Positions 1-64,000 are shown, numbered from the stretch's first letter. The stretch is DNA of 64,000 nt from an uncultured Chloroflexia bacterium (GCA_963814125.1 CAWFBR010000007.1:18506-82505); one strand, 5' to 3'. Made by a program: numbers and translations. Notes: generated by a model not told the origin, from the letters alone.

Positions 1-12
1 GGATTCGCTCCG

Positions 13-1224
13 ATGGCCTCCGCATCGACCGGATCAGTCGTCGTGCTCGGAACCACTCTGGTCGATGGGGCAACCGGACCAGAGGTTACCGAGGCCCAGG
101 CTCTTGGCCTGACGGTGGACGTCAAGACGGCGGGTGAGTGGGCGGCTATGAGCGCAGCCGATTTCGCGACGTACCGCGCGGTCATCCTCGCGGACCCGAG
201 GTGTTCAGCCGACGTGTCGAAGGTCGCCGCAGCCGCGGCAAACGCAACGACCTGGGGCGCGGTGGTCAACGGCGACGTAATCGTCATTGGGGCGGATCCC
301 TCGTATCACTATGGGACGGTCACCGGCGCGCATGACCTCGTCCAGAAGGGAATCGCGCTTGCCACGGGGCAGGCCGGGAAGACCGGTGCGTACATCGCCC
401 TGAGTTGCTACTACTACAGCGCTTCGGCTGGGACATCCGTTCCGATGCTGGCCGGCCTGAGTTCGTTCGGTCAATTCACGACGGTCGGCGTCAGTGGGTA
501 CGACGACGTCCACATCGTGGCGAGCGCCCCGGCACTCTCGGGTCTGACGGATGCTCTGCTGTCTGGTTGGGGCTCCACCGTGCACGAGGCCTTCGACAGC
601 TGGCCTCCAGACTTCCTGCCTTACGCAATCGCCACGACCGGCACCGTATACACGGCCACCGACGGAGTGGTGGGCACGCCGTTCGTCCTGACCCGCGGAC
701 CGTCCGTCAAGGCGGTCAGCTCGATCGCCCTTAACGCGCCCGCAAACGGGGCAAACGGAAGCCCGGCCACCCTCGCTGCCACGGTCGTCGTGGCCGACTC
801 TCCGGTTTCTGGGGTGACCGTGACCTTCACCGTTACCAGCGGCCCCGACGCCGGCACGCTCGGCACCGCCATAACAGATTCATCCGGCGTCGCGACGCTC
901 GAGTACACGGGAACTGATGGCGCAGTCGACGTCATAGTCGCCAGCTACCCGAGCGGTGAGACGACGTTCACGAGCGGGCCTTCGATCATCACCTGGGCCG
1001 CCCCTGCAGCGACTGCCACCCCGGACCCCGAGGCCTCGGCACCGCCCGCGGCGGCCGACCCACCCGAGGCGACGCTCGCGCCGGCGCCCGTGACGACGCC
1101 TCCGCCCACGGCGACCGGCTCCGGGCAGGATCCCACCGCGCCGTCGTCCACAGTGTTCGCCTGGCTGGCGGTCGGCATCTTCGCGGTGACGATCCTGGCC
1201 TTCGTTCGCCGGCGCCCTGCCTGA
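13..1224 (+). CDS. Cell-surface protein with bacterial Ig-like (Big) domain, Pro/Ala-rich stalk and C-terminal TM anchor; may be 5'-truncated by the window edge
   Basis: Long ORF (403 aa). Beta-rich Ig-like segment (TVTFTVTSGPDAGT...ATLEYTGTDGAVDV), then a PEAS/PPAA low-complexity stalk and a terminal hydrophobic helix followed by RRRPA. Confidence 0.55.
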   Translation: MASASTGSVVVLGTTLVDGATGPEVTEAQALGLTVDVKTAGEWAAMSAADFATYRAVILADPRCSADVSKVAAAAANATTWGAVVNGDVIVIGADPSYHYGTVTGAHDLVQKGIALATGQAGKTGAYIALSCYYYSASAGTSVPMLAGLSSFGQFTTVGVSGYDDVHIVASAPALSGLTDALLSGWGSTVHEAFDSWPPDFLPYAIATTGTVYTATDGVVGTPFVLTRGPSVKAVSSIALNAPANGANGSPATLAATVVVADSPVSGVTVTFTVTSGPDAGTLGTAITDSSGVATLEYTGTDGAVDVIVASYPSGETTFTSGPSIITWAAPAATATPDPEASAPPAAADPPEATLAPAPVTTPPPTATGSGQDPTAPSSTVFAWLAVGIFAVTILAFVRRRPA

Positions 1225-1364
1225 GCGTCGCCATGTCGGCGCGCTGGTCCCGAGACTCCGTAGCGCCGCCCGGGCCTGCCGTCCCGGGGCACGCGACAAC
1301 CTCGCCGCCCAGGGCGATATCGCGAGACGATTGCGGCACTAACAAAGCCGCAATTGGGAACCTG

Positions 1365-1886
1365 ATGAAGCGCTCGATATCGCGTCTAGCCGCTCTGGCG
1401 GTGGTTACTCTCATGCTCGCGGCGTGTAGCAGCTCGGCAGCGACTTCCTCCCCGGTTCCGGCCGCGCCATCGCAGTTGGCCTCGACCGTCCCGGCAGCCA
1501 GCGCCATGCCGGTCGAAGCGACGCCGGCCCCTACCCCGAACGAGACGGCCATGTCTTCGGAGGCCCCGACGCCCCTCGGCCTCGGCGGTCAATGGAGCGG
1601 GACGTGGACGGACACCTCGCCCGACACATCCAGCGGCACGTTCGCTCTGACGTGGACGCAGACGGGCAACAATCTGGCGGGCACGATCACGGTCAGTGGC
1701 ACGCCCTGCCTCACCGCCGGCACGGTGACCGGCTCGATCAACGGCAGCTCCATCAGCTTCGGGGCCGTCTCGGGCCAGATCACGGTCACGTACGACGGCA
1801 CCTTCGCCGCAAGCACGATGCAGGGGACGTACAGCGCCCCGACGTGCGGCGACGCCACGGGCAACTGGTCGGCCACTCACAACTAG
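1365..1886 (+). CDS. Putative lipoprotein (hypothetical)
   Basis: Internal ATG gives MKRSISRLAALAVVTLMLAAC, a signal peptide with a lipobox Cys. Ser/Thr/Ala-rich linker then a beta-rich domain. The ORF track starts earlier at 1233. Confidence 0.5.
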   Translation: MKRSISRLAALAVVTLMLAACSSSAATSSPVPAAPSQLASTVPAASAMPVEATPAPTPNETAMSSEAPTPLGLGGQWSGTWTDTSPDTSSGTFALTWTQTGNNLAGTITVSGTPCLTAGTVTGSINGSSISFGAVSGQITVTYDGTFAASTMQGTYSAPTCGDATGNWSATHN

Positions 1887-2061
1887 CCGCTCAGAACAAG
1901 GCGCCGGCGAGTCCGCTGCGTGTGACCGCGGGGAGGGCCTCCGGGCCCGGCGCAGAGAAGCCGATATCCTGAGCCGCAGCCGAAACGCCGCCCGCCTTCG
2001 GACGGGTTAGCCGCGGATGTCGGACGGTCACGTCCCGTGAGCGCCCGATGAGAGGAGGCGG

Positions 2062-2943
2062 GTGGACTACGCCCAAGCGATCATCCTTGGCCTGACGCAG
2101 GGGATCACCGAACTGTTCCCGGTATCGAGCCTGGGCCATTCGGTGATCCTGCCGAAACTCCTGGGCTGGGACAACATCGTTGCCGCCCAGTCGGCCCAGG
2201 AGTCGTTCTTCCTGGCCTTCCTGGTTGGGCTTCACGTAGCCACCGCGCTGGCACTCGCGGCGTTCTACTGGCGCGACTGGGCCCGGATCGTGGGCGGCGT
2301 TCTCGGCTCACTGCGGACCCGACGAATCGAGACCTCAGACGCTCGCCTGGGCTGGCTGCTCATTGTGGCCACTATCCCGGCCGGGATCATGGGCGTGCTC
2401 TTCGAACACACCTTCCGGACCATCTTCGCCAGGCCGCTTCTGGCCGCCGGGTTCCTCATCCTCAACGGCCTGATCCTGCTTGCCGGGGAGTGGCTCCGCC
2501 GCCGGGCGGAAGTTCGAGCTGTCGCGGTCGCCCACGGCCTCAACCCTGCAGGCGCCCGCAGGCTCGACACACTGGAGTACCGCGAGGCGGGTCTGGTCGG
2601 GGTCTTCCAGATCGGGGCGCTGCTGGCCGGGATCAGTCGCTCGGGCATCACGATGGTGGCGGGACTGGTCCGAGGCCTGGACCACGAGGATGCGGCGCGC
2701 TTCTCGTTCCTGCTGGCCACCCCGATAATCCTTGCGGCGGGCGTCTACAAGCTCCCCGACCTCCTCGGCCCCAACGGGCACGGCGTGGTGGGTCAGGTCC
2801 TCGCCGGCAGCGTCGCCGCGGGTATAGCGGCCTACGTCTCGGTCCGGTTCCTCAGCCGCTACTTCACGACCCGAACGCTCACGCCCTTCGCGATCTACTG
2901 TCTTGTGGTGGGCGCCCTGGCGGCTCTTCGCTTCGCGCTGTAG
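2062..2943 (+). CDS. uppP: Undecaprenyl-diphosphatase (BacA/UppP family)
   Basis: 293 aa polytopic membrane protein. N-terminal ILGLTQGITELFPVSSLGH and later RSGITM motifs are typical of UppP. Confidence 0.9.
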   Translation: MDYAQAIILGLTQGITELFPVSSLGHSVILPKLLGWDNIVAAQSAQESFFLAFLVGLHVATALALAAFYWRDWARIVGGVLGSLRTRRIETSDARLGWLLIVATIPAGIMGVLFEHTFRTIFARPLLAAGFLILNGLILLAGEWLRRRAEVRAVAVAHGLNPAGARRLDTLEYREAGLVGVFQIGALLAGISRSGITMVAGLVRGLDHEDAARFSFLLATPIILAAGVYKLPDLLGPNGHGVVGQVLAGSVAAGIAAYVSVRFLSRYFTTRTLTPFAIYCLVVGALAALRFAL

Positions 2944-3013
2944 GGGCCAGTGCCTTGCGCTGCCCATGCAGCGGGCCAAGCTGTTCGGCCGGTTGACGAA
3001 TTGTGGCTGCGGA

Positions 3014-3313
3014 TCAGCCAGCCGTCACCGTCTGCTGCGTCTCCACGGGAGTGACCGCGTAGACCGTCGCGTCTTCCCACGCGACGAAGCCGGACAACTC
3101 GAGGAGTTCATTCACCACGTGGGCATTGGGGGCATCGATCAATGCGAACGTGGTGTGAGCCCCGGTGTTGACCCACGCACCCTCCAGGCGGGCATCGTGG
3201 TCCTTGCCCAGTGTCTGCAGCCGCGTGAATGCGGTCCGCTCCATCTTCTGGTGCTCCTCGGAGCGGTAAGCCAGGCTCTCGGCGTTATGCCTCATTACGA
3301 CGATGTGCAGCAC
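3014..3313 (-). CDS. Small DUF3303-like protein (hypothetical)
   Basis: 99 aa ORF beginning MLHIVVMRHNAES. It is the last gene of the PadR operon and resembles the other small ORF at 9219 (MLFLVKQVHTPEH). Confidence 0.45.
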   Translation of the reverse strand: MLHIVVMRHNAESLAYRSEEHQKMERTAFTRLQTLGKDHDARLEGAWVNTGAHTTFALIDAPNAHVVNELLELSGFVAWEDATVYAVTPVETQQTVTAG

Positions 3314-3334
3314 AGTGGCGTTCCTCCACTTCGG

Positions 3335-3730
3335 TCAGTGCAGCCGTTCCATGTGGTTCACGATGCGACCGGCCGCGTATTCAATGGACGCCTCGTCGAT
3401 GTCTCGAATGTCGGTCACGATCGGCTCGATACCGTTCGCGGCGAGGCGATCGTAGGCTCCGCGTCCCATGCCGCCGCACAGGATGGCTTTGCAGTCCGCG
3501 ATTGCCGCGGCCATCTGATCGTGGCGGGCGTCCGAGGCTGGACCTACTCCGTGCGGGCCCACTGCGCGCTCCTCATGGACTTCATTTCCCGACCCGTGAG
3601 GCGAGAACTTGGGGCGGATTTCGCGCGCGACCACGGAGCCGCTCTCGACCGTCAGAACCGCGTAGTTCGCAGCCCGTCCGAAGTGGCTGCCGACCGTGCG
3701 TCCATCGTCCGTGGCAATAGCGATCTTCAC
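3335..3730 (-). CDS. Dinitrogenase FeMo-cofactor biosynthesis family protein (NifX/NifB-like domain)
   Basis: 131 aa. Starts MKIAIATDDG and carries GMGRGAYDRLAANGIEP, typical of the NifX/NafY/MTH1175 fold. Confidence 0.75.
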   Translation of the reverse strand: MKIAIATDDGRTVGSHFGRAANYAVLTVESGSVVAREIRPKFSPHGSGNEVHEERAVGPHGVGPASDARHDQMAAAIADCKAILCGGMGRGAYDRLAANGIEPIVTDIRDIDEASIEYAAGRIVNHMERLH

Positions 3731-3848
3731 GTGGAGATTCTCCTTTGTCCGCCTGATTGATGAAGGTCCCGGTCGGGAGGTCAGTGTTGAGACCGGTTAT
3801 GGGCATCGTGGCCGGATCGAGACCGCGATCCCAGGGCGCGCCCGTGCC

Positions 3849-4166
3849 TCACGTATTGTCCGCGCTGTCGCCCACGTCCTCCGTGCCACCGAGATCGCGC
3901 AGGTCCTGTTCGACCGCTCGGATCTCGTCGCGCAGGGAGGCCAGGTAGGCCTCCAGCTGTGTTGAGGTGGACCGCCGTGCGACGGCGCCCCCAAGGCGTC
4001 CCCGCCGCCGGTACGGTCGAGGATCCACGTCTGGGCCATCCCAGCCTGGACCATCCCAGCCTGGGCCGTAGGCAGACCCTGGGCCGTAGCCAGGCCCCGG
4101 GCCACAGCCCCCATGCCAGCCTTCGTAGCCGTGGCAGCCGTAGCCATAGCCGTGGTGATATCTCAT
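3849..4166 (-). CDS. Gly/Tyr-rich protein with C-terminal coiled coil (DUF5320-like)
   Basis: 105 aa. GYGYGCHGYEGWHGG and GPGWDGPGWDGP repeats, then LEAYLASLRDEIRAVEQDLRDL. Sits between the PadR and NifX-like genes with tight spacing. Confidence 0.5.
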   Translation of the reverse strand: MRYHHGYGYGCHGYEGWHGGCGPGPGYGPGSAYGPGWDGPGWDGPDVDPRPYRRRGRLGGAVARRSTSTQLEAYLASLRDEIRAVEQDLRDLGGTEDVGDSADNT

Positions 4167-4167
4167 C

Positions 4168-4587
4168 TCAGACCTCCTTGGTCGAATCGGACGCGCCGGC
4201 CACCCGGCCGGACTGCTCGTATTGCTTCAGGAACTCACCCACGAGGCGAGCGCGTTCCCGCATGACCGACGCCCAGTCGTCCAGGGCTGCACGACCGGCA
4301 TCGGTGAGGACATAGCCCCGCCGGGCGGCCCCGGCCTCGGGCATCTCCCAGCGCGACTCCACGAGGCCCGCGATCTCGAGCTCGCGCAGTGTGCGATAGA
4401 GCTGGCCGACATCCACGTCCGCCGCCGCCACGCCCAGGTCGTTGAGTTGGCCCAGCAGCGAGTAGCCGTGGGCCGGTTCGCCCGCCAGCAGAACCAGAAG
4501 AAAGGGTTCCAGCCAGCGGCGCCTCGGCCCGCCGGGCGACCAGCCGCGCTGGTGCTGATGGTGCTGATGGTCGGGTGAGTGATGCAT
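4168..4587 (-). CDS. PadR family transcriptional regulator
   Basis: Internal start MHHSPDHQ. His/Gln-rich N-terminus, then wHTH (LLVLLAGEPAHGYSL...LYRTLRELEIAGLV). Ends 1 nt before the downstream gene. Confidence 0.8.
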   Translation of the reverse strand: MHHSPDHQHHQHQRGWSPGGPRRRWLEPFLLVLLAGEPAHGYSLLGQLNDLGVAAADVDVGQLYRTLRELEIAGLVESRWEMPEAGAARRGYVLTDAGRAALDDWASVMRERARLVGEFLKQYEQSGRVAGASDSTKEV

Positions 4588-4820
4588 GATATATGTCTCA
4601 CGCATATATTGGCTTGCCTGGGATGGGCGGGAGTAGGGCCAAATGGCCCGATGGCCGCTCAACCGGGCCGTGATGCCGGCACCGCGCCAGGCCGCAGTTC
4701 AGGCGCGCGCGCGAAGCTTCCTTCCGCGATCCGGACGGACACTTGATCGAGATAAGCGAGAGCCGCAGCCGGGGTTAGCGGCGGTCGCTCCCGCATCGTC
4801 TCGGGTGTGGCCGCGTAGCC

Positions 4821-5918
4821 CTAAGGCATCGAGAACTGCAACGTCCACGGCCCCTGGAGCCGGACCTGTGTTGCGTCCGGGCTGTCCGGATCCGGCTGGC
4901 CCACGATCTCCGTCACAGTGACCGCCCAGTCTCCGCTTGCGTCGTCCACACCGCTCGACGTGTAGGCCGTCAGCGTCGCCGACCCTTCCTGCCACGATGT
5001 CACATCCCCATTGAGGGTCTGCGCGCCATGCTGAACGGAGAAGATCGGGGCCCAGCTCGAATCGACCCCCGAGGAACCGGTCACGCCAAGCTCCAGCATG
5101 ACCGTCGACGGCGCGGCGACCACCCGATCCAGGGTCACCGTCACGCCGTCGTGCTCGGCGATTACCCCTGGCGTCGCCTCCGACCCGCCCGCCACCGTGA
5201 GGTCGAATGAGAACGAGGCGCCGGCGGAGATGTTCTGCCAGGGATCCAGCCGGCCGTCGAGGGTACTGACGGAGACGCTTGCAACGGTCACCTGGAACGC
5301 TCGTCGACCGGGAGGCGCCGGGGCGGTCGTGGGAGAGTACCAGATCATGCTTGCTGCGGCCGATGTACTCCCGGGAGCCCCAACACCCGTCGTCGCCTGC
5401 CAAACGACGCCCTGACTGTCGGTCAACGTGACGCCACCGACGTCGACCTGCGACCAGCCTCGGTCCTGGACGTCGGCCACTGAGACGGCGACCATCGCCT
5501 GGTTCGCGTCGGCGTAGGCCCGCTCGAGGGTGATCTTGTAGCCATCGACGACCTGGGTTAGCCCGAGCGACTCGCCCCTGTCCCAGGTTAGGCCACCTTC
5601 GGAAGGGTAGAAGACCTCCGGCGGATAGGTGACATACGACAGGCTCACACCGGCCGCGACGGTTGAGATGGCAATCAGCAGGGCGGAAATGAGGACCAGA
5701 CGACTCGGACGGCGGAGAGACTTGCGTGGGTGAGTCGGTTCGGGATGTGCCAGTTGCCCGATCGCCGCGGAGATGCGCTGCTCCAGCCGAGCCGCAAGAT
5801 GCGGCGGAATGTCGATTTCGTAGGCGTCGGCGAGGCTCGCTTCGAGAATCTCGCCGTTGGGCGCGGAATGGACGTCAGGTGTCGTCACGGTACGTCTCCC
5901 TAAGCGCCGCGAGCGCAC
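4821..5918 (-). CDS. Anti-sigma factor, membrane-spanning with extracytoplasmic beta-rich domain
   Basis: Follows and overlaps the ECF sigma gene. A cytoplasmic N-terminal segment, one TM helix (LVLISALLIAISTVAAGVSL) and a large periplasmic domain. The true start may be the GTG near 5885. Confidence 0.6.
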   Translation of the reverse strand: MRSRRLGRRTVTTPDVHSAPNGEILEASLADAYEIDIPPHLAARLEQRISAAIGQLAHPEPTHPRKSLRRPSRLVLISALLIAISTVAAGVSLSYVTYPPEVFYPSEGGLTWDRGESLGLTQVVDGYKITLERAYADANQAMVAVSVADVQDRGWSQVDVGGVTLTDSQGVVWQATTGVGAPGSTSAAASMIWYSPTTAPAPPGRRAFQVTVASVSVSTLDGRLDPWQNISAGASFSFDLTVAGGSEATPGVIAEHDGVTVTLDRVVAAPSTVMLELGVTGSSGVDSSWAPIFSVQHGAQTLNGDVTSWQEGSATLTAYTSSGVDDASGDWAVTVTEIVGQPDPDSPDATQVRLQGPWTLQFSMP

Positions 5919-6453
5919 GGCTCAGGATCTTCTGGGCGGCAGCCTCGCTCTTCCCCAGAGTGGCCGCGATCTGGCGGGCGGTCAGGCCGCCCGCGTAGCG
6001 AAGGACGATTGCCTCTCGCTGGACTTCGGGCAGTCGGCTCACTCGCGACCGCAGCTCGGCCAGCCATTCGCGCCGGAGAAGCTCGTCCTCCGGCAGCGCC
6101 GGCGCACGCAACTCCGCATCCGGTGTCGCGACGAACGGGTGGCGGCGTCTCGAACGGTCCGCGTCGAGCGCCGCATTACGTGCGATGGTGAAGAGCCAGG
6201 CCAGGAAGCCTCCGCCAGACGGCCGATACCGGCCGATCGCCTTGAGTGCCCGCTCGAAGGCGATAGCCGTCAATTCGGCCGCCTCGTCGTCCGAGGCTGC
6301 TCGCGCCCGGAGGAACCGGAAGACGCTCAGGTGATGACGCCGATAGAGGAGCTCGAAGGAACGGGGGTCATCCCGGGCGACCGCGGCGATCTCATCGTCG
6401 AGCTCGTCCACCTGTCGGGCTCCTTCGAGGCTACCCCACCCGATCTCAGCCAC
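5875..6453 (-). CDS. ECF (sigma-70 family) RNA polymerase sigma factor
   Basis: 192 aa. Region 2 (FELLYRRHHLSVFRFLRAR...DLTQ-like) and region 4 HTH (LPEVQREAIVLRYAGGLTARQIAATLGKSEAAAQKILSRA). Confidence 0.85.
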   Translation of the reverse strand: MAEIGWGSLEGARQVDELDDEIAAVARDDPRSFELLYRRHHLSVFRFLRARAASDDEAAELTAIAFERALKAIGRYRPSGGGFLAWLFTIARNAALDADRSRRRHPFVATPDAELRAPALPEDELLRREWLAELRSRVSRLPEVQREAIVLRYAGGLTARQIAATLGKSEAAAQKILSRALAALRETYRDDT

Positions 6454-6591
6454 GCTTCTCCTTCAGTGGCATTGTCGTCTACTCCGATAACGCGCGACCG
6501 GGGGAAACCGGACACTCGACTTCGCCAGTCGATGGACGGGGAGACGTGAGCCGCTGCCTCATTCGCATCCATGCCCTTGACATAGAGCGTA

Positions 6592-6614
6592 TTGATCTAG
6601 TATATATAGATCAA
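6592..6614. promoter_or_regulatory. Inverted repeat TTGATCTA-N7(GTATATA)-TAGATCAA overlapping the GntR start codon; putative autoregulatory operator with -10-like TATATA
   Basis: Read directly: an 8-bp perfect inverted repeat around an AT-rich spacer. The ATG of the GntR gene is at 6614. Confidence 0.5.
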
Positions 6615-6964
6615 TGTTGTTCGAGATCGACACCCTCAGCTCGGTTCCCATCTACGGCCAGATCGCTGCCTGCGTCCGTCGCGCGATCGCTGCCGGAACC
6701 CTCGGGCCGGGGGTGAGGCTGCCTCCCTCGCGCGAGGTCGCTCGGGAACTCGAAGTGAACATGCACACGGTGCAGCGTGCCTACTGCGAACTCAGGGACG
6801 AAGGTCTGTTGGAGTTGCGTCAGGGACGGGGTGCGATTGTCACCGGCAATCGGGAGGCTCTGTCGCCACGTCTTCGCGCGCTGATTCGCGACCTGCTGAC
6901 GGAGGCGGACGAACAGGGCCTTACCGCCGTAGAGCTCACCAGGTTGATGGAGGCGATGCGATGA
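6614..6964 (+). CDS. GntR family transcriptional regulator (short YtrA-like)
   Basis: 116 aa wHTH (PPSREVARELEVNMHTVQRAYCELRDEGLL). Stop overlaps the next start (ATGA). Confidence 0.8.
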   Translation: MLFEIDTLSSVPIYGQIAACVRRAIAAGTLGPGVRLPPSREVARELEVNMHTVQRAYCELRDEGLLELRQGRGAIVTGNREALSPRLRALIRDLLTEADEQGLTAVELTRLMEAMR

Positions 6965-7938
6965 AGGGGACCGATGCGGTCCTGCCGGCAGGGGCGCGGC
7001 GTACGGTCAACTGGCCACTGGGCGCCTTCGTTGTCATCCTGGCCGTGCTCTTCACCGGCAGTTTGCTGGCAGCGCTGGCCTTCGAATCCCGACTTCCCGA
7101 TTTGGCGCGCACCGCCGACCGCCAATTCCTCACCAACGAAGTGGTCGCGACGGCGCTTTATCTGGCCTGGATTGGGCTTCACGGCCAGCCCAGGGTCCGG
7201 TTCGCGGTCGAGACGGTACTTCCCATCGGGCTGTTCGTGGTCGGTCTCAACTTCTCCTGGCTGCTCGTCACGGTGTGGCTCAATGTCGACTCGCCCACCT
7301 TCCAACCGTTCTGGCAGTCGCTTCCGGGAGCTGGCCTCGCGATCGGCAGTCTGCCCGTTTGGGTGCTGCCCGGGCGGTACCTGGCCCTTCGAGCCTCCGC
7401 AGAAAGACTCCGCCGCGAAGCGGTCTCGGGTCGGCGCTCGGCATGGTTCGCCGAGACGGCCGTCGACCGATCCTGGCGACGGCTCAACGCCGTCACGATC
7501 GGGATCCCGCTCGCCCTGCTGATCGTGTTGCTCGAGCTGGTGCGCCCGCTCTCCTCACTGCCACTCGAGCTTGCGTTCGTCGGCTTATGGGCCGTGGCGG
7601 TCGCCGTTGGGGACCACGTCACGGTGTCCATCACGGACGCCGCGGTCAAGGTCAGGACCGGCTGGCTGAGCGGCAACCTGGGCTGGAGTCTGTCCCTCTC
7701 CGAGATCGCGGCGGTGAGAGCGGTGGACGCCGGGCCCGAGTTCCTGAGCTTCGACCGCAAGCGCTGCATCCTTCGCACCGGGCCGGCGCTGGAGGTCGCC
7801 ACGACCTCGGGCGGTCGCTACGCCGTGAGCCTGGAGGAAGCCGACGAAGCGGTGGCGGTTCTCACGAAGCTACTCGCAGAGGTACCGTCCTCAGGCCGCT
7901 CGGAGCGACAGAATCTGGTGCGTCAGACAGAAGGCTGA
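6961..7938 (+). CDS. Membrane protein with C-terminal bPH-like domain (hypothetical), co-transcribed with the GntR gene
   Basis: 325 aa with about 5 TM helices, then a soluble C-terminal region. ATGA overlap with the GntR gene. Confidence 0.6.
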   Translation: MKGTDAVLPAGARRTVNWPLGAFVVILAVLFTGSLLAALAFESRLPDLARTADRQFLTNEVVATALYLAWIGLHGQPRVRFAVETVLPIGLFVVGLNFSWLLVTVWLNVDSPTFQPFWQSLPGAGLAIGSLPVWVLPGRYLALRASAERLRREAVSGRRSAWFAETAVDRSWRRLNAVTIGIPLALLIVLLELVRPLSSLPLELAFVGLWAVAVAVGDHVTVSITDAAVKVRTGWLSGNLGWSLSLSEIAAVRAVDAGPEFLSFDRKRCILRTGPALEVATTSGGRYAVSLEEADEAVAVLTKLLAEVPSSGRSERQNLVRQTEG

Positions 7939-8089
7939 ACCGGCCTCCCACGCCACTTGAACGTTCGGCGCGCATGATCTAGACGTGTTACGCGGGCCTT
8001 TCCGAGGCCCCTCCGGTCCCGAAGCGCGGACCGCGGCCGGGATCCCCGAACGCCCGGCCGGACGAGACGAAGCGGCGGTGCGCTAACGA

Positions 8090-8782
8090 ATGTCCGACGA
8101 TCGAATGCCCGACGACACAGAAGGACGACCCCTTCGGCACACCGGACCGGAGCCGAAGAGTCGCTGGACGGGCGCCGGCCGCCTCCGATCGACCGGCCGT
8201 GTTCCGCCCTTGCTGTCCGTTGCCCTCGTGGGTGCCGTAGCCGGGCTCGTCGCCGGTTTGGGGCTCGGGTACCGACTCGGCGCTGTCGCACCGCTGCCCG
8301 CGCCTACGCCTCTGCCGGCGGATCTCGAGGCGGATCGCGTCAGCGCAAGGCTCGAGCTTGCCTTCGAGTCGGCAGCGCCCGGTGGCTGGGCGGTCTGCAG
8401 CCTGGGCCGGGAGGTCGCGTGCCGCCCGCTCGTCGTCGGGCTTACGGATCCGCGCGTGCCTCCGTCCGAATACGGCCTCGGCTGGTACGGCAGAACCGAC
8501 CTGACCCGAGTGGCCGTTAGCCCGGCCCATCTGGTTCTGGCGGCCTCCATGGGCCAGGGCGCTGTCTCCGCCTGGCTGAACCCCATCGGGCCCGGCGATG
8601 CGTTCACGGGGACGATCGACCTGACCCCGGTCGACCCGGGCGGGCGCGGGACCTTCTACTTCGACCTCGGGACCCTTGGCCCCGGCCACTACGTGATCGA
8701 AACGGACCTCCTGGCCGTGCCCCAGCCAGGGGAGTCAGTGCATATGGTGCAGTCCAGCCTGGTCGGCTTCGTGGTGGGCTGA
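8090..8782 (+). CDS. Hypothetical membrane-anchored protein
   Basis: 230 aa ORF with one TM helix (LLSVALVGAVAGLVAGLGLG) and GC-rich third codon positions. No recognisable family. Confidence 0.4.
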   Translation: MSDDRMPDDTEGRPLRHTGPEPKSRWTGAGRLRSTGRVPPLLSVALVGAVAGLVAGLGLGYRLGAVAPLPAPTPLPADLEADRVSARLELAFESAAPGGWAVCSLGREVACRPLVVGLTDPRVPPSEYGLGWYGRTDLTRVAVSPAHLVLAASMGQGAVSAWLNPIGPGDAFTGTIDLTPVDPGGRGTFYFDLGTLGPGHYVIETDLLAVPQPGESVHMVQSSLVGFVVG

Positions 8783-8818
8783 GCAGCGACGGCAGCCAGA
8801 TCAGACCGAGTCGTCGCG

Positions 8819-9024
8819 CTAGTTCTTTGTGACCATGACCTGATTCGTCTGGGGCAACATGGCAATGCTGGACCCCAGCCGCGTACACCAGGCGAGGAGA
8901 TCCCGCGACCACTCCTCCTCCCAGTCGGGAGGCAGCCGGACCACGACCGTCTGCCCTGACCGGCGGTCCTTCAGGGCTTCTTCGATCGACTGACAGAGAG
9001 TGTCGTAGTTCGGAGACTTAGCCA
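8819..9024 (-). CDS. Small hypothetical protein
   Basis: GTG start preceded by GAGGAGG, about 68 aa (VAKSPNYDTLCQSIEEALKDRR...). Confidence 0.35.
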
Positions 9025-9218
9025 CTGTGTGCCCTCCTCGTTGGCCAAACAACCACCCGGGCGTAGTCTAGCGGGAGGCGCCCCTGGGCGGGCGGTCCTG
9101 CCGACCCGCGTAGGGTGGACGGGTCGCCGATCGTCCTCAGCCGATGAGCTCAGGCGGCCCCGCCGAGTTAGTGTTTGCGAAGAGCGGAGTCTGTGTAGCC
9201 CAAAGTGAGGTTCCCAAG

Positions 9219-9470
9219 ATGCTCTTCCTGGTGAAGCAGGTCCACACGCCGGAGCACTGCCCAAAGGATCAGGGTGGCACCAAGACGCTCTACGACGCCG
9301 AGGTGCCAGGAGTGAAGCTCGACCGGGTCCTCGGTGACTTCTCGCGCCACACTGTCTACTACCTTCTGGAAGCGGAGTGGCTGGAGGACGTCCAGACGTT
9401 CCTTGAGCCGGGGTGGGGCCTGTGCACCTCGGAGGTCACACCTCTGTCGGAGGAGCCGATCGGCGGATAG
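9219..9470 (+). CDS. Small DUF3303-like protein (hypothetical)
   Basis: Internal ATG after GTGAGG, giving MLFLVKQVHTPEHCPKDQGG... (83 aa). Resembles the 3014-3313 product. Confidence 0.45.
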   Translation: MLFLVKQVHTPEHCPKDQGGTKTLYDAEVPGVKLDRVLGDFSRHTVYYLLEAEWLEDVQTFLEPGWGLCTSEVTPLSEEPIGG

Positions 9471-9587
9471 GCCTGCCTATCATGTGCGCGTCCCCGACCT
9501 GGAGAGGCCCGCCGAGCCATACAACGGAATTCTGACAGCCGAGGTTCCGCGCCCTCCGGGCGTCGGCTGACACGAAGTGCTTCCCTG

Positions 9588-9872
9588 TCAGACATGCCTA
9601 TGCAAAGGGTCGGTGTCCCCCGCGGCCTCCGGTGCGTCTGGCTCTCGCGGCCGCTCCTCCCAGCCCATCTCCTCCGCCTCATGCTTGGCGAGGTTGAGGT
9701 GCACCACCTCGTGCTCGACATTGGCGATCGCGGACGCCGGGATATAGAGGGGGGCGGCGAGCATGCCTCTCGACGCGAGCACGTAGTTCTGGCCCACGGC
9801 ATGTACGGAACCGAGAGGGCGGCCGTCATTCCCGACGATGGCCCAACCAGCCTTCAGGTCCGTCATGCGCAT
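9588..9872 (-). CDS. PRC-barrel/DUF2171-like protein
   Basis: 94 aa: MRMTDLKAGWAIVGNDGRPLGSVHAVGQNYVL. Confidence 0.5.
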   Translation of the reverse strand: MRMTDLKAGWAIVGNDGRPLGSVHAVGQNYVLASRGMLAAPLYIPASAIANVEHEVVHLNLAKHEAEEMGWEERPREPDAPEAAGDTDPLHRHV

Positions 9873-10069
9873 TGGCTATCGACCTCCGTCGGGTTCAACA
9901 GTGTCTACTCTAGTTGAACCGCGGTGGCCCGTCGCCACGGACCCAAGCTGCTCGTGGCGACTCCAGATACGTGGAGACACGCCGACACCCTCAACGAGGG
10001 CCGAGCCAATCGCCGTGCTGCCGGTCCAGTCGCTGCTAGCGGTGCGGGGTACGAACGGTCGGAGTCAGC

Positions 10070-12883
10070 ATGAGTTCCCGTAATCAACGGCCGCGGCCGG
10101 AAGGCCCGGGCGCCGCTCGCCGGAACCGTGAGCGCGCGGCGACCGATGCGATCGAAGGGCCCCAGCCCGGCTCCGACAGGCTGCAGGAGGCCTTCGTCGC
10201 CGACATGGACGACGGCGTCGCCTTCCACAGCGCGATTCGGGACGAAACCGGGCGCATCGTCGACTTTCGGGTCGAGTACGTCAACGAGGCCTTCTGTCGG
10301 ATGGTCAGACTGGCGCACGACCGGCTCGTCGGACATCGGGTCCTCGAGCTGTTCCCGACCCAGCGGGCCAAGGGAATCTTCGACATGTGCGTGCAGGTCG
10401 CCGAGACAGGCCAACCCAGCACTCGGGACTCGCTGAGGGACCAGCAGGGCCTGGGCTGGACCGACCCCGATGGCCACGCTCCGAGTGTCGACATCAGGGT
10501 CAGCAAACTCGGCGATGGCTGCGCGGTGAGAGTTCGCGACACCACAGCCCGACAACGTGCCGAGGACGAGCTGTTCGCGTCGCAGGAGATGCTGCGGTCG
10601 GTCCTCGACACCTTCCCTCAGCGCGTGTTCTGGAAGGACGAGGATTTTATCTTTGTCGGCTGCAACGCCGCCTTCGCCCGGAACGTTCACCTGGCGGATC
10701 CGTCTGAGATCGTAGGCAAGACCGACTTCGACATCCACCCGGTCGCCGACGCCGAGCTGTATCGCGCCGATGACAGGGAGATCATGCGAACTGGCACGCC
10801 GAGGATCGAGTACGAAGAGCCGATGACCCGCGCGGACGGCACGGAAGGCTGGGCGAGGACGAGCAAAGTCCCCATCAGGGACAAGGACGGCCGGGTCGTC
10901 GGCCTCCTCGGGACCTACCAGGACATCACCGACCAGAAGCGAGCGGCGGAAGCGCTCCGGGAGAGCGAGCAATTCCTGGACAGCATCATCGAGAACATCC
11001 CGGTCATGGTTTTCGTGAAGGATGCCGAGACCTTCCGTTTCGTCCGCCTCAACAAGGCCGGGGAGAGGATGCTCGGCTCCACGCGGGAGCGCCTTGTCGA
11101 TCAAGACAGCTCGGGGCTGGTGCCGCCGGATGAGGACGAGCACTTCCTCTCGTTCGATCGGCTCGTCGCCACCACCGGCCAGGTTGTGGAGATCCCGGAG
11201 GAGACCATCACCACTCCACAGCAGGGCGTAATCGTCATGCACACTATCAAGGTCCCCATCTTCGGCGACGACGGCAAACCGCGGTACGTGCTGGGGATCT
11301 CGGAGGACATCACCGCTCGCAAAGCAGCCGAACAGGGGCGCCGTGAGAGCGAAGAACGCTACCGTCACATCATCGAGTCGATCACCAACTACATAGTCAG
11401 CGTTCGGATCGAGCACGGGGTACCGGTTGGCGTCAATCACGGACAGGGCTCCGTCGCGGTCACCGGCTACACGCCCGAAGAGCTGAACGCCGATCCCGAG
11501 CTTTGGGACAGCCTGGTGGTTGCAGAGGATCGCGAACTCGTTGAGGAGAGCATGCGGCGTGTCCTGACCGGCGTGCCGATCGCGCCGGTCGAGCATCGGC
11601 TTCGCCGTAAGGACGGAGTGGTTCGCTGGGTCCGCCAGACGTTCGTACTTCGTTTCGACGCGGACGGCAGTGTGACCTCCTACGACGGACTCATCCAGGA
11701 CATAACGGAACCACGCACCCTGCAGGGCCAGCTGCTCCAGGCCCAGAAGATGGAGGGGATCGGCCGCCTGGCCGGAGGCGTGGCCCACGACTTCAACAAT
11801 CTCCTCACGGCGATCCTGGGCTATGTCGAAATGTGCCGCCAGGACCTGCCGCCAGAACTGCCGACCGACCATCCTGCCCGGCTCGACCTCCAGGAAGTGG
11901 CCGGTGCCGGAGAGCGGGCCGCCGGCCTGACCAGGCAGCTGCTGGCATTCGCCAGCCGCCAGATCGTTGCGCCCGTGCGACTGGACCTCAGCGCGTCGGT
12001 GAGCGACTCGATGAAGATGCTCCAGCGGTTGGTTGGGGACGACATCGAAATCGAGACCGCTCTCGCGTCCGACTTGCGGATCGTTTTGGCGGACCCGGGC
12101 CAGATTCAGCAGCTGCTCGTGAACCTCACCGTCAACGCCCGCGACGCGATGCCGGGCGGCGGCCGTCTGCTGATCGAAGCCGCCAACGAGCTGATCGACG
12201 CGGGATCCGCCATTGCGCATTCCGGTGCGGTGCCGGGGCCGCATGTCCTCCTGACCGTGACCGACACAGGCGAAGGGATGACCGAGGAGGTCCGCTCTCG
12301 CCTGTTCGAACCGTTCTTCACGACCAAGGAACTGGGCAAAGGGACGGGACTTGGCCTGGCGACATGCCATGGAATCGTGAGGCAACTGTCAGGCCATATC
12401 GAGGTCTACTCGGAGCCGGGCCAAGGGACGATGTTCCGAATCTACCTGCCCAGCGTCGACGGCCCGGCCGATCGTCGAGCCGATACATCGTTGGTCCCTC
12501 CGGCCTCCAACGGCACCGAGAGCGTGCTCGTCGTCGAGGATGAGCCCCGGGTCCGCCGGCTGGCAGTGCTCGGCCTGCGCGCTCGCGGGTACAGCGTTCT
12601 CGAGGCGGCCAACGGAGCCGAGGCGATCCGGGTCGCGCTTGGAGTCGGCAACACCATCGATCTGGTCGTTAGCGACGTCATGATGCCCGGCATGAGCGGC
12701 CCCGAACTCGTCCGGGAACTCTCCGCAATCGCTCCGCGGGCGCGGGCTCTGCTGATGTCCGGCCATGCGGACGCCGCACTCCTGGATGAGGTACCCGATC
12801 TTCGCCAGGCCTTCCTTCCCAAGCCGTACACGCCGGAGCGACTCGCTCGCAAGGTCCGCGAAGTCCTGGACGCGCCGGCTTAG
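10070..12883 (+). CDS. Multi-PAS hybrid sensor histidine kinase (PAS x3-4, HisKA, HATPase_c, C-terminal receiver)
   Basis: 937 aa. H-box GGVAHDFNNLLTAILGY, G-boxes (TDTGEGM, GTGLGLA) and a receiver (VLVVEDEPRVR...DLVVSDVMMPGMSG...KPY). Confidence 0.9.
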   Translation: MSSRNQRPRPEGPGAARRNRERAATDAIEGPQPGSDRLQEAFVADMDDGVAFHSAIRDETGRIVDFRVEYVNEAFCRMVRLAHDRLVGHRVLELFPTQRAKGIFDMCVQVAETGQPSTRDSLRDQQGLGWTDPDGHAPSVDIRVSKLGDGCAVRVRDTTARQRAEDELFASQEMLRSVLDTFPQRVFWKDEDFIFVGCNAAFARNVHLADPSEIVGKTDFDIHPVADAELYRADDREIMRTGTPRIEYEEPMTRADGTEGWARTSKVPIRDKDGRVVGLLGTYQDITDQKRAAEALRESEQFLDSIIENIPVMVFVKDAETFRFVRLNKAGERMLGSTRERLVDQDSSGLVPPDEDEHFLSFDRLVATTGQVVEIPEETITTPQQGVIVMHTIKVPIFGDDGKPRYVLGISEDITARKAAEQGRRESEERYRHIIESITNYIVSVRIEHGVPVGVNHGQGSVAVTGYTPEELNADPELWDSLVVAEDRELVEESMRRVLTGVPIAPVEHRLRRKDGVVRWVRQTFVLRFDADGSVTSYDGLIQDITEPRTLQGQLLQAQKMEGIGRLAGGVAHDFNNLLTAILGYVEMCRQDLPPELPTDHPARLDLQEVAGAGERAAGLTRQLLAFASRQIVAPVRLDLSASVSDSMKMLQRLVGDDIEIETALASDLRIVLADPGQIQQLLVNLTVNARDAMPGGGRLLIEAANELIDAGSAIAHSGAVPGPHVLLTVTDTGEGMTEEVRSRLFEPFFTTKELGKGTGLGLATCHGIVRQLSGHIEVYSEPGQGTMFRIYLPSVDGPADRRADTSLVPPASNGTESVLVVEDEPRVRRLAVLGLRARGYSVLEAANGAEAIRVALGVGNTIDLVVSDVMMPGMSGPELVRELSAIAPRARALLMSGHADAALLDEVPDLRQAFLPKPYTPERLARKVREVLDAPA

Positions 12884-12935
12884 GGGGTCGGGCAGCTTCC
12901 CGGGGCGCCGCGCCCCACGTCCGCTCCGAGGTCTT

Positions 12936-13451
12936 CTAGCGCCCGGTCAATTGCTCTGACGCCGCGCCTCGGGAGTCCGCGGTACGCTCCGCTAGCGTGG
13001 CGACGGGCTGGTCTTCCGGCAGAGCGCCCACGGTAAGCAGGATGTTCGCCCACCAGCGCTGATCGCCGCTGACGATGACGAGGGCCAGGTCGGTAGAGCT
13101 GGTGGCGGCGTAGAAGTCGAAGCGCGGAAGGTGTGTTACAGGGGTCTCGGGTCCGAGCATTCCCGCCACCTCGCTCTGGACGGGCGGCAGGCTGCCGTCC
13201 TCGGGCTCCATGAACGCGACGCTCTCGATCGGCAGCACGGGCATCAGCGCGGCCAGGATCTCGGTAACGCTGACGATGCCCGGGCACAAGTTCAGGTAGA
13301 CGCGGCGGGCGCGAGGGTTCGGTGCGGTCAGGCTCGGGTAGTTGCCGTCGCTGATCAGGACCAGCGAGCCGTGGCCGGCCGACCCGATGCTCTCGAGGAT
13401 CTGGGGGTGGATTAGGCTTGTTCGAAGCATCGAGCGTCCCTCCTGCGACAT
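12936..13451 (-). CDS. RbsD/FucU family sugar mutarotase (D-ribose pyranase / L-fucose mutarotase)
   Basis: MLRTSLIHPQILESIGSAGHGSLVLISDGNYP, typical of RbsD/FucU. Last gene of a 4-gene operon. Confidence 0.8.
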   Translation of the reverse strand: MSQEGRSMLRTSLIHPQILESIGSAGHGSLVLISDGNYPSLTAPNPRARRVYLNLCPGIVSVTEILAALMPVLPIESVAFMEPEDGSLPPVQSEVAGMLGPETPVTHLPRFDFYAATSSTDLALVIVSGDQRWWANILLTVGALPEDQPVATLAERTADSRGAASEQLTGR

Positions 13452-13472
13452 CCACGGGGCATAAACAGGCGT

Positions 13473-14333
13473 CTAGAAACCCCTCAATTGTGTACTGGTC
13501 CGGCGCGGCAGCCCGGGGTGGGGCCGTCGCCTGAGAACGACGTAGTCCAGGCCGCGAGCACGGCAGAAGTCGCGCTTTTCCGGCTCATCGCCATCCTCGT
13601 TGACCACGTACGTCTGCGGCGCGATCGAAGCGATCTCGGGCTCCGCGTCCATCCATCCGCTCCCGGTGGAGATGAGCGCCCGGTGGACCTGGCGGACAGC
13701 CTGGACCATATAACGCCGCTCGTCCTGGCCGTGAAACGGGTGCCCGTCGCCCTTGAGCAGGCGTACGTTTCGGTCGCTTCCAACGACCACGTACAGTTCC
13801 CCCATCGAGGCGGCCTCCCGGAAGAACTCCACATGGCCCGAGTGCAGCCAATCGAAACACCCCGTGACGATCACGCGTGGTTCTCGCGGCGAACTGACGC
13901 CGACCTCAATATGGGCGCCGGCCTCCACGGAGGCCGGGAAGATGCGCAGCTGATCGGAGCCGAGCTCTAGGTATGGAATGGCTGCCCTCTCGCAGCCACG
14001 TCGAATGGCGTCTGTGCCGGCGTCCTCTGCTGCGACGACCGCGCCGGGGCGAGCGCCCTGAACGGGCTGCGTAGCTGCCTCCAGCGACGAGACGAGACTT
14101 ACGCTTTCTACGTACCGTATGTTCTCGAGGAAGAAGCGCCGCTCAGCCTCGGGGAAGTCCGGCTTCCGGCCGGCAGTGGACTCGATCAGGTCGTCGGTCC
14201 ACAGCCTGACGTGCACCTTCCCGGAACGTGCCGCTTCTTCGAGCAGGCGCACGTCGACTGACCGGAGATCCTGGAAGCCGGCGCAGACGACCACGGGACT
14301 CCGGGCATCCAGGCTGGCTGATGGAATTGGCAT
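13473..14333 (-). CDS. Tandem cytidylyltransferase-fold (CTP_transf_like / RfaE-domain-II-like) protein; putative sugar-1-phosphate nucleotidyltransferase
   Basis: Internal ATG 1 nt after the GHMP kinase stop. Two (T/H)xGH-type nucleotidyltransferase halves (VVVCAGFQDL... and VIVTGCFDWLHSGHVEFFREAASMGELYVVVGSDRNVRLLKG). Confidence 0.7.
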   Translation of the reverse strand: MPIPSASLDARSPVVVCAGFQDLRSVDVRLLEEAARSGKVHVRLWTDDLIESTAGRKPDFPEAERRFFLENIRYVESVSLVSSLEAATQPVQGARPGAVVAAEDAGTDAIRRGCERAAIPYLELGSDQLRIFPASVEAGAHIEVGVSSPREPRVIVTGCFDWLHSGHVEFFREAASMGELYVVVGSDRNVRLLKGDGHPFHGQDERRYMVQAVRQVHRALISTGSGWMDAEPEIASIAPQTYVVNEDGDEPEKRDFCRARGLDYVVLRRRPHPGLPRRTSTQLRGF

Positions 14334-14334
14334 C

Positions 14335-15195
14335 TCAGGCTCGAACACTGACCCTAAATGACCCGGGCACATCCTCCTCCGACGCGACGACGAGGTAGCC
14401 TCCACCGCAGCCGGAGAACATCGCGCCCGGATACGCCGACTGATATGCCGTGAGTATCTTCTTCAGGTCGAGCTTGATCGTCGGGTGGGCGAGCGTGTCG
14501 GGCAGGATCTGGTCCCAGGCCGTCGAGCATTCGACCATCGAGGCGCCGAGCGCCGCGACGTCGTTGCGCACGATCGCGTCGTAGCAGTCCCAACCGCTCC
14601 GCCCCAGCCGCCGGATCCACCCCGGATCGAGCCGCCTAGTGCCGAGCGGAGCGTAGCCCGGTGGGCGGGGCCCAACGGGGATCAGATGGAGCACTCGCTC
14701 CAGCCAGCCAATGGTCGCGTGGTCCGAGGTGGACTCGATGTGGCATGGGAAGTAGCCGTCGTCTACCGCGGCGTCGTAATCGAGCCGGCTAATGCCGGGC
14801 ACGATCAGCCCAATCATGTCCTGCGAGCCGGACGGCTCGGCGAGCGTCTTGTTCTCGGCCTCGTACAACTCGCGAATGAGGTCGGCGGGATCGCCGTCCG
14901 GAAGCGTGGCGCCCCAGAGAGCTTGGGCCGCTAGCCGTGTGCCCGTCGCCATGCCGCTGCGGTCCATGAACCGGACCGTCGGTTCCAGCGAAACCACAAC
15001 CATCGAGCCGGGCGGCTCGGGGTTGCGCGACGACACGAAGGGCTGGTCGATCCAGCCTCCTGCGAGGGCGAGACGATACGGCCATCCGCCGATGACGTCA
15101 CGGAGAGTTGGGAGGTCAGGTTTCGGCCGGCGCGGGAAGGGGGACGCGCCGGCCGAAACCTGTGAGGGGTTTTGCCGGGCCGAGGGCAAGTCCAT
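14335..15195 (-). CDS. GHMP-family sugar kinase (anomeric sugar-1-kinase-like)
   Basis: 286 aa. C-terminal GAMFSGCGGGYLVVASEE GHMP motif. Sits 3 nt after the epimerase stop. Confidence 0.7.
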   Translation of the reverse strand: MDLPSARQNPSQVSAGASPFPRRPKPDLPTLRDVIGGWPYRLALAGGWIDQPFVSSRNPEPPGSMVVVSLEPTVRFMDRSGMATGTRLAAQALWGATLPDGDPADLIRELYEAENKTLAEPSGSQDMIGLIVPGISRLDYDAAVDDGYFPCHIESTSDHATIGWLERVLHLIPVGPRPPGYAPLGTRRLDPGWIRRLGRSGWDCYDAIVRNDVAALGASMVECSTAWDQILPDTLAHPTIKLDLKKILTAYQSAYPGAMFSGCGGGYLVVASEEDVPGSFRVSVRA

Positions 15196-15198
15196 CGA

Positions 15199-16257
15199 TC
15201 AGCCCACTGCCACGGTCTGCCCAGCCTTCCGCGCCGCATATTCGCCGGCGATCCACTTGTACGTGGCCGCCATGCCTTCGCGAAGCGGAGTGCGCGGTTC
15301 CCAGCCGAGGACACTCTCGATGAACGTGTTGTCGCTGTTGCGGCCTGCGACGCCCTTCGGTGCGTCGAGCTGGTAGTGACGCTCGAGTTCGATGCCGGCG
15401 ATCTCCTCGACGATCGAGACGAGTTCGTTGATCGACACCAGCTCGCTCGAGCCGAGGTTGATCGGCGTGGCGATCAGGTCCTTGGAGTGCATGATCTTGT
15501 CGATGCCGACGATGCAGTCGTCGATATAGCAGAAGCTCCGCGTTTGCGTCCCATCGCCCCAGATATCGATCTTGTGGACGCCCGAATCAAGCGCCTCGAT
15601 GACCTTCCGGCACATCGCCGCCGGAGCCTTCTCGCGGCCACCGTCCCAGGTCCCGTACGATCCATAGATGTTGTGGAACCGGGCGATGTGGGTCTCGAGA
15701 CCGCGCTCCGCCCAGTACTCCTGGCAGAACATCTCGGAGATCAGCTTCTCCCAGCCGTAGCCGCGTTCCGCCATCGCCGGGTACGCATCCGACTCCTTGA
15801 GGGCGACGACCTCCGGGCTCTTCTGCAGGTCGGTGTTGTACGCACAGGCCGAGGACGAGAAGAAGTAGCGCCTGGCGCCGGCGCGGTAGGAAGCCTCGAT
15901 CATGTTCGTATTGATGAGGACGCTCCGAAGGCATTCGACGCGGAAGCGCTCGATGAAGCCCATCCCGCCCATGTCGGCGGCGAGGTTGTACACCTCAGTC
16001 GCGCCCTCCACGGCGTGGATCGCGTTCCGCTCCTTGCTGAGGTCCATCGAGATGCATTCGACGCCCGGGACTCGCTGGTACCACTCAGGCAACGGCTTGC
16101 GATCGATCGCACGGATCCGTCGATAGCCCAGGTTGTGGAAGTAGCGAGCAAGGGAGCCGGCGATGAATCCACCGGCGCCCGAGATCACGATCAGGTCGTC
16201 GGGACTCGTGTCGCGGGCAACGTCCGCTCCGAGGATCGCGCCAGCGCCATCGCCCAT
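15199..16257 (-). CDS. NAD-dependent nucleotide-sugar epimerase/dehydratase (SDR)
   Basis: Start chosen at MGDGAG. Rossmann motif VISGAGGFIAGSL and YxxxK-type SDR body. The track ORF extends to 16434 with a non-protein-like N-terminal extension. Confidence 0.8.
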   Translation of the reverse strand: MGDGAGAILGADVARDTSPDDLIVISGAGGFIAGSLARYFHNLGYRRIRAIDRKPLPEWYQRVPGVECISMDLSKERNAIHAVEGATEVYNLAADMGGMGFIERFRVECLRSVLINTNMIEASYRAGARRYFFSSSACAYNTDLQKSPEVVALKESDAYPAMAERGYGWEKLISEMFCQEYWAERGLETHIARFHNIYGSYGTWDGGREKAPAAMCRKVIEALDSGVHKIDIWGDGTQTRSFCYIDDCIVGIDKIMHSKDLIATPINLGSSELVSINELVSIVEEIAGIELERHYQLDAPKGVAGRNSDNTFIESVLGWEPRTPLREGMAATYKWIAGEYAARKAGQTVAVG

Positions 16258-16417
16258 GTTCAGTACCGCCTTTCGTGTCGCCGTGACGCCGGCTCGCGGT
16301 CGTACCTCTCGTCCATATCCGAGGTAGGAGGTTTCGCCGGCGCGGTTCGTTATCTGCAGACGTTCCCGGCGACTTCGCGGAAGTGCGCACTCCGGGCGAC
16401 GTGCTGGTATCGTTATC

Positions 16418-16433
16418 TGTGGTAACGGTACCA
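16418..16433. promoter_or_regulatory. Putative LacI-type operator TGTGGTAACGGTACCA, with adjacent GGTATCGTTATC module
   Basis: Near-palindrome (half-sites TGGTAAC / GGTACCA). The same 16-mer recurs at 21310 and a variant at 21715. Confidence 0.45.
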
Positions 16434-16723
16434 CCTGACGGCAAGATAGCAGAGCGAGCCACGTCAGGCAAGCGGTAGTTCCGGAGGCCTGTCACGGCGA
16501 CGAGGGCCGGTGCGCCGTCCGACGCCGCCACCACCCGCACGTCCGAACCGCCACCACCCGCAGTGTCGTTTCGGCATTCTCCAGTCGGGGAAGATAGGTA
16601 CCATCTCAACGGACACGCGACGAAGCCTCCCCTGTGCGCCAGGGTAACCTCCATCTGGCGAGCAGCCGCCAGGCACGGCGGAGCCTTACGTCGGGCTATC
16701 GATTTGGACTGGATACTGACCTG

Positions 16724-17740
16724 ATGGCAACCATCACTGAAGTCGCACAGCGCGCGGGCGTGTCGGCCATGACCGTCTCTCGCGTCGTCAACCGATCCGG
16801 CTACGCCAGCCCCGCGACGCGGGCGAAAGTCGAGCAGGCAATTGAGCAGCTTGGGTACGTTCCGAACGCCGTTGCCCGCCAGCTGCGTTCAAAGCGGAGC
16901 CACACGATCGCCCTGGTCGTGTCGGACATCACGAACCCCTTCTTCACGACCATCGCCCGCGGCGTCGAGGATGCGGCGGCCGCGCGCGGCTACGCTGTGA
17001 TGTTCGCCAATACGGATGAGTCGGAACGCGAGGAGATCGACTACCTTCGGATGCTCGCGCAGCGCCAGATCGACGGGGTCCTTCTTGTCCCTGCCGGGAA
17101 TTCCGCGGCGCCGTTCCGACTGCTGCAGCGCCAGGGGATCCCGGTTGTTGTGATCGACCGCCGCGTGGTCGCTCGCAAGGTCGACGAGGTCCGGTGCGAC
17201 TCCGAAGCGGGTGCCTACGAGTTGGTGCGCCACCTCATCGAGCTCGGACACACCCGCATCGCGGTCATCACCGGTCGACGGAACATCTCGACGTCCACCG
17301 ACCGGGTTGTAGGGTATGAACGAGCGCTCCAAGAAGCCGGGTTGCCGGTGTTGCCTGATCTCGTGACATACGACAGCTTCAGTCTCGAGGGCGGCTACCG
17401 GCAGGTGAACCAGATCCTGGCGAACAGGCCCAGGCCGACGGCGATATTCGCGACCAACAACTTCCTCGCCTTCGGGGCGCTGCGCGCCCTGCGCGAAGCG
17501 GGCTTGCGAATACCCGATGACGTCTCGCTCGTGACCTTCGACGATCTGCCGGCCGAGTGGCACGACGATCCCTTCATCACGGTCCTGGCCCAGCCCGCCT
17601 ACGAGCTCGGGCGTCATGCAACCGAATTGCTGTTGGATCGGCTCGCTGGTGGGCCCCGGACCAAACGGCAGGTCATCGTGCTGCCCGGCGAGCTCATCAC
17701 CCGCAGATCCAGCGGCCCGCCGCCCACCTCCCCAGTCTGA
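16724..17740 (+). CDS. LacI family transcriptional regulator
   Basis: MATITEVAQRAGVSAMTVSRVVN HTH and a periplasmic-binding-protein-like effector domain. Confidence 0.9.
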   Translation: MATITEVAQRAGVSAMTVSRVVNRSGYASPATRAKVEQAIEQLGYVPNAVARQLRSKRSHTIALVVSDITNPFFTTIARGVEDAAAARGYAVMFANTDESEREEIDYLRMLAQRQIDGVLLVPAGNSAAPFRLLQRQGIPVVVIDRRVVARKVDEVRCDSEAGAYELVRHLIELGHTRIAVITGRRNISTSTDRVVGYERALQEAGLPVLPDLVTYDSFSLEGGYRQVNQILANRPRPTAIFATNNFLAFGALRALREAGLRIPDDVSLVTFDDLPAEWHDDPFITVLAQPAYELGRHATELLLDRLAGGPRTKRQVIVLPGELITRRSSGPPPTSPV

Positions 17741-17762
17741 CCGTCCGACCCGCCGGGCACTT

Positions 17763-18998
17763 TCAGAATCGACGGACGCTCGGGTCGGAACCGCGACCAT
17801 GGTCCGAAGCCACAACCTCCGGTGGTTCGACGCTGGAGAGCCGACCGAAATGCGGTTCCGATGCGAACCGTCGCCCGGAACCCGGGATGAGCAGCGCCGC
17901 CAGGAGCAACACCGAGACCGCGCCGAGCACTGCCGATATCGTGTAGAGGGCCCGGATCGAGAGAATGCCCGCCAGCTCCCCGCCGAGCCCGGCTCCGATG
18001 ATCGCAGCCAGACTGGACACCGTGGCGTACAGAAGGCCCTGAGCCGTGGCCGCAGTTCCCTGGGGCGCCTCCCGCGAGACGTAGGCGGCGCTGCCGACAA
18101 GCAGGAGGCCATAACCCAGGCCTTGCAGCAGGGAGAAGCCAACGAGCAGGTCCGGCGACGTGAATGCGGCGTTCGCGATCTGGCGGCCGACGATGATGGC
18201 CATTCCGATCACGATCAGGCGTTCAGTTCCATACCGGCGAGCCAGCAGTGGAAACAGAACCATTGCCGGCACCTCGAGCAGTGTCTGGCAGCTCCAGAGA
18301 TAGCCGACCTCGTTGCTGGAGGCCCCCTGGTTCCGCAGGTAGATCGAGATGAACGGGCTTTGCATCGACATCGCTATGAAGCCCACCAGCGCGGCCGCCA
18401 GGAAATACAGGATCGGTCGATGGGAAAGCACCACGCGCGTGGCGTTGCCCGCGCCAATGGGTCTGATGGCGCTGGATCTGGTCGGCAAGAGCAACGTCGA
18501 CAGACCCGCGAGGGCCATCGCCGGGATCATGATCCAGAACAGACCGGCGTAGTTTTGACCGATCCACCAGCCCACGAGCGGCGTAGACACCATGAAGCCG
18601 AGCGAGCCGAAGACCCGGACGCTCGCGAAACGCGACCGATCCGAGGCCGTCATGTGCAGGATCCGGACGTCGATCATCGGTTGAAGCCCCGATAGTCCGC
18701 CGGCGAACAAGCAGATGGCGGGGAGCAGCCACAGGCTGGCGCCCGATGCCCCCATTGCCAGCCCGCCGGTCGCGGTTACCAGTCCGGCCAGGACGATGAG
18801 CGTCCTCGATCCGGGGTTGCGGTCGTGGAGCAAGCCCCAGAGTGGCGCTGCGAGGAGGGCGACCAGCGACATGGATCCCGTCAGGAGGCCGATGTCGGCG
18901 AGGGTGATGCCGATGCTGTTGTAGTAGAGCTGCAGATATGGCGCGTAGGCCCCCACCCCAAACGCCATGACGAAGTAGGAGAATCGAGCTCGATTCAA
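17763..18998 (-). CDS. MFS transporter
   Basis: 411 aa with 12 predicted TM helices. MFS motif GxLxDRxG (GLLHDRNPGSR). Confidence 0.85.
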   Translation of the reverse strand: MNRARFSYFVMAFGVGAYAPYLQLYYNSIGITLADIGLLTGSMSLVALLAAPLWGLLHDRNPGSRTLIVLAGLVTATGGLAMGASGASLWLLPAICLFAGGLSGLQPMIDVRILHMTASDRSRFASVRVFGSLGFMVSTPLVGWWIGQNYAGLFWIMIPAMALAGLSTLLLPTRSSAIRPIGAGNATRVVLSHRPILYFLAAALVGFIAMSMQSPFISIYLRNQGASSNEVGYLWSCQTLLEVPAMVLFPLLARRYGTERLIVIGMAIIVGRQIANAAFTSPDLLVGFSLLQGLGYGLLLVGSAAYVSREAPQGTAATAQGLLYATVSSLAAIIGAGLGGELAGILSIRALYTISAVLGAVSVLLLAALLIPGSGRRFASEPHFGRLSSVEPPEVVASDHGRGSDPSVRRF

Positions 18999-19013
18999 CC
19001 AGTCACTCCAAGG

Positions 19014-21038
19014 TCACCTTGGCCGCTTCGGGAGCCAAACCCTCATGCCGAGCCCTCGGCGGTTCCCCCACGCGAAATACGGCAGGGCGCGGATTCGATC
19101 CGGATGCCGCCGGGGCGCGCCCGACGGCTCGAACTCCCCGTACGGCCAAGAATTTCCGGCCTCCGATCGGATGAGACCGTCGAACGAGAGCCAGACCATC
19201 TCGCCCAGGTCTTGTGCCTGCCTGGTTTCGATTTCGACGTTGGGGGCGTCCTCGATCTCCAGGGACTCGACCGAGGCTCCCGAGGGTAGATCGGCATCCT
19301 CGACCGCGTAGACCAGCGGCCCTCGCTCCAGAGCCACGCAACCCCGCACGGCGTCGATCCTTGGATCGGGCGCAGTTGTCCGGGGAGTCATGTCGAGCTC
19401 GAGGCGGACCAGAGCTCCCGGCTCCCAGACGCGCGTGATCTCGATCCGATCAGCTTCTCCGCTCATCACGGTTTGACCGGCGACGCTCGCCACCGCTTTC
19501 GAGCACCACGATGGCACCCGCATCGAAAGTGTCCATGGTCGATCGATGGAACTCGTCACCGTGACCTCGAAGGTGCCTTCCCAGGGATACTCCGTCCGGG
19601 CTTCAATCGCGATCCGGCCGCCGCCTGTCTCCCCTGCGAAGGTGCCTGGCAAGTACTGGTGGATCTGCATCCCAGCCTCGTCAACGGTCACGGCGAGGTC
19701 TGGCAGACTCGCCAGGAAGCGCATCAGGTTCGGGGGGCAGCAGGCGATCCTCGGCCACGAGATCCGCCTGGTGGTCGCGATGCCCTCGAGGACTTCCGGG
19801 ACCGCCGAGTGCTGCATCAGCGGGTTCGAGTAGAAGAAGTGAGCGCCGTCGGGCGCCAGTGCAGGCAGAACCGCGTTGTACGTCTGCCGCTCGATCATGT
19901 CGGCAAAACGCTCCTCGCCCGTGACCAAGAGCAACCGCCACGCCAGCATGGCGCCCCCGATCGCGGCACAGGTCTCCGTATACGCTCGATCGGGCGGAAG
20001 CTCGAAGGCGGCGCCGAACGCCTCATCCTGGTGGTGAACGCCGAGACCGCCGGTCAGGTAGGTGAAGGAGGAAACCATGGCATCCCAGCGGTGGAGCACG
20101 GAATCCAGCAGCTCGCGGTCCCCGGTCTCAACGGCCACGTCCACAACGCCGCAATCGAGGTACATCTGTCGCACGGCGTGACCGGCCGGCTCGAGCGCGC
20201 TCCGGACCGGCTCGTGGTCCTGCCAGAACCTGGCGCCGTAGCGGCAGGTACCCAGGAGACCGTGCCCGCGCCGATCGACGAGCGTCCGCGCGAAATCCAG
20301 GTAGCGTCGTTCGCCCGTCGTCCTGTATAGCTCGACCAGGGCCATCTCGAACTCGGGGTGGCCGCAGATCAGCTCTCGGCGTCCGGGGCCCATCTCAGCT
20401 TCTATGCGCGCGACGAAGCGTTCCGCGATCCGGATGAGGCGTTCGTCGCCGAGGCTTCGTTTCCAGGCTACGGCCGCCTGGACGAGATGGCCTGCCACAT
20501 AGAGTTCGTGGCCCCACTCCATGTCCTGGAATTCGCCACCCGGTTGGGCGACCTGGTAGAAGGTGTCGAGGTAGCCGTCGGGTCGCTGGGCGCGCGCGGC
20601 GCGCTCGATCATTGGCTCTGCCAGTGCGCGCAGCTCGGGACGTTCGCCCTGGGCGAGCTCCCACCCGACGGCCTCGAGCCACTTGTAAACGTCCGAGTCC
20701 AGGAACGGAGCCGGGTTACCACCGTCCCCCTCAGCGCCTCGGTAAGGGCCCTCGGCGCCGGCAGCAAGCTCGAAGTTGGTCCCGTTGCCGCAGGCCTCAA
20801 GCCTGGACGACCCGTGCGGGATCGTCCGCTCGCGGTTCGTCCGAAGCCTTTCGTACCAGAAGCCGGCGTCGACACGGGCGTTGGTCAGGCCGACGGGACG
20901 CAGCCGCAGTCGCGCAACTCCTGTCGGCAACACTGGAGCGACCGTGAGCCTGCGACCCGGACCCTCGGGCGAGCGGTCATCTTGGAGCGTGTATGCCTCT
21001 CCGGTCGTCGGCGTCCTTGTCGTCTTCGATCCGGTCAT
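19014..21038 (-). CDS. Glycoside hydrolase family 127 protein (beta-L-arabinofuranosidase-like, DUF1680)
   Basis: Start at the ATG preceded by GAGGAGG (674 aa). GH127 signatures include LDSDVYKWLEA, HxxYxxxH-like and the Cys-rich region CAAIGG...CCPPNL. Confidence 0.85.
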   Translation of the reverse strand: MTGSKTTRTPTTGEAYTLQDDRSPEGPGRRLTVAPVLPTGVARLRLRPVGLTNARVDAGFWYERLRTNRERTIPHGSSRLEACGNGTNFELAAGAEGPYRGAEGDGGNPAPFLDSDVYKWLEAVGWELAQGERPELRALAEPMIERAARAQRPDGYLDTFYQVAQPGGEFQDMEWGHELYVAGHLVQAAVAWKRSLGDERLIRIAERFVARIEAEMGPGRRELICGHPEFEMALVELYRTTGERRYLDFARTLVDRRGHGLLGTCRYGARFWQDHEPVRSALEPAGHAVRQMYLDCGVVDVAVETGDRELLDSVLHRWDAMVSSFTYLTGGLGVHHQDEAFGAAFELPPDRAYTETCAAIGGAMLAWRLLLVTGEERFADMIERQTYNAVLPALAPDGAHFFYSNPLMQHSAVPEVLEGIATTRRISWPRIACCPPNLMRFLASLPDLAVTVDEAGMQIHQYLPGTFAGETGGGRIAIEARTEYPWEGTFEVTVTSSIDRPWTLSMRVPSWCSKAVASVAGQTVMSGEADRIEITRVWEPGALVRLELDMTPRTTAPDPRIDAVRGCVALERGPLVYAVEDADLPSGASVESLEIEDAPNVEIETRQAQDLGEMVWLSFDGLIRSEAGNSWPYGEFEPSGAPRRHPDRIRALPYFAWGNRRGLGMRVWLPKRPR

Positions 21039-21309
21039 GACTGCAATCGCCTCCTCCTCATCACCGCATCGACGAGCGGCCTTCGGACGGCACGCAACTC
21101 CGGAGCGGCCAGGACCTGTCCGAATCGGCGCGAGTCCGCGACCTGCCCGATGGTTGCGGCCGCATTCTATCCAGGATTCCCTGCTCGGCAGCGGTTCTGT
21201 CGGTCGGCGCCGGCTTCGTGGGAGACAGGACACCGCCGGCGACGATGAGCTCCGTCCGGGCGGGGCCAGTTGCTGCGACGGGCGTGCCATGCACGGCAGG
21301 CGGTCTGCC

Positions 21310-21325
21310 TGTGGTAACGGTACCA
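21310..21325. promoter_or_regulatory. Putative LacI-type operator TGTGGTAACGGTACCA (identical to 16418-16433)
   Basis: Exact 16-mer repeat in the GH127 / ABC divergent intergenic region. Confidence 0.45.
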
Positions 21326-21503
21326 GTGAGTTCGGGGAAATGCCAGAGCGCGCCGCCTCGATGCGACGTGCTGGTCGAGAAGCGACGGCGCCGGACCTCC
21401 GGGAGGGAGGGCCGGCGACCTCCAGGCCACGCCGGAATCTGGTCCGATCGAGATCCGGAGGACCGGCAACGGCACATGTCCCCCAGGCGCGCTTTACTCG
21501 CCC

Positions 21504-21533
21504 TCGCGGCTGCTAACGGTAACAGAGGTAACG
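21504..21533. promoter_or_regulatory. GGTAACAGAGGTAACGATATC module related to the site upstream of the epimerase operon
   Basis: Shares GTAACGATA(T/C)C with the reverse complement of 16406-16417. Confidence 0.3.
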
Positions 21534-21714
21534 ATATCATTTTTCCCTTGACAACGCGCGGATCGGGTCCCTACTCTGCAGGCGAAACGCCAGAAACGTT
21601 TCGCAAGCCCGGGTGATGCCTGGGCCGAACATGGCAGTCAACCTTGGTCGTGGCCCCCGCCACCGTGGGCGGGTGGCTGCGGGAACGGCCACTTTCGGGC
21701 TTCAGTCTTTGCCT

Positions 21715-21730
21715 GTGGTTACGGTAACGC
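21715..21730. promoter_or_regulatory. Variant operator TGTGGTTACGGTAACG, about 140 bp upstream of the ABC substrate-binding gene
   Basis: Preceded by the same TGCC context as the 21310 site. Confidence 0.4.
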
Positions 21731-21868
21731 GTCTTCCACCGCACGAGGAAGGGAGGCGCCCGCGCACGTTGATCGATCTGCCGACACCAGTTGGTGATCA
21801 CGAAGGAGCGCCTGGTTGACGAAGGCACGATCGACCTACCCACTGGGGAGTTGGAGGACACCTAGGAA

Positions 21869-23270
21869 ATGAAGAGAGCCCTACTTATCCTTGCGGCGGT
21901 GGTCCTGGGCGGATGTTCCAGCACCACCGCGTCAGCCGCGCCGACAGCCACGCCGGTGCCGGCCGCGACACCTGCATCAAATTCGACCTCCGCCGCTGTG
22001 GAGTCCGCTGCGGCGGCCGCCGCCAGCGCCGGCATCGAATCCGCCGAGGTCACCAACACGACCGATGCCATCACTGTCTGGATCGACCAGCCTCGCCAGC
22101 CCGTGGTTGACGGCTTCAAGGCCAAGTACCCGCAGTACGCGAGCCTGATCAACGATTCCGTTGTCGACCGCGAGACGCTGCCGGCCAAGACCCTGCTCTT
22201 CAACAACACCGGCTCCGGCTGGCCTGATGTCGTCTTCGCCGAGCCGCGACTCGTCGCCCGCGTCTCGGATGCGGCGCACGCCTTCCCGCTCGACTTGTCC
22301 ACCCTCGTTCCGGCCGACATGCTCAAGCAATACGCCGGCGCGGACAACTGCACTTTCAACGGCAAGGTCTATTGCCTCCGCAACGACCTCGCCCAGATGG
22401 TGACGTACTACAACGCACCGCTTTTCACGCAGTTCGGCTACACGGTTCCCACGACGTTCGAGGAGATGGAGGCCCTCAGCGACAAGGTCGCCAAGGACCA
22501 TCCCGGCTACTACCTCGGCACACTGGGTGACGGCTGGACCTGGCTCTCGTACATGGAGGCCAGCGGCTGCCCGTACGCCAACGTCAAGGACGTCGGAACC
22601 CTCCAGATCAACGTCAGCGATCCCGAATTGCATCCGAGGCGCGGAGCTGATGGATCACATGGTCGCTAACAAGACCCTCTGGAATACCGACTACTTCACC
22701 GCCAGCTGGGTTACGATCGCCAACAACAACAAGCTCCTGATGCTCATTGCGCCCATTTGGGCCGCACTCGGCACCTTCAAGGGCACCTACTACACCGACA
22801 AGACGACCCCCAGTCAGACCGACCACCCGCTCGGCGTCGCGCCTCCGCTCAAGTGGGCTGCGGATGCCACCGCTCAGACCGCGGCCATGGGCGGCGCGGC
22901 CTGGACCATCTCTCAGCACACCAAGAACCCGGGACTCTCGCTGCTCTTCGCCGAGTATGCGACCCAGGACCCGGACCTCTGGAAGGGCTCCTCTAACTTC
23001 CCATCCTTCACGCCGCTCCAGCCGTTGTTCAACGCGACGGTCCAGGACGACCCGATCTTCGCGAGCGACCCGACGGCCGCCTTCGCGACGGGCGCGACGG
23101 AGATCTCCGCCATCGGCGACAACTGGCCGCGCTTCGACCTGATCGCACCGCTCAACACCGTCGTCAAGGACATGTACAGCAAGAAGCAGACGATGGTGGC
23201 GACGTTGCCTGAGGTCACCTCGGTGCTCACGCCACTAGCGGAGGCTCAGGGTTACAACGTAACCCAGTAG
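21869..23270 (+). pseudogene. Sugar ABC transporter substrate-binding lipoprotein (family 1), apparently interrupted by a frameshift near 22620-22650
   Basis: The two track ORFs (21869-22669 and 22527-23270) together make one roughly 465 aa solute-binding protein. Lipobox signal MKRALLILAAVVLGGC. The frame switches within GATCCCGAATTGCATCCGAGGCGCGGAGCTG. Confidence 0.7.
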
Positions 23271-23377
23271 GACTGGCTCCTCAGGTAACTACGGGTTTCA
23301 TCGACCCAAGCGTGTAATTTCGAGGAAGGCGGCCCACATGGTCGCCTTCCTCGTCTCCGTCAGCAGAGGATCTTCCA

Positions 23378-24334
23378 TTGGCTACGCCCATTGCTCCTGC
23401 CGCGTTGCCGTTGACTCGAGGCTCCCGGCTCTCGCGCCTGTGGACCGGTTGGCGGCGGCATCGGATCTCCTACCTGCTCGTCCTGCCCTATGCGATCTTC
23501 ATGGCGATCTTCGGCATCGGGCCGGCTCTCTACGCCCTCTTGATGAGCTTCTCGAAGTTCAGCTTTGGCACGCCGGACTACTTTGCCGCCGGGCTTGACA
23601 ACTACAAACTCGCTTACGGCGACGCCCGGTTCTTCCAGGTGTTCGGAAACCTCCTCGAGTTCCTGATCGTCTCCGTACCACTGGGTATCGCGTTCGTGGT
23701 CCTGCTGGCACTTCTGCTGGACATGCGACCCGGACGGTTCTCGTCCACGTTGCGTTTGCTCTACTTCATTCCTGGAGCAGTCACCGGGCCGGCGCTGGTC
23801 CTCCTGGTGATCTGCATCGCCGACCCGGGCATCAGCCCATTCGGTCCGATCTTCCAGTCCCTCGGCGCAACGAACTTCGACGCCCTGGTCTTTCCGGGAA
23901 GCCTGCCATTCGTCTTCACGATCATGGGCTTCTTCGCCGGCGCCGGAATGTGGATCGCGATCCAGCACGGCGGGCTCCAGGGCATCTCCCCTGAAGTCCT
24001 CGAGGCGGCCGAACTCGACGGCTGCAATGCCTGGCAGAAGGCGCTCTATATCAAGCTACCGTTCATGCGTCCGTACATCGTCTACCAGACGATCCTGATC
24101 TTCGCCCTGAACGTGCAGCTCTTCGTCGAGCCGCAGCTGCTGACTTCCACCTGGGTTCAGGCCAACGTGCCGCCCCAGTGGGCCCCGAATCAGCTCGCCT
24201 ACTCGTACGCGTTTGACGTCGGAAACTTCGGCGCCGCAGCGGCGCTCTCGCTCCTGATGCTCGGCATCGGCCTTGCGGGCGCATATGTGCTGATCCGATG
24301 GACCGGCTTCTTCAAGCTCGAGGGACAGTCATGA
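23378..24334 (+). CDS. Sugar ABC transporter permease (MalF/UgpA-like)
   Basis: 6 TM helices and the EAA-type loop (LKLEGQS end). Confidence 0.85.
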   Translation: MATPIAPAALPLTRGSRLSRLWTGWRRHRISYLLVLPYAIFMAIFGIGPALYALLMSFSKFSFGTPDYFAAGLDNYKLAYGDARFFQVFGNLLEFLIVSVPLGIAFVVLLALLLDMRPGRFSSTLRLLYFIPGAVTGPALVLLVICIADPGISPFGPIFQSLGATNFDALVFPGSLPFVFTIMGFFAGAGMWIAIQHGGLQGISPEVLEAAELDGCNAWQKALYIKLPFMRPYIVYQTILIFALNVQLFVEPQLLTSTWVQANVPPQWAPNQLAYSYAFDVGNFGAAAALSLLMLGIGLAGAYVLIRWTGFFKLEGQS

Positions 24335-25275
24335 CCGGTCAGACGGCGACTAACGCAAAGGCCCGGGCCAGATTCTCGCCTGGACGATACTTTGGAGAGC
24401 TGGGGTTCGTCGGCTATGTGATCCGCCTGGCAATCCTGCTGGTCTTCGCCATCTACTTCGTGGTTCCGCTGGTGTGGCTGCTGTTCGCGACCACGAGAGA
24501 CCCAGCCAGCCTGTACGGCAACTGGTTCCCGCTCACATTCGGTTCGATCGATCGACTCGTGACGTCCTGGAACAACATCATTGGCTACCAGAACGGCGAG
24601 ATGCTCCTCTGGATGGGCAACTCCATCCGCTATGCCGGGCTATCGCTACTCGGCAGCCTCGCAATCTGCATCCCGGCCGGCTACGTCCTGGCAATCGGCC
24701 GCTTCCCGGGCCGCAGGCTGCTCCTCTGGCTGACCCTGATCACGATGCTGCTGCCCGTGTCGGCGATGGTGCTGCCGCTGTTCCTCGAGCTGAACCTGGC
24801 ACACCTCATCAACACGCAGTGGGCAGTCATTCTGCCGGCGATGTTCTTTCCCTTTGGCGTCTATCTGAGTTACGTGTACTACGGCTCCAGCCTCCCCGGA
24901 GAACTCGTCGACGCCGCCCGCGTCGACGGCGCCTCGGAACTGAGGGTCTTCTGGAACCTCGCGCTCCCGCTGGCCAGGCCGCTCCTCGGACTTCTGGCCT
25001 TCATCAGCTTCAACGCCAACTGGAACAACTTCTTCGGTCCCTACGTCATGCTGAACGACGACAAGCTGTACAACATGCCGGTTGGCTTGAACTCGGTCGT
25101 GGCCGCGACGTCGGCGCTCCGTCCAGGCTTCAATCCCACGCCCGGAGCAGTCTCCTTCGTACAAGCCGACGCTGCGATGGCCGCCATGTTCATGATCGTC
25201 CCGGTCGTCATCGTCTTCATGTTCTCGATGAAGTACGTGACGAGCGGTGCGTTCACCGGTGGCGTCAAGGGGTGA
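24331..25275 (+). CDS. Sugar ABC transporter permease (MalG/UgpE-like)
   Basis: ATGA overlap with the upstream permease. Start MTGQTATN. Confidence 0.85.
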   Translation: MTGQTATNAKARARFSPGRYFGELGFVGYVIRLAILLVFAIYFVVPLVWLLFATTRDPASLYGNWFPLTFGSIDRLVTSWNNIIGYQNGEMLLWMGNSIRYAGLSLLGSLAICIPAGYVLAIGRFPGRRLLLWLTLITMLLPVSAMVLPLFLELNLAHLINTQWAVILPAMFFPFGVYLSYVYYGSSLPGELVDAARVDGASELRVFWNLALPLARPLLGLLAFISFNANWNNFFGPYVMLNDDKLYNMPVGLNSVVAATSALRPGFNPTPGAVSFVQADAAMAAMFMIVPVVIVFMFSMKYVTSGAFTGGVKG

Positions 25276-25434
25276 CGGGTTTCTTCTGAGCTGAGTCGGG
25301 CAGGGCCGGTCACAGTGCAGTGTGGCCGGCCGGCCCGGCCGTTGGTCGTGATGTAGCCTCAGGGCCACGCTTGTCCCGTACACGACCCGACGCAGCTTCC
25401 TCCCGACGGTAGCCGACTTCCCGGAGCCTTATCG

Positions 25435-27810
25435 ATGCACTTGCCGAAGACACCAATCAACTACTTTCGCGGCGACCCCTGGGCCATCGTCGAGGAGGGT
25501 TTTGACCCCGCCTACCAGCGCATCTCCGAGTCGGTGTTCTCGGTCGCCAACGAGTTCATGGGCGTGCGCGGCTACTTTGAGGAGGGCTACAGCGGCGACC
25601 ATCTGCTCGGCAGCTACTTCAATCACCTGTACGAACTCATGGACATTCGCCACGACCAGTTGTTCAAGGGGTTCGTGACCAAGGGCGCGGCCATGGTCAA
25701 CGCCGTGGACTGGCTGTACACGCGCATCTGGGTAGACGGCGAGCAGCTCGACCTGGCGAAATCGGCTTTCTCCGGCTTTACGCGACGACTTGACATGCGC
25801 ACTGGCGTGCTCACGCGCGACTTCGTGTGGGCGACGGCCACCGGAAAGCATCTCCGGGTGACCTTGGCTCGGTTCACAGACATGCAGTCCACTCGCGTGG
25901 GCTGTCAACGCATTCTCCTCGAGCCCCTGGATTTCTCGGGAACAGTCGAGATCAGAGCCGGACTGGACTTCAACACGCACTACGAGATAGGTGCCGGCTG
26001 GGACCAGACCGGCGAAGAGAAGCGGCCCGGCCGGGATGAGATCATCAACTTCTGGCAGTGCCATCGGAAGAGCGCGGTGGAGGGCGGTTGGGCGATCGAG
26101 GCCGAAACGCTGCGAAGCGGTCACCAGCTGTTCTCAGGGTTTCGACTGCAGGCCGACCAGGCCATCGAAACCTCCCCTGTCGAGGACGTCAAGTTCATCG
26201 GCGTCGACTTCAAACTGAACGTCAAGCAGGGTCTGCAGACGAGGGTCGACAGGATTGCCGTCAACGATTGGGCCAAGACGCCGGACGTCGACGCGGTGTG
26301 GGGAAGAGGGCTCGAGCTGATGCGGCGTTTCGCCGGGGCGACCTACCGTAGCCTCCTGGCGGAGCATGTTGCCTTCTGGCAGCGAACCTGGAACGTGCTC
26401 GACGCAGACATCGAGGGCGACCCCGACGTGCTCCAGGGCCTGCGTTTCTCGAGTTTCCAGACGTACCAGTCGTACCACGGCGAGGACGCCGACCTCAACG
26501 CCCTGTGCAAGGGCATGACCGGCGAGGTCTACTTTGGGTGGGCGTTCTGGGACAGCGAAATCTACTCGCACCGCTTGATGATGTTTGTCAATCCGGAGGT
26601 CGCCAGGAATCTGCTCCTGTACCGTTACCATCGCCTACCTCAGGCGATGGAAAGGGCCCGGCAGCTCGATTGCGAAGGCGCCCGATTTCCGTTTGCCACG
26701 ATCACGGGGACCGAAGACTCCGGCACCTGGCAGCATGTAGACATCGAGATCCATTCCGATCTGGCGGTTGCCTACGCGATCTGGCATCACGACGTCATCC
26801 TGCAAGACAAGGAGTTCCTGTACCGGGAAGGCATCGAGATGCTGCTCCAGATATGCCGCTTCCTGGCGAGCTGGGGCGGATGGAGCCCATCGAAGGGCGA
26901 CTTCGGGTTCTACGGCGTCATGGGTCCCGACGAGTTCCACATGATGGTGAACCACAACTGCTACACGAACGTCCTCGGCAAGAAGGCTTTCGAGTTCACT
27001 CTCGCTGTCCTCGACGAGATGAAGGCCGCGGCGCCTGAACTCTATCGGGCGGCAGTGGCCCGGACGGAGCTTGCGCCGGAGGAGCCCAAGCGCTGGGCTG
27101 AGATGGCTCGGAAGATGCGCATCCCGAAGGACGAGCAGACGGGCGTTCTCGAGCAGCACGCAGGCTACTTCGATCTTCCCCACGTCGATCTCGAGCACTT
27201 CCCGCCGGACCAGATCCCGGTCTACAAGAACTGGGCCTACGTCAAGATCTTCCGCTACGACATGGTCAAACAGCCGGATGTGCTGAATCTCATGTACTTC
27301 TTCAGCCAGGATTACACGCTGGCGGAGAAGCAGGCCAACTACGATTTCTACGAGGCTCGGACGATACACGAGTCGTCCCTGTCGCCCTCACTGCACGCGA
27401 TTCTCGCGGTTGAGTTGGGGAAGCTCGACGACGCCTACACGTTCTTCGCCTACGGCGCTCGAATGGACCTGGACAACTACAACAGGAACACGGAGCAGGG
27501 ACTTCACGTCACATCTGCCGCCGGCGTGTGGGCCAGCATGATCTTCGGCTTCGGCGGAATGCGTACGGACGGCGACGTCCTCGCCCTGGCGCCCGCAATG
27601 CCGACCCAATGGCGGTCATACCGATTCCGGGTGCGCTATCGCGGCGCCCTGCTCGAAGTGCGTGTCAACGCCGACGAGGTTCACGTTCAGGCGATGGACG
27701 GCGGGCCGATCACGGTGAGATTGTATGGAAGTGATTGCGCGGTGGATTCTCTGGGAGTCGCCGTCGCGCTCAGGCAGCCCGGCGAGCAGCCGTTCCACAA
27801 AGTCGGATGA
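25435..27810 (+). CDS. Glycoside hydrolase family 65-like protein (hydrolase/phosphorylase)
   Basis: 791 aa. N-terminal ESVFSVANEFMGVRGYFEEGYSG is the hallmark of the GH65 N-domain, followed by an (alpha/alpha)6 catalytic region. Confidence 0.75.
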   Translation: MHLPKTPINYFRGDPWAIVEEGFDPAYQRISESVFSVANEFMGVRGYFEEGYSGDHLLGSYFNHLYELMDIRHDQLFKGFVTKGAAMVNAVDWLYTRIWVDGEQLDLAKSAFSGFTRRLDMRTGVLTRDFVWATATGKHLRVTLARFTDMQSTRVGCQRILLEPLDFSGTVEIRAGLDFNTHYEIGAGWDQTGEEKRPGRDEIINFWQCHRKSAVEGGWAIEAETLRSGHQLFSGFRLQADQAIETSPVEDVKFIGVDFKLNVKQGLQTRVDRIAVNDWAKTPDVDAVWGRGLELMRRFAGATYRSLLAEHVAFWQRTWNVLDADIEGDPDVLQGLRFSSFQTYQSYHGEDADLNALCKGMTGEVYFGWAFWDSEIYSHRLMMFVNPEVARNLLLYRYHRLPQAMERARQLDCEGARFPFATITGTEDSGTWQHVDIEIHSDLAVAYAIWHHDVILQDKEFLYREGIEMLLQICRFLASWGGWSPSKGDFGFYGVMGPDEFHMMVNHNCYTNVLGKKAFEFTLAVLDEMKAAAPELYRAAVARTELAPEEPKRWAEMARKMRIPKDEQTGVLEQHAGYFDLPHVDLEHFPPDQIPVYKNWAYVKIFRYDMVKQPDVLNLMYFFSQDYTLAEKQANYDFYEARTIHESSLSPSLHAILAVELGKLDDAYTFFAYGARMDLDNYNRNTEQGLHVTSAAGVWASMIFGFGGMRTDGDVLALAPAMPTQWRSYRFRVRYRGALLEVRVNADEVHVQAMDGGPITVRLYGSDCAVDSLGVAVALRQPGEQPFHKVG

Positions 27811-27887
27811 CCGGTCCTCTAGGTCGGGACTTGGCGGGCTGAGGATCGCCGGCTCCCAGGGTGTTCGGGACAAGGAGGAATGCCCAT

Positions 27888-29690
27888 ATGGCAGCCGTGA
27901 CGTCAGTGACGGGCGAGAGCAACGGAAGCCTCCCCCGGATCGGCATCAGGCCCGCGATCGACGGCCGCCGTAATGGGGTCCGCGAATCGCTCGAGGATCA
28001 GACCATGGGGCTGGCCCGAGGCGTGGCCGCGTTCCTCTCCGACAACCTCCGCCATTCCACGGGCGAGCCCGTGGAATGCGTTCTCGCCGACACGTGCATC
28101 GGCGGCGTCGCGGAAGCTGGCCGGGCAGCCGAGAAGTTCACACGGGCAGGCGTGGGTCTGACGATCACCGTCACCCCGTGCTGGTGCTACGGCTCGGAAA
28201 CGATGGACATGGACCCGTTGACACCAAAGGCCGTGTGGGGCTTCAACGGGACCGAACGGCCGGGCGCCGTGTACTTGGCCGCGGTACTCGCGGCCCATGC
28301 GCAGAAGGGCCTCCCTGCCTTCGGCATCTATGGGCGCGATGTCCAGGATGCGTCCGACGGGACGATCCCCGCCGATGTTCAAGCAAAGCTCCTCAGATTC
28401 GCCCGCGCCGGCCTCGCCGTGGCCCGCATGCGCGGCCGCTCGTACCTGTCGATCGGCGGAACATCGATGGGCATCGCCGGTTCGATCGTCGATCCCGCGT
28501 TCTTCGAAAGCTACCTGGGAATGCGCGTCGAGGCCGTCGACATGTCCGAAATCGGTCGGCGGATCGACGAGGGCATCTTCGACCCTGCAGAGTACGGACG
28601 GGCGCTGGCATGGACCCGCTCCAACTGCCCGGAGAGCGAGGATGCCAACCCGGCTTCTCGCCGGCGCAGCCGCGCGCAGAAGGATCGCGACTGGGAAACG
28701 GTCGTGAAGATGGCGATGATCGGCCGCGACCTGATGGTGGGCAATCCGGCCCTCGCCGACCTTGGGTTCGCGGAGGAAGCGCTCGGACGCAACGCGATCC
28801 TCGCCGGATTCCAGGGTCAACGGCAGTGGACCGATCATTCTCCGAACGGCGACTTCATGGAGGCGATCCTCAACTCGTCGTTCGACTGGAACGGGATCCG
28901 CGAGCCCTACCTGATGGCCACCGAGAACGACAGCCTCAACGGCGTGGCAATGCTCTTTGGGCATCTCCTCACCAACACGGCCCAGATCTTCGCCGACGTT
29001 CGAACGTACTGGAGCCCACAGGCGGTTCTGCGGACTACCGGCGTCAAGCTCACCGGGCTCGCCGAGAACGGCTTCATTCATCTCATCAACTCCGGGGCCG
29101 CCACGCTCGACGCCACCGGCCGCGAGCGCCAGGATGGACGACCCGTCATGAAGCCGTTCTGGGAGATCACCGAAGCCGAAGCCGCCGACTGTCTGCGCGC
29201 CGTTCGTTGGAGCCCGGCCGTCACCGAGTACTTCCGCGGCGGTGGCTACTCGTCCACGTTCGCGACTCCCGGCGGGATGCCGATGACCATGAGCCGGGTG
29301 AATCTCGTCCGTGGCCTGGGGCCGGTGCTCCAGATAGCCGAGGGCTGGACGGTGGACCTGCCGCGCGAGGTCCATGAGGCGATCGACAAGCGTACCGATC
29401 GCACCTGGCCGACCCACTGGTTCGTGCCGAGGACGAGCGGCAGCGGGGCGTTCCGCGACGTCTACGAGGTCATGTCGAACTGGGGCGCCAACCACGGCGC
29501 TATCGGCTTCGGGCATTTCGGCGCCGACCTGGTCTCGCTCGCCTCGATCCTGCGGATCCCCGTCGCGCTGCACAACGTCCCCGAGGAGCAGCTCTACCGG
29601 CCGAGCGCCTGGGGTGCGTTCGGGGCCATGGAGCCTCAGGGTGCGGACTATCGCGCCTGTGCCAACTTCGGCCCGCTCTATGGCCGGTAG
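27888..29690 (+). CDS. fucI: L-fucose isomerase
   Basis: RBS AAGGAGG. Near-colinear with E. coli FucI ([89 protein letters not shown]). Confidence 0.95.
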
Positions 29691-31206
29691 CGGGACAGCG
29701 GCTCGATTGGGAGTCGCGCCCCGCGCATCGTTCGCAGCCGTCGATCTCGGCGCCGACAGCGGCCGCGTGATCGAAGGCACTCTGTCCCATGACAAGCTGA
29801 CGCTCAGGAATATCCACCGCTTTCCCAACGGCCCGGTCACGTTGCCCGAGGGGCTGCGCTGGGACGTCCTGGCGCTGTGGTCGGAGATCTCGACCGGCCT
29901 GCGGCGAGCCGCCGGCCGTCGGGGCAGGGGCCGGAGTGAGTTGCGGGCCATCGCCGTCGACACCTGGGGCGTCGACTTCGCGTTGCTCGATCGGCACGGG
30001 ATGCTGCTCGGCAATCCGGCGCACTACCGTGACGAGCGCACGGACGGCATGCTCGAAGAGGCTTGCCGCCTGCTCTCAAGAGAGCGGATCTACCGGACGA
30101 CCGGGACGCAACTTCTCGAGATCAACACCCTCTACCAGCTCCTCTCGCTGGTGCGCCGACCGGGCCGGCTCGACGGCGCGAGCAGGATGCTCATGATGCC
30201 CGACCTGTTCGGCTTCTGGCTTACCGGGCGGGCCGCCACGGAGTTGTCCATTGCGACTACCACGCAGTGTCTCGATGTGGAGGGTCGAGACTGGGCGTTG
30301 CCTCTTCTCGCCGAACTCGGCATACCAACGCGGATCTTCGGCGAAATCGTTCCCGCGGGCCAGGTCCTCGGCACCGTCACGGGCTCGCTGGGACGTGAAG
30401 CCGATCTGGGACGCGTGGCTGTGGTCGCCTGCGGGTCCCACGATACGGCCTCGGCCGCCGCGGCAGTGCCTGCCACCGACCCTGACTTCGCGTGGCTCAG
30501 CTCCGGGACATGGTCGATCATGGGCATCGAGTCGACCGCTCCCATCGTCAATGAGGTGACGATGCGCCACGACCTGAGCAACGAAGCCGGCGTCGGCGGG
30601 CGGTGGCTCTTGCTGCGAACGATGCCCGGCCTGTGGCTCTTGCAGGAGTGCCGAAGAGCCTGGGCGCGCCAGGGGCAGCAGCACTCCTATGCGGACCTCA
30701 CGTGTCTGGCGGAGGAGGCATCGCCTTTCGCCTCGCTGGTCGACCCAGAGGCACCCGAGCTTCAGAAACCCGGCGACATGCCGACCTATATTCGGGAGCT
30801 ATGCCGCCTGACTGGCCAGCCCGTGCCTGAGACGACCGGCGCCGTCGTCCGCTGCGCGTTCGAGAGCCTGGCGCTTCAGTACCGGCGCGCCCTCGCCCGG
30901 CTCGAGGCTGTGGTCGGACATCGACTGAGCCGGATCCACCTCGTGGGTGGCGGCAGCCAGAGCGAGTTGCTCTGCCAGCTGACTGCGGATGCCACTGGGC
31001 GGTCGTGTCTCGCCGGCCCAATCGAGGCAACGGCAATCGGCAGCATCCTCGTGCAGGCGATCGCCGTGGGAGAACTCGGCAGCCTCGAGGAGGGTCGCGA
31101 GATCGTGAGGCGTTCGTTTCCACTTCGCAGATATGAACCCGTCATCGCATCGGAATGGGATGACTCATACGGCCGCTTTCTGGAGTTGAAACATGCCAGT
31201 CAGTGA
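29680..31206 (+). CDS. rhaB: FGGY-family rhamnulokinase-like kinase (candidate L-fuculokinase in this context)
   Basis: Start ATG overlaps the fucI stop. [51 protein letters not shown] and HLVGGG all match RhaB. Confidence 0.9.
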
Positions 31207-32017
31207 ATCTCCGCCAAGCCTCGAGTCGGTGGTCCGATCGATCGGCCGTGCGGGTCGGCGGCTCGTCGAGCTTGGGGCTTGCGAAGGCGCCGCCGGCAAC
31301 ATCTCCGTCGCCTTCCGTGACTTGCCCGAGGTCGGCTCGCTCTTCCCGAATGTCGAGACCCTCACCTTGCCGACTGCGGTTCCGGAGCTGGCAGGGGCGA
31401 CCTTCGTGGCAACCGGCTCGGGATGCCGGCTGCGTGATGTGCTCGACGACCCACAGGCGAACCTTGGCTGCCTTGTGGTGGATTCCGGTGGAACCACCGG
31501 GAAGCTGTTCAGTTCGCCGCGGCGGCTGTTCGTCCGCCTCACGAGCGAGCTCAACTCGCATATCGCGGTCCATCGACGCCAGCTATTGGCGTCCGGCCGG
31601 GAGTTCCACGCGCTTGTCCATGCACATGCCCCGAACCTCACGTTCCTGAGCCACGTGCCCGGATATCAGGATCAGGCTCATCTCAACCGGCGGCTGATGC
31701 GCTGGGAGCCCGAGACGATCATCTTCCTGAGTGAGGGGATCGGCGTCGCGCCGTTCAACGTTCCCGGATCGCCCGGCCTAATGGAGTCGACGGAGCGCCT
31801 GCTCGACCGTCACCAGCTCGTCGTCTGGGGAAAGCACGGTGTAATCGCACGCTCCTTCGAGTCGGTTGAAGGGGCGCTCGACCGGATCGAGTACGCCGAA
31901 ACCGCCGCCCGCTACGAGTACATGGATATCGTGGCCGGTACACAAGCGCCAGGCATGAGCGAGGATGAGATCCGGGCAGTCTGCGCGTTTCATCAAGTCG
32001 ACCAGTCGATCGTGTAG
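31193..32017 (+). CDS. rhaD: Class II aldolase, rhamnulose-1-phosphate aldolase-like (candidate L-fuculose-1-P aldolase here)
   Basis: 274 aa. FVATGSGCRLRDVLDDPQANLGCL, HFLSH-like His cluster (HALVHAHAPN) and VVWGKHGV parallel the E. coli RhaD motifs. Confidence 0.85.
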   Translation: MPVSESPPSLESVVRSIGRAGRRLVELGACEGAAGNISVAFRDLPEVGSLFPNVETLTLPTAVPELAGATFVATGSGCRLRDVLDDPQANLGCLVVDSGGTTGKLFSSPRRLFVRLTSELNSHIAVHRRQLLASGREFHALVHAHAPNLTFLSHVPGYQDQAHLNRRLMRWEPETIIFLSEGIGVAPFNVPGSPGLMESTERLLDRHQLVVWGKHGVIARSFESVEGALDRIEYAETAARYEYMDIVAGTQAPGMSEDEIRAVCAFHQVDQSIV

Positions 32018-32035
32018 GAGCGGTTTGGAGGCGCG

Positions 32036-32530
32036 GTGGCGTACATGGGCTCGTATGTGTGGCGGCTCAGGCAGCTCGTCGGAAGCGAGCTCATCGTCAT
32101 GCCCGCCGCCCAGGTGCTCCTGCTCGACGGCACCGATCGGGTATACCTCCAGCGGCGAAGGGACCTGGGAGTGTGGGAGTTGCCGTCCGGGACGTGCGAG
32201 CCGGGCAGCACGTTCGCGCAGACGGCGAAGGAGGAGGTCCGCGAGGAGACCGGCCTTACGTTGGACGTGCCGAACCTTGTTGCCTACGCGTGCATCTCCG
32301 ACCCCGGCGTCCACACCATTACGTACCCGAACGGCGACAGGACGCACTGCTTCTCGATTTGCTTCTTCGCCAGGCACTGGACCGGAGACATCGAGGTCGA
32401 GGCATCGGAAGTGCTCGAGGGGGCGTTCTTTTCGAAGTCGCATCTCCCGGACCCGCTCCACCCGGCCACGAAGCTGGCGCTTGAGCTCCACACGCGGTTC
32501 ACCGAATCGGCCGTATTCCAGGTTCGGTAG
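32036..32530 (+). CDS. NUDIX hydrolase
   Basis: Nudix box GTCEPGSTFAQTAKEEVREETGL. Confidence 0.8.
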   Translation: MAYMGSYVWRLRQLVGSELIVMPAAQVLLLDGTDRVYLQRRRDLGVWELPSGTCEPGSTFAQTAKEEVREETGLTLDVPNLVAYACISDPGVHTITYPNGDRTHCFSICFFARHWTGDIEVEASEVLEGAFFSKSHLPDPLHPATKLALELHTRFTESAVFQVR

Positions 32531-32603
32531 AGCCGGCACCCGAGGCGGCGGCGCGATTTGCGGCCCTGGATCTCAGTGGCGGCCTTGCCTGGCCAAGAGC
32601 GCG

Positions 32604-33638
32604 CTATTTCCGGGCTGCGGAGAGAAAGCGGACCAGGTCGAGCCCGTCGGTCTCCAGCGCAGCCGCGGTTTCGGGGCGGAGTTCTTCGAATGGCGTGATC
32701 TCCAACCCGCGCGATCGCATGCGCCAGAGTCCGGCGGCTCGGCCGCCGACCAGCGCGATCGCTCGGAACATACCGTTCATGGTCACAACATCGGCGTGAT
32801 CGCCGACGATCTCAGCTCGCGAGGCCCAGCCATGGAGGATCGGGTCGAACTGACCCAGCAGGCGCGGCGGCGGTAGACCGTACTCAGCGTCGCGGTTCCG
32901 AAGGTCCAGCATGTCGTCGGGGCGTTCGACGATCTCCGAACCTATCGCCGCCAGGGCCGCCCTGGAATCCGTCAGGCTCAGGCCGACCCATTTCCCCAGA
33001 TCTCTGGCCGTTGCCGGTCCGTGTCCCGCCAGATAGCGACGGGCCAGTTCTGCGAGTGCGCGTGCTCGATCAAACGTAGGTGGGTCGCCCAGCCATTCGC
33101 GGGTGAGCACGTAGCAGTGCTGGGTGCCGACGATCGGACCTCGAACGATCAGTCCGCGGAAACTGGCGAGCGCGATCGTGTGGACGATCGCCTGGCCCTC
33201 AGTTCTGATGCCCGCGGCCGCGACGCGGTCGCGAAGCTCGTCCCGGCTAAGTGGCCCGCTCGAGGCCAGCGCGCGCTCGATGATACCGACGGCCTTTTCG
33301 GCCGCTTCTGGGGGAACTTGCTCTTCGCGAAGGCGTGTGGCATTCCAAGCCAGCATTCGGGGCGCGGTCAGGCCGTGCAACCAGTGGTAATCGTCGCTGC
33401 GGACCAGATGAAGCGTGCCTCGGTTGAGCCAGGTAATGAGCAGGGAACGGTCGTCGGTCAGGGCGCGGTCCACGTCTCCTGCCGTGAGGCCCCGACTTCG
33501 GGCGCGGATGGCCAGCCGCGCTCCGCGCGGATCCTGACCCTGGACAGCCAGCAATCGCTGCACCACGGCGAGCGGGCTGACGGCGGGATCGCCGGTGAGG
33601 AGTTGCGATCGGAACCGGGACGGCCAGACGTCGGACAT
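32604..33638 (-). CDS. Winged-helix DNA-binding protein of the YcaQ/AlkZ (HTH_42) family, putative DNA glycosylase
   Basis: Internal start MSDVWPSRFRSQLL (about 345 aa). QxQ-like and C-terminal wHTH regions typical of the HTH_42/AlkZ family. Confidence 0.65.
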   Translation of the reverse strand: MSDVWPSRFRSQLLTGDPAVSPLAVVQRLLAVQGQDPRGARLAIRARSRGLTAGDVDRALTDDRSLLITWLNRGTLHLVRSDDYHWLHGLTAPRMLAWNATRLREEQVPPEAAEKAVGIIERALASSGPLSRDELRDRVAAAGIRTEGQAIVHTIALASFRGLIVRGPIVGTQHCYVLTREWLGDPPTFDRARALAELARRYLAGHGPATARDLGKWVGLSLTDSRAALAAIGSEIVERPDDMLDLRNRDAEYGLPPPRLLGQFDPILHGWASRAEIVGDHADVVTMNGMFRAIALVGGRAAGLWRMRSRGLEITPFEELRPETAAALETDGLDLVRFLSAARK

Positions 33639-33869
33639 CGGCTGGGACGGGATTTGACTCACGGTGCTGACCTGGCAGCGGGCAGTCGGCAAGAGGCACA
33701 TGTGTTTCGCGTTGTGGACTTGGATACCAGTATCGTCAGGTTCTGCGAAAGTCGCCCAGCAGCAGGCCGCGGTGGGCGAACGGGCCACCTACTGGCCTTC
33801 GACTCGACCGTGCCTTGACCGCCTCGGCCGACAACGTCCAGAAGGTTCTCGCTGCAAGCGCGCCCTGGA

Positions 33870-36131
33870 TCACCTCCAGGTGATGACGAGTTGCGGCGGA
33901 TGGGCGCCCGAACGCGACGACAGCGAAAGGGCCGTGCTGCTCGAAGTGGAGAGGCCGAAGCTGTAGGTTCCGTTGCCGCCGATCGCGGCGGTCACATCGA
34001 CGCTGGTCCAGGTTCCGGCGGCGATCTTGCCCGAGCTCCCGAGCCTGGTGGAGCCGCACGGCGGCGCGTTGGCGGCCGTGACCGCGGTTTCGCCCCAGGC
34101 GGTGTCGGCCACCGCGCATACGTCATAGCCGGTCGTCTGAGCCGAGTTTGCGTAGACGCGCAGCACAGCCGACGCCACCCTCCCACTGACTCCAGTCACG
34201 TTGAAGCGCAGGAACGTGCGGACGACCGGCGAGCCATCGACTCGAAGCTGGACCTGCGAGCCGAAGTTGGACCCGGGGGCGGATGCGTTGACGTAACTGT
34301 CGGCGGCGGGTACGACCGTGACGCTACCCGGAGATCCGCTCGGAGCCAACGTTGGGCCCGGCGTCGGCGGGGCAGTGGTCGCGGTCGGGGTCGGACTCGG
34401 GGTCGCGGTCGGGGTCGGACTCGGGGTCGCGGTTGGGGTCGGACTCGGGGTCGCGGTCGGCGGGCTCGTGGGAGCGGTCGGCGCCGCCGTGGGTGCGGGC
34501 GATGGCGTCAACGTAGCGCTGCCCCCGACCCACGTCACGATCAGCTGCGGCGGGTTGGAGCCCTCGCGCGAGGAGAGCGACACGGCCGTGGCGTTGGCGG
34601 TGGAGAGCGCGAAGCTGTACGTTCCGTTGCCGCCGACCGCCGAGGTCACGTTGACGCTGGTCCATGTGCCCGCGACGATCCTGCCAGAGCTCCCGAGGGT
34701 GGTCGAGCCATAAGGCGGCGCGTTGGCGTTGTCGAGCGCGGTCTCGCTCCAGACGTTGTCGGAGACCGGATGGACGTCGTAGCCGGTCGTTTGGGCGGTG
34801 TTGGCATAGACGCGCAGGATCGCGGACGACACGGTCCCGCCCACGCCGGCGACGTCGAAGCGGAGATAGGAGCGGACCGCCGGCGCGCCGTCGAAGCGAA
34901 GCGTGGCGAGGGTCCCATGGGTGGCGGACGGGTTGGACGCGTCGACGTAGCTGTCGGCCGAAGGGGCGAAAGTCGCCGAGCCGCCAGCCGGCGCGCCGGA
35001 GCTGGCCGAAGCGCTCGGGCTCGGGCTCGGACTCGGACTCGGGCTCGGACTCGGGCTCGTGCTCGGGCTCGGACTCGTGCTCGGGCTCGGACTCGTGCTC
35101 GGGCTCATGGTGGGGTTCGCGGCCGCGGCGTTGTGGCAGGTGGCCGAGCCGCTGTCGGTGAAGGCTCCGGTCGCGGGCTCGAAGTTCCAGGAGTAGCCGC
35201 CGGCGTGAAGCGTCAGGGCGAGCACCCCGAACGAGGTCGTGTTGCGAACCACGCTGTTGGCGGCGACGGCCGCGATCGAGGTGTGGTTGGCCCCGCCCGT
35301 ACCGACGATGAATTCACGGATGCCGTTGGGATCAGCGACGCCGTTGGCGTCCTGGGGATCGAAGCGTTCGTAGATGTGGTCGTGGCCGTCGAGTACCAGG
35401 TCGGCGTGGGCCGCATAGAGCTGCGTCCATATCGACTTGGTGTTGTTGTTGGCCCGGCCGCCGGAGCTGAAGAGGGGTATGTGCCAGTAGGCCAGGATGC
35501 ACTGGTTCTGATGAGCGGCCAGGTCGGCGGCGAGCCACTTGCCCTGTGGTGTAGATGCGCCGCAGCCGCCGGCGCTCGAGCAGTTGGAGTTGATCGCAAT
35601 CAGATGCCAGGCGCCGACGTCGAAGCTGTAGTAACCCGCGCCCTGGCTGCCCGCCGCGGAGCCGAAGTAGGCGAAGTAGCCGGCCGCGTTGGCGTTGGAG
35701 CTGTCGCAGCCGATCGTGGGCGTCGAGCCGCCCGCCGTCAGGTATTCGTGGTTGCCGGGAATCGGATGCGTGATCGATTTGACGCGGCCCCAGGTGGGAT
35801 CGTAGGCCTGCTGATATTCGGCCAGGCTGCCGCAATAGTGCTGGTCCCCGAGCGCCAGGACCGCGCTGAAGTTCCCGCCAACCAGCAGATCCGAAGTCGC
35901 CTTCTGGCGGCACGTGTCGGGACTGAGCGTTCCGTTCAGGTTGTTGTAGTGGGGGTCCAGCGGGTCGCAACCGTAGTCGCCCGCAGCGGCGATCACCGGG
36001 TCACCTGCGGCCAACACCGGTTCGCGCAAGCCCGCGAACATGGCCGTGCCGGCGAGCATCATCGAGGCCACGAGCACCAGGCGGCTTCCCAGCCTCAGGC
36101 CGGACCGAAGACCCCAATCCCGGGTACGCAT
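33870..36131 (-). CDS. Secreted calcineurin-like metallophosphoesterase (purple-acid-phosphatase-like) with PS/PT linkers and two tandem C-terminal beta-sandwich modules (DNRLRE/CBM96-like)
   Basis: Start MRTRDW with signal/TM. Metallophosphatase motifs (GDYGCD, GDQHY, GNHEY, GHDHIYER). Two roughly 170-aa repeats with about 60% identity (ADSYV[DN]AS.P...LRFDV.GV...LRVYAN.AQTTGYDV...TW). Confidence 0.8.
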   Translation of the reverse strand: MRTRDWGLRSGLRLGSRLVLVASMMLAGTAMFAGLREPVLAAGDPVIAAAGDYGCDPLDPHYNNLNGTLSPDTCRQKATSDLLVGGNFSAVLALGDQHYCGSLAEYQQAYDPTWGRVKSITHPIPGNHEYLTAGGSTPTIGCDSSNANAAGYFAYFGSAAGSQGAGYYSFDVGAWHLIAINSNCSSAGGCGASTPQGKWLAADLAAHQNQCILAYWHIPLFSSGGRANNNTKSIWTQLYAAHADLVLDGHDHIYERFDPQDANGVADPNGIREFIVGTGGANHTSIAAVAANSVVRNTTSFGVLALTLHAGGYSWNFEPATGAFTDSGSATCHNAAAANPTMSPSTSPSPSTSPSPSTSPSPSPSPSPSPSPSASASSGAPAGGSATFAPSADSYVDASNPSATHGTLATLRFDGAPAVRSYLRFDVAGVGGTVSSAILRVYANTAQTTGYDVHPVSDNVWSETALDNANAPPYGSTTLGSSGRIVAGTWTSVNVTSAVGGNGTYSFALSTANATAVSLSSREGSNPPQLIVTWVGGSATLTPSPAPTAAPTAPTSPPTATPSPTPTATPSPTPTATPSPTPTATTAPPTPGPTLAPSGSPGSVTVVPAADSYVNASAPGSNFGSQVQLRVDGSPVVRTFLRFNVTGVSGRVASAVLRVYANSAQTTGYDVCAVADTAWGETAVTAANAPPCGSTRLGSSGKIAAGTWTSVDVTAAIGGNGTYSFGLSTSSSTALSLSSRSGAHPPQLVITWR
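34385..34470. repeat. Tandem 24-nt coding repeat (about 3.5 copies) encoding a TPSPTPTA linker
   Basis: GTCGCGGTCGGGGTCGGACTCGGG repeated head-to-tail. Confidence 0.7.
35013..35106. repeat. Tandem hexa/dodecanucleotide coding repeat (CTCGGGCTCGGACTCG...) encoding a (SP)n linker
   Basis: Read directly in the sequence. Confidence 0.7.
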
Positions 36132-36597
36132 ACGCACCCTCTTCGTTGCCCGAGCATTCGGCGACGCCGAGCCCGCGCAACCGCACGAGGCGGACCGTAA
36201 CCCCGCCGGTCCTATCCGGAAAGGGCCGAAAGTAGCCCATTCGTACTGTGACCTACCCGATCGGCCCCACCCGCTGCCGGGCCGCCGAGCGTTCCGCTGC
36301 CGCAAGTCGACCTTCTCGATTGGCAGGCTCCGCGTCAGCGCGACCACAGCGACCTGGATGCTCCGGGCAGGCTCGCGCGCAGCCGCACTGCCGGGGGGAA
36401 CAAGCAATAGCCGCGGACCCGGTTGGACGGGACGCCGGGCTAGGATAGCTACCCAGTTCATCCTGGCTGCGGCCGGCACACCCGGATCGCCGGTTCGCTG
36501 GCTGGCCGATCAGATCGTCGAGCGGGTGCTGGCCCGCAGGGCATAGGGACGGAGATTTGAGAGACGACACGACTACGTCGTTTCCAGGGAGGAAATC

Positions 36598-37062
36598 ATG
36601 TCGTACACGGTTGACTTCACCAACGTCTCGACCATCGGTCTGGAGTCCTCGCCGGTGGCGCCCGCGCTCGCCGGCCTCCGTGCGAACGAGGCTCGCTACT
36701 TCAAGAACAAATACGACCACAACTTCACGGTCGAGCCGGCGAGCGAAGCCAGGGAGACCATCGACTGGGTGCACCGCATCCTCTCGGAGGAGCGCGCCCT
36801 CGTCATCTCATCCCGCCCTCTCGAGGCGACGATCTTCCAGGTCGAGAACCTCAAGTGGGCCTACGTCTTTTACGAGAGCGGCCTGTCGATCAACGTGCTG
36901 TACAGCCTCGACGATGCCGGCAAGCGAGCGGTGGGGTTCAAGCTCTCCGACGGAATGGAAGTTCCCGCCGAACTCGCATCGCGGTTCAAGTTCGCCAGAC
37001 AGAAGTCCAAGCTGGCCGGAACCATCCGGGGTTCGTTCTTCGTGATCAAAGGCGAGTACTGA
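36598..37062 (+). CDS. Hypothetical protein (no recognisable family)
   Basis: Strong RBS GGGAGGAAATC-ATG. 154 aa with good codon periodicity. Slightly lower GC than its neighbours. Confidence 0.6.
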   Translation: MSYTVDFTNVSTIGLESSPVAPALAGLRANEARYFKNKYDHNFTVEPASEARETIDWVHRILSEERALVISSRPLEATIFQVENLKWAYVFYESGLSINVLYSLDDAGKRAVGFKLSDGMEVPAELASRFKFARQKSKLAGTIRGSFFVIKGEY

Positions 37063-37142
37063 CCTCGGCACGGACGCGCCCCTCGGCTCAGGATTGGCTC
37101 CAGCGGCTGCAGCGGCGTCTGGGAGATGGAGGACAAAGACCT

Positions 37143-37703
37143 GTGGGTCGATTGATCTACTTGATGAACGTATCTCTCGACGGCTTCATCGAGACCCCCG
37201 ATCGCTCTCTCGACTGGACGATCGTGGACGAGGAGCTGCACACCTGGTTCAACGACCAACTCCGCGGCACAGACGCGACGCTATACGGCCGGCGGCTGTA
37301 CGAGGTCATGGCCGCCTACTGGCCGACCGCCGAATCGGACCCGTCAGCGACAGCCGCCACGCTCGAATTCGCCCGGATCTGGAACGCGAAACCCAGGATC
37401 GTGTTCTCGTCCACGATCGCCGCGGTCGACCCGGGCAGCCGGCTCGTGCGCGGCGACGCCGTCGCGGAGCTGACGCGGCTGCGGGCCGAGTTCGACGGCG
37501 AGCTGGCCGTCGCCGGGCCCACGCTGGCGTCGGCCTTCATCCGGGCCGGACTTGTCGACGAGTATCGGGTCGTCGTACACCCGGTCATCCTGGGGGCGGG
37601 GACGCCGTTCTTCCCGAAGCTCGAGACGCCCATTCGACTGCGGCTGACGGAGACCCGGAGGTTCGAGTCGGGCGCGATGTATCTGAGCTACGCCGCGGAA
37701 TAG
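37143..37703 (+). CDS. Dihydrofolate reductase family protein (RibD C-terminal domain)
   Basis: GTG start. VGRLIYLMNVSLDGFIETPDRSLDW is the canonical RibD_C N-terminus. Confidence 0.8.
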   Translation: MGRLIYLMNVSLDGFIETPDRSLDWTIVDEELHTWFNDQLRGTDATLYGRRLYEVMAAYWPTAESDPSATAATLEFARIWNAKPRIVFSSTIAAVDPGSRLVRGDAVAELTRLRAEFDGELAVAGPTLASAFIRAGLVDEYRVVVHPVILGAGTPFFPKLETPIRLRLTETRRFESGAMYLSYAAE

Positions 37704-37822
37704 GGGAGTCGCGGGGGCGCAAGGCTCGCCGTTACGATGCCGTCGCATCAGTCGCTGAAAAGGCCGGCTTGATCGCACGGCGGGAAGCCACGGGTCAACA
37801 AGAGCACCCACCGGCCGCGGGC

Positions 37823-38236
37823 TCAGGCGTCGGGGCCTCGTCGCAGGCGCTCGAGCTCGCGCCGGAGACGCTTGCCGGGCCGGCCCTCCCCGCGGATCCG
37901 CCTCATCCCGGGCTCGGCCCCAAGCCCGGCCTCCGTCATGACCGGGCTATGATCCACGTAACAGGCAGCGGCGGCGAGGGCCCCAACCCGCGACTCGATC
38001 GGCCGCACGACCTCGATGACGCGCTCGCGATCCGCGATGAGAGCCTCCACCCGATCACCGGAGCGGACCTTGGTCGAGGGTTTCGCCGGTAACCCGTTCA
38101 CGAGGACGTGGCCACCCTCGCACAGCCGCGTCGCGAGCGGGCGAGTCTTCACGAGCCGCACCGCGCACAGCCAGCGGTCGATGCGCGTCTCGTCGGCGGC
38201 AATGGGATCAGTCACGCGACCTGCAGTGGATGTCAT
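37823..38236 (-). CDS. S4-domain RNA-binding protein (Hsp15/YlmH-like)
   Basis: TRIDRWLCAVRLVKTRPLATRLCEGGHVLVNG is an S4 motif. Confidence 0.7.
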   Translation of the reverse strand: MTSTAGRVTDPIAADETRIDRWLCAVRLVKTRPLATRLCEGGHVLVNGLPAKPSTKVRSGDRVEALIADRERVIEVVRPIESRVGALAAAACYVDHSPVMTEAGLGAEPGMRRIRGEGRPGKRLRRELERLRRGPDA

Positions 38237-38480
38237 CTCAGGAGGCAACTCCCATCTTCGGCTGCTCGGCTTCGATCTTATCGGAGCCGCCCGGGCGGAA
38301 GGTGGCGATTCCCACGTGCCGGATTGTCGTGCCGCCAGCGATTGAGTCGGCGCTTCGGAAGGCGGGATAGAGGCCAGTCCGACGGAGCCGATCCGGCCTG
38401 GTTGCGGTCGGCCAGTGGCCGGAGAAAGTCAGCGACTCGATCGATCCTCTTGACGCCAGACTGACCAAGCGTTTAGTCTG

Positions 38481-38496
38481 CTGAACATGAGTTCAG
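38481..38496. promoter_or_regulatory. Inverted repeat CTGAAC-ATGA-GTTCAG overlapping the TetR start codon; putative TetR operator
   Basis: Perfect 6-bp arms, read directly. Confidence 0.4.
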
Positions 38497-39122
38497 CCAT
38501 CGACCCCGGCGACCTGACCGCCCGGGCCACCATCCGGAATGCCGCGTTGCGGCTCTTTGGCGAGCGTGGCCCGGACGCGGTCACCGTGCGCGAAATCGCC
38601 ACCCAGGCCGGCGTCTCGCCGGCGCTCGTCCTCCACCACTTCGGGAGCAAGGACGGCCTGCGCGCCGAGGTCGACGCGTTCGCCGCACACGCGTTCGACG
38701 CGATCCTCGAGGCCGTGCCGACCGACGAGCTCGTCGAGCTGCTTACCGGCGGTTCGCCGAGGGGCTCGCTCGCCGAGGCATTCGCCCGGGGCTTCCCACC
38801 CAGCTCGCCGCTGCCCGCGTATCTGCGCCGGCTCCTCCTCACGAACGATCCGGCTGGTGCCGCGCTGTTCGGACGGTGGTATGCCGCCACGCGGAGCATT
38901 CTCGACGCAATGGTCGAGATGGGCGTCGCGCGGCCGAGCGAGGACCCCAGTGTCCTGGCGGCGTTCTTCCTGGTCAACGACCTCGCCCTGATCCTCTTGC
39001 GAAACCCGATCGCCGCGGCCATCGGTGCCGACCCGCTGACCCCCGAAGGGATGGAGCGGTGGGCCCGAGAAGCCAGCATCGTCTACGCCGAGGGCGCGTT
39101 TCGCGCCCCGCAGAAGGAGTAA
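38487..39122 (+). CDS. TetR family transcriptional regulator
   Basis: HTH: ATIRNAALRLFGERGPDAVTVREIATQAGVSPALVLHHFGSKDGL. Confidence 0.85.
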   Translation: MSSAIDPGDLTARATIRNAALRLFGERGPDAVTVREIATQAGVSPALVLHHFGSKDGLRAEVDAFAAHAFDAILEAVPTDELVELLTGGSPRGSLAEAFARGFPPSSPLPAYLRRLLLTNDPAGAALFGRWYAATRSILDAMVEMGVARPSEDPSVLAAFFLVNDLALILLRNPIAAAIGADPLTPEGMERWAREASIVYAEGAFRAPQKE

Positions 39123-39128
39123 CACCCC

Positions 39129-40085
39129 ATGACCGCGCCCCAACCTGTCATCCGCGCCCGGGGACTGACCAAGACCTTCGGACCGGTCCGCGCGCTCGAC
39201 GGACTCAACCTCGAAGTGGCCCCCGGCGAGGTCCACGGCTTCCTCGGCCCTAACGGAGCGGGCAAGTCGACGACGATCCGTGTCGTCCTCGGCCTCATCC
39301 GCGCTAGCGGCGGTGACGTCGAACTCTTCGGCGGTGACCCGTGGCGGCACGCCACGACGCTCCACGAACGGCTCGCCTACGTCGCCGGCGACGTGGCACT
39401 CTGGCCGGGGCTCACCGGTGGGCAGTGCCTCGACATCCTCGGCGCGACCCAGGGCGGGCTCGACGAGGCTCGCCGAGCCGCCCTCATCGAGCGGTTCGAC
39501 CTCGACCCCACCAAGCGGATCCGCGACTACTCCAAGGGCAACCGGCAGAAGGTCGCCCTCATTGCGGCCCTCGCCGCCGACGCCGACGTGCTCGTGCTCG
39601 ACGAGCCCACCTCCGGCCTGGACCCGCTCATGGAACAGGCCTTCCAGGAGGTCGTCCGCGAGCGGCGCAAGGAGGGCTGCACGGTCCTGCTGTCGAGCCA
39701 CATCCTCGGCGAGGTCGAAGCCCTTGCCGACCGGGTGACCATCATCCGACGGGGCCGGACCGTGACCACCGGAACTCTCGCCGAGCTGCGACGGCATACC
39801 CGCACGCACGTCCATGCGGTCACCATCGACGCGCCCGCCGGCCTCGCCGACGCCCCGGGCGTCGCGGACCTCGTCTCCGAGCGGCTCGACGGCCACGTCG
39901 ACAGCCGGTTTACCATCGACGCCGACCATCTCGACGACGTCGTGGGCCGGCTGCACACCGCGCGGATCCACACCCTCACCGTTACCCCGCCGAGCCTGGA
40001 CGCGCTCTTCCTGCGCGCCTATGACGGAGTGGCCGCTCCCCTCGACACCACCGAGCTCGGAGCGCCGGCCGAGGCGCGACGATGA
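39129..40085 (+). CDS. ABC transporter ATP-binding protein (ABC-2 exporter type)
   Basis: Walker A GPNGAGKST, signature and Walker B LVLDEPTSGLD. Confidence 0.9.
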   Translation: MTAPQPVIRARGLTKTFGPVRALDGLNLEVAPGEVHGFLGPNGAGKSTTIRVVLGLIRASGGDVELFGGDPWRHATTLHERLAYVAGDVALWPGLTGGQCLDILGATQGGLDEARRAALIERFDLDPTKRIRDYSKGNRQKVALIAALAADADVLVLDEPTSGLDPLMEQAFQEVVRERRKEGCTVLLSSHILGEVEALADRVTIIRRGRTVTTGTLAELRRHTRTHVHAVTIDAPAGLADAPGVADLVSERLDGHVDSRFTIDADHLDDVVGRLHTARIHTLTVTPPSLDALFLRAYDGVAAPLDTTELGAPAEARR

Positions 40086-41665
40086 ACGCGACCGGTCTGG
40101 GGGTCATGCTCGGTATCCAGTGGCGGACGCACCGCCGCTCCACGCTCATCTGGATGTTCGTGCTCATCGCCGCCATGATCGGCACGGCGGGCGCGATCGC
40201 GGGCACCTACACCACGCCCGAGCAGATCCACACGTACGCCGCGGCCGTCACGGCCGGGAGCGCGCTCGTCGCGATCAACGGCCGGGTCGAGGGCATCGAC
40301 AGCCTCGGCGGGGTCATAGCGGACGAGTTCGGCTTCCTCGCCGCCTTCCTCCTGCCGCTGCTCGGCATCAGCCTCGTCGCGCAGGCCACCCGCGCGGAGG
40401 AGGAGGCCGGCCGGCTCGAGACGGTCCTCGCGGGCCGCGTTGCGCGCCACGTCCCGGCACTGGCCGGGCTCATGCTCGCCTCCGCCGCGATCTTCGTCAC
40501 CGCCGTCGCGTTCGCCCTCGGGCTCGTCGCGTCCGGAGTACCCGCGGCCCGATCGGTCCTCTACGCCGCTTCACTCGGAACTCTCGCATTCGTCTTCGCC
40601 GGGTTCGCGGCGCTGCTCGCCCAGGTCACCCTGCACTCCCGGGGCGTCTACACGTGGGGCCTGCTCGTCCTCGCCGTCGCCTACGTGTTGCGCGGCGTCG
40701 GAGACGTGACGAATACGTGGATCACGTGGCTCTCGCCGCTCGGCTGGGCGGAGAAGGCCGCGGCCTTCGGGGACATGCGGTGGTGGACGCTCCTCATCCC
40801 CATCGCCTTCGGCGTCTTGCTCGCCGCGCTCGCCGTCCTCATCGCCGCGCGCCGCGACCTCGGCAGCTCCCTCTTCCGCGGTGGCGCGGGATCGGCTCGG
40901 GCGTCGAGGTGGCTGCGCAGCCCGCTCGGGCTCGCGACCGAGATCCACCTGCCGGCTGCCCTCGGTTGGCTCGCCGGTGCGCTGATCATCGCGGGCATGA
41001 TGGGCGCGCTGGCCCAGCAGTTCCTCGACGCCATCGCCGGCAGCCCGTCCATGGCCGAGGCCATCGGGATGTCCAGCGCGCGACCGGAGGATGGATTCGT
41101 CGCCATAACCCAGCTCTACATCGCCATCATCGCCACGGGGTACGCTGTCCAGGCCATCGGCAGTCTGCGCGGCGAGGAGACCGCCGGACGGCTCGAGATC
41201 CGGTTGTCCGGCACCCTGTCCCGCATGCGCTGGCTCGCCGCCCACGGACTCGTCATCGTCACCGGCCTCGTCGTGATCGTCATCCTGTCCTCCGTCGTGC
41301 TGGCCGCGACGACGGCGTGGTCGATGGGCACCGCACTGCACCTGGACCGAGTCCTCGGGGCGGGCGCGGCATACCTGCCGGCCGAGCTCCTCGTCGCCGG
41401 GCTGGCGCTCGCGCTCTTCGGCCTGCGGCCGAGGGCGTTCCCGGCGGGCTATGCGGCCTTCGCCTTCGTCTCCTTCATCGCCCTCCTCGGCCCGGGCCTC
41501 AAGCTGGCCTGGTGGATACGCGACCTCGCCCCGACGACCCATGTCGGCAACCCTCCACTGGGCACCGTCGAGGCGCTGCCCCTCGTCGTCCTCGGCGCGA
41601 TCACCGCGGTCCTCGGCGTCGCCGCAGCCGTCGGCTTCCGTCGTCGAGGTGTGCCCCAGAGCTGA
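40082..41665 (+). CDS. ABC-2 family transporter permease (12 TM, duplicated 6-TM)
   Basis: 527 aa polytopic protein. ATGA overlap with the ATPase gene. Confidence 0.8.
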   Translation: MNATGLGVMLGIQWRTHRRSTLIWMFVLIAAMIGTAGAIAGTYTTPEQIHTYAAAVTAGSALVAINGRVEGIDSLGGVIADEFGFLAAFLLPLLGISLVAQATRAEEEAGRLETVLAGRVARHVPALAGLMLASAAIFVTAVAFALGLVASGVPAARSVLYAASLGTLAFVFAGFAALLAQVTLHSRGVYTWGLLVLAVAYVLRGVGDVTNTWITWLSPLGWAEKAAAFGDMRWWTLLIPIAFGVLLAALAVLIAARRDLGSSLFRGGAGSARASRWLRSPLGLATEIHLPAALGWLAGALIIAGMMGALAQQFLDAIAGSPSMAEAIGMSSARPEDGFVAITQLYIAIIATGYAVQAIGSLRGEETAGRLEIRLSGTLSRMRWLAAHGLVIVTGLVVIVILSSVVLAATTAWSMGTALHLDRVLGAGAAYLPAELLVAGLALALFGLRPRAFPAGYAAFAFVSFIALLGPGLKLAWWIRDLAPTTHVGNPPLGTVEALPLVVLGAITAVLGVAAAVGFRRRGVPQS

Positions 41666-41822
41666 TGGCCGTGGGGATCGGAAACCCCGACTCGATCACG
41701 CGTCCAGACCGTAGTACTCGTAACTGAACTCGCATCCCGGAACCGGATGGCCGGCGTCAGACCGAGACTGAGCACGCCACGGCTGAAGAGCACGGCGATG
41801 GCCTGTTCCTGATCGTCGTCGG

Positions 41823-41876
41823 GCTGGGGTGGAACGCAGCCACGGCGACCTGAATGTCCCACTCCCGATCGAGTGC
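41823..41876. repeat. Copy C of a dispersed non-coding repeat family (core GGCGACCTGAATGTCCCAYTCC.G.TCGA.TGC)
   Basis: Nucleotide-level similarity to 63595-63640. The reading frames differ between copies. Confidence 0.5.
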
Positions 41877-42349
41877 GCGCTGGATGACCAGGTTTCGCCG
41901 CGTCGAATACGACAATCGCCGCTCTACGGGCAGACGGCGGGCGCCGTGGCCGGATCCACGTCCGTGCAGAGGTCATCCTTCGTGATCAAACCGGAGTCGA
42001 GCACGAGGCTGAAGTTGTCCCGGGTGATCGCCTGCGGCTGGAACTGGATCTGCCACATCTTGTTCCCGGCCGGCGACGTGATCTGCTTCGCACCCGAGAC
42101 CTTGGCAATGTCGTTACTGTGGCACAGCTCGACGGCGGCTTCCGCGGCGGCGGTGCCCACTCGAACCCCCTCAACAACTAAATGTGCGACGCACCTCGCC
42201 CAAAACGATACGCCAAGGGAAGGGCCCTCAGGCGACCGCAACCGCCACGTGGGCACCAGGCTGCTCGAAGATGACGTCGGTCGATGCCTCGAGGACCGCC
42301 AGGTCTGCGCCCGGCGCGACGAAGCCGGGGCTGGCCCCACCACGGAGCC

Positions 42350-42883
42350 CTACCGAGTTATCCGATAGTCGACGATCAGATAGCCGGTCGGTGAGATCTC
42401 GCTTCGGATCAATTCGAGCTTGATCGATGGCAGGTCGTCGAGGAGTCGTCGCCCGTGGCCGACGATCATCGGCCCTACCACGAGCTTGAGCTCGTCGACC
42501 ACACCGGCTGCGAGCAACGCCTGCGCGACCGAGATACTGGCGTGCACGCCGATCTCGCCACCAGGCTGCTGCTTGAGATCCCGAACGAATTCGACCAGAC
42601 CGCCCTCGATCGCAATCGCGTTGGCCCACTCCAGGTCAAGCGGCGTCGATGTCGCGACATACTTCGTGACCCCGTTGATGAAGGTCGCGAACGGCTCGGT
42701 CTCGCTGTTGGGCCAGAACCGCCCCCACTCGTCGTAGCTTCGGCGGCCGAGGACGACCGCGCCCTGGGTCTCGATCGTGGCGCCAAGCCTGCGGTCCACT
42801 GCGTCGTCCCACTCGAAGAATGTATCCGGAGCCTCGGCTACCCCGTCGAGCGACACCAACTCGTACACGACAATCTTTCGCAC
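42350..42883 (-). CDS. Dihydrofolate reductase family protein (RibD C-terminal domain)
   Basis: MRKIVVYELVSLDGVAEAPD..., second paralogue in the window. Confidence 0.8.
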   Translation of the reverse strand: MRKIVVYELVSLDGVAEAPDTFFEWDDAVDRRLGATIETQGAVVLGRRSYDEWGRFWPNSETEPFATFINGVTKYVATSTPLDLEWANAIAIEGGLVEFVRDLKQQPGGEIGVHASISVAQALLAAGVVDELKLVVGPMIVGHGRRLLDDLPSIKLELIRSEISPTGYLIVDYRITR

Positions 42884-43574
42884 GCCTTGCCTCCGATTAG
42901 TCTCGCCGCGCGTCGCTGAACCTGACGCCGGACCTACCGCGCGGCGCCAGCTTGGGATGGCCGTCCAAAGTCGTCAACCGCTTGCCTCCGCCCCGCACGG
43001 CAGGTCGAGACAACCCGTTACGTTCGTTCGCTGGAAGGCCACATCCACGATGCTACAAAGGCGACCAGGCTTGTGAGCCACGCCGCGGCGGCGATCAGTT
43101 CGGCGTTCCGCTCCTGCTCTTCGACCCGCTGAAGGGAACGACCGACGAGGACGGTTCCGCCGCTCCAGGAGACCGTAACGGACGCGATCCGCACTCCGGC
43201 TCGAGGTTCCCACGTCACTGCGTTGGGCGATCCCTTCCTGGCCGAGTCGAGAACCCCGCTCGGAGGAAACGGCACGCTGCCGTCCAGAGCGGCGTTCGAG
43301 GCGAGGACCTGATCCCTTGAGTCGAAGACGGTCATGAAAGGGGCGAGACTCGTGGCCGCGTCCACGGTGGCGGGGCCTGCAATCGATGCAGGGCTGGCGC
43401 CGGCGTCGAGCCGCTGGCGGTCTGCCGACCCGGGCAGTCCGACGAGCGGGCGCTGGCGGAGCTGGCCGCCAGGAATACGGCGCGAGAGAAATACTCCTCG
43501 GTGAGGTCCTCGAGGACCGCGGGCCGCGGGAGGGTTCAGCCGCCATCACGGACGCAGAGGCTGGATTCGGGACC

Positions 43575-43599
43575 TTCAGGTCGGGCGGTTCAATGTCCC
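43575..43599. repeat. Short segment (copy D) matching the upstream module of repeat copy B (TTCAGGTCGG[G/T]CGGTTCA...ATGTCCC)
   Basis: 18/19 nt identical to 63457-63475, about 130 bp upstream of the SBBP gene. Confidence 0.35.
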
Positions 43600-43731
43600 G
43601 CCGGGCGGCTCTTGTCACCCTCATGTCATCGAGGCGTCATCGGCCTGTCACCTGGGTTCGGGATCTTGTCGTGGGCCTTCTGATAGTTGCCCTCGGAGCG
43701 CGATCAAGGACGGCCGATATGGGAGGAAGCC

Positions 43732-45588
43732 ATGAATCCATCGCTGCTAACGCAAGCCCGGCGCCTGGGCTCGGGTCGCTCGCTGGTATTCTGCGCGCTG
43801 ACAGCGGCCCTGCTGGCGGTTGTCGCGAGCCCTCCGGCCCAGGGCTCGAGCGTCCGGGCCGCGAATGCCGATCCGACCTTCATCTACCAGACCAACTATG
43901 ACGGCGGCCCGTTCGACAACGGCGGGAACGATGAGGTCGTCGATAGCGCCGGAAACGCCTACATCCTGGAGGGGATCTACGACAGCATCGACAGGAACGA
44001 CGTGTTGGTGCTCAAGCTATCCCCGACCGGCGCGGTCCTCTTCACCACCTATCTGCGCGGCGGCGCCCTCGACTGGGGCACCGGCCTGGCCCTCGACGGT
44101 AGTGGCGGGCTGTGGGTGACCGGCTACACCGACTCGGCCGACTTCCCTGTGGTCAACGCGGCCCAGCCCGTGAAGGACGCGCGCCGATCCGGCTTCATCG
44201 CCCGCCTGTCCACCTCGAGCGGCGCGATCCTGTACAGCAGCTTCTTCGGCGGCAACGGCAATGACCAGATCAACGATCTGGTCATCGGGCCTAACGGCGA
44301 CATCTACTTGACCGGGCAGACCAATTCGACCGATCTCCCGGTCGTAAGCCCGTTGCAGACCAGCGCCGGCGATCGCGACGCCTTCGTGGTGCGCCTCTCG
44401 CCGGATGCCCGCACCGTCTTGTACGGCACCTACCTCGGCGGTTCCAACTACGACGAGGGCAACGGCATTGGCCTGGACGCGGCCGGCAACATCTACATCG
44501 CCGGCGACACCCAGGCGAATGATTTCCCCACCGTCAACGCCGTCCAGTCCAGCCGGGGCGGCGACTACGACGCGTGGGCGGCGCGGATCTCGGCCGATGG
44601 TTCGCATCTCGACTACAGCACCTACCTGGGAGGATCTCGCTACGAGTCCCCCTCCCGCATCAGCGTCGACGCGGCAGGCGACCTGACGCTGACCGGTTCC
44701 ACCAACTCGGCGAACTTCCCCACGACACCGGGCACGGCCCAGCCGGTGGCCACCGGCGACATCTGCGGCTCGTCCCCTTATCAGCACTACTGCTACGACG
44801 GCTTCGTGACTCGCCTTGCCCCGAACGGTGCGCTCGTCTACAGCACGTTCCTGGGAGGCAGCCTCGACAACCAGCTGAACAATCTGGCTGTCGACGGGGC
44901 CGGCAATGTCTATGTGATCGGCTACAGCAACTTCGCGGCGGCGCCGCCCGACTACCTGCCGACCTCGGACATCTACCTGGCCAGCCTTGACAACAGTGGC
45001 GACCTGCGGGCCAGCCTGATCTTCGACGCGGTCGTGCCCAACAGCTCGCACGGCCTTGCGCTCGGTCCGGGCGGCGACGTGTTCTTCACGGGCGTCCGAA
45101 ACCTGGCCGAGGACCTGTACGCGGCCCGACTGGTTCTCGGTAGCGGGCCGGCCCCCACACCAACGCCGACGCCCTTGCCGACCGCAACACCCACTCCCAC
45201 TCCCACCCCGACGCCGACGCCGATCGCGACGCCGACGCCCGAGGCCGCCAGCCTGCACGTGGCCGACCTGGACGGCAGCGCGACCGCCATAGGACGGCGC
45301 TTCTGGCGTGCCGGCGTCACCGTCCTGGTGCAAAACGCCGCCAATGACCCCGTCGCGAATGTCACGGTCACAGGTCGTTGGAGCCGCGGCACCTCGGGCA
45401 ACGTCCAGTGCGTCACCAACGCGAGCGGGACCTGCACGCTCTCGACCGGCACCATCAGCCAGCGAACGAGCAGCGTCACCCTCACGATCAGCAACCTGAC
45501 CGGCTCCGGATACACCTATGCCCCCGGAGCCAACACCGACCCCGACGGCGACAGCGACGGCACGACCATCGTCGTCTCGAGGCCCTGA
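43732..45588 (+). CDS. Secreted SBBP-repeat beta-propeller protein with PT-rich linker and C-terminal beta domain
   Basis: RBS GGGAGGAAGCC-ATG and a signal peptide. Several SBBP-type repeats (GYTDSADFPVVNAAQP; GDTQANDFPTVNAVQS; GSTNSANFPTTPG). Linker PTPTPTPLPTATPTPTPTPTPTPIATPTP. Confidence 0.8.
   Translation: MNPSLLTQARRLGSGRSLVFCALTAALLAVVASPPAQGSSVRAANADPTFIYQTNYDGGPFDNGGNDEVVDSAGNAYILEGIYDSIDRNDVLVLKLSPTGAVLFTTYLRGGALDWGTGLALDGSGGLWVTGYTDSADFPVVNAAQPVKDARRSGFIARLSTSSGAILYSSFFGGNGNDQINDLVIGPNGDIYLTGQTNSTDLPVVSPLQTSAGDRDAFVVRLSPDARTVLYGTYLGGSNYDEGNGIGLDAAGNIYIAGDTQANDFPTVNAVQSSRGGDYDAWAARISADGSHLDYSTYLGGSRYESPSRISVDAAGDLTLTGSTNSANFPTTPGTAQPVATGDICGSSPYQHYCYDGFVTRLAPNGALVYSTFLGGSLDNQLNNLAVDGAGNVYVIGYSNFAAAPPDYLPTSDIYLASLDNSGDLRASLIFDAVVPNSSHGLALGPGGDVFFTGVRNLAEDLYAARLVLGSGPAPTPTPTPLPTATPTPTPTPTPTPIATPTPEAASLHVADLDGSATAIGRRFWRAGVTVLVQNAANDPVANVTVTGRWSRGTSGNVQCVTNASGTCTLSTGTISQRTSSVTLTISNLTGSGYTYAPGANTDPDGDSDGTTIVVSRP
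45159..45243. repeat. Imperfect tandem ACNCCNACNCCG coding repeat (PT linker)
   Basis: Read directly in the sequence. Confidence 0.6.
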
Positions 45589-45677
45589 CACAGCCACTCG
45601 GCCAAGCGAGCCGTGATACGTCAACGCCCAGCCTCAGGGCCACCGGCCTCGAGGCTGGGCGATCGTCGGCCGAGACG

Positions 45678-46400
45678 TCACCGCGCGGCGACCGGCAACG
45701 CATCGAGGAGGGCCGCCAGCTCGACGGGCTTCGTGAACATCGGCCAGTGCCCGGTATCGATCTCCGTGTACTCCCACCCGGGAGTCTCGGGCGTAATCGG
45801 CGACCAGGCGTCCGCCGCGGCGCGGATGTAGGTACGGTCGATCGTCTCCGCGGCAGGATTTCCGAGCGACATGCGTTCCCGATAGGTTCCGATTGGATGT
45901 GGCGTTCCGCGCGTGGCCAGAACCTCGAACAGCGCGCCGTCGACGCCGTGCGCTCCGTAATAGAGATCGAGCTCCGCCCGCCCGATAACCGGCAGTCGGA
46001 ACGGATCACCCGCAGCGGCCGCGCTGGCCTCCATCCCGGCCTTCGCCTCAGGACCAATCACATCGAAGAGCGACAGGCCATCGGGCAGCACGACGCCGGC
46101 CACGTACACGAGGCGTGCGACTCGGTCTGGGATTCGGTCGGCGACTCCGGTGATCACGGCTCCCGCGTACGAGTGGCCGACGAGGATCACGTCACGGAGG
46201 TCGTCCTTCTCAAACAAGGAGACGACGTCGTCCACGTGAGTCGTCAGGTTCGTCTCCGGCGTCCCTTCGCTTGCGCGCTCCGCCAGGCCGCTGAGCGTCA
46301 CCGGGCGAACTTCATGCCCGCGACGACGAAGGTCGGCGGCGGTGGCCTCCCACGCCCAGGCACCGAGCCAGGCCCCGGGGATGAGGACGAATGTGCTCAC
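45678..46400 (-). CDS. Alpha/beta hydrolase (esterase/lipase fold)
   Basis: GTG start after GGAGAC. Nucleophile elbow GHSYAG and a C-terminal His. Confidence 0.8.
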   Translation of the reverse strand: MSTFVLIPGAWLGAWAWEATAADLRRRGHEVRPVTLSGLAERASEGTPETNLTTHVDDVVSLFEKDDLRDVILVGHSYAGAVITGVADRIPDRVARLVYVAGVVLPDGLSLFDVIGPEAKAGMEASAAAAGDPFRLPVIGRAELDLYYGAHGVDGALFEVLATRGTPHPIGTYRERMSLGNPAAETIDRTYIRAAADAWSPITPETPGWEYTEIDTGHWPMFTKPVELAALLDALPVAAR

Positions 46401-46460
46401 GGTTGTCTCCTTTCGATAGATGTGTCCGGTGATCGCGCTTTGTCTCCCACAATGCCACTG

Positions 46461-46485
46461 AATGAGGGCCGATAGTGTCCTCATT
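46461..46485. promoter_or_regulatory. Inverted repeat AATGAGG-N11-CCTCATT upstream of the WYL regulator gene; putative autoregulatory operator
   Basis: Perfect 7-bp arms, about 20 bp upstream of the preferred start at 46504. Confidence 0.45.
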
Positions 46486-46503
46486 CTCGGTATCCTTCTG
46501 GAC

Positions 46504-47454
46504 ATGGCCGCTACCCTTCGCCTCTTTGCACTCCTCGACGTGCTTCAGCGCGGCGGCTGGGTCTCCGGACCCGAATTAGCGAGGCGACTCGAGGTCGACG
46601 CGCGGATGCTGCGCCGCGACCTGGTCCGTCTCCAGGAGATCGGCATCCCAATCGAGTCGGAGCGCGGCCGGCATGGCGGTTACCGCCTCCGGCCCGGCTA
46701 CCGCCTGCCACCGCTCATGCTCACCGACGACGAGGCGGTCGCGGTCATCCTGGCGCTGAAGTCCGCCCGCGAACTTGGGTTCGCGACGGCTGCCCCTGCC
46801 ATCGAGACCGCAAGCGCGAAGATCCATCGTGTCCTACCAGTGGCGTTGCGCACGCGCGTGCAAACGCTCGAGGAAGCGTTGGGGCTCGCGGCACGAGCAT
46901 CCGCAGGCGGAGGGGCACAGGGCGGCGTGCTCCTGGAGCTCGCAGAGGGGATCCGGCGACAGCGTCGAGCGGTGGTCAGGTACGCCTCGCCGGGCCGCGA
47001 GCCTCGCGAGCGGAAGGTAGACCCCTATGGACTGGCGGTCATAAGCGGACGCTGGTACCTGGCGGCGCTGGACCACGGCAGCGCGGAGATTCGGACCTTC
47101 CGCGTCGACCGCATCCTCAGCGCGAAGCTGGGGCCGGAGCCCGCCGTCGTACCACCCGAGTTCGACGCCGTGGCGTTCGTCTCCCGCTCACTCGCGCGCG
47201 TGCCCTGGCGATGGGAGATCGAGCTGGTCGCCGACGCGAGCATGGACCAGGTTCGAAGGGACATCCCGGCCACGGTCGCGGAGATCGAAGAGCGACCCGA
47301 CGGCGTGCTCGTGCGTGTCCGCGCCGAGGATCTGTCGGGTGCCGCTCGGATGCTGGCAGCCGTGTCGTGGACCTTCGTCATCCGCAAGCCGGCCAAGCTA
47401 CGCACCGCGCTTCGAGAGCACGCCCAGGCGCTTCTCCAGACCTCGATCCGGTAG
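46504..47454 (+). CDS. WYL-domain transcriptional regulator (wHTH-WYL-WCX; BrxR/CapW/PafBC-like)
   Basis: N-terminal wHTH (LRLFALLDVLQRGGWVSGPELARRLEVDARMLRRDLVRLQEIGIPI), a WYL core (DPYGLAVISGRWYLAALDH) and a C-terminal extension. The track ORF starts at 46462. Confidence 0.8.
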   Translation: MAATLRLFALLDVLQRGGWVSGPELARRLEVDARMLRRDLVRLQEIGIPIESERGRHGGYRLRPGYRLPPLMLTDDEAVAVILALKSARELGFATAAPAIETASAKIHRVLPVALRTRVQTLEEALGLAARASAGGGAQGGVLLELAEGIRRQRRAVVRYASPGREPRERKVDPYGLAVISGRWYLAALDHGSAEIRTFRVDRILSAKLGPEPAVVPPEFDAVAFVSRSLARVPWRWEIELVADASMDQVRRDIPATVAEIEERPDGVLVRVRAEDLSGAARMLAAVSWTFVIRKPAKLRTALREHAQALLQTSIR

Positions 47455-47573
47455 TACGGCTGGAGGAGGCCGATCCCGAATCGCCGAAAAGCGGAGGCAC
47501 CCTCCTGATAACATCGCCCGATCGTCATGCGGGCAGAGCCACCCCAATCCATCGACTTCACACGAGGGGCAGC

Positions 47574-48734
47574 GTGAACGACGCAACAACCGCAGAGCAG
47601 GCGCGCGAGTACGCGCAGTACTGGGCCTCTCAAGTAACAGTGCTTACCGGCGCAGAACAGGCAGAAGCCCGCCGCTCGGCCGATTACTGGGCCGCACAGG
47701 CCGCACGACTGTCGGCGCCGCCGCCGGTACGGCGCAAGCTATTCACGATCCCCGTAATCATCACCCTCATTCTTGTTCCGATCCTCGTCGCCGGCACGAT
47801 CGCCACCGAGATAAGCTTGTACTCGCAGCGGGCAGCGGAGGTGCAGGAGAGTCGCGGACCCGGAGCAGAGAAGATCGCCACACTCTGGCTCGACGCTGTG
47901 ATCGCGCGTGACAGCAAGACGGCGAAGTTGTACAGCCTCGACAACTTCAGCGTCTACGGATCTGCGGACAAGGCAGACCTGAGCGGGGTGATCGTCGGCA
48001 CCCCGGAGGCGGCCAAGTCGATAGACCTCGGCGTCAGCTATTCGATTGAAGATGTGCTTTACGGCGACTGGCAGGGTGAGGCAATTGAGCCCGAGGCGAC
48101 AATCGCCGTGGTTGTCGTGCGGCTCACCTACTCGGCAACAGCGGAAGGAAATTCGGTCAAAGCGTCCGGTATCCAATCCGTCTCGCTCAAGCGAGACCAT
48201 TTCGACGCAAGGACCGGCGAAAACGTCGGCTCCGTGCCCGGTGGCTCCACCGTTCTGGGCCCCTGGAAAGTGCAGAGCATCGGCGGCACGGTTGAAGCGT
48301 CCGGCGACTTGAAGTACGACGGCGAGTACAGCACCTCGACCTACGCCGCGTCACCGCTGCCGGCAAAGTTCGCGCCTTGCACGAGCCCCAGCAGCATTAT
48401 GGACGACATGGCCGATACGGCGGTGAAAGACGGCACTCTCCCGGCGTGGTGCGCTGCCGGCTACACAAAGTTCAAGAATTACGACAGCGGTGTCACCACG
48501 ATCTTGCGGGACAACCTGGTGCCCTTTGACCGGGTTCCGCCCCACGACATCGTTGGGTTGGCACGTTGGAGGCCACAGTCGGGATTTGGCGGGCCTCCCC
48601 TCGCTGAACTCTCAACCACCCTGCTCAATCGAGAGTTCGTCTTCACCATGATTCTCGTCGACAGCAAGAACTGGCTTGACCCTAAATCCGCCGAATACCG
48701 GATAGTCAGCATCACCGAGAGGATCACTAAGTGA
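47574..48734 (+). CDS. Hypothetical single-pass membrane-anchored protein with large extracytoplasmic beta-rich domain
   Basis: GTG start after GAGGGG. Cytoplasmic N-terminal helix-rich 45 aa, a TM helix (LFTIPVIITLILVPILVAGTIATEI), then a roughly 310-aa domain. GC is lower than the flanks. Confidence 0.6.
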   Translation: MNDATTAEQAREYAQYWASQVTVLTGAEQAEARRSADYWAAQAARLSAPPPVRRKLFTIPVIITLILVPILVAGTIATEISLYSQRAAEVQESRGPGAEKIATLWLDAVIARDSKTAKLYSLDNFSVYGSADKADLSGVIVGTPEAAKSIDLGVSYSIEDVLYGDWQGEAIEPEATIAVVVVRLTYSATAEGNSVKASGIQSVSLKRDHFDARTGENVGSVPGGSTVLGPWKVQSIGGTVEASGDLKYDGEYSTSTYAASPLPAKFAPCTSPSSIMDDMADTAVKDGTLPAWCAAGYTKFKNYDSGVTTILRDNLVPFDRVPPHDIVGLARWRPQSGFGGPPLAELSTTLLNREFVFTMILVDSKNWLDPKSAEYRIVSITERITK

Positions 48735-50083
48735 CCGCGATGCCGCCCAACGCCTCCAAGCCCAAAGGCATCGGACCCGGGTGCCTGATTGGAACCATCT
48801 CCGGCGCCGGCCTCTTCATCGTCCTCATTTCGTTGTTGGTATTCACGGTCTCGCTACCGCGAAATATCGACTTCAATGCCACCCCGGCTTGGGCAGCTAA
48901 CGGGGAAGACCAGAGCAGCTACGCCACCCAGGACCTCTATGTGGCCCTGAACGCGTCGCTGTCGCACGGCGATCGTGACGCGTTCATGGAGCACGTGGGT
49001 GGGGATGCCATCGAGACCATGACCCTCTTCTTCGACAACATGGATGCGCTCGGCTGGTCCAAGGGCGCAATCAGCACCAACGATTTCGATAGTCTTCTGA
49101 GCACGCCAGAAACCACCATCACGGTGAAGTCGATCCTCGGCGTCGATGCGGGATTTACCGCATCCGCCCCGCGAGGTAGCGGCGGCAGAGATGCGGGCCT
49201 CATTTTCATTCAAGGCTACGTCTACGACGTTCAGATCGGCATGGAGGGTGGCCACGCCGTCATCACCGGCATCGCTGCAAGCAACACCACGCTGCCGTGG
49301 CTTGAACAAGAACTCTACGTGACCAAAACAGCCCATGTCGTCGCTGCCGGCTACCCGGCGGAGAAGGCAATCGTCGATCAAGTAGCGGCCAAGGCCGAGC
49401 CCGCCGCTGTGTGGGTGCTGGACAAACTCAACACGGAGAAGAGCCCGCTGCCCCTGGCAGGCTTCACCACCTTCGTTACTGACGACCCCGCCGTCTTCGC
49501 CAGTTGGTTCACTACGGATGTAACGAAAGATTGGAAGATGGACATCGCGGGAACAGCTTTCCCGACTCGTCGACCGGATGCCAATGAGTTTGTTGACCCG
49601 CTCATCGCGACTGGCTCAGAGACGGCGGCGAGCGTCGTCACTATTGGGCCGGGTGCCATGAATCAGCTCCCCGCCACCCTCGCACACGAATACGTACACG
49701 TGTCACAAATCGTGCAGGTTTCGAGTGGATTCGGTTCGCCGCCGCTCAACACAATCGAAGGGTGGGCGGTGTACATGGACACGCTCTACGTCAACGGCAA
49801 CAAGTACCCCTCTCACCACGTCGAGCTTGCCGCGTCTCTGGCTTACGCCGACCCCACTGGTGCGGCGCCAACCGACGACCAGCTGCACTCAGCTGACGCC
49901 TACTACTACTACCAACTTGCTGGAAGCCGCTTTGCGTATGCGGCAGCCAAAGGTTACGACGTGGAGAAGCTCGCCAATTTCTCGAAGTTGGTTGGGGTCG
50001 ATCCGATCAAGGCATCGACCGATCTCAACAACGGAAACACGCTGTCCGATGCCGGTTGGCTGGCTTGGGCGAAGGCCAACTAG
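48731..50083 (+). CDS. Hypothetical single-pass membrane-anchored protein with HExxH (HEYVH) motif; putative zinc metallopeptidase-like domain
   Basis: GTGA overlap with the upstream gene. TM helix (LIGTISGAGLFIVLISLLVFTVSL) and LAHEYVHVSQ in the C-terminal half. Lower GC (about 57-60%). Confidence 0.6.
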   Translation: MTAMPPNASKPKGIGPGCLIGTISGAGLFIVLISLLVFTVSLPRNIDFNATPAWAANGEDQSSYATQDLYVALNASLSHGDRDAFMEHVGGDAIETMTLFFDNMDALGWSKGAISTNDFDSLLSTPETTITVKSILGVDAGFTASAPRGSGGRDAGLIFIQGYVYDVQIGMEGGHAVITGIAASNTTLPWLEQELYVTKTAHVVAAGYPAEKAIVDQVAAKAEPAAVWVLDKLNTEKSPLPLAGFTTFVTDDPAVFASWFTTDVTKDWKMDIAGTAFPTRRPDANEFVDPLIATGSETAASVVTIGPGAMNQLPATLAHEYVHVSQIVQVSSGFGSPPLNTIEGWAVYMDTLYVNGNKYPSHHVELAASLAYADPTGAAPTDDQLHSADAYYYYQLAGSRFAYAAAKGYDVEKLANFSKLVGVDPIKASTDLNNGNTLSDAGWLAWAKAN

Positions 50084-50163
50084 TCGATTAGCGCGAGCCC
50101 CTGGCGCGGTTGGCGCCCTGCATTGCTCCCGGTGGACGCAGCTGAAGCAGAACGCTGACTCGG

Positions 50164-50478
50164 TCATGGGGTGAAGAGTTCCGCCGGCGAGAGCGGCGTA
50201 TCCGCGCCCAGGGCTCCCGTGATCAGGACGTCGCCGCCCGGCAGGAGCGTCGCGGTCTGCCCCCAGTGAGGGTTCAACGTCGACCCTGTCTGGCTGAACG
50301 AGCCGGTCAGCGGGTCATACAGCTCCGCCGAAGTCAGATAGCCCTGGCCTCCACCTCCGACGATCAGGACCTCGCCGTTCGCAAGCAAGGTCCCGGTGTG
50401 CCGGGTGCGAGGCCTTGTCTGGAAGGACTGGGAGTCGCACAGCCCTCGCCTTGACGTCAGCCTGCCATACTGGTACAT
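50164..50478 (-). pseudogene. Kelch-repeat protein fragment (gene remnant)
   Basis: 104 aa ORF with two Kelch-like blades (LANGEVLIVGGGGQGYLTSAELYDPLTGSF; LLPGGDVLITGA). Far too short for a propeller and lacks N- and C-terminal context. Confidence 0.4.
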
Positions 50479-50496
50479 TACTCAAGTAATGAACCA
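50471..50496. promoter_or_regulatory. 26-bp near-perfect palindrome TGGTACATTACTCA|AGTAATGAACCA, about 35 bp upstream of the GntR gene; putative YtrA-type operator
   Basis: 11/12 matching arms, read directly. Confidence 0.5.
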
Positions 50497-50531
50497 GCCA
50501 ACACGCCACGACAGAGCTCAGGGAGCCGACC

Positions 50532-50909
50532 GTGCTCGATGACGGAGCGCCGATCTTCTCCCAGGTCGCCGAGCGCCTGGCCGACGACATCGCCGAGGGA
50601 GCTCTCGCCGAGGGCGCGCGAGTGCCCTCGACCAACGAACTCGCGGCCTTCTATGGGATCAACCCCGCCACCGCGGCGAAGGGCATCAACGTGTTGATCG
50701 ACGACGGGCTGCTCGAGAAGCACCGTGGCGTCGGGATGTTCGTCGCCTCGGGCGCCCGCGAGCGCCTGCTCGACGCCCGCCGCCAACGCTTCGCCGAACG
50801 CTACGTCGAGCCGCTGGTCGCGGAGGCGAGCCGGCTCGGGATCGACGCCGACGCCCTGGTGGCGCTGATCGGAAAGTCGGGCCAGACCCGGGAAGGCAGC
50901 AAGCTATGA
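50532..50909 (+). CDS. GntR family transcriptional regulator (YtrA subfamily)
   Basis: PSTNELAAFYGINPATAAKGINVLIDDGLLEKHRGVGMFV. Confidence 0.8.
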   Translation: MLDDGAPIFSQVAERLADDIAEGALAEGARVPSTNELAAFYGINPATAAKGINVLIDDGLLEKHRGVGMFVASGARERLLDARRQRFAERYVEPLVAEASRLGIDADALVALIGKSGQTREGSKL

Positions 50910-51814
50910 CGCCGACTATTTCGCTCTCCGGTCTGACCCGCCGTTACCGCGACGCGCTCGCCCTCGACGACGTCAGCCTCGACATCGAAGGCGCGGCCAT
51001 CACGGGCCTACTGGGTCGCAACGGCGCCGGCAAGACGACGCTCATGCGCATCGTCGCGGCGCAGGAATTCGCGACCGCGGGCCGCGTCCAAGTTTTCGGC
51101 GCCAGCCCGGCAGAGAACGACGCGATCCTGCGTCGACTGGTGCTGGTCCGAGAAGACCAAGTCTTTCCCGATATCAAGGTCGGCCAGGCCCTTCGGCTGG
51201 CGTCCTGGTTCTACCCAAACTGGAGCGGCGACCTTGCCGGGACGCTCGTCGAGGAATCCGAGCTCCCGACCAGCCGATACGTCGGGGCGCTGTCACGGGG
51301 GATGCGGACCACGCTCGGCAACGCGATCGGGCTGGCGGCACGGGCCGAGGTGACGCTTTTCGACGAGCCCTACGCGGGGCTGGACGCGGCGGCGCGGCAG
51401 TTCTTCAACGACCGGTTGCTCGCCGACTACACCGAGCATCCCCGGACGGTGGTTCTCTCGACGCATCTGATCGACGAGGTCGCGGACCTGCTCGAGCGAG
51501 TGGTGCTGATTGAGCGGGGGCGGATCGTGCTCGACGCGGGCGCCGACGAGATCCGAGGCAGCGCGACGAGGGTGAGCGGCTCCACGGCGGCCGTCGAGCG
51601 GTTCGTCGCCGGCCGCTCGACCTGGGGCCGGCGCACCATCGTTTCGCAGACCTCCGTGGTATTGGCCGCGGAACTCGACGAGGCCGAGAGGGCCCGCGCC
51701 CGGGCGCTGCGGCTCAGTCTGGAGCCTGTTTCCCTGCAGCAGGTGATCGTCCACGCTGCGGGCGGGGTCGTGGCCGCGTCCGCAAATGCGTCGTCGGAAA
51801 GGACCCTCGCATGA
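50906..51814 (+). CDS. ABC transporter ATP-binding protein
   Basis: Walker A GRNGAGKTT and Walker B TLFDEPYAGLD. ATGA overlap with the GntR gene. Confidence 0.85.
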   Translation: MTPTISLSGLTRRYRDALALDDVSLDIEGAAITGLLGRNGAGKTTLMRIVAAQEFATAGRVQVFGASPAENDAILRRLVLVREDQVFPDIKVGQALRLASWFYPNWSGDLAGTLVEESELPTSRYVGALSRGMRTTLGNAIGLAARAEVTLFDEPYAGLDAAARQFFNDRLLADYTEHPRTVVLSTHLIDEVADLLERVVLIERGRIVLDAGADEIRGSATRVSGSTAAVERFVAGRSTWGRRTIVSQTSVVLAAELDEAERARARALRLSLEPVSLQQVIVHAAGGVVAASANASSERTLA

Positions 51815-52494
51815 GCACCTGGATCAACGTTGCGCGCTATCAGATCGTTCAGCGCTTCAACAGCGTCACGCTCCCCTGGGCCGCCCTGGCGCTCCTGTTC
51901 GCGGCGCAATGGGCCATCATCGCCGTGCTCGGCACGCGCGACGTCCAGCTTACGGGCCTGGTGGCGATCTACGCCGTCTTCTTCATCGTCGGTGTGAGTA
52001 ACGTCGCACGGTCGCTGCCGTTCGGGCTCGCGCTGGGCTTGAGCCGGCGCTCCTACTACCTTGGGACTGTCCTGTTCGCGCTCGCCTTGAGTGCACTCGA
52101 CGGGTGGCTGCTCGCCGGGTTGCAGGAAATCGAACGGGCGACCGGCGGCTGGGGCCTCGGAATGTTCTTCTTCCGGGTGCACTACATCCTCGACGGCCCG
52201 TGGTACCTCACCTGGCTGACGTCGTTCGTGGCTCTGACGCTCGTGTTCGTCTACGGCATGTGGTGGGGGCTCGTCTACCTCCGCTGGCGGCGGATGGGCG
52301 TACGGGTCTTCGTCGTAGCCCAGATCCTCGCGCTGCTCGCGGTTGGACTCACGGCGGATCGCTTCGCTGCATGGCCCAACATCGGCCGGTTCTTCACCGA
52401 CCTCACCGCTCTGGGGCTGACCGGCGCTCTCGCCGCGACCGCGGCCGCGCTCCTCGTGGGCGGATACGCCGCCATTCGGCGGGTGGCCGTCTGA
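51811..52494 (+). CDS. ABC-2-type membrane permease component (YtrC/D-like)
   Basis: 227 aa with about 6 TM helices. Overlaps the ATPase stop. Confidence 0.65.
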   Translation: MSTWINVARYQIVQRFNSVTLPWAALALLFAAQWAIIAVLGTRDVQLTGLVAIYAVFFIVGVSNVARSLPFGLALGLSRRSYYLGTVLFALALSALDGWLLAGLQEIERATGGWGLGMFFFRVHYILDGPWYLTWLTSFVALTLVFVYGMWWGLVYLRWRRMGVRVFVVAQILALLAVGLTADRFAAWPNIGRFFTDLTALGLTGALAATAAALLVGGYAAIRRVAV

Positions 52495-52496
52495 CC

Positions 52497-54001
52497 GTGA
52501 CTCCCTCAACCGCCGCCTCCATCAGACAGCGTTTCTCCTGGGCAGCCGTCCCCTGGCCCGTGTTCTTGATCGCGGGCTTGATGTTCGTCGGGCTGATGGC
52601 CCTGTCGGGCGCCTACGGCTTCCACGGCGATGAGATGTACTTCGTCGTCGCGGGCCAGCACCCTGCGTTCGGCTACGTCGACCAACCCCCGTTGACGCCG
52701 CTCCTCTCGGCCGCCTCCGTGGCCCTGTTTGGGGTATCGCCGACGGCCGTGCGGATCCTGCCCGCACTCGAGATGGGGCTAATCGTGATCCTCATCGCGT
52801 TGATGGCCCGGGACCTTGGCGGCTCGCGCCGAGCGCAAATCCTGGCGGCGATGACGGCGGCGATCTCCGGCTATCTCGGTGCCGGCCATCTCGACACCAC
52901 GACCGAGCCCGACCTGCTCGCCTGGGCGGTAATCCTGTGGCTCGTGGTGAAGCTGCTCGCGGGCGGCGATCGGCGCCTCTGGCTGGCCGTTGGCGTCACC
53001 GCGGGGATCGGCCTGGAGAACAAGGACACACTCCTGTTCCTCGGCGCCGGGTTGGCGGTCGGGCTTGTCCTGGCGCGGCGGTGGGATGTCGTTCGCTCGC
53101 CGTGGGCATGGGCCGCCATCGGGATTGCGCTGGTGATGTGGGTGCCGAACCTCGTCTGGCAGGCGGCCAACGGCTGGCCGCAGCTCACGATGGCACGGGC
53201 CATCTCCCAGTACGCCGGCGACAATCGCGGTCAGATCGTGCCGTTGCTGTGGCTGTTCACCGGCCCATTCCTGTTTCCGGTGACCGCGGCGGGTCTGATC
53301 TGGGTGCTGAGATCCAAGGCGGCGGCACCGTGGCGTGCGATCGGGATCGCCGCCCTGGTCGGCCTTCTCCTAGTCGTCGTCAGCGGCGGCAAGGCCTACT
53401 ACGCGATCGGTAGCGTGCCGGTCTTCATGGCGGCCGGGGCTATCCTGCTCGACCGCTGGTTGGCTCGCGGCCACACGCGCGTGAGGGAGCCACCTTCACC
53501 ACTGCCGCAGTCCTCTCGGGCGCCCTCATCGCCCTCCTGACCCTGCCGATCCTGCCACTGGCCACGTACGCCAAGTCGAGCCTGCCCGCCACCGTCCAAG
53601 ATGTGGCGAACACCGTCGGCTGGCCGCAGTACGTCGCCACGGTGGAAGGAGTTGTCGCGGCGCTGCCTGCGGACGAGCGAGCGCATGCGGTGATCCTGAC
53701 CAACGACTACAGCGAGGCGAGCCCGCTGATCTTGCTCGGTACGGGATTGCCGCCTATCTACTCCGGCCACAACTCTTTCTGGACGTGGGGACCGCCCCCG
53801 GCGGACCTGACGGTCGTCGTGCACGTGGGCGACTGGAGACCCGCCGACCCGAACCAGCTGTTCGTCGGCTGCCACGTGGTCGCACACATCGACAACGGGC
53901 TCGGTATCCCCAACGCCGAACAGGGCGGCGAGGTCTCCGTGTGCACCGGCCTGCGCGCGCCGTGGACCACGCTCTGGCCGGAACTTCGGACGATCAGCTA
54001 G
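52497..54001 (+). pseudogene. Glycosyltransferase family 39 (PMT_2/ArnT-like) membrane protein, apparent frameshift near 53465-53480
   Basis: GTG start. N-terminal GT39 region (YGFHGDEMYFVVAG...DQPPLTPLL). The C-terminal part (VILTNDYSEASPL...YSGHNSFWTWGPP) continues in another frame (53603-54001 track ORF). Confidence 0.65.
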
Positions 54002-54080
54002 CTCCGGGACAACGCATCGTGACGAAGTTACTCACGATGACTTTGCGCACGCTCTTCTCCTCGTTCGACCTGGCCGCGCG

Positions 54081-54764
54081 CTACGACAGGTCCCGGTCTT
54101 CCATCTCCCAGGCGTGGTCGAGCATGTGTGCGGCGGAATGCCGGATCAGGTACCTGATCGGCCACTTCGCCACCGGCCCTGCCGTGACGCCACGCGCGTT
54201 GTAGTCCCGAATCGCCGCACAGAACGCCTCGCGATATGCGTGGACCTCCTCCGGACTCGCCCACGTGTCGAGCGTTGTGTTCACGCCTACCTTTGGGGCG
54301 AAGAGTTCGATCTCGGTCAACCTGGCGTGTCGGACGATCGCGTCGCGTTCGCGCCCGCCTCCACGCGGGCCCTTCCGTAGCTCGGCCGAGACTCGGCCGG
54401 CGACTTCGTCGAAGCACGCCCACGAAGCCTTCAGCAAGGCGAGCTCGCGTTCGCAATCGTCCTCGACCATCGTCGCCTTCTCGAGCTCGATCCACGCGCC
54501 CGACATCCCGTAGAAGTCGGTCAAGCCGGCGCCGGGAATGCGGTCGACGACACTGAACTCGCCGGTCGCCGCGAATTCGTTGTCAAGACCCGCGATGCCG
54601 GCGACGCGCGAATACCGCGGTCGGTAGGCGCCGAGAACGCCCAGGGCGTCCTCCTCGGACCGTCCGCTCCGGACCCAGCCGGGCCAGTCGATTGCAACGG
54701 CCACGGTCCGCTTCTTCTTGCCGCGCTCGACCATAACTCGAATTGGGTCGCTCACGGGCGCCAC
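54081..54764 (-). CDS. Hypothetical protein (possibly DinB_2-like)
   Basis: 227 aa ORF with GC-rich third codon positions. Confidence 0.45.
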   Translation of the reverse strand: MAPVSDPIRVMVERGKKKRTVAVAIDWPGWVRSGRSEEDALGVLGAYRPRYSRVAGIAGLDNEFAATGEFSVVDRIPGAGLTDFYGMSGAWIELEKATMVEDDCERELALLKASWACFDEVAGRVSAELRKGPRGGGRERDAIVRHARLTEIELFAPKVGVNTTLDTWASPEEVHAYREAFCAAIRDYNARGVTAGPVAKWPIRYLIRHSAAHMLDHAWEMEDRDLS

Positions 54765-55116
54765 TCTATGCGGCGTGCTGGCCCACGTCCAGCGTGGTGG
54801 CGATGGAGGTATCTGGCGAGCGATAGCTCTCGCCCGTCAAAACGATCACCTGGGCGCGGTGGACGAGGCGATCGAGATGATCAGCAGCCGCACCTTCGAT
54901 GGTCGTATCCAGGCGCTCGAATACGTTCCGACGATTCTGGCGGGGCCGCCCGGCACCCCGCAGGCTAGGACGTAAAGAAGCTCAGGCTTCGGGCGGCTGA
55001 GGGCCTTCTCACGCGGGGCTGTCCCGCTCGGCGCAGCGATTCCCGACGCCTCTGTTCGGCACGCACGACCCGGCCCATACTCGCGGACCTGGCAACCGAC
55101 ACATGGGGAGAGCGTC

Positions 55117-55740
55117 ATGGCTCGCGATGAAGAGCGTTTACATCGTTCCCAGGAACTACCGATCGTCGGGGGCCTTCCCGACGCACCCGGCATTGTCGCG
55201 GCGATCCGCCTGACGCCGGGCGTCGGACACCACATAAGGGGCCTCGCCGACGAGCTGCTCGTCAAGGACTACCCCGGCGCCACGCTGCGCCGCTATGAGC
55301 GGGAGATGCTTGCGACGGCCGTCTCCGCAGCAAACGACTGCTTCTATTGCATGGACACACACGGAGCGTACGCCACGGCCTTGCTCGAGCGCCAGGACGC
55401 CGTCGAGCTGATGCCGATCATCGATCAGCTCAAGCTGGGGTCTTCAGACGGTCTCGGCGAGAAGATGCGATCGCTCCTGCATATCGCCCGCACCGTCCGG
55501 GCCGACGCTCGAGCCCTAACCGCGGCCGACGTTCAGGTTGCCCTCGATTGTGGCGCCACCGACGGCGACGTGCAGCTCGCGGTCCTCATCGCGGCCGCAT
55601 TCTCGATGTTCAACCGCATGGTCGACGGGCTCCGAGCACAAACCCCACCAAACCCCGCGGCATACCGCGCTCGCGCAGCCGAGATCGCCGAGCATGGGTA
55701 CGACGACCCGCGCGTTGTATCGCTGCCCGGTCGCTCCTGA
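55117..55740 (+). CDS. Carboxymuconolactone decarboxylase / AhpD-like family protein
   Basis: CFYCMDTH core motif of the CMD/AhpD fold. Confidence 0.8.
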   Translation: MARDEERLHRSQELPIVGGLPDAPGIVAAIRLTPGVGHHIRGLADELLVKDYPGATLRRYEREMLATAVSAANDCFYCMDTHGAYATALLERQDAVELMPIIDQLKLGSSDGLGEKMRSLLHIARTVRADARALTAADVQVALDCGATDGDVQLAVLIAAAFSMFNRMVDGLRAQTPPNPAAYRARAAEIAEHGYDDPRVVSLPGRS

Positions 55741-55805
55741 CAAGCTCTCGAAGACCTGGGGTCGCTCTGGTCGGCGCCGCCGCCACAGGTGAGGGACGCC
55801 AGGAC

Positions 55806-56120
55806 CTACGCCAGACGTATGAGGGCGTCGGGCAGACGCGATTGCAGCCGTGTCATCGTGCCGAACGGGATGAGCGACAGCCAGAAGAGCAGGTGCAGGT
55901 TGGCCCACAGCGTCCGACCATCGACGCGTTCGACGACGGACAGCAGGTGGTGGTGGTTGTTCCAGTAGATGCCCAGCCACACGAAGCTCAGCACGTAGCT
56001 CACGAATACAGGCGCCAGCGGCCGCAGCGACTCGAGCGTGGCGTCGGGGGGCGGCGTCAGGCCCAGGACCATGATCGTGATCAGGATCGCGACGACCCCG
56101 TCGCTGAACGAAGCCATCCG
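55806..56120 (-). CDS. DUF1211/TMEM175-like membrane protein (short)
   Basis: MASFSDGVVAILITIMVL signature. Only about 105 aa, so it may be truncated. Confidence 0.55.
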   Translation of the reverse strand, partial: RMASFSDGVVAILITIMVLGLTPPPDATLESLRPLAPVFVSYVLSFVWLGIYWNNHHHLLSVVERVDGRTLWANLHLLFWLSLIPFGTMTRLQSRLPDALIRLA

Positions 56121-56363
56121 GGTCTTGTCCACTGGCGTCTCTCCGGTGCGGACGGTGCCGGCTCTCACGACGGCTCCCGACCGCGAGGCTGGCGCGATCG
56201 CAGTCGCGCGTCAAGCGCGTGCCGCGGCGGGCGCGGAGCGTGGTCGCCCGGGCGTCAGGCGGCACGACGTCACGCCACGCGCCGCGCCTAGCGGGGAGCC
56301 GATCGACCTTGTCTTGACTGACCTCGTAATGCCGGGCATCCGGCTGTCAGCCGCGGCTGGGAA

Positions 56364-57584
56364 TCAAGACTTCCTCACCGAGACCTGATTGACGCCACCG
56401 CTGATGTCGATCTCGTAGCGAGATTCGGCCGTTGGGTAGCCGTCGCTCTGGAGCCTGGTCTGGCTGCTGCTGGCGCCCAAATGATGCGCATCGAGGCTCA
56501 AGTCCGACACCCCGCCGGCGACGTTCACGCGGACGGCCACCGACGCCGGTCGCCAGAAGGTTGCGTCCCTCGCGCCACCGGCGATCCGCAGCGGGACAGA
56601 GCCGGCGGGCTCCGGCAGCTTCATGGTGACTTGATCCACTCCGCCTCGCACTTCGAGCCCGACGAAGGCCAGAGAGCTGAGATCGGCGTCCAGGTTGGAC
56701 AGGCCCTCCTGAACCTCGATGGACCAAGGGATCGAAGCGTTCAGCGCGATGCTCGCGCCGCGCGAACGCCAGTCCACCGGGAGGCGTTTGTAGCGCATCG
56801 TCACGACACCATCCCTTACGCCGATGTCGGGGGGTGGACCGTTGAACCTGGCGGATATGAGGTCGCCGATGGGCGCGGAGCCGGCCAGGGAAAGTCGCGA
56901 CGCGCTGGTCTCGACCACAACGCGCGCCACAGCGGATGGACCAAGCGGGGCTGCCCGCCAGGCGAAGCGCGGGGCCCCCGATGCGAAGACCAGCCGCCCG
57001 ATCGTTGCGTCGCCGAGCGGCGCCGTGAACGTGTCGCCGATCAGGCCGCCGCGGGAGGAGACCCGCAAACGTTCGGTCTCGGCGGCGAGGATCGCTGTCG
57101 TCCGGGCGACGTACTCGCGGATCGCAGCGCGCTCCAAATCGTTGAACTGAGCCACGAGATCGGCGGTGGCCCGCTCGAGAGAGGCAAAGACGCTGGCCGT
57201 CTCCTGGGTCCGACCGGGCAAGACAGAGACCGTTATCCGGCGCCGGTCGATCGGGTCGGCCGCGCGACGAACCATGCCAGCCTTCTCCAGGCGATCGAGG
57301 ACGCCGGTTACGGCACCGGTGGTGAGCCCGCTCAGCTCGGCCAGGCGCGTGGGGGTGATCGGGCTCTTGGCGCGAAGCAGCTCCAGGCACGTTAGGTCGG
57401 TCGCGTTTAGTCCCATGCGCTCGGCGGCTGCCTCATGCAATAGGACCCAGCGAACGGACAGACCACGCACCAGCTCGGCCCCCAGTGAGGCCTCAGAGGG
57501 GGCGGCCGCCCCGGTTTCAGTGGTGGCGCCCGCGCTCGGGGCTGAAGTCGGCCCCGTCTCAATTTCCGGTCGATCGCTTGACAT
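56364..57584 (-). CDS. MarR-family wHTH regulator fused to a roughly 260-aa C-terminal beta-rich domain of unknown function
   Basis: MarR core (LTCLELLRAKSPITPTRLAELSGLTTGAVTGVLDRLEKAGMVRRAADPIDRRR), then a long extension. Confidence 0.7.
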   Translation of the reverse strand: MSSDRPEIETGPTSAPSAGATTETGAAAPSEASLGAELVRGLSVRWVLLHEAAAERMGLNATDLTCLELLRAKSPITPTRLAELSGLTTGAVTGVLDRLEKAGMVRRAADPIDRRRITVSVLPGRTQETASVFASLERATADLVAQFNDLERAAIREYVARTTAILAAETERLRVSSRGGLIGDTFTAPLGDATIGRLVFASGAPRFAWRAAPLGPSAVARVVVETSASRLSLAGSAPIGDLISARFNGPPPDIGVRDGVVTMRYKRLPVDWRSRGASIALNASIPWSIEVQEGLSNLDADLSSLAFVGLEVRGGVDQVTMKLPEPAGSVPLRIAGGARDATFWRPASVAVRVNVAGGVSDLSLDAHHLGASSSQTRLQSDGYPTAESRYEIDISGGVNQVSVRKS

Positions 57585-57614
57585 CAGTTGGGCTGCTCGT
57601 TCATCCTGCCAATA

Positions 57615-57627
57615 TCTTAGCAGCTAA
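57615..57627. promoter_or_regulatory. Palindrome CTTAGC-A-GCTAAG in the MarR / ABC divergent intergenic region; candidate MarR operator
   Basis: Perfect 6-bp arms in an AT-richer stretch. Confidence 0.4.
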
Positions 57628-57701
57628 GCTACTTACATCGCAACGCACAACCAACCCCGACAGGCTCGCGACCCAGACCGGGGTGGTCAGAGGACACCCG
57701 A

Positions 57702-58718
57702 ATGATGACTCTTCCATCGCCGACACAGAGAACGACTACGACCAACGCGCCCGGGCTGGCAGCCATCGAGGCCGTCGATCTCGTCAAGACCTACCGCGGT
57801 GGCGTCCGCGCCCTCGACGGAGTCAGTCTGACCGTTCAACCGGGCACCATCTTTGGACTGCTCGGGCCTAACGGTGCTGGCAAATCGACGACGGTCAAGA
57901 TCCTAACCACGCTCGCTCGAGCGGATTCCGGGTCGGCCCGGGTCATGGGCGTCGACGTCATGCGCTCACCGGACCGCGTCCGCCGCAGCATCGGGGTCGT
58001 CGGCCAGCATGGCGCCGTCGATCCTGAGGCGACGGGCCGCGAGAACCTGACCCTTCAGGGCCGCATCTACGGCATGGGCGGACCTACGCTCACCCACCGC
58101 GTCGACGAGCTCCTTCAGACGTTCGGGTTGACGGCGGCCGCCAACCGCATCGCCAAGACCTGGTCCGGCGGCATGCAACGCAAGCTCGACGTGGCCACCG
58201 GACTCGTCCACCGCCCGGCGGTGCTGTTCCTCGATGAGCCCACGACGGGTCTCGACCCAGAGGCGCGCGCGGATCTGTGGACCGAGGTCCAGCGCCTGGC
58301 GGCAGCGGGGCTGACCATCCTGGCAACCACTCACTACCTCGAAGAAGCGGATCGGCTCGCGGACCAGGTCGCGATAATCGACCACGGCCGCATTGTAGCC
58401 AGCGGCACACCCGACGAGCTGAAGTCGGAACTCCGAGGCGACGCAATCGTCGTGGAGCTTCAAGAGTCGCCCCGCAGCGGCGCCGCGGCGGCGGTGCTGG
58501 CGGGAGTCGAGGGCCTGCGCGACCCTCTCGTCGATGGCCGAACGCTCCGAGTCCGTGCAGACGACGGTGCCGGCTCTGCCCCGGCAGTGCTCGCCGCGCT
58601 AGACGCGGCCGGGCTGGCGGTGGCTTCGGTCACCGTGGCTCGCCCATCGCTCGACGACGTCTACCTGCGACACACTGGCCGGGCCTATAGCCCGGCGAGC
58701 CAGGAGGCAATCCGATGA
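57702..58718 (+). CDS. ABC transporter ATP-binding protein (DrrA-like)
   Basis: Walker A GPNGAGKST, signature SGGMQRK and Walker B LFLDEPTTGLD. Confidence 0.9.
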   Translation: MMTLPSPTQRTTTTNAPGLAAIEAVDLVKTYRGGVRALDGVSLTVQPGTIFGLLGPNGAGKSTTVKILTTLARADSGSARVMGVDVMRSPDRVRRSIGVVGQHGAVDPEATGRENLTLQGRIYGMGGPTLTHRVDELLQTFGLTAAANRIAKTWSGGMQRKLDVATGLVHRPAVLFLDEPTTGLDPEARADLWTEVQRLAAAGLTILATTHYLEEADRLADQVAIIDHGRIVASGTPDELKSELRGDAIVVELQESPRSGAAAAVLAGVEGLRDPLVDGRTLRVRADDGAGSAPAVLAALDAAGLAVASVTVARPSLDDVYLRHTGRAYSPASQEAIR

Positions 58719-59491
58719 CCACTCTCGCCCAGACCGCCTATGTCACCGGTCGTCACATGCGGTTCTTCTTCCGCACGCCCTGGCTGATCGGTATGTCGCT
58801 GACTCAGCCGGTGATCTGGCTGCTGCTCTTCGGGGCGTTGTTCAAGAGCGTCGCCGACATCCCGGGATTCGCCGGCGCCGGCAACTACTTGACCTACCTC
58901 ATGCCGGGCGTCCTGATCATGACCGCCATGTTCGGCTGTGGCTGGAGTGGCATGCAGATCGTCCAGGATCTCGATCGCTCGATCATGGATCGCCTCCTGA
59001 CGACGCCGATCCACCGTACCGCGATCATCGTCGGGCTCAACCTATATGAGATCTTCTCGTTGCTGGTCGAGGCCGTGATCATCGGCGGCATGGCGCTGCT
59101 GCTCGGGGCGCAATTCGACGGCGGCATCCTCGGCTTTGCCGTGCTGACACTGTGCGCTGTGCTGATCGGCGCGATTGCCGCGGCGCTTTCCGACGCGATG
59201 GCTCTTACCGTCCGCCAGGGCGAGTCGGTCATCGGCATCAACACCCTGACGACGCTGCCGCTGACCTTTCTCTCGGCGGCGTTCATGCCGCTCAACCTCG
59301 CGCCCGACTGGATCGCCACGGTGGCGAAGCTCAATCCGGTGAACTGGGCAGTGGAAGCCGGCCGGGCGGCGATGACGACGAGTCCTGACTGGTCGGCGAT
59401 CCTGCCGCGCCTGGCCGGACTGCTGGTGCTCACGGTTCTCACCACGGCGCTGGCGACCCGGACGTTCAGCTCGTATCAGCGGTCTTTGTAG
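58715..59491 (+). CDS. ABC-2 type transporter permease (DrrB-like)
   Basis: 6 TM helices. ATGA overlap with the ATPase gene. Confidence 0.85.
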   Translation: MTTLAQTAYVTGRHMRFFFRTPWLIGMSLTQPVIWLLLFGALFKSVADIPGFAGAGNYLTYLMPGVLIMTAMFGCGWSGMQIVQDLDRSIMDRLLTTPIHRTAIIVGLNLYEIFSLLVEAVIIGGMALLLGAQFDGGILGFAVLTLCAVLIGAIAAALSDAMALTVRQGESVIGINTLTTLPLTFLSAAFMPLNLAPDWIATVAKLNPVNWAVEAGRAAMTTSPDWSAILPRLAGLLVLTVLTTALATRTFSSYQRSL

Positions 59492-59689
59492 CTGGATCAC
59501 CGCGAAGTGGCCGCCACGCTCGAAATCGGCCCAGTGAACGGTTGCTCGCGATCCCGATCGGAGCCGGCGACGATCTTGAAGCCCATGTTGAGCTAAGCGT
59601 CGAGGTAGCCAGGCTCAGCTGCGACGATACTGGCGGCATGTCACGAATCAGCGCCATCCAGGCTACCTTGGATCTCTGCTCACCTGGAC

Positions 59690-59860
59690 TGGATTCGGCC
59701 TCACCTCTGGCAGCCTGCTGGTCGTCGTGACTGTCAGTGGCCCGCTCGGTCGCGCCTATCGGCACCGCATCGCCGCCGAGGAAGACCTGCTCCGACGTGA
59801 TTTGCCCGGCCACGTCGAATACAGCCGACGCACGAAGAAGTTGATCCCGTTCATCTGGTA
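59690..59860 (+). pseudogene. C-terminal remnant of an isoprenylcysteine carboxyl methyltransferase (ICMT)/phospholipid methyltransferase family gene
   Basis: Frame ending at 59860 reads ...GPLGRAYRHRIAAEEDLLRRDLPGHVEYSRRTKKLIPFIW, the conserved ICMT C-terminus. There is no room upstream for the rest of the gene. Confidence 0.35.
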
Positions 59861-59928
59861 GTCCTGCCATAAGGCCGGGGCGACAGCTGCCGCAGGGTCA
59901 GCCGATGCCAGCAGAAACAGGGGACAGC

Positions 59929-60008
59929 GAGCGTGAAATCGACGACGGGGTAGGCGGAACCTACCCGGCTGGTCGGGGCGAGAGGATTAGGGCCGACACT
60001 CCGTCGCC
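59929..60008. repeat. Copy A of the dispersed non-coding repeat family (GAGCGTGAA...TGGTCGGGGCGAGAGGA.T...CCGACACT)
   Basis: About 72% identity over about 80 nt to 63537-63614. Confidence 0.5.
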
Positions 60009-60320
60009 ATCTTTGCTGATCCTGGTCGAGAACATCCCGAACCATGTTGGTCGAGTCCGCGAGACGGCTTGAGGGTCGTGGGGGTCTACGACAGTTCCCC
60101 GCCTGGCCCACGTTGCGATCGTATTCGTCACGTACGAGCCGGTAGCACTCGCAGGCGCACGACTCCAGACTCTCGCCGTCGATGATCTCGGTCGCGGGTA
60201 GCCATCAGGACTCGTGTGGCGCGGCTCCGGCCGTCGTGGATCCATGTGGTAGCGGAATGTACGGTTCTCCTCTCTCGTCCCGGTGGCGTCAGCGATTGAC
60301 CTGACGAAGCGGGCCGCCGA

Positions 60321-61094
60321 CTACAGCTCCTGCGTGCGAAAGGCAAGCTGGGACGCCATTGCGAGGCCCATGACGGTCGCGACGGTCGCGGCGATGGGAC
60401 CGGCGACAAAGCCCGGATCGGCACCCACGGCAAGCGCCTGCGCCGGCGCCGCGAGCGAGCCTGGCATGTACGCGCCGACGACGGGCAGGTTGCCCAAGGT
60501 CGCGCTGATCGCGAAGGCGACGAACCCGATACCAGCCGCCGCGAGGGCCGATCGAGTGAGGGTGCTGCCGAGGAACGTGAAGGCGGCGAACGCGACCAGT
60601 GTCAGCCAGAGAAGGGCGGCCATGGCAACGAAGCCTGCGACGGGCAGCCACGTCCCGAAGAGCATCCCGATGTACAGGTAGCCCACCGACGCGCCGACGG
60701 CGACGGCGACGGCGAGATTGATCGCGATCGCCGCGAGCTTGGCGGCGAGGAACGCGCCGCGGGAGACGGGCTTGGAGAGCATCAGGGCGGCAGTGCCTCG
60801 CTCCTTCTCCGTGGCGACGGAACCCATCGCGAGCAGAATCGAAATCAGCAGGCCGAACTGGACGAAGTACCCGAGGAGCCGTTCGACGGCGTCCGCGGCG
60901 GTCGGAGTCCCGAGCGCGGCGACGATTGCGGCCGCCTCCGCGCCGCCGAACGCCTTCGCGATCTCCGGCATGTACCGGGCGGTGACGGGCGACAGGATGC
61001 CGAACGTGAGGAAGACGACGGCCACGACGGGAAGCCGGTAGGTGCGGAGCTGTTCGCGCAGCTCCTTGGCGAGCAGGATGCGGAAGCCGGGCAT
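60321..61094 (-). CDS. ABC-2 family transporter permease
   Basis: Internal start MPGFRILLAKE after GAAAGGAACC. 6 TM helices. The track ORF extends to 61394 with an Arg/Ser-rich non-protein-like N-terminus. Confidence 0.75.
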   Translation of the reverse strand: MPGFRILLAKELREQLRTYRLPVVAVVFLTFGILSPVTARYMPEIAKAFGGAEAAAIVAALGTPTAADAVERLLGYFVQFGLLISILLAMGSVATEKERGTAALMLSKPVSRGAFLAAKLAAIAINLAVAVAVGASVGYLYIGMLFGTWLPVAGFVAMAALLWLTLVAFAAFTFLGSTLTRSALAAAGIGFVAFAISATLGNLPVVGAYMPGSLAAPAQALAVGADPGFVAGPIAATVATVMGLAMASQLAFRTQEL

Positions 61095-61110
61095 GAGAGG
61101 TTCCTTTCGT

Positions 61111-62385
61111 TCAGGCTGCAGAGGTGGTGGGCTGGGCAAGCGAGGCGCCTGAGGGGGCACGATCCGGCCTGGCGACGAGGAGCAGGAAGACGTCCTCGAG
61201 CGATGGGCGGGCACGCTCGAACCGCGCCAGCGAGACGCCCGTTCCGAGGGCGATCGGCAGGATCTCCGCCGCCGCCGCCTTGGGGTCGTGGACGAATACG
61301 CGGAGCGTCTCGCCCTCGAGGCGCACTTCCCGGGTCCAGGGCTGACGGCGGAGGGCGTCGGCAAGCCGGTCGGTCCCTCGAGACTGGTGCGCATCGGCTT
61401 CGAGCTCGAAGACCGGCTGCGCGTACCGTTCCAGCAGCTCCTCGATCGGCGACTCCGCGACGAGGCGGCCGTAGTTGAGGATGGCGACGCGGTCGCAGAC
61501 GCGCTCGACGTCGTTGAGGATGTGCGTACTCATGAAGACGGTTGCCGTCCCTCGGACACGCTCGATGATCTGGAGCACGTCGCGTCGCCCTTCCGGGTCG
61601 AGCGCGCTCACCGGCTCGTCGAGGAAGAGGACCTGCGGCCGGTTGATGAGCGCCTGGGCGATGCCGAGCCGCTGCCGCATGCCGCCCGAGAAGCCCGCGA
61701 TCCGGCGACCCGCCGCGTCCGAGAGGCCCGAGATCTCGAGGACTTCGCCGACCCGCGTCCGCAACTCGGGACCGTTCAGGTCGTAAGTCCGTCCGACGAG
61801 CTCGAGCAGCTCCTGCGTCTTCATCCAGCCGTAGAACTGCGGGCTCTGGTCGACGTAGCCGATTCGCCGCGCGAGCTCCGGGCCGGCGCCGATCCGAACG
61901 CCCGCGACCTCGGCCGTCCCTGAGGTGGGCTGCGCCAGCCCGGTGAGCAGCCGCAGGGTCGTGGTCTTGCCTGCGCCGTTCGGGCCGAGGAACCCGAAGA
62001 TGGAGCCAGTCGGGACCTCGAGGTCGAGATCTTCGAGCGCGGTGAGCCGTCCGTACCGCTTGGTGAGGTCGTGCGTGCTGATCGCGAGCCCGTCCGTGGC
62101 GGCGAGCCGCGGCCACCCCGCCAGGACCCCATCGATTGCCGCGGCATCTGTCTTCGAAACGCCACCCGTTTCGATGCCGCCGCCCTCGTCGCGCCCGGCG
62201 AGGAAGTACACGATCGGTCCGACCATCGAGGCGCAGAAGATGACGAGCGCCCAGACGACCTTGCTGTCGCCTTTGACTCGGCGGTCTTCCTGGAAGAGGT
62301 CGTATAGGCCGAAGAGCGCGAGCCCGTACTGGAGGATCAGCAGCGGGATCACGATCGGCAGGTACTGCGAGACATCGATGGACAT
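61111..62385 (-). CDS. ABC transporter ATP-binding protein with N-terminal PLDc_N-type two-TM domain (fusion)
   Basis: Start MSIDVSQYLP after GGAAGGGAG. The N-terminal 65 aa (LPIVIPLLILQYGLALFGLYDL...VVWALVIFCASMVGPIVYFLAGR) matches the PLD-nuclease N-terminal membrane domain. Then Walker A GPNGAGKTT, signature SGGMRQR and Walker B LFLDEPVSALD. Confidence 0.8.
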   Translation of the reverse strand: MSIDVSQYLPIVIPLLILQYGLALFGLYDLFQEDRRVKGDSKVVWALVIFCASMVGPIVYFLAGRDEGGGIETGGVSKTDAAAIDGVLAGWPRLAATDGLAISTHDLTKRYGRLTALEDLDLEVPTGSIFGFLGPNGAGKTTTLRLLTGLAQPTSGTAEVAGVRIGAGPELARRIGYVDQSPQFYGWMKTQELLELVGRTYDLNGPELRTRVGEVLEISGLSDAAGRRIAGFSGGMRQRLGIAQALINRPQVLFLDEPVSALDPEGRRDVLQIIERVRGTATVFMSTHILNDVERVCDRVAILNYGRLVAESPIEELLERYAQPVFELEADAHQSRGTDRLADALRRQPWTREVRLEGETLRVFVHDPKAAAAEILPIALGTGVSLARFERARPSLEDVFLLLVARPDRAPSGASLAQPTTSAA

Positions 62386-62440
62386 TTCGGGCGTTCGCTC
62401 CCTTCCTCGAGTGATTGGCCGCACGCCGTTCGGCTGGCGA

Positions 62441-62504
62441 ACACTGTGCGGTTGACGGGCGGAACCGTAGCACGTACACTGTGCGGCGTCAACACACTGT
62501 TCGG
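62441..62504. promoter_or_regulatory. Three direct 11-bp repeats ACACTGT(G/T)CGG (62441, 62476, 62494) in the TetR / ABC divergent intergenic region; candidate TetR operator array
   Basis: Read directly. Two copies are exact and one has a single mismatch. Confidence 0.45.
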
Positions 62505-62546
62505 AAGAGACAACGGCGTTCGGGTGAACGAACGGGAGGTGACGGG

Positions 62547-63266
62547 ATGGCGCCGGAAGCGAAGGAGTCTGTAGAGCTGCCGTGGTGGCCGAAGCCGTCG
62601 AGCCGCTCGGCCGCGCGCGAGCCGCTGTCGAGGGACCAGATCGTCACCGCGGCGATCAAGCTCATCGACGCGGAGAATCTCGACGCCCTCTCGATGCGAC
62701 GACTCGGTCAGGAGCTCAACGCAGGCGCGACGTCGATGTACACGCACGTCCGCAGCAAGGACGAGCTGCTCGCGCTGGTGAACGACGTGATCGCCGGCGA
62801 GATCCTCGACCGCGTCTCTCTTGACGCCGGTGCTCCGTGGCGGGACCAGGCTGTCACGGTCGCGCGAGCGATCCGCGAAGTGTTGGTCACGGCCCATCCG
62901 CACGCCGCGCCGCTCTTCGCCGGCCGATCCAACGCGGGCCCCAACACGCTCGCGATCATCGAGGTGCTGCTCGGCGTGCTACGCAGCGCGGGGTTCGAGG
63001 GCAAGCGGCTGCTGCTGGCTTACGGCGCCGTCCTCAATCACGCGTACACCTATGCTGCGTCGGAGGCGGCGGCCGGGGCGGGCGGCGCCCATCGGGCGCG
63101 GGTGATGGCCGATGCGCTCGCGACGTCCTTGCCGCCGGATCGCTTTCCGAACCTCGTCGGCGTCGCGCGGTCTATGGCCGATCTCACCGCGGACGATCAG
63201 TTCGACTTCGGGCTCCAGCGGCTCCTCGACGGGCTCGAATCGCTCCTGGCCCGATCTCCCTCTTGA
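62547..63266 (+). CDS. TetR family transcriptional regulator
   Basis: Start after GGGAGGTGACGGG. HTH: QIVTAAIKLIDAENLDALSMRRLGQELNAGATSMYTHVRSKDEL. Confidence 0.8.
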   Translation: MAPEAKESVELPWWPKPSSRSAAREPLSRDQIVTAAIKLIDAENLDALSMRRLGQELNAGATSMYTHVRSKDELLALVNDVIAGEILDRVSLDAGAPWRDQAVTVARAIREVLVTAHPHAAPLFAGRSNAGPNTLAIIEVLLGVLRSAGFEGKRLLLAYGAVLNHAYTYAASEAAAGAGGAHRARVMADALATSLPPDRFPNLVGVARSMADLTADDQFDFGLQRLLDGLESLLARSPS

Positions 63267-63456
63267 CTGAACGAAACGGGACGGCACGAGAACGACCAGC
63301 GGCCACTCGCTCGGCCTGCAGGGCCGGCCATGGTGAACCCAGCACTGGTGGACTTCCTCGATGGTGTCGCCGGGTGAGCTCACGAGGCCGAGGGCCGACG
63401 TTGTGATAGGTGTGACAAGCGTTGTCACAAACGTCGTCCCGACGCCGGAAAGGGAC

Positions 63457-63640
63457 GTTCAGGTCGGTCGGTTCAGGATCAAACCCAAAAGGGCAGGGTA
63501 GAGCAGGTTCGCGAGAGGTTCGGAGAAGCCTGAATTCGAGCGTGAATCAGGCAACTCGGATGGGCTACCTACTCGAATGGTCGGGGCGAGAGGAGTCACA
63601 CCGACACTGGCGACCTGAATGTCCCATTCCGGCTCGAATG
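63457..63640. repeat. Copy B of the dispersed non-coding repeat family (upstream module 63457-63475, core 63537-63640)
   Basis: Aligns to copy A (59929-60008) and copy C (41823-41876). Coding frames are not conserved between copies. Confidence 0.5.
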
Positions 63641-64000
63641 CTTTCTCACGGGCAGGAAGCGGTGGCTCGAGGACGCCAGCTGACTTAGCAGTTCGTTCGC
63701 CGGCGAGGGTCGAATTGGCCACGGAAAGAGGCATTCCCCCGGGTCGCTTTGACGACCTAGACGCATTTCGGTAGGCGAAGTCGTCAAAGGCGACAGGATG
63801 CTGACGGGCTGGACACATCCGCACGTCCTTGCCGCCCGAGGCCTCGAGCGCGAGGTCGAGCGTCTCCCGGGGCGTCGTCCCGGTGTTCGTGCTCACCCAC
63901 AGCCCGAGGACGGCTACCGCGTGACCTCGGAAGTCGCCCCGAGCGCGCTGAACGTCCTGACCAGCCGAGTCGGGCGGAAGGATTGGACGGGAGGAATAGG

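Follow-up and report, generated by a model that had tools for sequence, protein, structure and literature searches.

The 64,000-nucleotide stretch of DNA analyzed here, the window, probably carries two unrelated modules lying side by side: a divergon built around a WYL-type regulator, and an independent operon for an envelope zinc peptidase (gene B) and its partner (gene A). The initial annotation had read the same genes as a BrxR/CapW-like WYL regulator followed by a defense or stress module under its control. The landmarks on which it built were found again, including the wHTH-WYL reading frame, the perfect inverted repeat at the regulator's promoter and two coupled genes downstream on the same strand (Table 1). 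Control of the pair by the regulator is the point at which our reading departs from it.

Table 1. Positions of the features discussed, counted from the first letter of the window.
Feature	Position	Strand	Remark
Alpha/beta-hydrolase gene, 240 aa, SABP2/hydroxynitrile-lyase/methylesterase-like	45678-46400	-	divergent from WYL gene
Inverted repeat AATGAGGGC-N7-GTCCTCATT (7-nt perfect arms, N11)	46461-46485	.	candidate WYL operator
wHTH-WYL-WCX transcription regulator, 316 aa from ATG	46504-47454	+	domain matches
Junction of hydrolase-WYL block and gene A-B cassette	47455-47464	.	ends of nucleotide homology
113-bp leader of cassette	47461-47573	+	shared with relatives having other upstream genes
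Gene A, 386-aa single-pass membrane protein (predicted)	47574-48734	+	starts 119 bp past WYL stop
Gene B, 450-aa membrane-anchored protein (predicted)	48731-50083	+	predicted TM anchor, NTF2-like and gluzincin domains
Cassette 3' end, 25 bp past gene B stop	50084-50108	+	L096 and L095 homology stops at 50108
Truncated Kelch-repeat gene fragment, 104 aa	50164-50478	-	Kelch_6/Kelch_4 ~7e-6

Two homology blocks meet directly behind the WYL gene

Homology of the regulator side to eight contigs stops at 47454-47464, and homology of the gene A-B cassette begins at 47461 in one relative (L096) and at 47457 in another (L003), the two blocks abutting no more than 10 bp from the WYL stop codon. In a third relative (L095) the left boundary is cut by the end of the contig. 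Nucleotide identity to these three relatives is 90% and is confined to window positions 47457-50108. The cassette's leader is ~90% identical in L096, L003 and the part of L095 present on its contig, and it presumably supplies gene A with a promoter and ribosome-binding site of its own. A search of these 113 bp between the WYL gene and gene A turned up no sigma-70 consensus, terminator or stable fold, and a scan of the window for the inverted repeat gave no second operator copy ahead of gene A. Since neither a promoter nor a terminator consensus lies between the two genes, read-through from the WYL promoter into gene A may cause incidental co-regulation here. On the other side, the Kelch remnant noted earlier shares 46-51% identity with parts of the longer Kelch ORFs of L016 and L019, where the full-length relative (L019) has ~500 aa; the fragment is a rearrangement scar marking the right edge of the cassette. 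By these comparisons, 47461-50108 is a second block, independent of the hydrolase-WYL block.

Of 35 WYL loci whose downstream sequence extends for 1.5 kb or more, none has gene A or gene B behind the WYL gene. No WYL gene stands beside the pair or a gene B homologue in 22 other loci, which were checked by tblastn (L001-L014) or in called-gene tables (L095-L102) and of which ~18 have upstream sequence. The surroundings of the A-B relatives are housekeeping genes. Six Pseudactinotalea/Actinotalea/Actinomycetales loci have the order greA, gene B homologue, DUF4307, PIG-L, and greA is beside the homologue in two further loci that are cut short; other contexts are nadD-rsfS, etfBA-mnmA-aroE and dnaX-recR/ackA-pta. 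Among relatives of 65-90% identity the cassette is found in three different contexts. It is flanked by dnaX-recR and ackA-pta in L001, and by an ABC transporter and a 37-aa AckA fragment in L096; its neighbors in the window are TetR/ABC, GntR/ABC, PMT_2 and MarR genes. The cassette's neighborhood contains no defense genes, and PADLOC-DB 2.0 gave no match at E <= 0.1 for gene A, gene B or the hydrolase.

The lower GC of the pair was borne out by windowed analysis, as no other 2.5-kb stretch of the window is as low (0.606 vs a mean of 0.664, sd 0.021). By gene, GC is 0.613 for gene A and 0.599 for gene B (GC3 0.75 and 0.74), compared with means of 0.665 and 0.843 (GC3) for the other window genes; the gene-based GC z-scores of -2.9 and -3.5 are inflated because the gene caller demanded a GC3 of at least 0.75. 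A GH65 sugar gene near 25 kb is almost equally low (0.612), and therefore so large a dip is no specific mark of foreign DNA. The GC of the cassette is low in L096 too and host-like in L001. Separately, we observe that low GC here and in L096, together with the shifting locations, fits an accessory or mobile gene set better than a core housekeeping function.

The regulator is linked to a divergent hydrolase gene

The regulator matches HTH_11 (2.5e-12), WYL (1.2e-21) and WCX (3.6e-7), and its PADLOC matches are to generic (CRISPR-associated) WYL models only. In a PDB search, the nearest solved structures are PafBC, PafB and PafC (~1e-14). The remaining PDB matches are named just 'WYL domain-containing protein' or 'DeoR-family transcriptional regulator', and no BrxR- or CapW-named chain is among the matches at E <= 0.01.

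The alpha/beta-hydrolase gene on the opposite strand was absent from the initial annotation. It starts with GTG, with AAGGAG ahead, and its product matches Abhydrolase_6 (3.6e-16) and has 6tj2 (1.5e-18), methylketone synthase and hydroxynitrile lyases as PDB relatives. All 5 close WYL orthologues with enough upstream sequence keep this gene, divergent and at a gap of exactly 101 bp, and it is adjacent and divergent in 20 of 54 distant WYL loci with enough upstream sequence. On their downstream side, the close WYL orthologues have flanks that show no relation to one another or to the window. The repeat AATGAGG-N11-CCTCATT (0 mismatches) lies inside the 103-bp intergenic region between hydrolase and WYL genes and is the sole perfect match within the window, where the two matches with 3 mismatches are what chance would give. 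Across seven orthologous intergenic regions (83-86% overall identity) the repeat is invariant and neighboring positions vary, a pattern suggesting that it is probably the operator of the WYL protein. As judged from these alignments, hydrolase gene, repeat and WYL gene are a single conserved block, and because of this comparative linkage we assign the regulator to the divergent esterase-like gene.

Gene B carries an intact gluzincin active-site set

Genes A and B share a GTGA overlap at 48731 with a ribosome-binding site, GAGAGGA, 6 nt upstream, and the 4-bp overlap recurs in 7 of 7 other loci that have both genes. Each product contains a single hydrophobic segment preceded by basic residues, near residue 52 in gene A and near residue 13 in gene B, where the AF2 model has a helix at 16-41. 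To this extent the earlier description of two membrane-anchored proteins stands; the N-in/C-out orientation that went with it is a prediction. Gene A would have a helical cytoplasmic N-terminus, one TM helix and an extracytoplasmic domain, and gene B would be a type II protein. A hydrophobic N-terminal anchor is present in at least 58 of 76 gene B homologues.

The AF2 model of gene B (pLDDT 90.3) divides the protein into the TM helix (16-41), an NTF2-like domain with the alpha+beta cone fold (~60-207) and a gluzincin, clan MA(E), zinc-metallopeptidase domain with a thermolysin-like catalytic fold (~209-450). The HExxH signature pointed out earlier, LAHEYVHV, spans residues 317-324; H319-E320-Y-V-H323 sits inside predicted helix 307-329, with H319, E320 and H323 kept in 70-73 of the 76 homologues. 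The predicted third zinc ligand is E343 (EGWA), in helix 339-354 and 19 residues past H323, which is kept in 73/76 and aligns to the Glu of the M1 'EGFA' motif; the M1 profile match falls exactly over HExxH-X19-E. The window protein and 68/76 homologues, at 20-84% identity, keep the full H/E/H/E/Y set (including Y394), which argues for selection on catalysis. With HExxH-X19-E and a Tyr 74 residues past the Glu, the spacing is that of active gluzincins; the E242/Y315 mutant of lugdulysin is entry 7bb9. The active site is degenerate in 8 of the 76 homologues, and therefore not all family members are enzymes. Two of these eight carry the domain as a fusion to a NACHT STAND NTPase, in which its role is probably that of a sensor. 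Sequence and model together identify gene B as a peptidase of gluzincin fold whose active-site set is intact and predicted to be catalytic.

Several assignments for gene B were tried and rejected. It has no Pfam match at E <= 0.1, Peptidase_M1 included, and family M1 is further disfavored by the lack of a conserved GxMEN ~30 residues before HExxH; a 'GPGAMNQ' lies just 8 residues before HExxH and is not conserved among homologues. Membership in M30, M9 or Peptidase_MA_2 (PF13485) found no support in the family profiles, with 1 of the 76 homologues reaching Peptidase_MA_2 at 1.4e-3. An anti-sigma/site-2 protease pair, raised earlier as a possible housekeeping homology, does not fit a protein with one TM, a soluble gluzincin domain and no Peptidase_M50 match, and no sigma-factor gene was seen among the window neighbors scanned. 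The gene B family comprises ~130 clusters at 50% identity and has no Pfam or NCBIfam model. A word-indexed search of 5.8 billion proteins returned 8 homologues for gene B and 4 for gene A. This family of membrane-anchored actinobacterial gluzincin peptidases appears to be undescribed so far.

Gene A has no match in Pfam, NCBIfam or PADLOC, reaching DUF4440 at 0.022 only; no PDB relatives were found, and its AF2 model has a pLDDT of 41. In L097, L101 and L102 the gene directly 5' of the gene B homologue, which it overlaps by 4 bp, is a gene A homologue (hhalign 5.5e-43; hmmsearch 2.9e-40 and 5.6e-16). The gene B proteins at these loci are ~34-39% identical to that of the window, and co-occurrence with the identical overlap reaches down to ~30% identity. 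Because of this linkage, we infer that gene A is an evolutionarily linked partner of gene B, obligate-looking in one branch of the family. Gene B homologues without gene A occur in a Pseudactinotalea clade and in L098/L099, and therefore gene A is not obligatory across the family. These results agree with the fallback offered by the initial annotation, a membrane protease with a partner.

Discussion

We favor a model of two modules that have come to adjoin. In the first (45678-47454), a homodimeric wHTH-WYL-WCX regulator would bind the palindrome in the shared 103-bp region and, on sensing a ligand through its WYL domain, would control its own gene and the divergent esterase-like hydrolase gene. 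The second (47461-50108) would be a bicistronic cassette that is self-contained and brings its own leader. Within it, gene B would encode a type-II membrane-anchored zinc metallopeptidase facing the cell outside, its NTF2-like domain preceding the catalytic domain, and gene A a second single-pass membrane protein held in fixed proportion to gene B by translational coupling. We speculate that gene A most likely complexes with the peptidase on the outer side of the membrane as a regulatory or substrate-selecting subunit, and that the most likely targets for cleavage or processing by the pair are proteins or peptides of the envelope or secreted ones. The side-by-side arrangement of the modules would be a lineage-specific outcome of rearrangement or insertion.

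That the WYL protein is instead a BrxR/CapW-type repressor controlling a horizontally acquired anti-phage or stress gene pair is extremely unlikely. The regulator does have the wHTH-WYL-WCX architecture and lies on the same strand 119 bp upstream of a low-GC pair with no recognizable terminator between, and BrxR/CapW-type WYL regulators sit upstream of the defense systems they control (PMC9122601, PMC9122588). However, the pair follows the WYL gene at 0/35 loci and the WYL gene accompanies the pair at 0/22, the homology blocks break directly after the WYL stop, the operator is confined to the hydrolase/WYL intergenic region, and the regulator's conserved partner is the hydrolase. Its nearest solved relatives are PafB/C and not BrxR/CapW, and genes A and B lack PADLOC matches and nearby defense genes, their relatives sitting among housekeeping genes. 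An unlikely though credible alternative concerns the role of the pair, which could be a recently transferred, niche-specific accessory cassette, for instance for degrading environmental or competitor proteins or peptides or for interbacterial antagonism, and not for maintenance of the cell's own envelope. Horizontal acquisition, as initially proposed, has partial support: the GC dip shared with L096 and not with L001, the sharp boundaries at 47461 and 50108, the three contexts at 65-90% identity, the edge fragments (Kelch here, AckA in L096) and the very few homologues among 5.8 billion proteins all fit a transfer. Yet boundary alignments revealed no integrase, transposase, tRNA or flanking repeats, the GH65 gene dips nearly as far in GC, a distant gene B clade is vertically inherited between greA and DUF4307 in six complete loci, and A-B co-evolution is strong down to ~30% identity in housekeeping surroundings.

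It is improbable that gene B is a non-catalytic pseudo-peptidase forming a membrane receptor or scaffold with gene A, its domain merely binding a ligand. Eight of 76 members have lost the H/E/H/E/Y set, two of them as NACHT STAND NTPase fusions, but the window protein and the other 68 keep all five catalytic-type residues at the spacing of active gluzincins. We likewise give little credence to a broader picture in which genes A and B would be a new type of mobile, self-contained two-gene membrane system for envelope surveillance or antagonism, based on an undescribed gluzincin family and captured under the WYL gene by read-through, with the domain recruited in dead form as the C-terminal module of NACHT/STAND NTPases.

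Under the favored two-module reading, the WYL/gene A adjacency is, per comparative linkage, a rearrangement junction; a WYL regulator beside unknown genes is by itself no evidence for a defense system. The analysis also delimits an undescribed peptidase family combining TM anchor, NTF2-like domain and MA(E) catalytic domain. These findings are of use to annotators and to those studying cell-envelope proteolysis in Actinomycetota, and they open no new kind of biology.

Comparison with known systems

CapW is released from its inverted-repeat site by ssDNA. The window regulator shares with BrxR/CapW the wHTH-WYL-WCX layout and an inverted repeat near its own promoter; unlike them, it is not conserved upstream of any defense system, its neighbor is a hydrolase gene, and the downstream genes vary in every relative. 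PafBC is the best-scoring solved relative (6sj9, 7.7e-15; 7p5x PafB/PafC, 1e-14 and 2e-9) and has the HTH-WYL-WCX layout. This mycobacterial DNA-damage activator is a heterodimer or fusion of two chains in the proteasome (pup) cluster, whereas the window regulator is encoded by one gene (316 aa) next to a hydrolase gene and has no paired paralogue. SiwR, a WYL factor of Mycobacterium smegmatis, recognizes a palindrome within an intergenic region of ~60 bp and, as an activator answering genotoxic stress, controls adjacent DinB/YfiT-like genes (PMC10693628). Compared by description, it is likewise an actinobacterial HTH-WYL regulator with a palindrome, imperfect or perfect, in a short intergenic region by its own gene, and it controls adjacent small-enzyme genes and not a defense system. 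SiwR thus offers a precedent for the hydrolase-WYL unit, although the partner here is an alpha/beta-hydrolase instead of DinB/YfiT-like genes.

For gene B, the clan MA(E) relatives are M30 (lugdulysin/hyicolysin), the M9 collagenase peptidase domain, M1 aminopeptidases and M4 thermolysin. Identity to these is just 9-15%, with no Pfam match to Peptidase_M1, M9, M30, M4 or Peptidase_MA_2, and gene B lacks the conserved GxMEN exopeptidase motif. It further differs from them in its order of TM anchor, NTF2-like domain and catalytic domain, and in having a translationally coupled membrane partner.

Organization of the WYL regulator region

The region at 45678-50478 contains five genes or gene fragments, listed in the table. 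The sequence features described in the initial annotation were confirmed, although the alpha/beta-hydrolase gene divergent from the WYL regulator gene had gone unmentioned. Just upstream of the hydrolase gene, 43687-45588 encodes a secreted protein of ~620 aa with five SBBP beta-propeller repeats, a Pro/Thr-rich linker and a C-terminal Ig-like domain.

Features of the WYL regulator region and of the gene B model
Feature	Position	Strand	Remarks
alpha/beta-hydrolase gene	45678-46400	-	GTG start, AAGGAG 5' of start
wHTH-WYL-WCX regulator, 316 aa	46504-47454	+	HTH_11, WYL and WCX Pfam domains
gene A, 386 aa	47574-48734	+	
gene B, 450 aa	48731-50083	+	GTGA overlap with gene A; GAGAGGA ribosome-binding site
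Kelch-repeat ORF, 104 aa	50164-50478	-	fragment relative to a ~500-aa relative in contig L019
gene B TM helix	residues 16-41		AF2 model
gene B alpha+beta domain	residues ~60-207		AF2 model
gene B helix-rich domain	motif helix 307-329, Glu helix 339-354		AF2 model

The inverted repeat at 46461-46485, AATGAGG-N11-CCTCATT, is perfect, occurs once in the window and lies within the 103-bp divergent region separating the hydrolase and regulator genes. In the seven orthologous intergenic regions that were aligned, the palindrome AATGAGGGC-N7-GTCCTCATT is unchanged throughout, unlike the positions around it. A metagenome scan for relatives of the WYL protein yielded 80 loci. The divergent hydrolase is present in 5/5 close orthologues (81-87% identity) having at least 500 bp upstream, with an identical gap of 101 bp between the two start codons, and in 20 of 54 relatives at 45-52% identity, where the gaps are 35-85 bp. 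We infer that, through this palindrome, the WYL protein regulates both its own gene and that of the hydrolase, an enzyme of the SABP2/hydroxynitrile-lyase/methylketone-synthase type.

Nucleotide homology between this part of the window and the orthologue contigs is confined to 45673-47461, that is, the two genes and their spacer. The block is 83-88% identical in eight metagenome contigs (compared: L015-L022 and L067), and its flanks, where available, are mutually unrelated; the sole further common segment is in L017 (window 43011-43413, 90%). Downstream of the WYL gene, the orthologue contigs show no relation to the window or to each other, and apart from the 400-bp segment in L017 none is syntenic with the window's other genes. 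From these alignments, it is the two-gene hydrolase-WYL divergon itself that seems to be found in shifting contexts.

Genes A and B form a separate block

The closest relatives of the gene A-B pair, in contigs L096, L095 and L003, share 84-85% protein and 90% nucleotide identity with it. Their alignment to the window is restricted to 47457/47461-50094/50108, and the block therefore takes in a 113-bp leader and 25 bp past the stop codon. Its left edge abuts the right edge of the hydrolase-WYL block, ~10 bp or less from the WYL stop codon. Neither gene A nor gene B is encoded in any of 35 WYL loci with at least 1.5 kb of downstream sequence; reciprocally, no WYL gene lies near the pair or a gene B homologue in 22 other loci (L001-L014 examined by tblastn, L095-L102 through called-gene tables, with upstream sequence in ~18). 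These counts contradict the original proposal that the regulator controls the pair as a defence module.

The flanks of the pair in L096 are an ABC transporter upstream and, just downstream, a 37-aa AckA fragment (12699-12812). At 65% identity, the pair in L001 has dnaX-recR on one side and, on the other, a 196-aa ORF with an intact ackA-pta beyond it (11347-15130). Beside this arrangement, the L096 fragment looks like a scar of an older ackA-side location.

The lower GC content noted initially is real by windowed GC and GC3 comparison within the window: no 2.5-kb stretch has a lower GC than the pair (0.606 vs a mean of 0.664, sd 0.021), whose GC3 is ~0.75 vs 0.84 in the other genes. The pair is also low in L096 (0.60 vs 0.66) and host-like in L001 (0.675 vs 0.667). 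The second-lowest stretch of the window, 24800-27800 (0.612), is nearly as low and corresponds to a GH65 glycoside hydrolase gene in a sugar cluster with ABC permeases, an L-fucose isomerase and an FGGY kinase.

No second operator copy was found upstream of gene A. A promoter/terminator scan and RNA folding of the WYL/gene A spacer gave nothing above background and no stable fold, and incidental read-through from the WYL gene into the pair is therefore possible in this genome. A sigma-70-like promoter is matched just once in 46300-50600 (TTGACG-17-TACATT with TG, at 50451-50479); this match falls inside the 5' end of the Kelch fragment and is oriented toward the GntR gene at 50532.

Gene B as a predicted membrane-anchored metallopeptidase

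The window's gene B is not on record by exact look-up and has no match in Pfam, NCBIfam or PADLOC. Word-indexed searching returned eight homologues and exhaustive profile searching 130 cluster representatives, while a third word-indexed protein search using the 76-sequence profile added almost nothing. The taxa in which gene B homologues occur, like the gene order in relatives, suggest Actinomycetota as the window's affiliation. In the 76-sequence alignment (20-84% identity), H319, E320, H323, E343 and Y394 are each at least 90% conserved, and 68 of the 76 sequences keep all five. Against the PDB, the family profile matched M1 peptidases precisely across HExxH-X19-E(G-x-A), with 6a8z as the top match (1.3e-6), ahead of aminopeptidase N and ERAP2. 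The AF2 model built from this alignment has a pLDDT of 90.3 and a pTM of 0.85, and at least 58 of the 76 members carry an N-terminal hydrophobic anchor. Because of the residue conservation, the M1 profile match, the model and the anchor, we regard gene B as a member of an undescribed gluzincin metallopeptidase family, membrane-anchored and with predicted peptidase activity, probably facing the outside of the cell. At profile level, membership in M1, M9, M30 or Peptidase_MA_2 fails.

Two family proteins of ~1115 aa, P0091 and P0099, have a NACHT/STAND NTPase at the N-terminus, and their gene B-like C-terminal domain is without the H-E-H-E-Y set (GAQAS and EALVS instead). This pattern suggests recruitment of the peptidase fold as a non-catalytic sensor module in STAND proteins.

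Pairing of gene A with gene B

Three distant loci, in which gene B identity is only ~34-39%, have a gene A homologue directly upstream of the gene B homologue with the same 4-bp overlap: L097 (hhalign E=5.5e-43, 33% identity), L101 (hmmsearch 2.9e-40) and L102 (hmmsearch 5.6e-16). Retention of this order and overlap at such divergence indicates that the pairing is ancient and co-evolving, a point in favour of genes A and B being physical or functional partners. In L101 (GCA_009789225.1, 1721-3091), the gene A homologue bears an N-terminal DUF2510 domain (GWYPDP-type) and has genes for a Ser/Thr kinase and a cadherin-like protein of >2000 aa nearby.

Profile searching of gene A against the PDB gave no match. 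That gene A is a degenerate paralogue of gene B was rejected: the two share no more than an 8-mer by BLASTP (E=0.12), and in hhalign the alignment is limited to the TM helices whether the profiles are shallow (probability 6%) or deeper (21%). The 8-mer, SGFGGPPL in gene A (residues 336-343, 48579-48602) and SGFGSPPL in gene B (residues 332-339, 49724-49747), sits at similar relative positions, with no other A/B similarity by profile comparison, and is possibly due to chance.

Other family members occur without gene A. Pseudactinotalea, Actinotalea caeni, Ruania and an Actinomycetales MAG encode a form of ~480-610 aa with a Pro/Gln-rich N-terminus (loci L005, L007-L012 and L014, including one metagenome contig). 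It lies between greA and DUF4307 in seven loci, with a PIG-L (mca-like) gene after DUF4307 in six of these; L014 stops after greA and the gene B homologue, and two greA-side loci are incomplete in all. Gene B identity in this clade is 57-80% vs 77-96% for GreA, and the gene appears to have been inherited vertically at a core locus. In L098 and L099, a solo copy follows an ABC-2 transporter. Actinotalea soli and Ruania have tandem paralogues (L006, 9764-11161 and 11367-12707; L014, ~8467-9642 and 9638-10795). Both L006 copies have HExxH, and in the second Asp replaces the third-ligand Glu (TIDGWA).

Discussion

We consider it likely that rearrangement brought two modules side by side. One would be a WYL/esterase divergon under control of the palindrome; the other would be a bicistronic operon for an extracytoplasmic, membrane-tethered zinc peptidase and a membrane partner made in stoichiometric amounts, with envelope or secreted proteins or peptides as substrates. 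Alternatively, the pair could be an accessory cassette, or one acquired horizontally, that serves a niche-specific role. Its GC dip in the window and host-like composition in L001 both bear on this reading, which we regard as rather doubtful and whose biochemistry is compatible with the two-module account. It is very improbable that gene B is a pseudo-peptidase receptor, a role to be read alongside the catalytic set kept in most of the family and lost in P0091 and P0099.

A WYL-controlled defence module is more improbable still. The regulator had been called BrxR/CapW-like; its closest solved structures are instead PafBC, PafB and PafC (~1e-14), no chain named BrxR or CapW matches at E <= 0.01, and its PADLOC matches are limited to generic WYL models. 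The PADLOC check lent the pair no defence role either, as its neighbourhood gives generic ABC-ATPase and HTH cross-matches only. The window neighbours are TetR with an ABC exporter, RibD_C, the secreted SBBP protein, GntR with an ABC transporter, a PMT_2 glycosyltransferase and MarR, and relatives of the pair are surrounded by housekeeping genes; neither setting resembles a defence island. The analysis is of value chiefly for cleanly refuting the defence reading and for delimiting a new MA(E) family whose architecture is distinctive.

Among known systems, the best analogue of the regulator is the actinobacterial WYL regulator SiwR of M. smegmatis, whose binding site is a palindrome within a short intergenic region and whose targets are neighbouring enzyme genes (PMC10693628). 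As a system, the regulator-esterase unit is of an ordinary, already known kind. In gene B, the E320-to-Y394 spacing (+74) appears to resemble that of E242 and Y315 of lugdulysin, mutated in entry 7bb9. Neither the peptidase family nor its partner appears to have been described, yet they fall inside a well-known clan.
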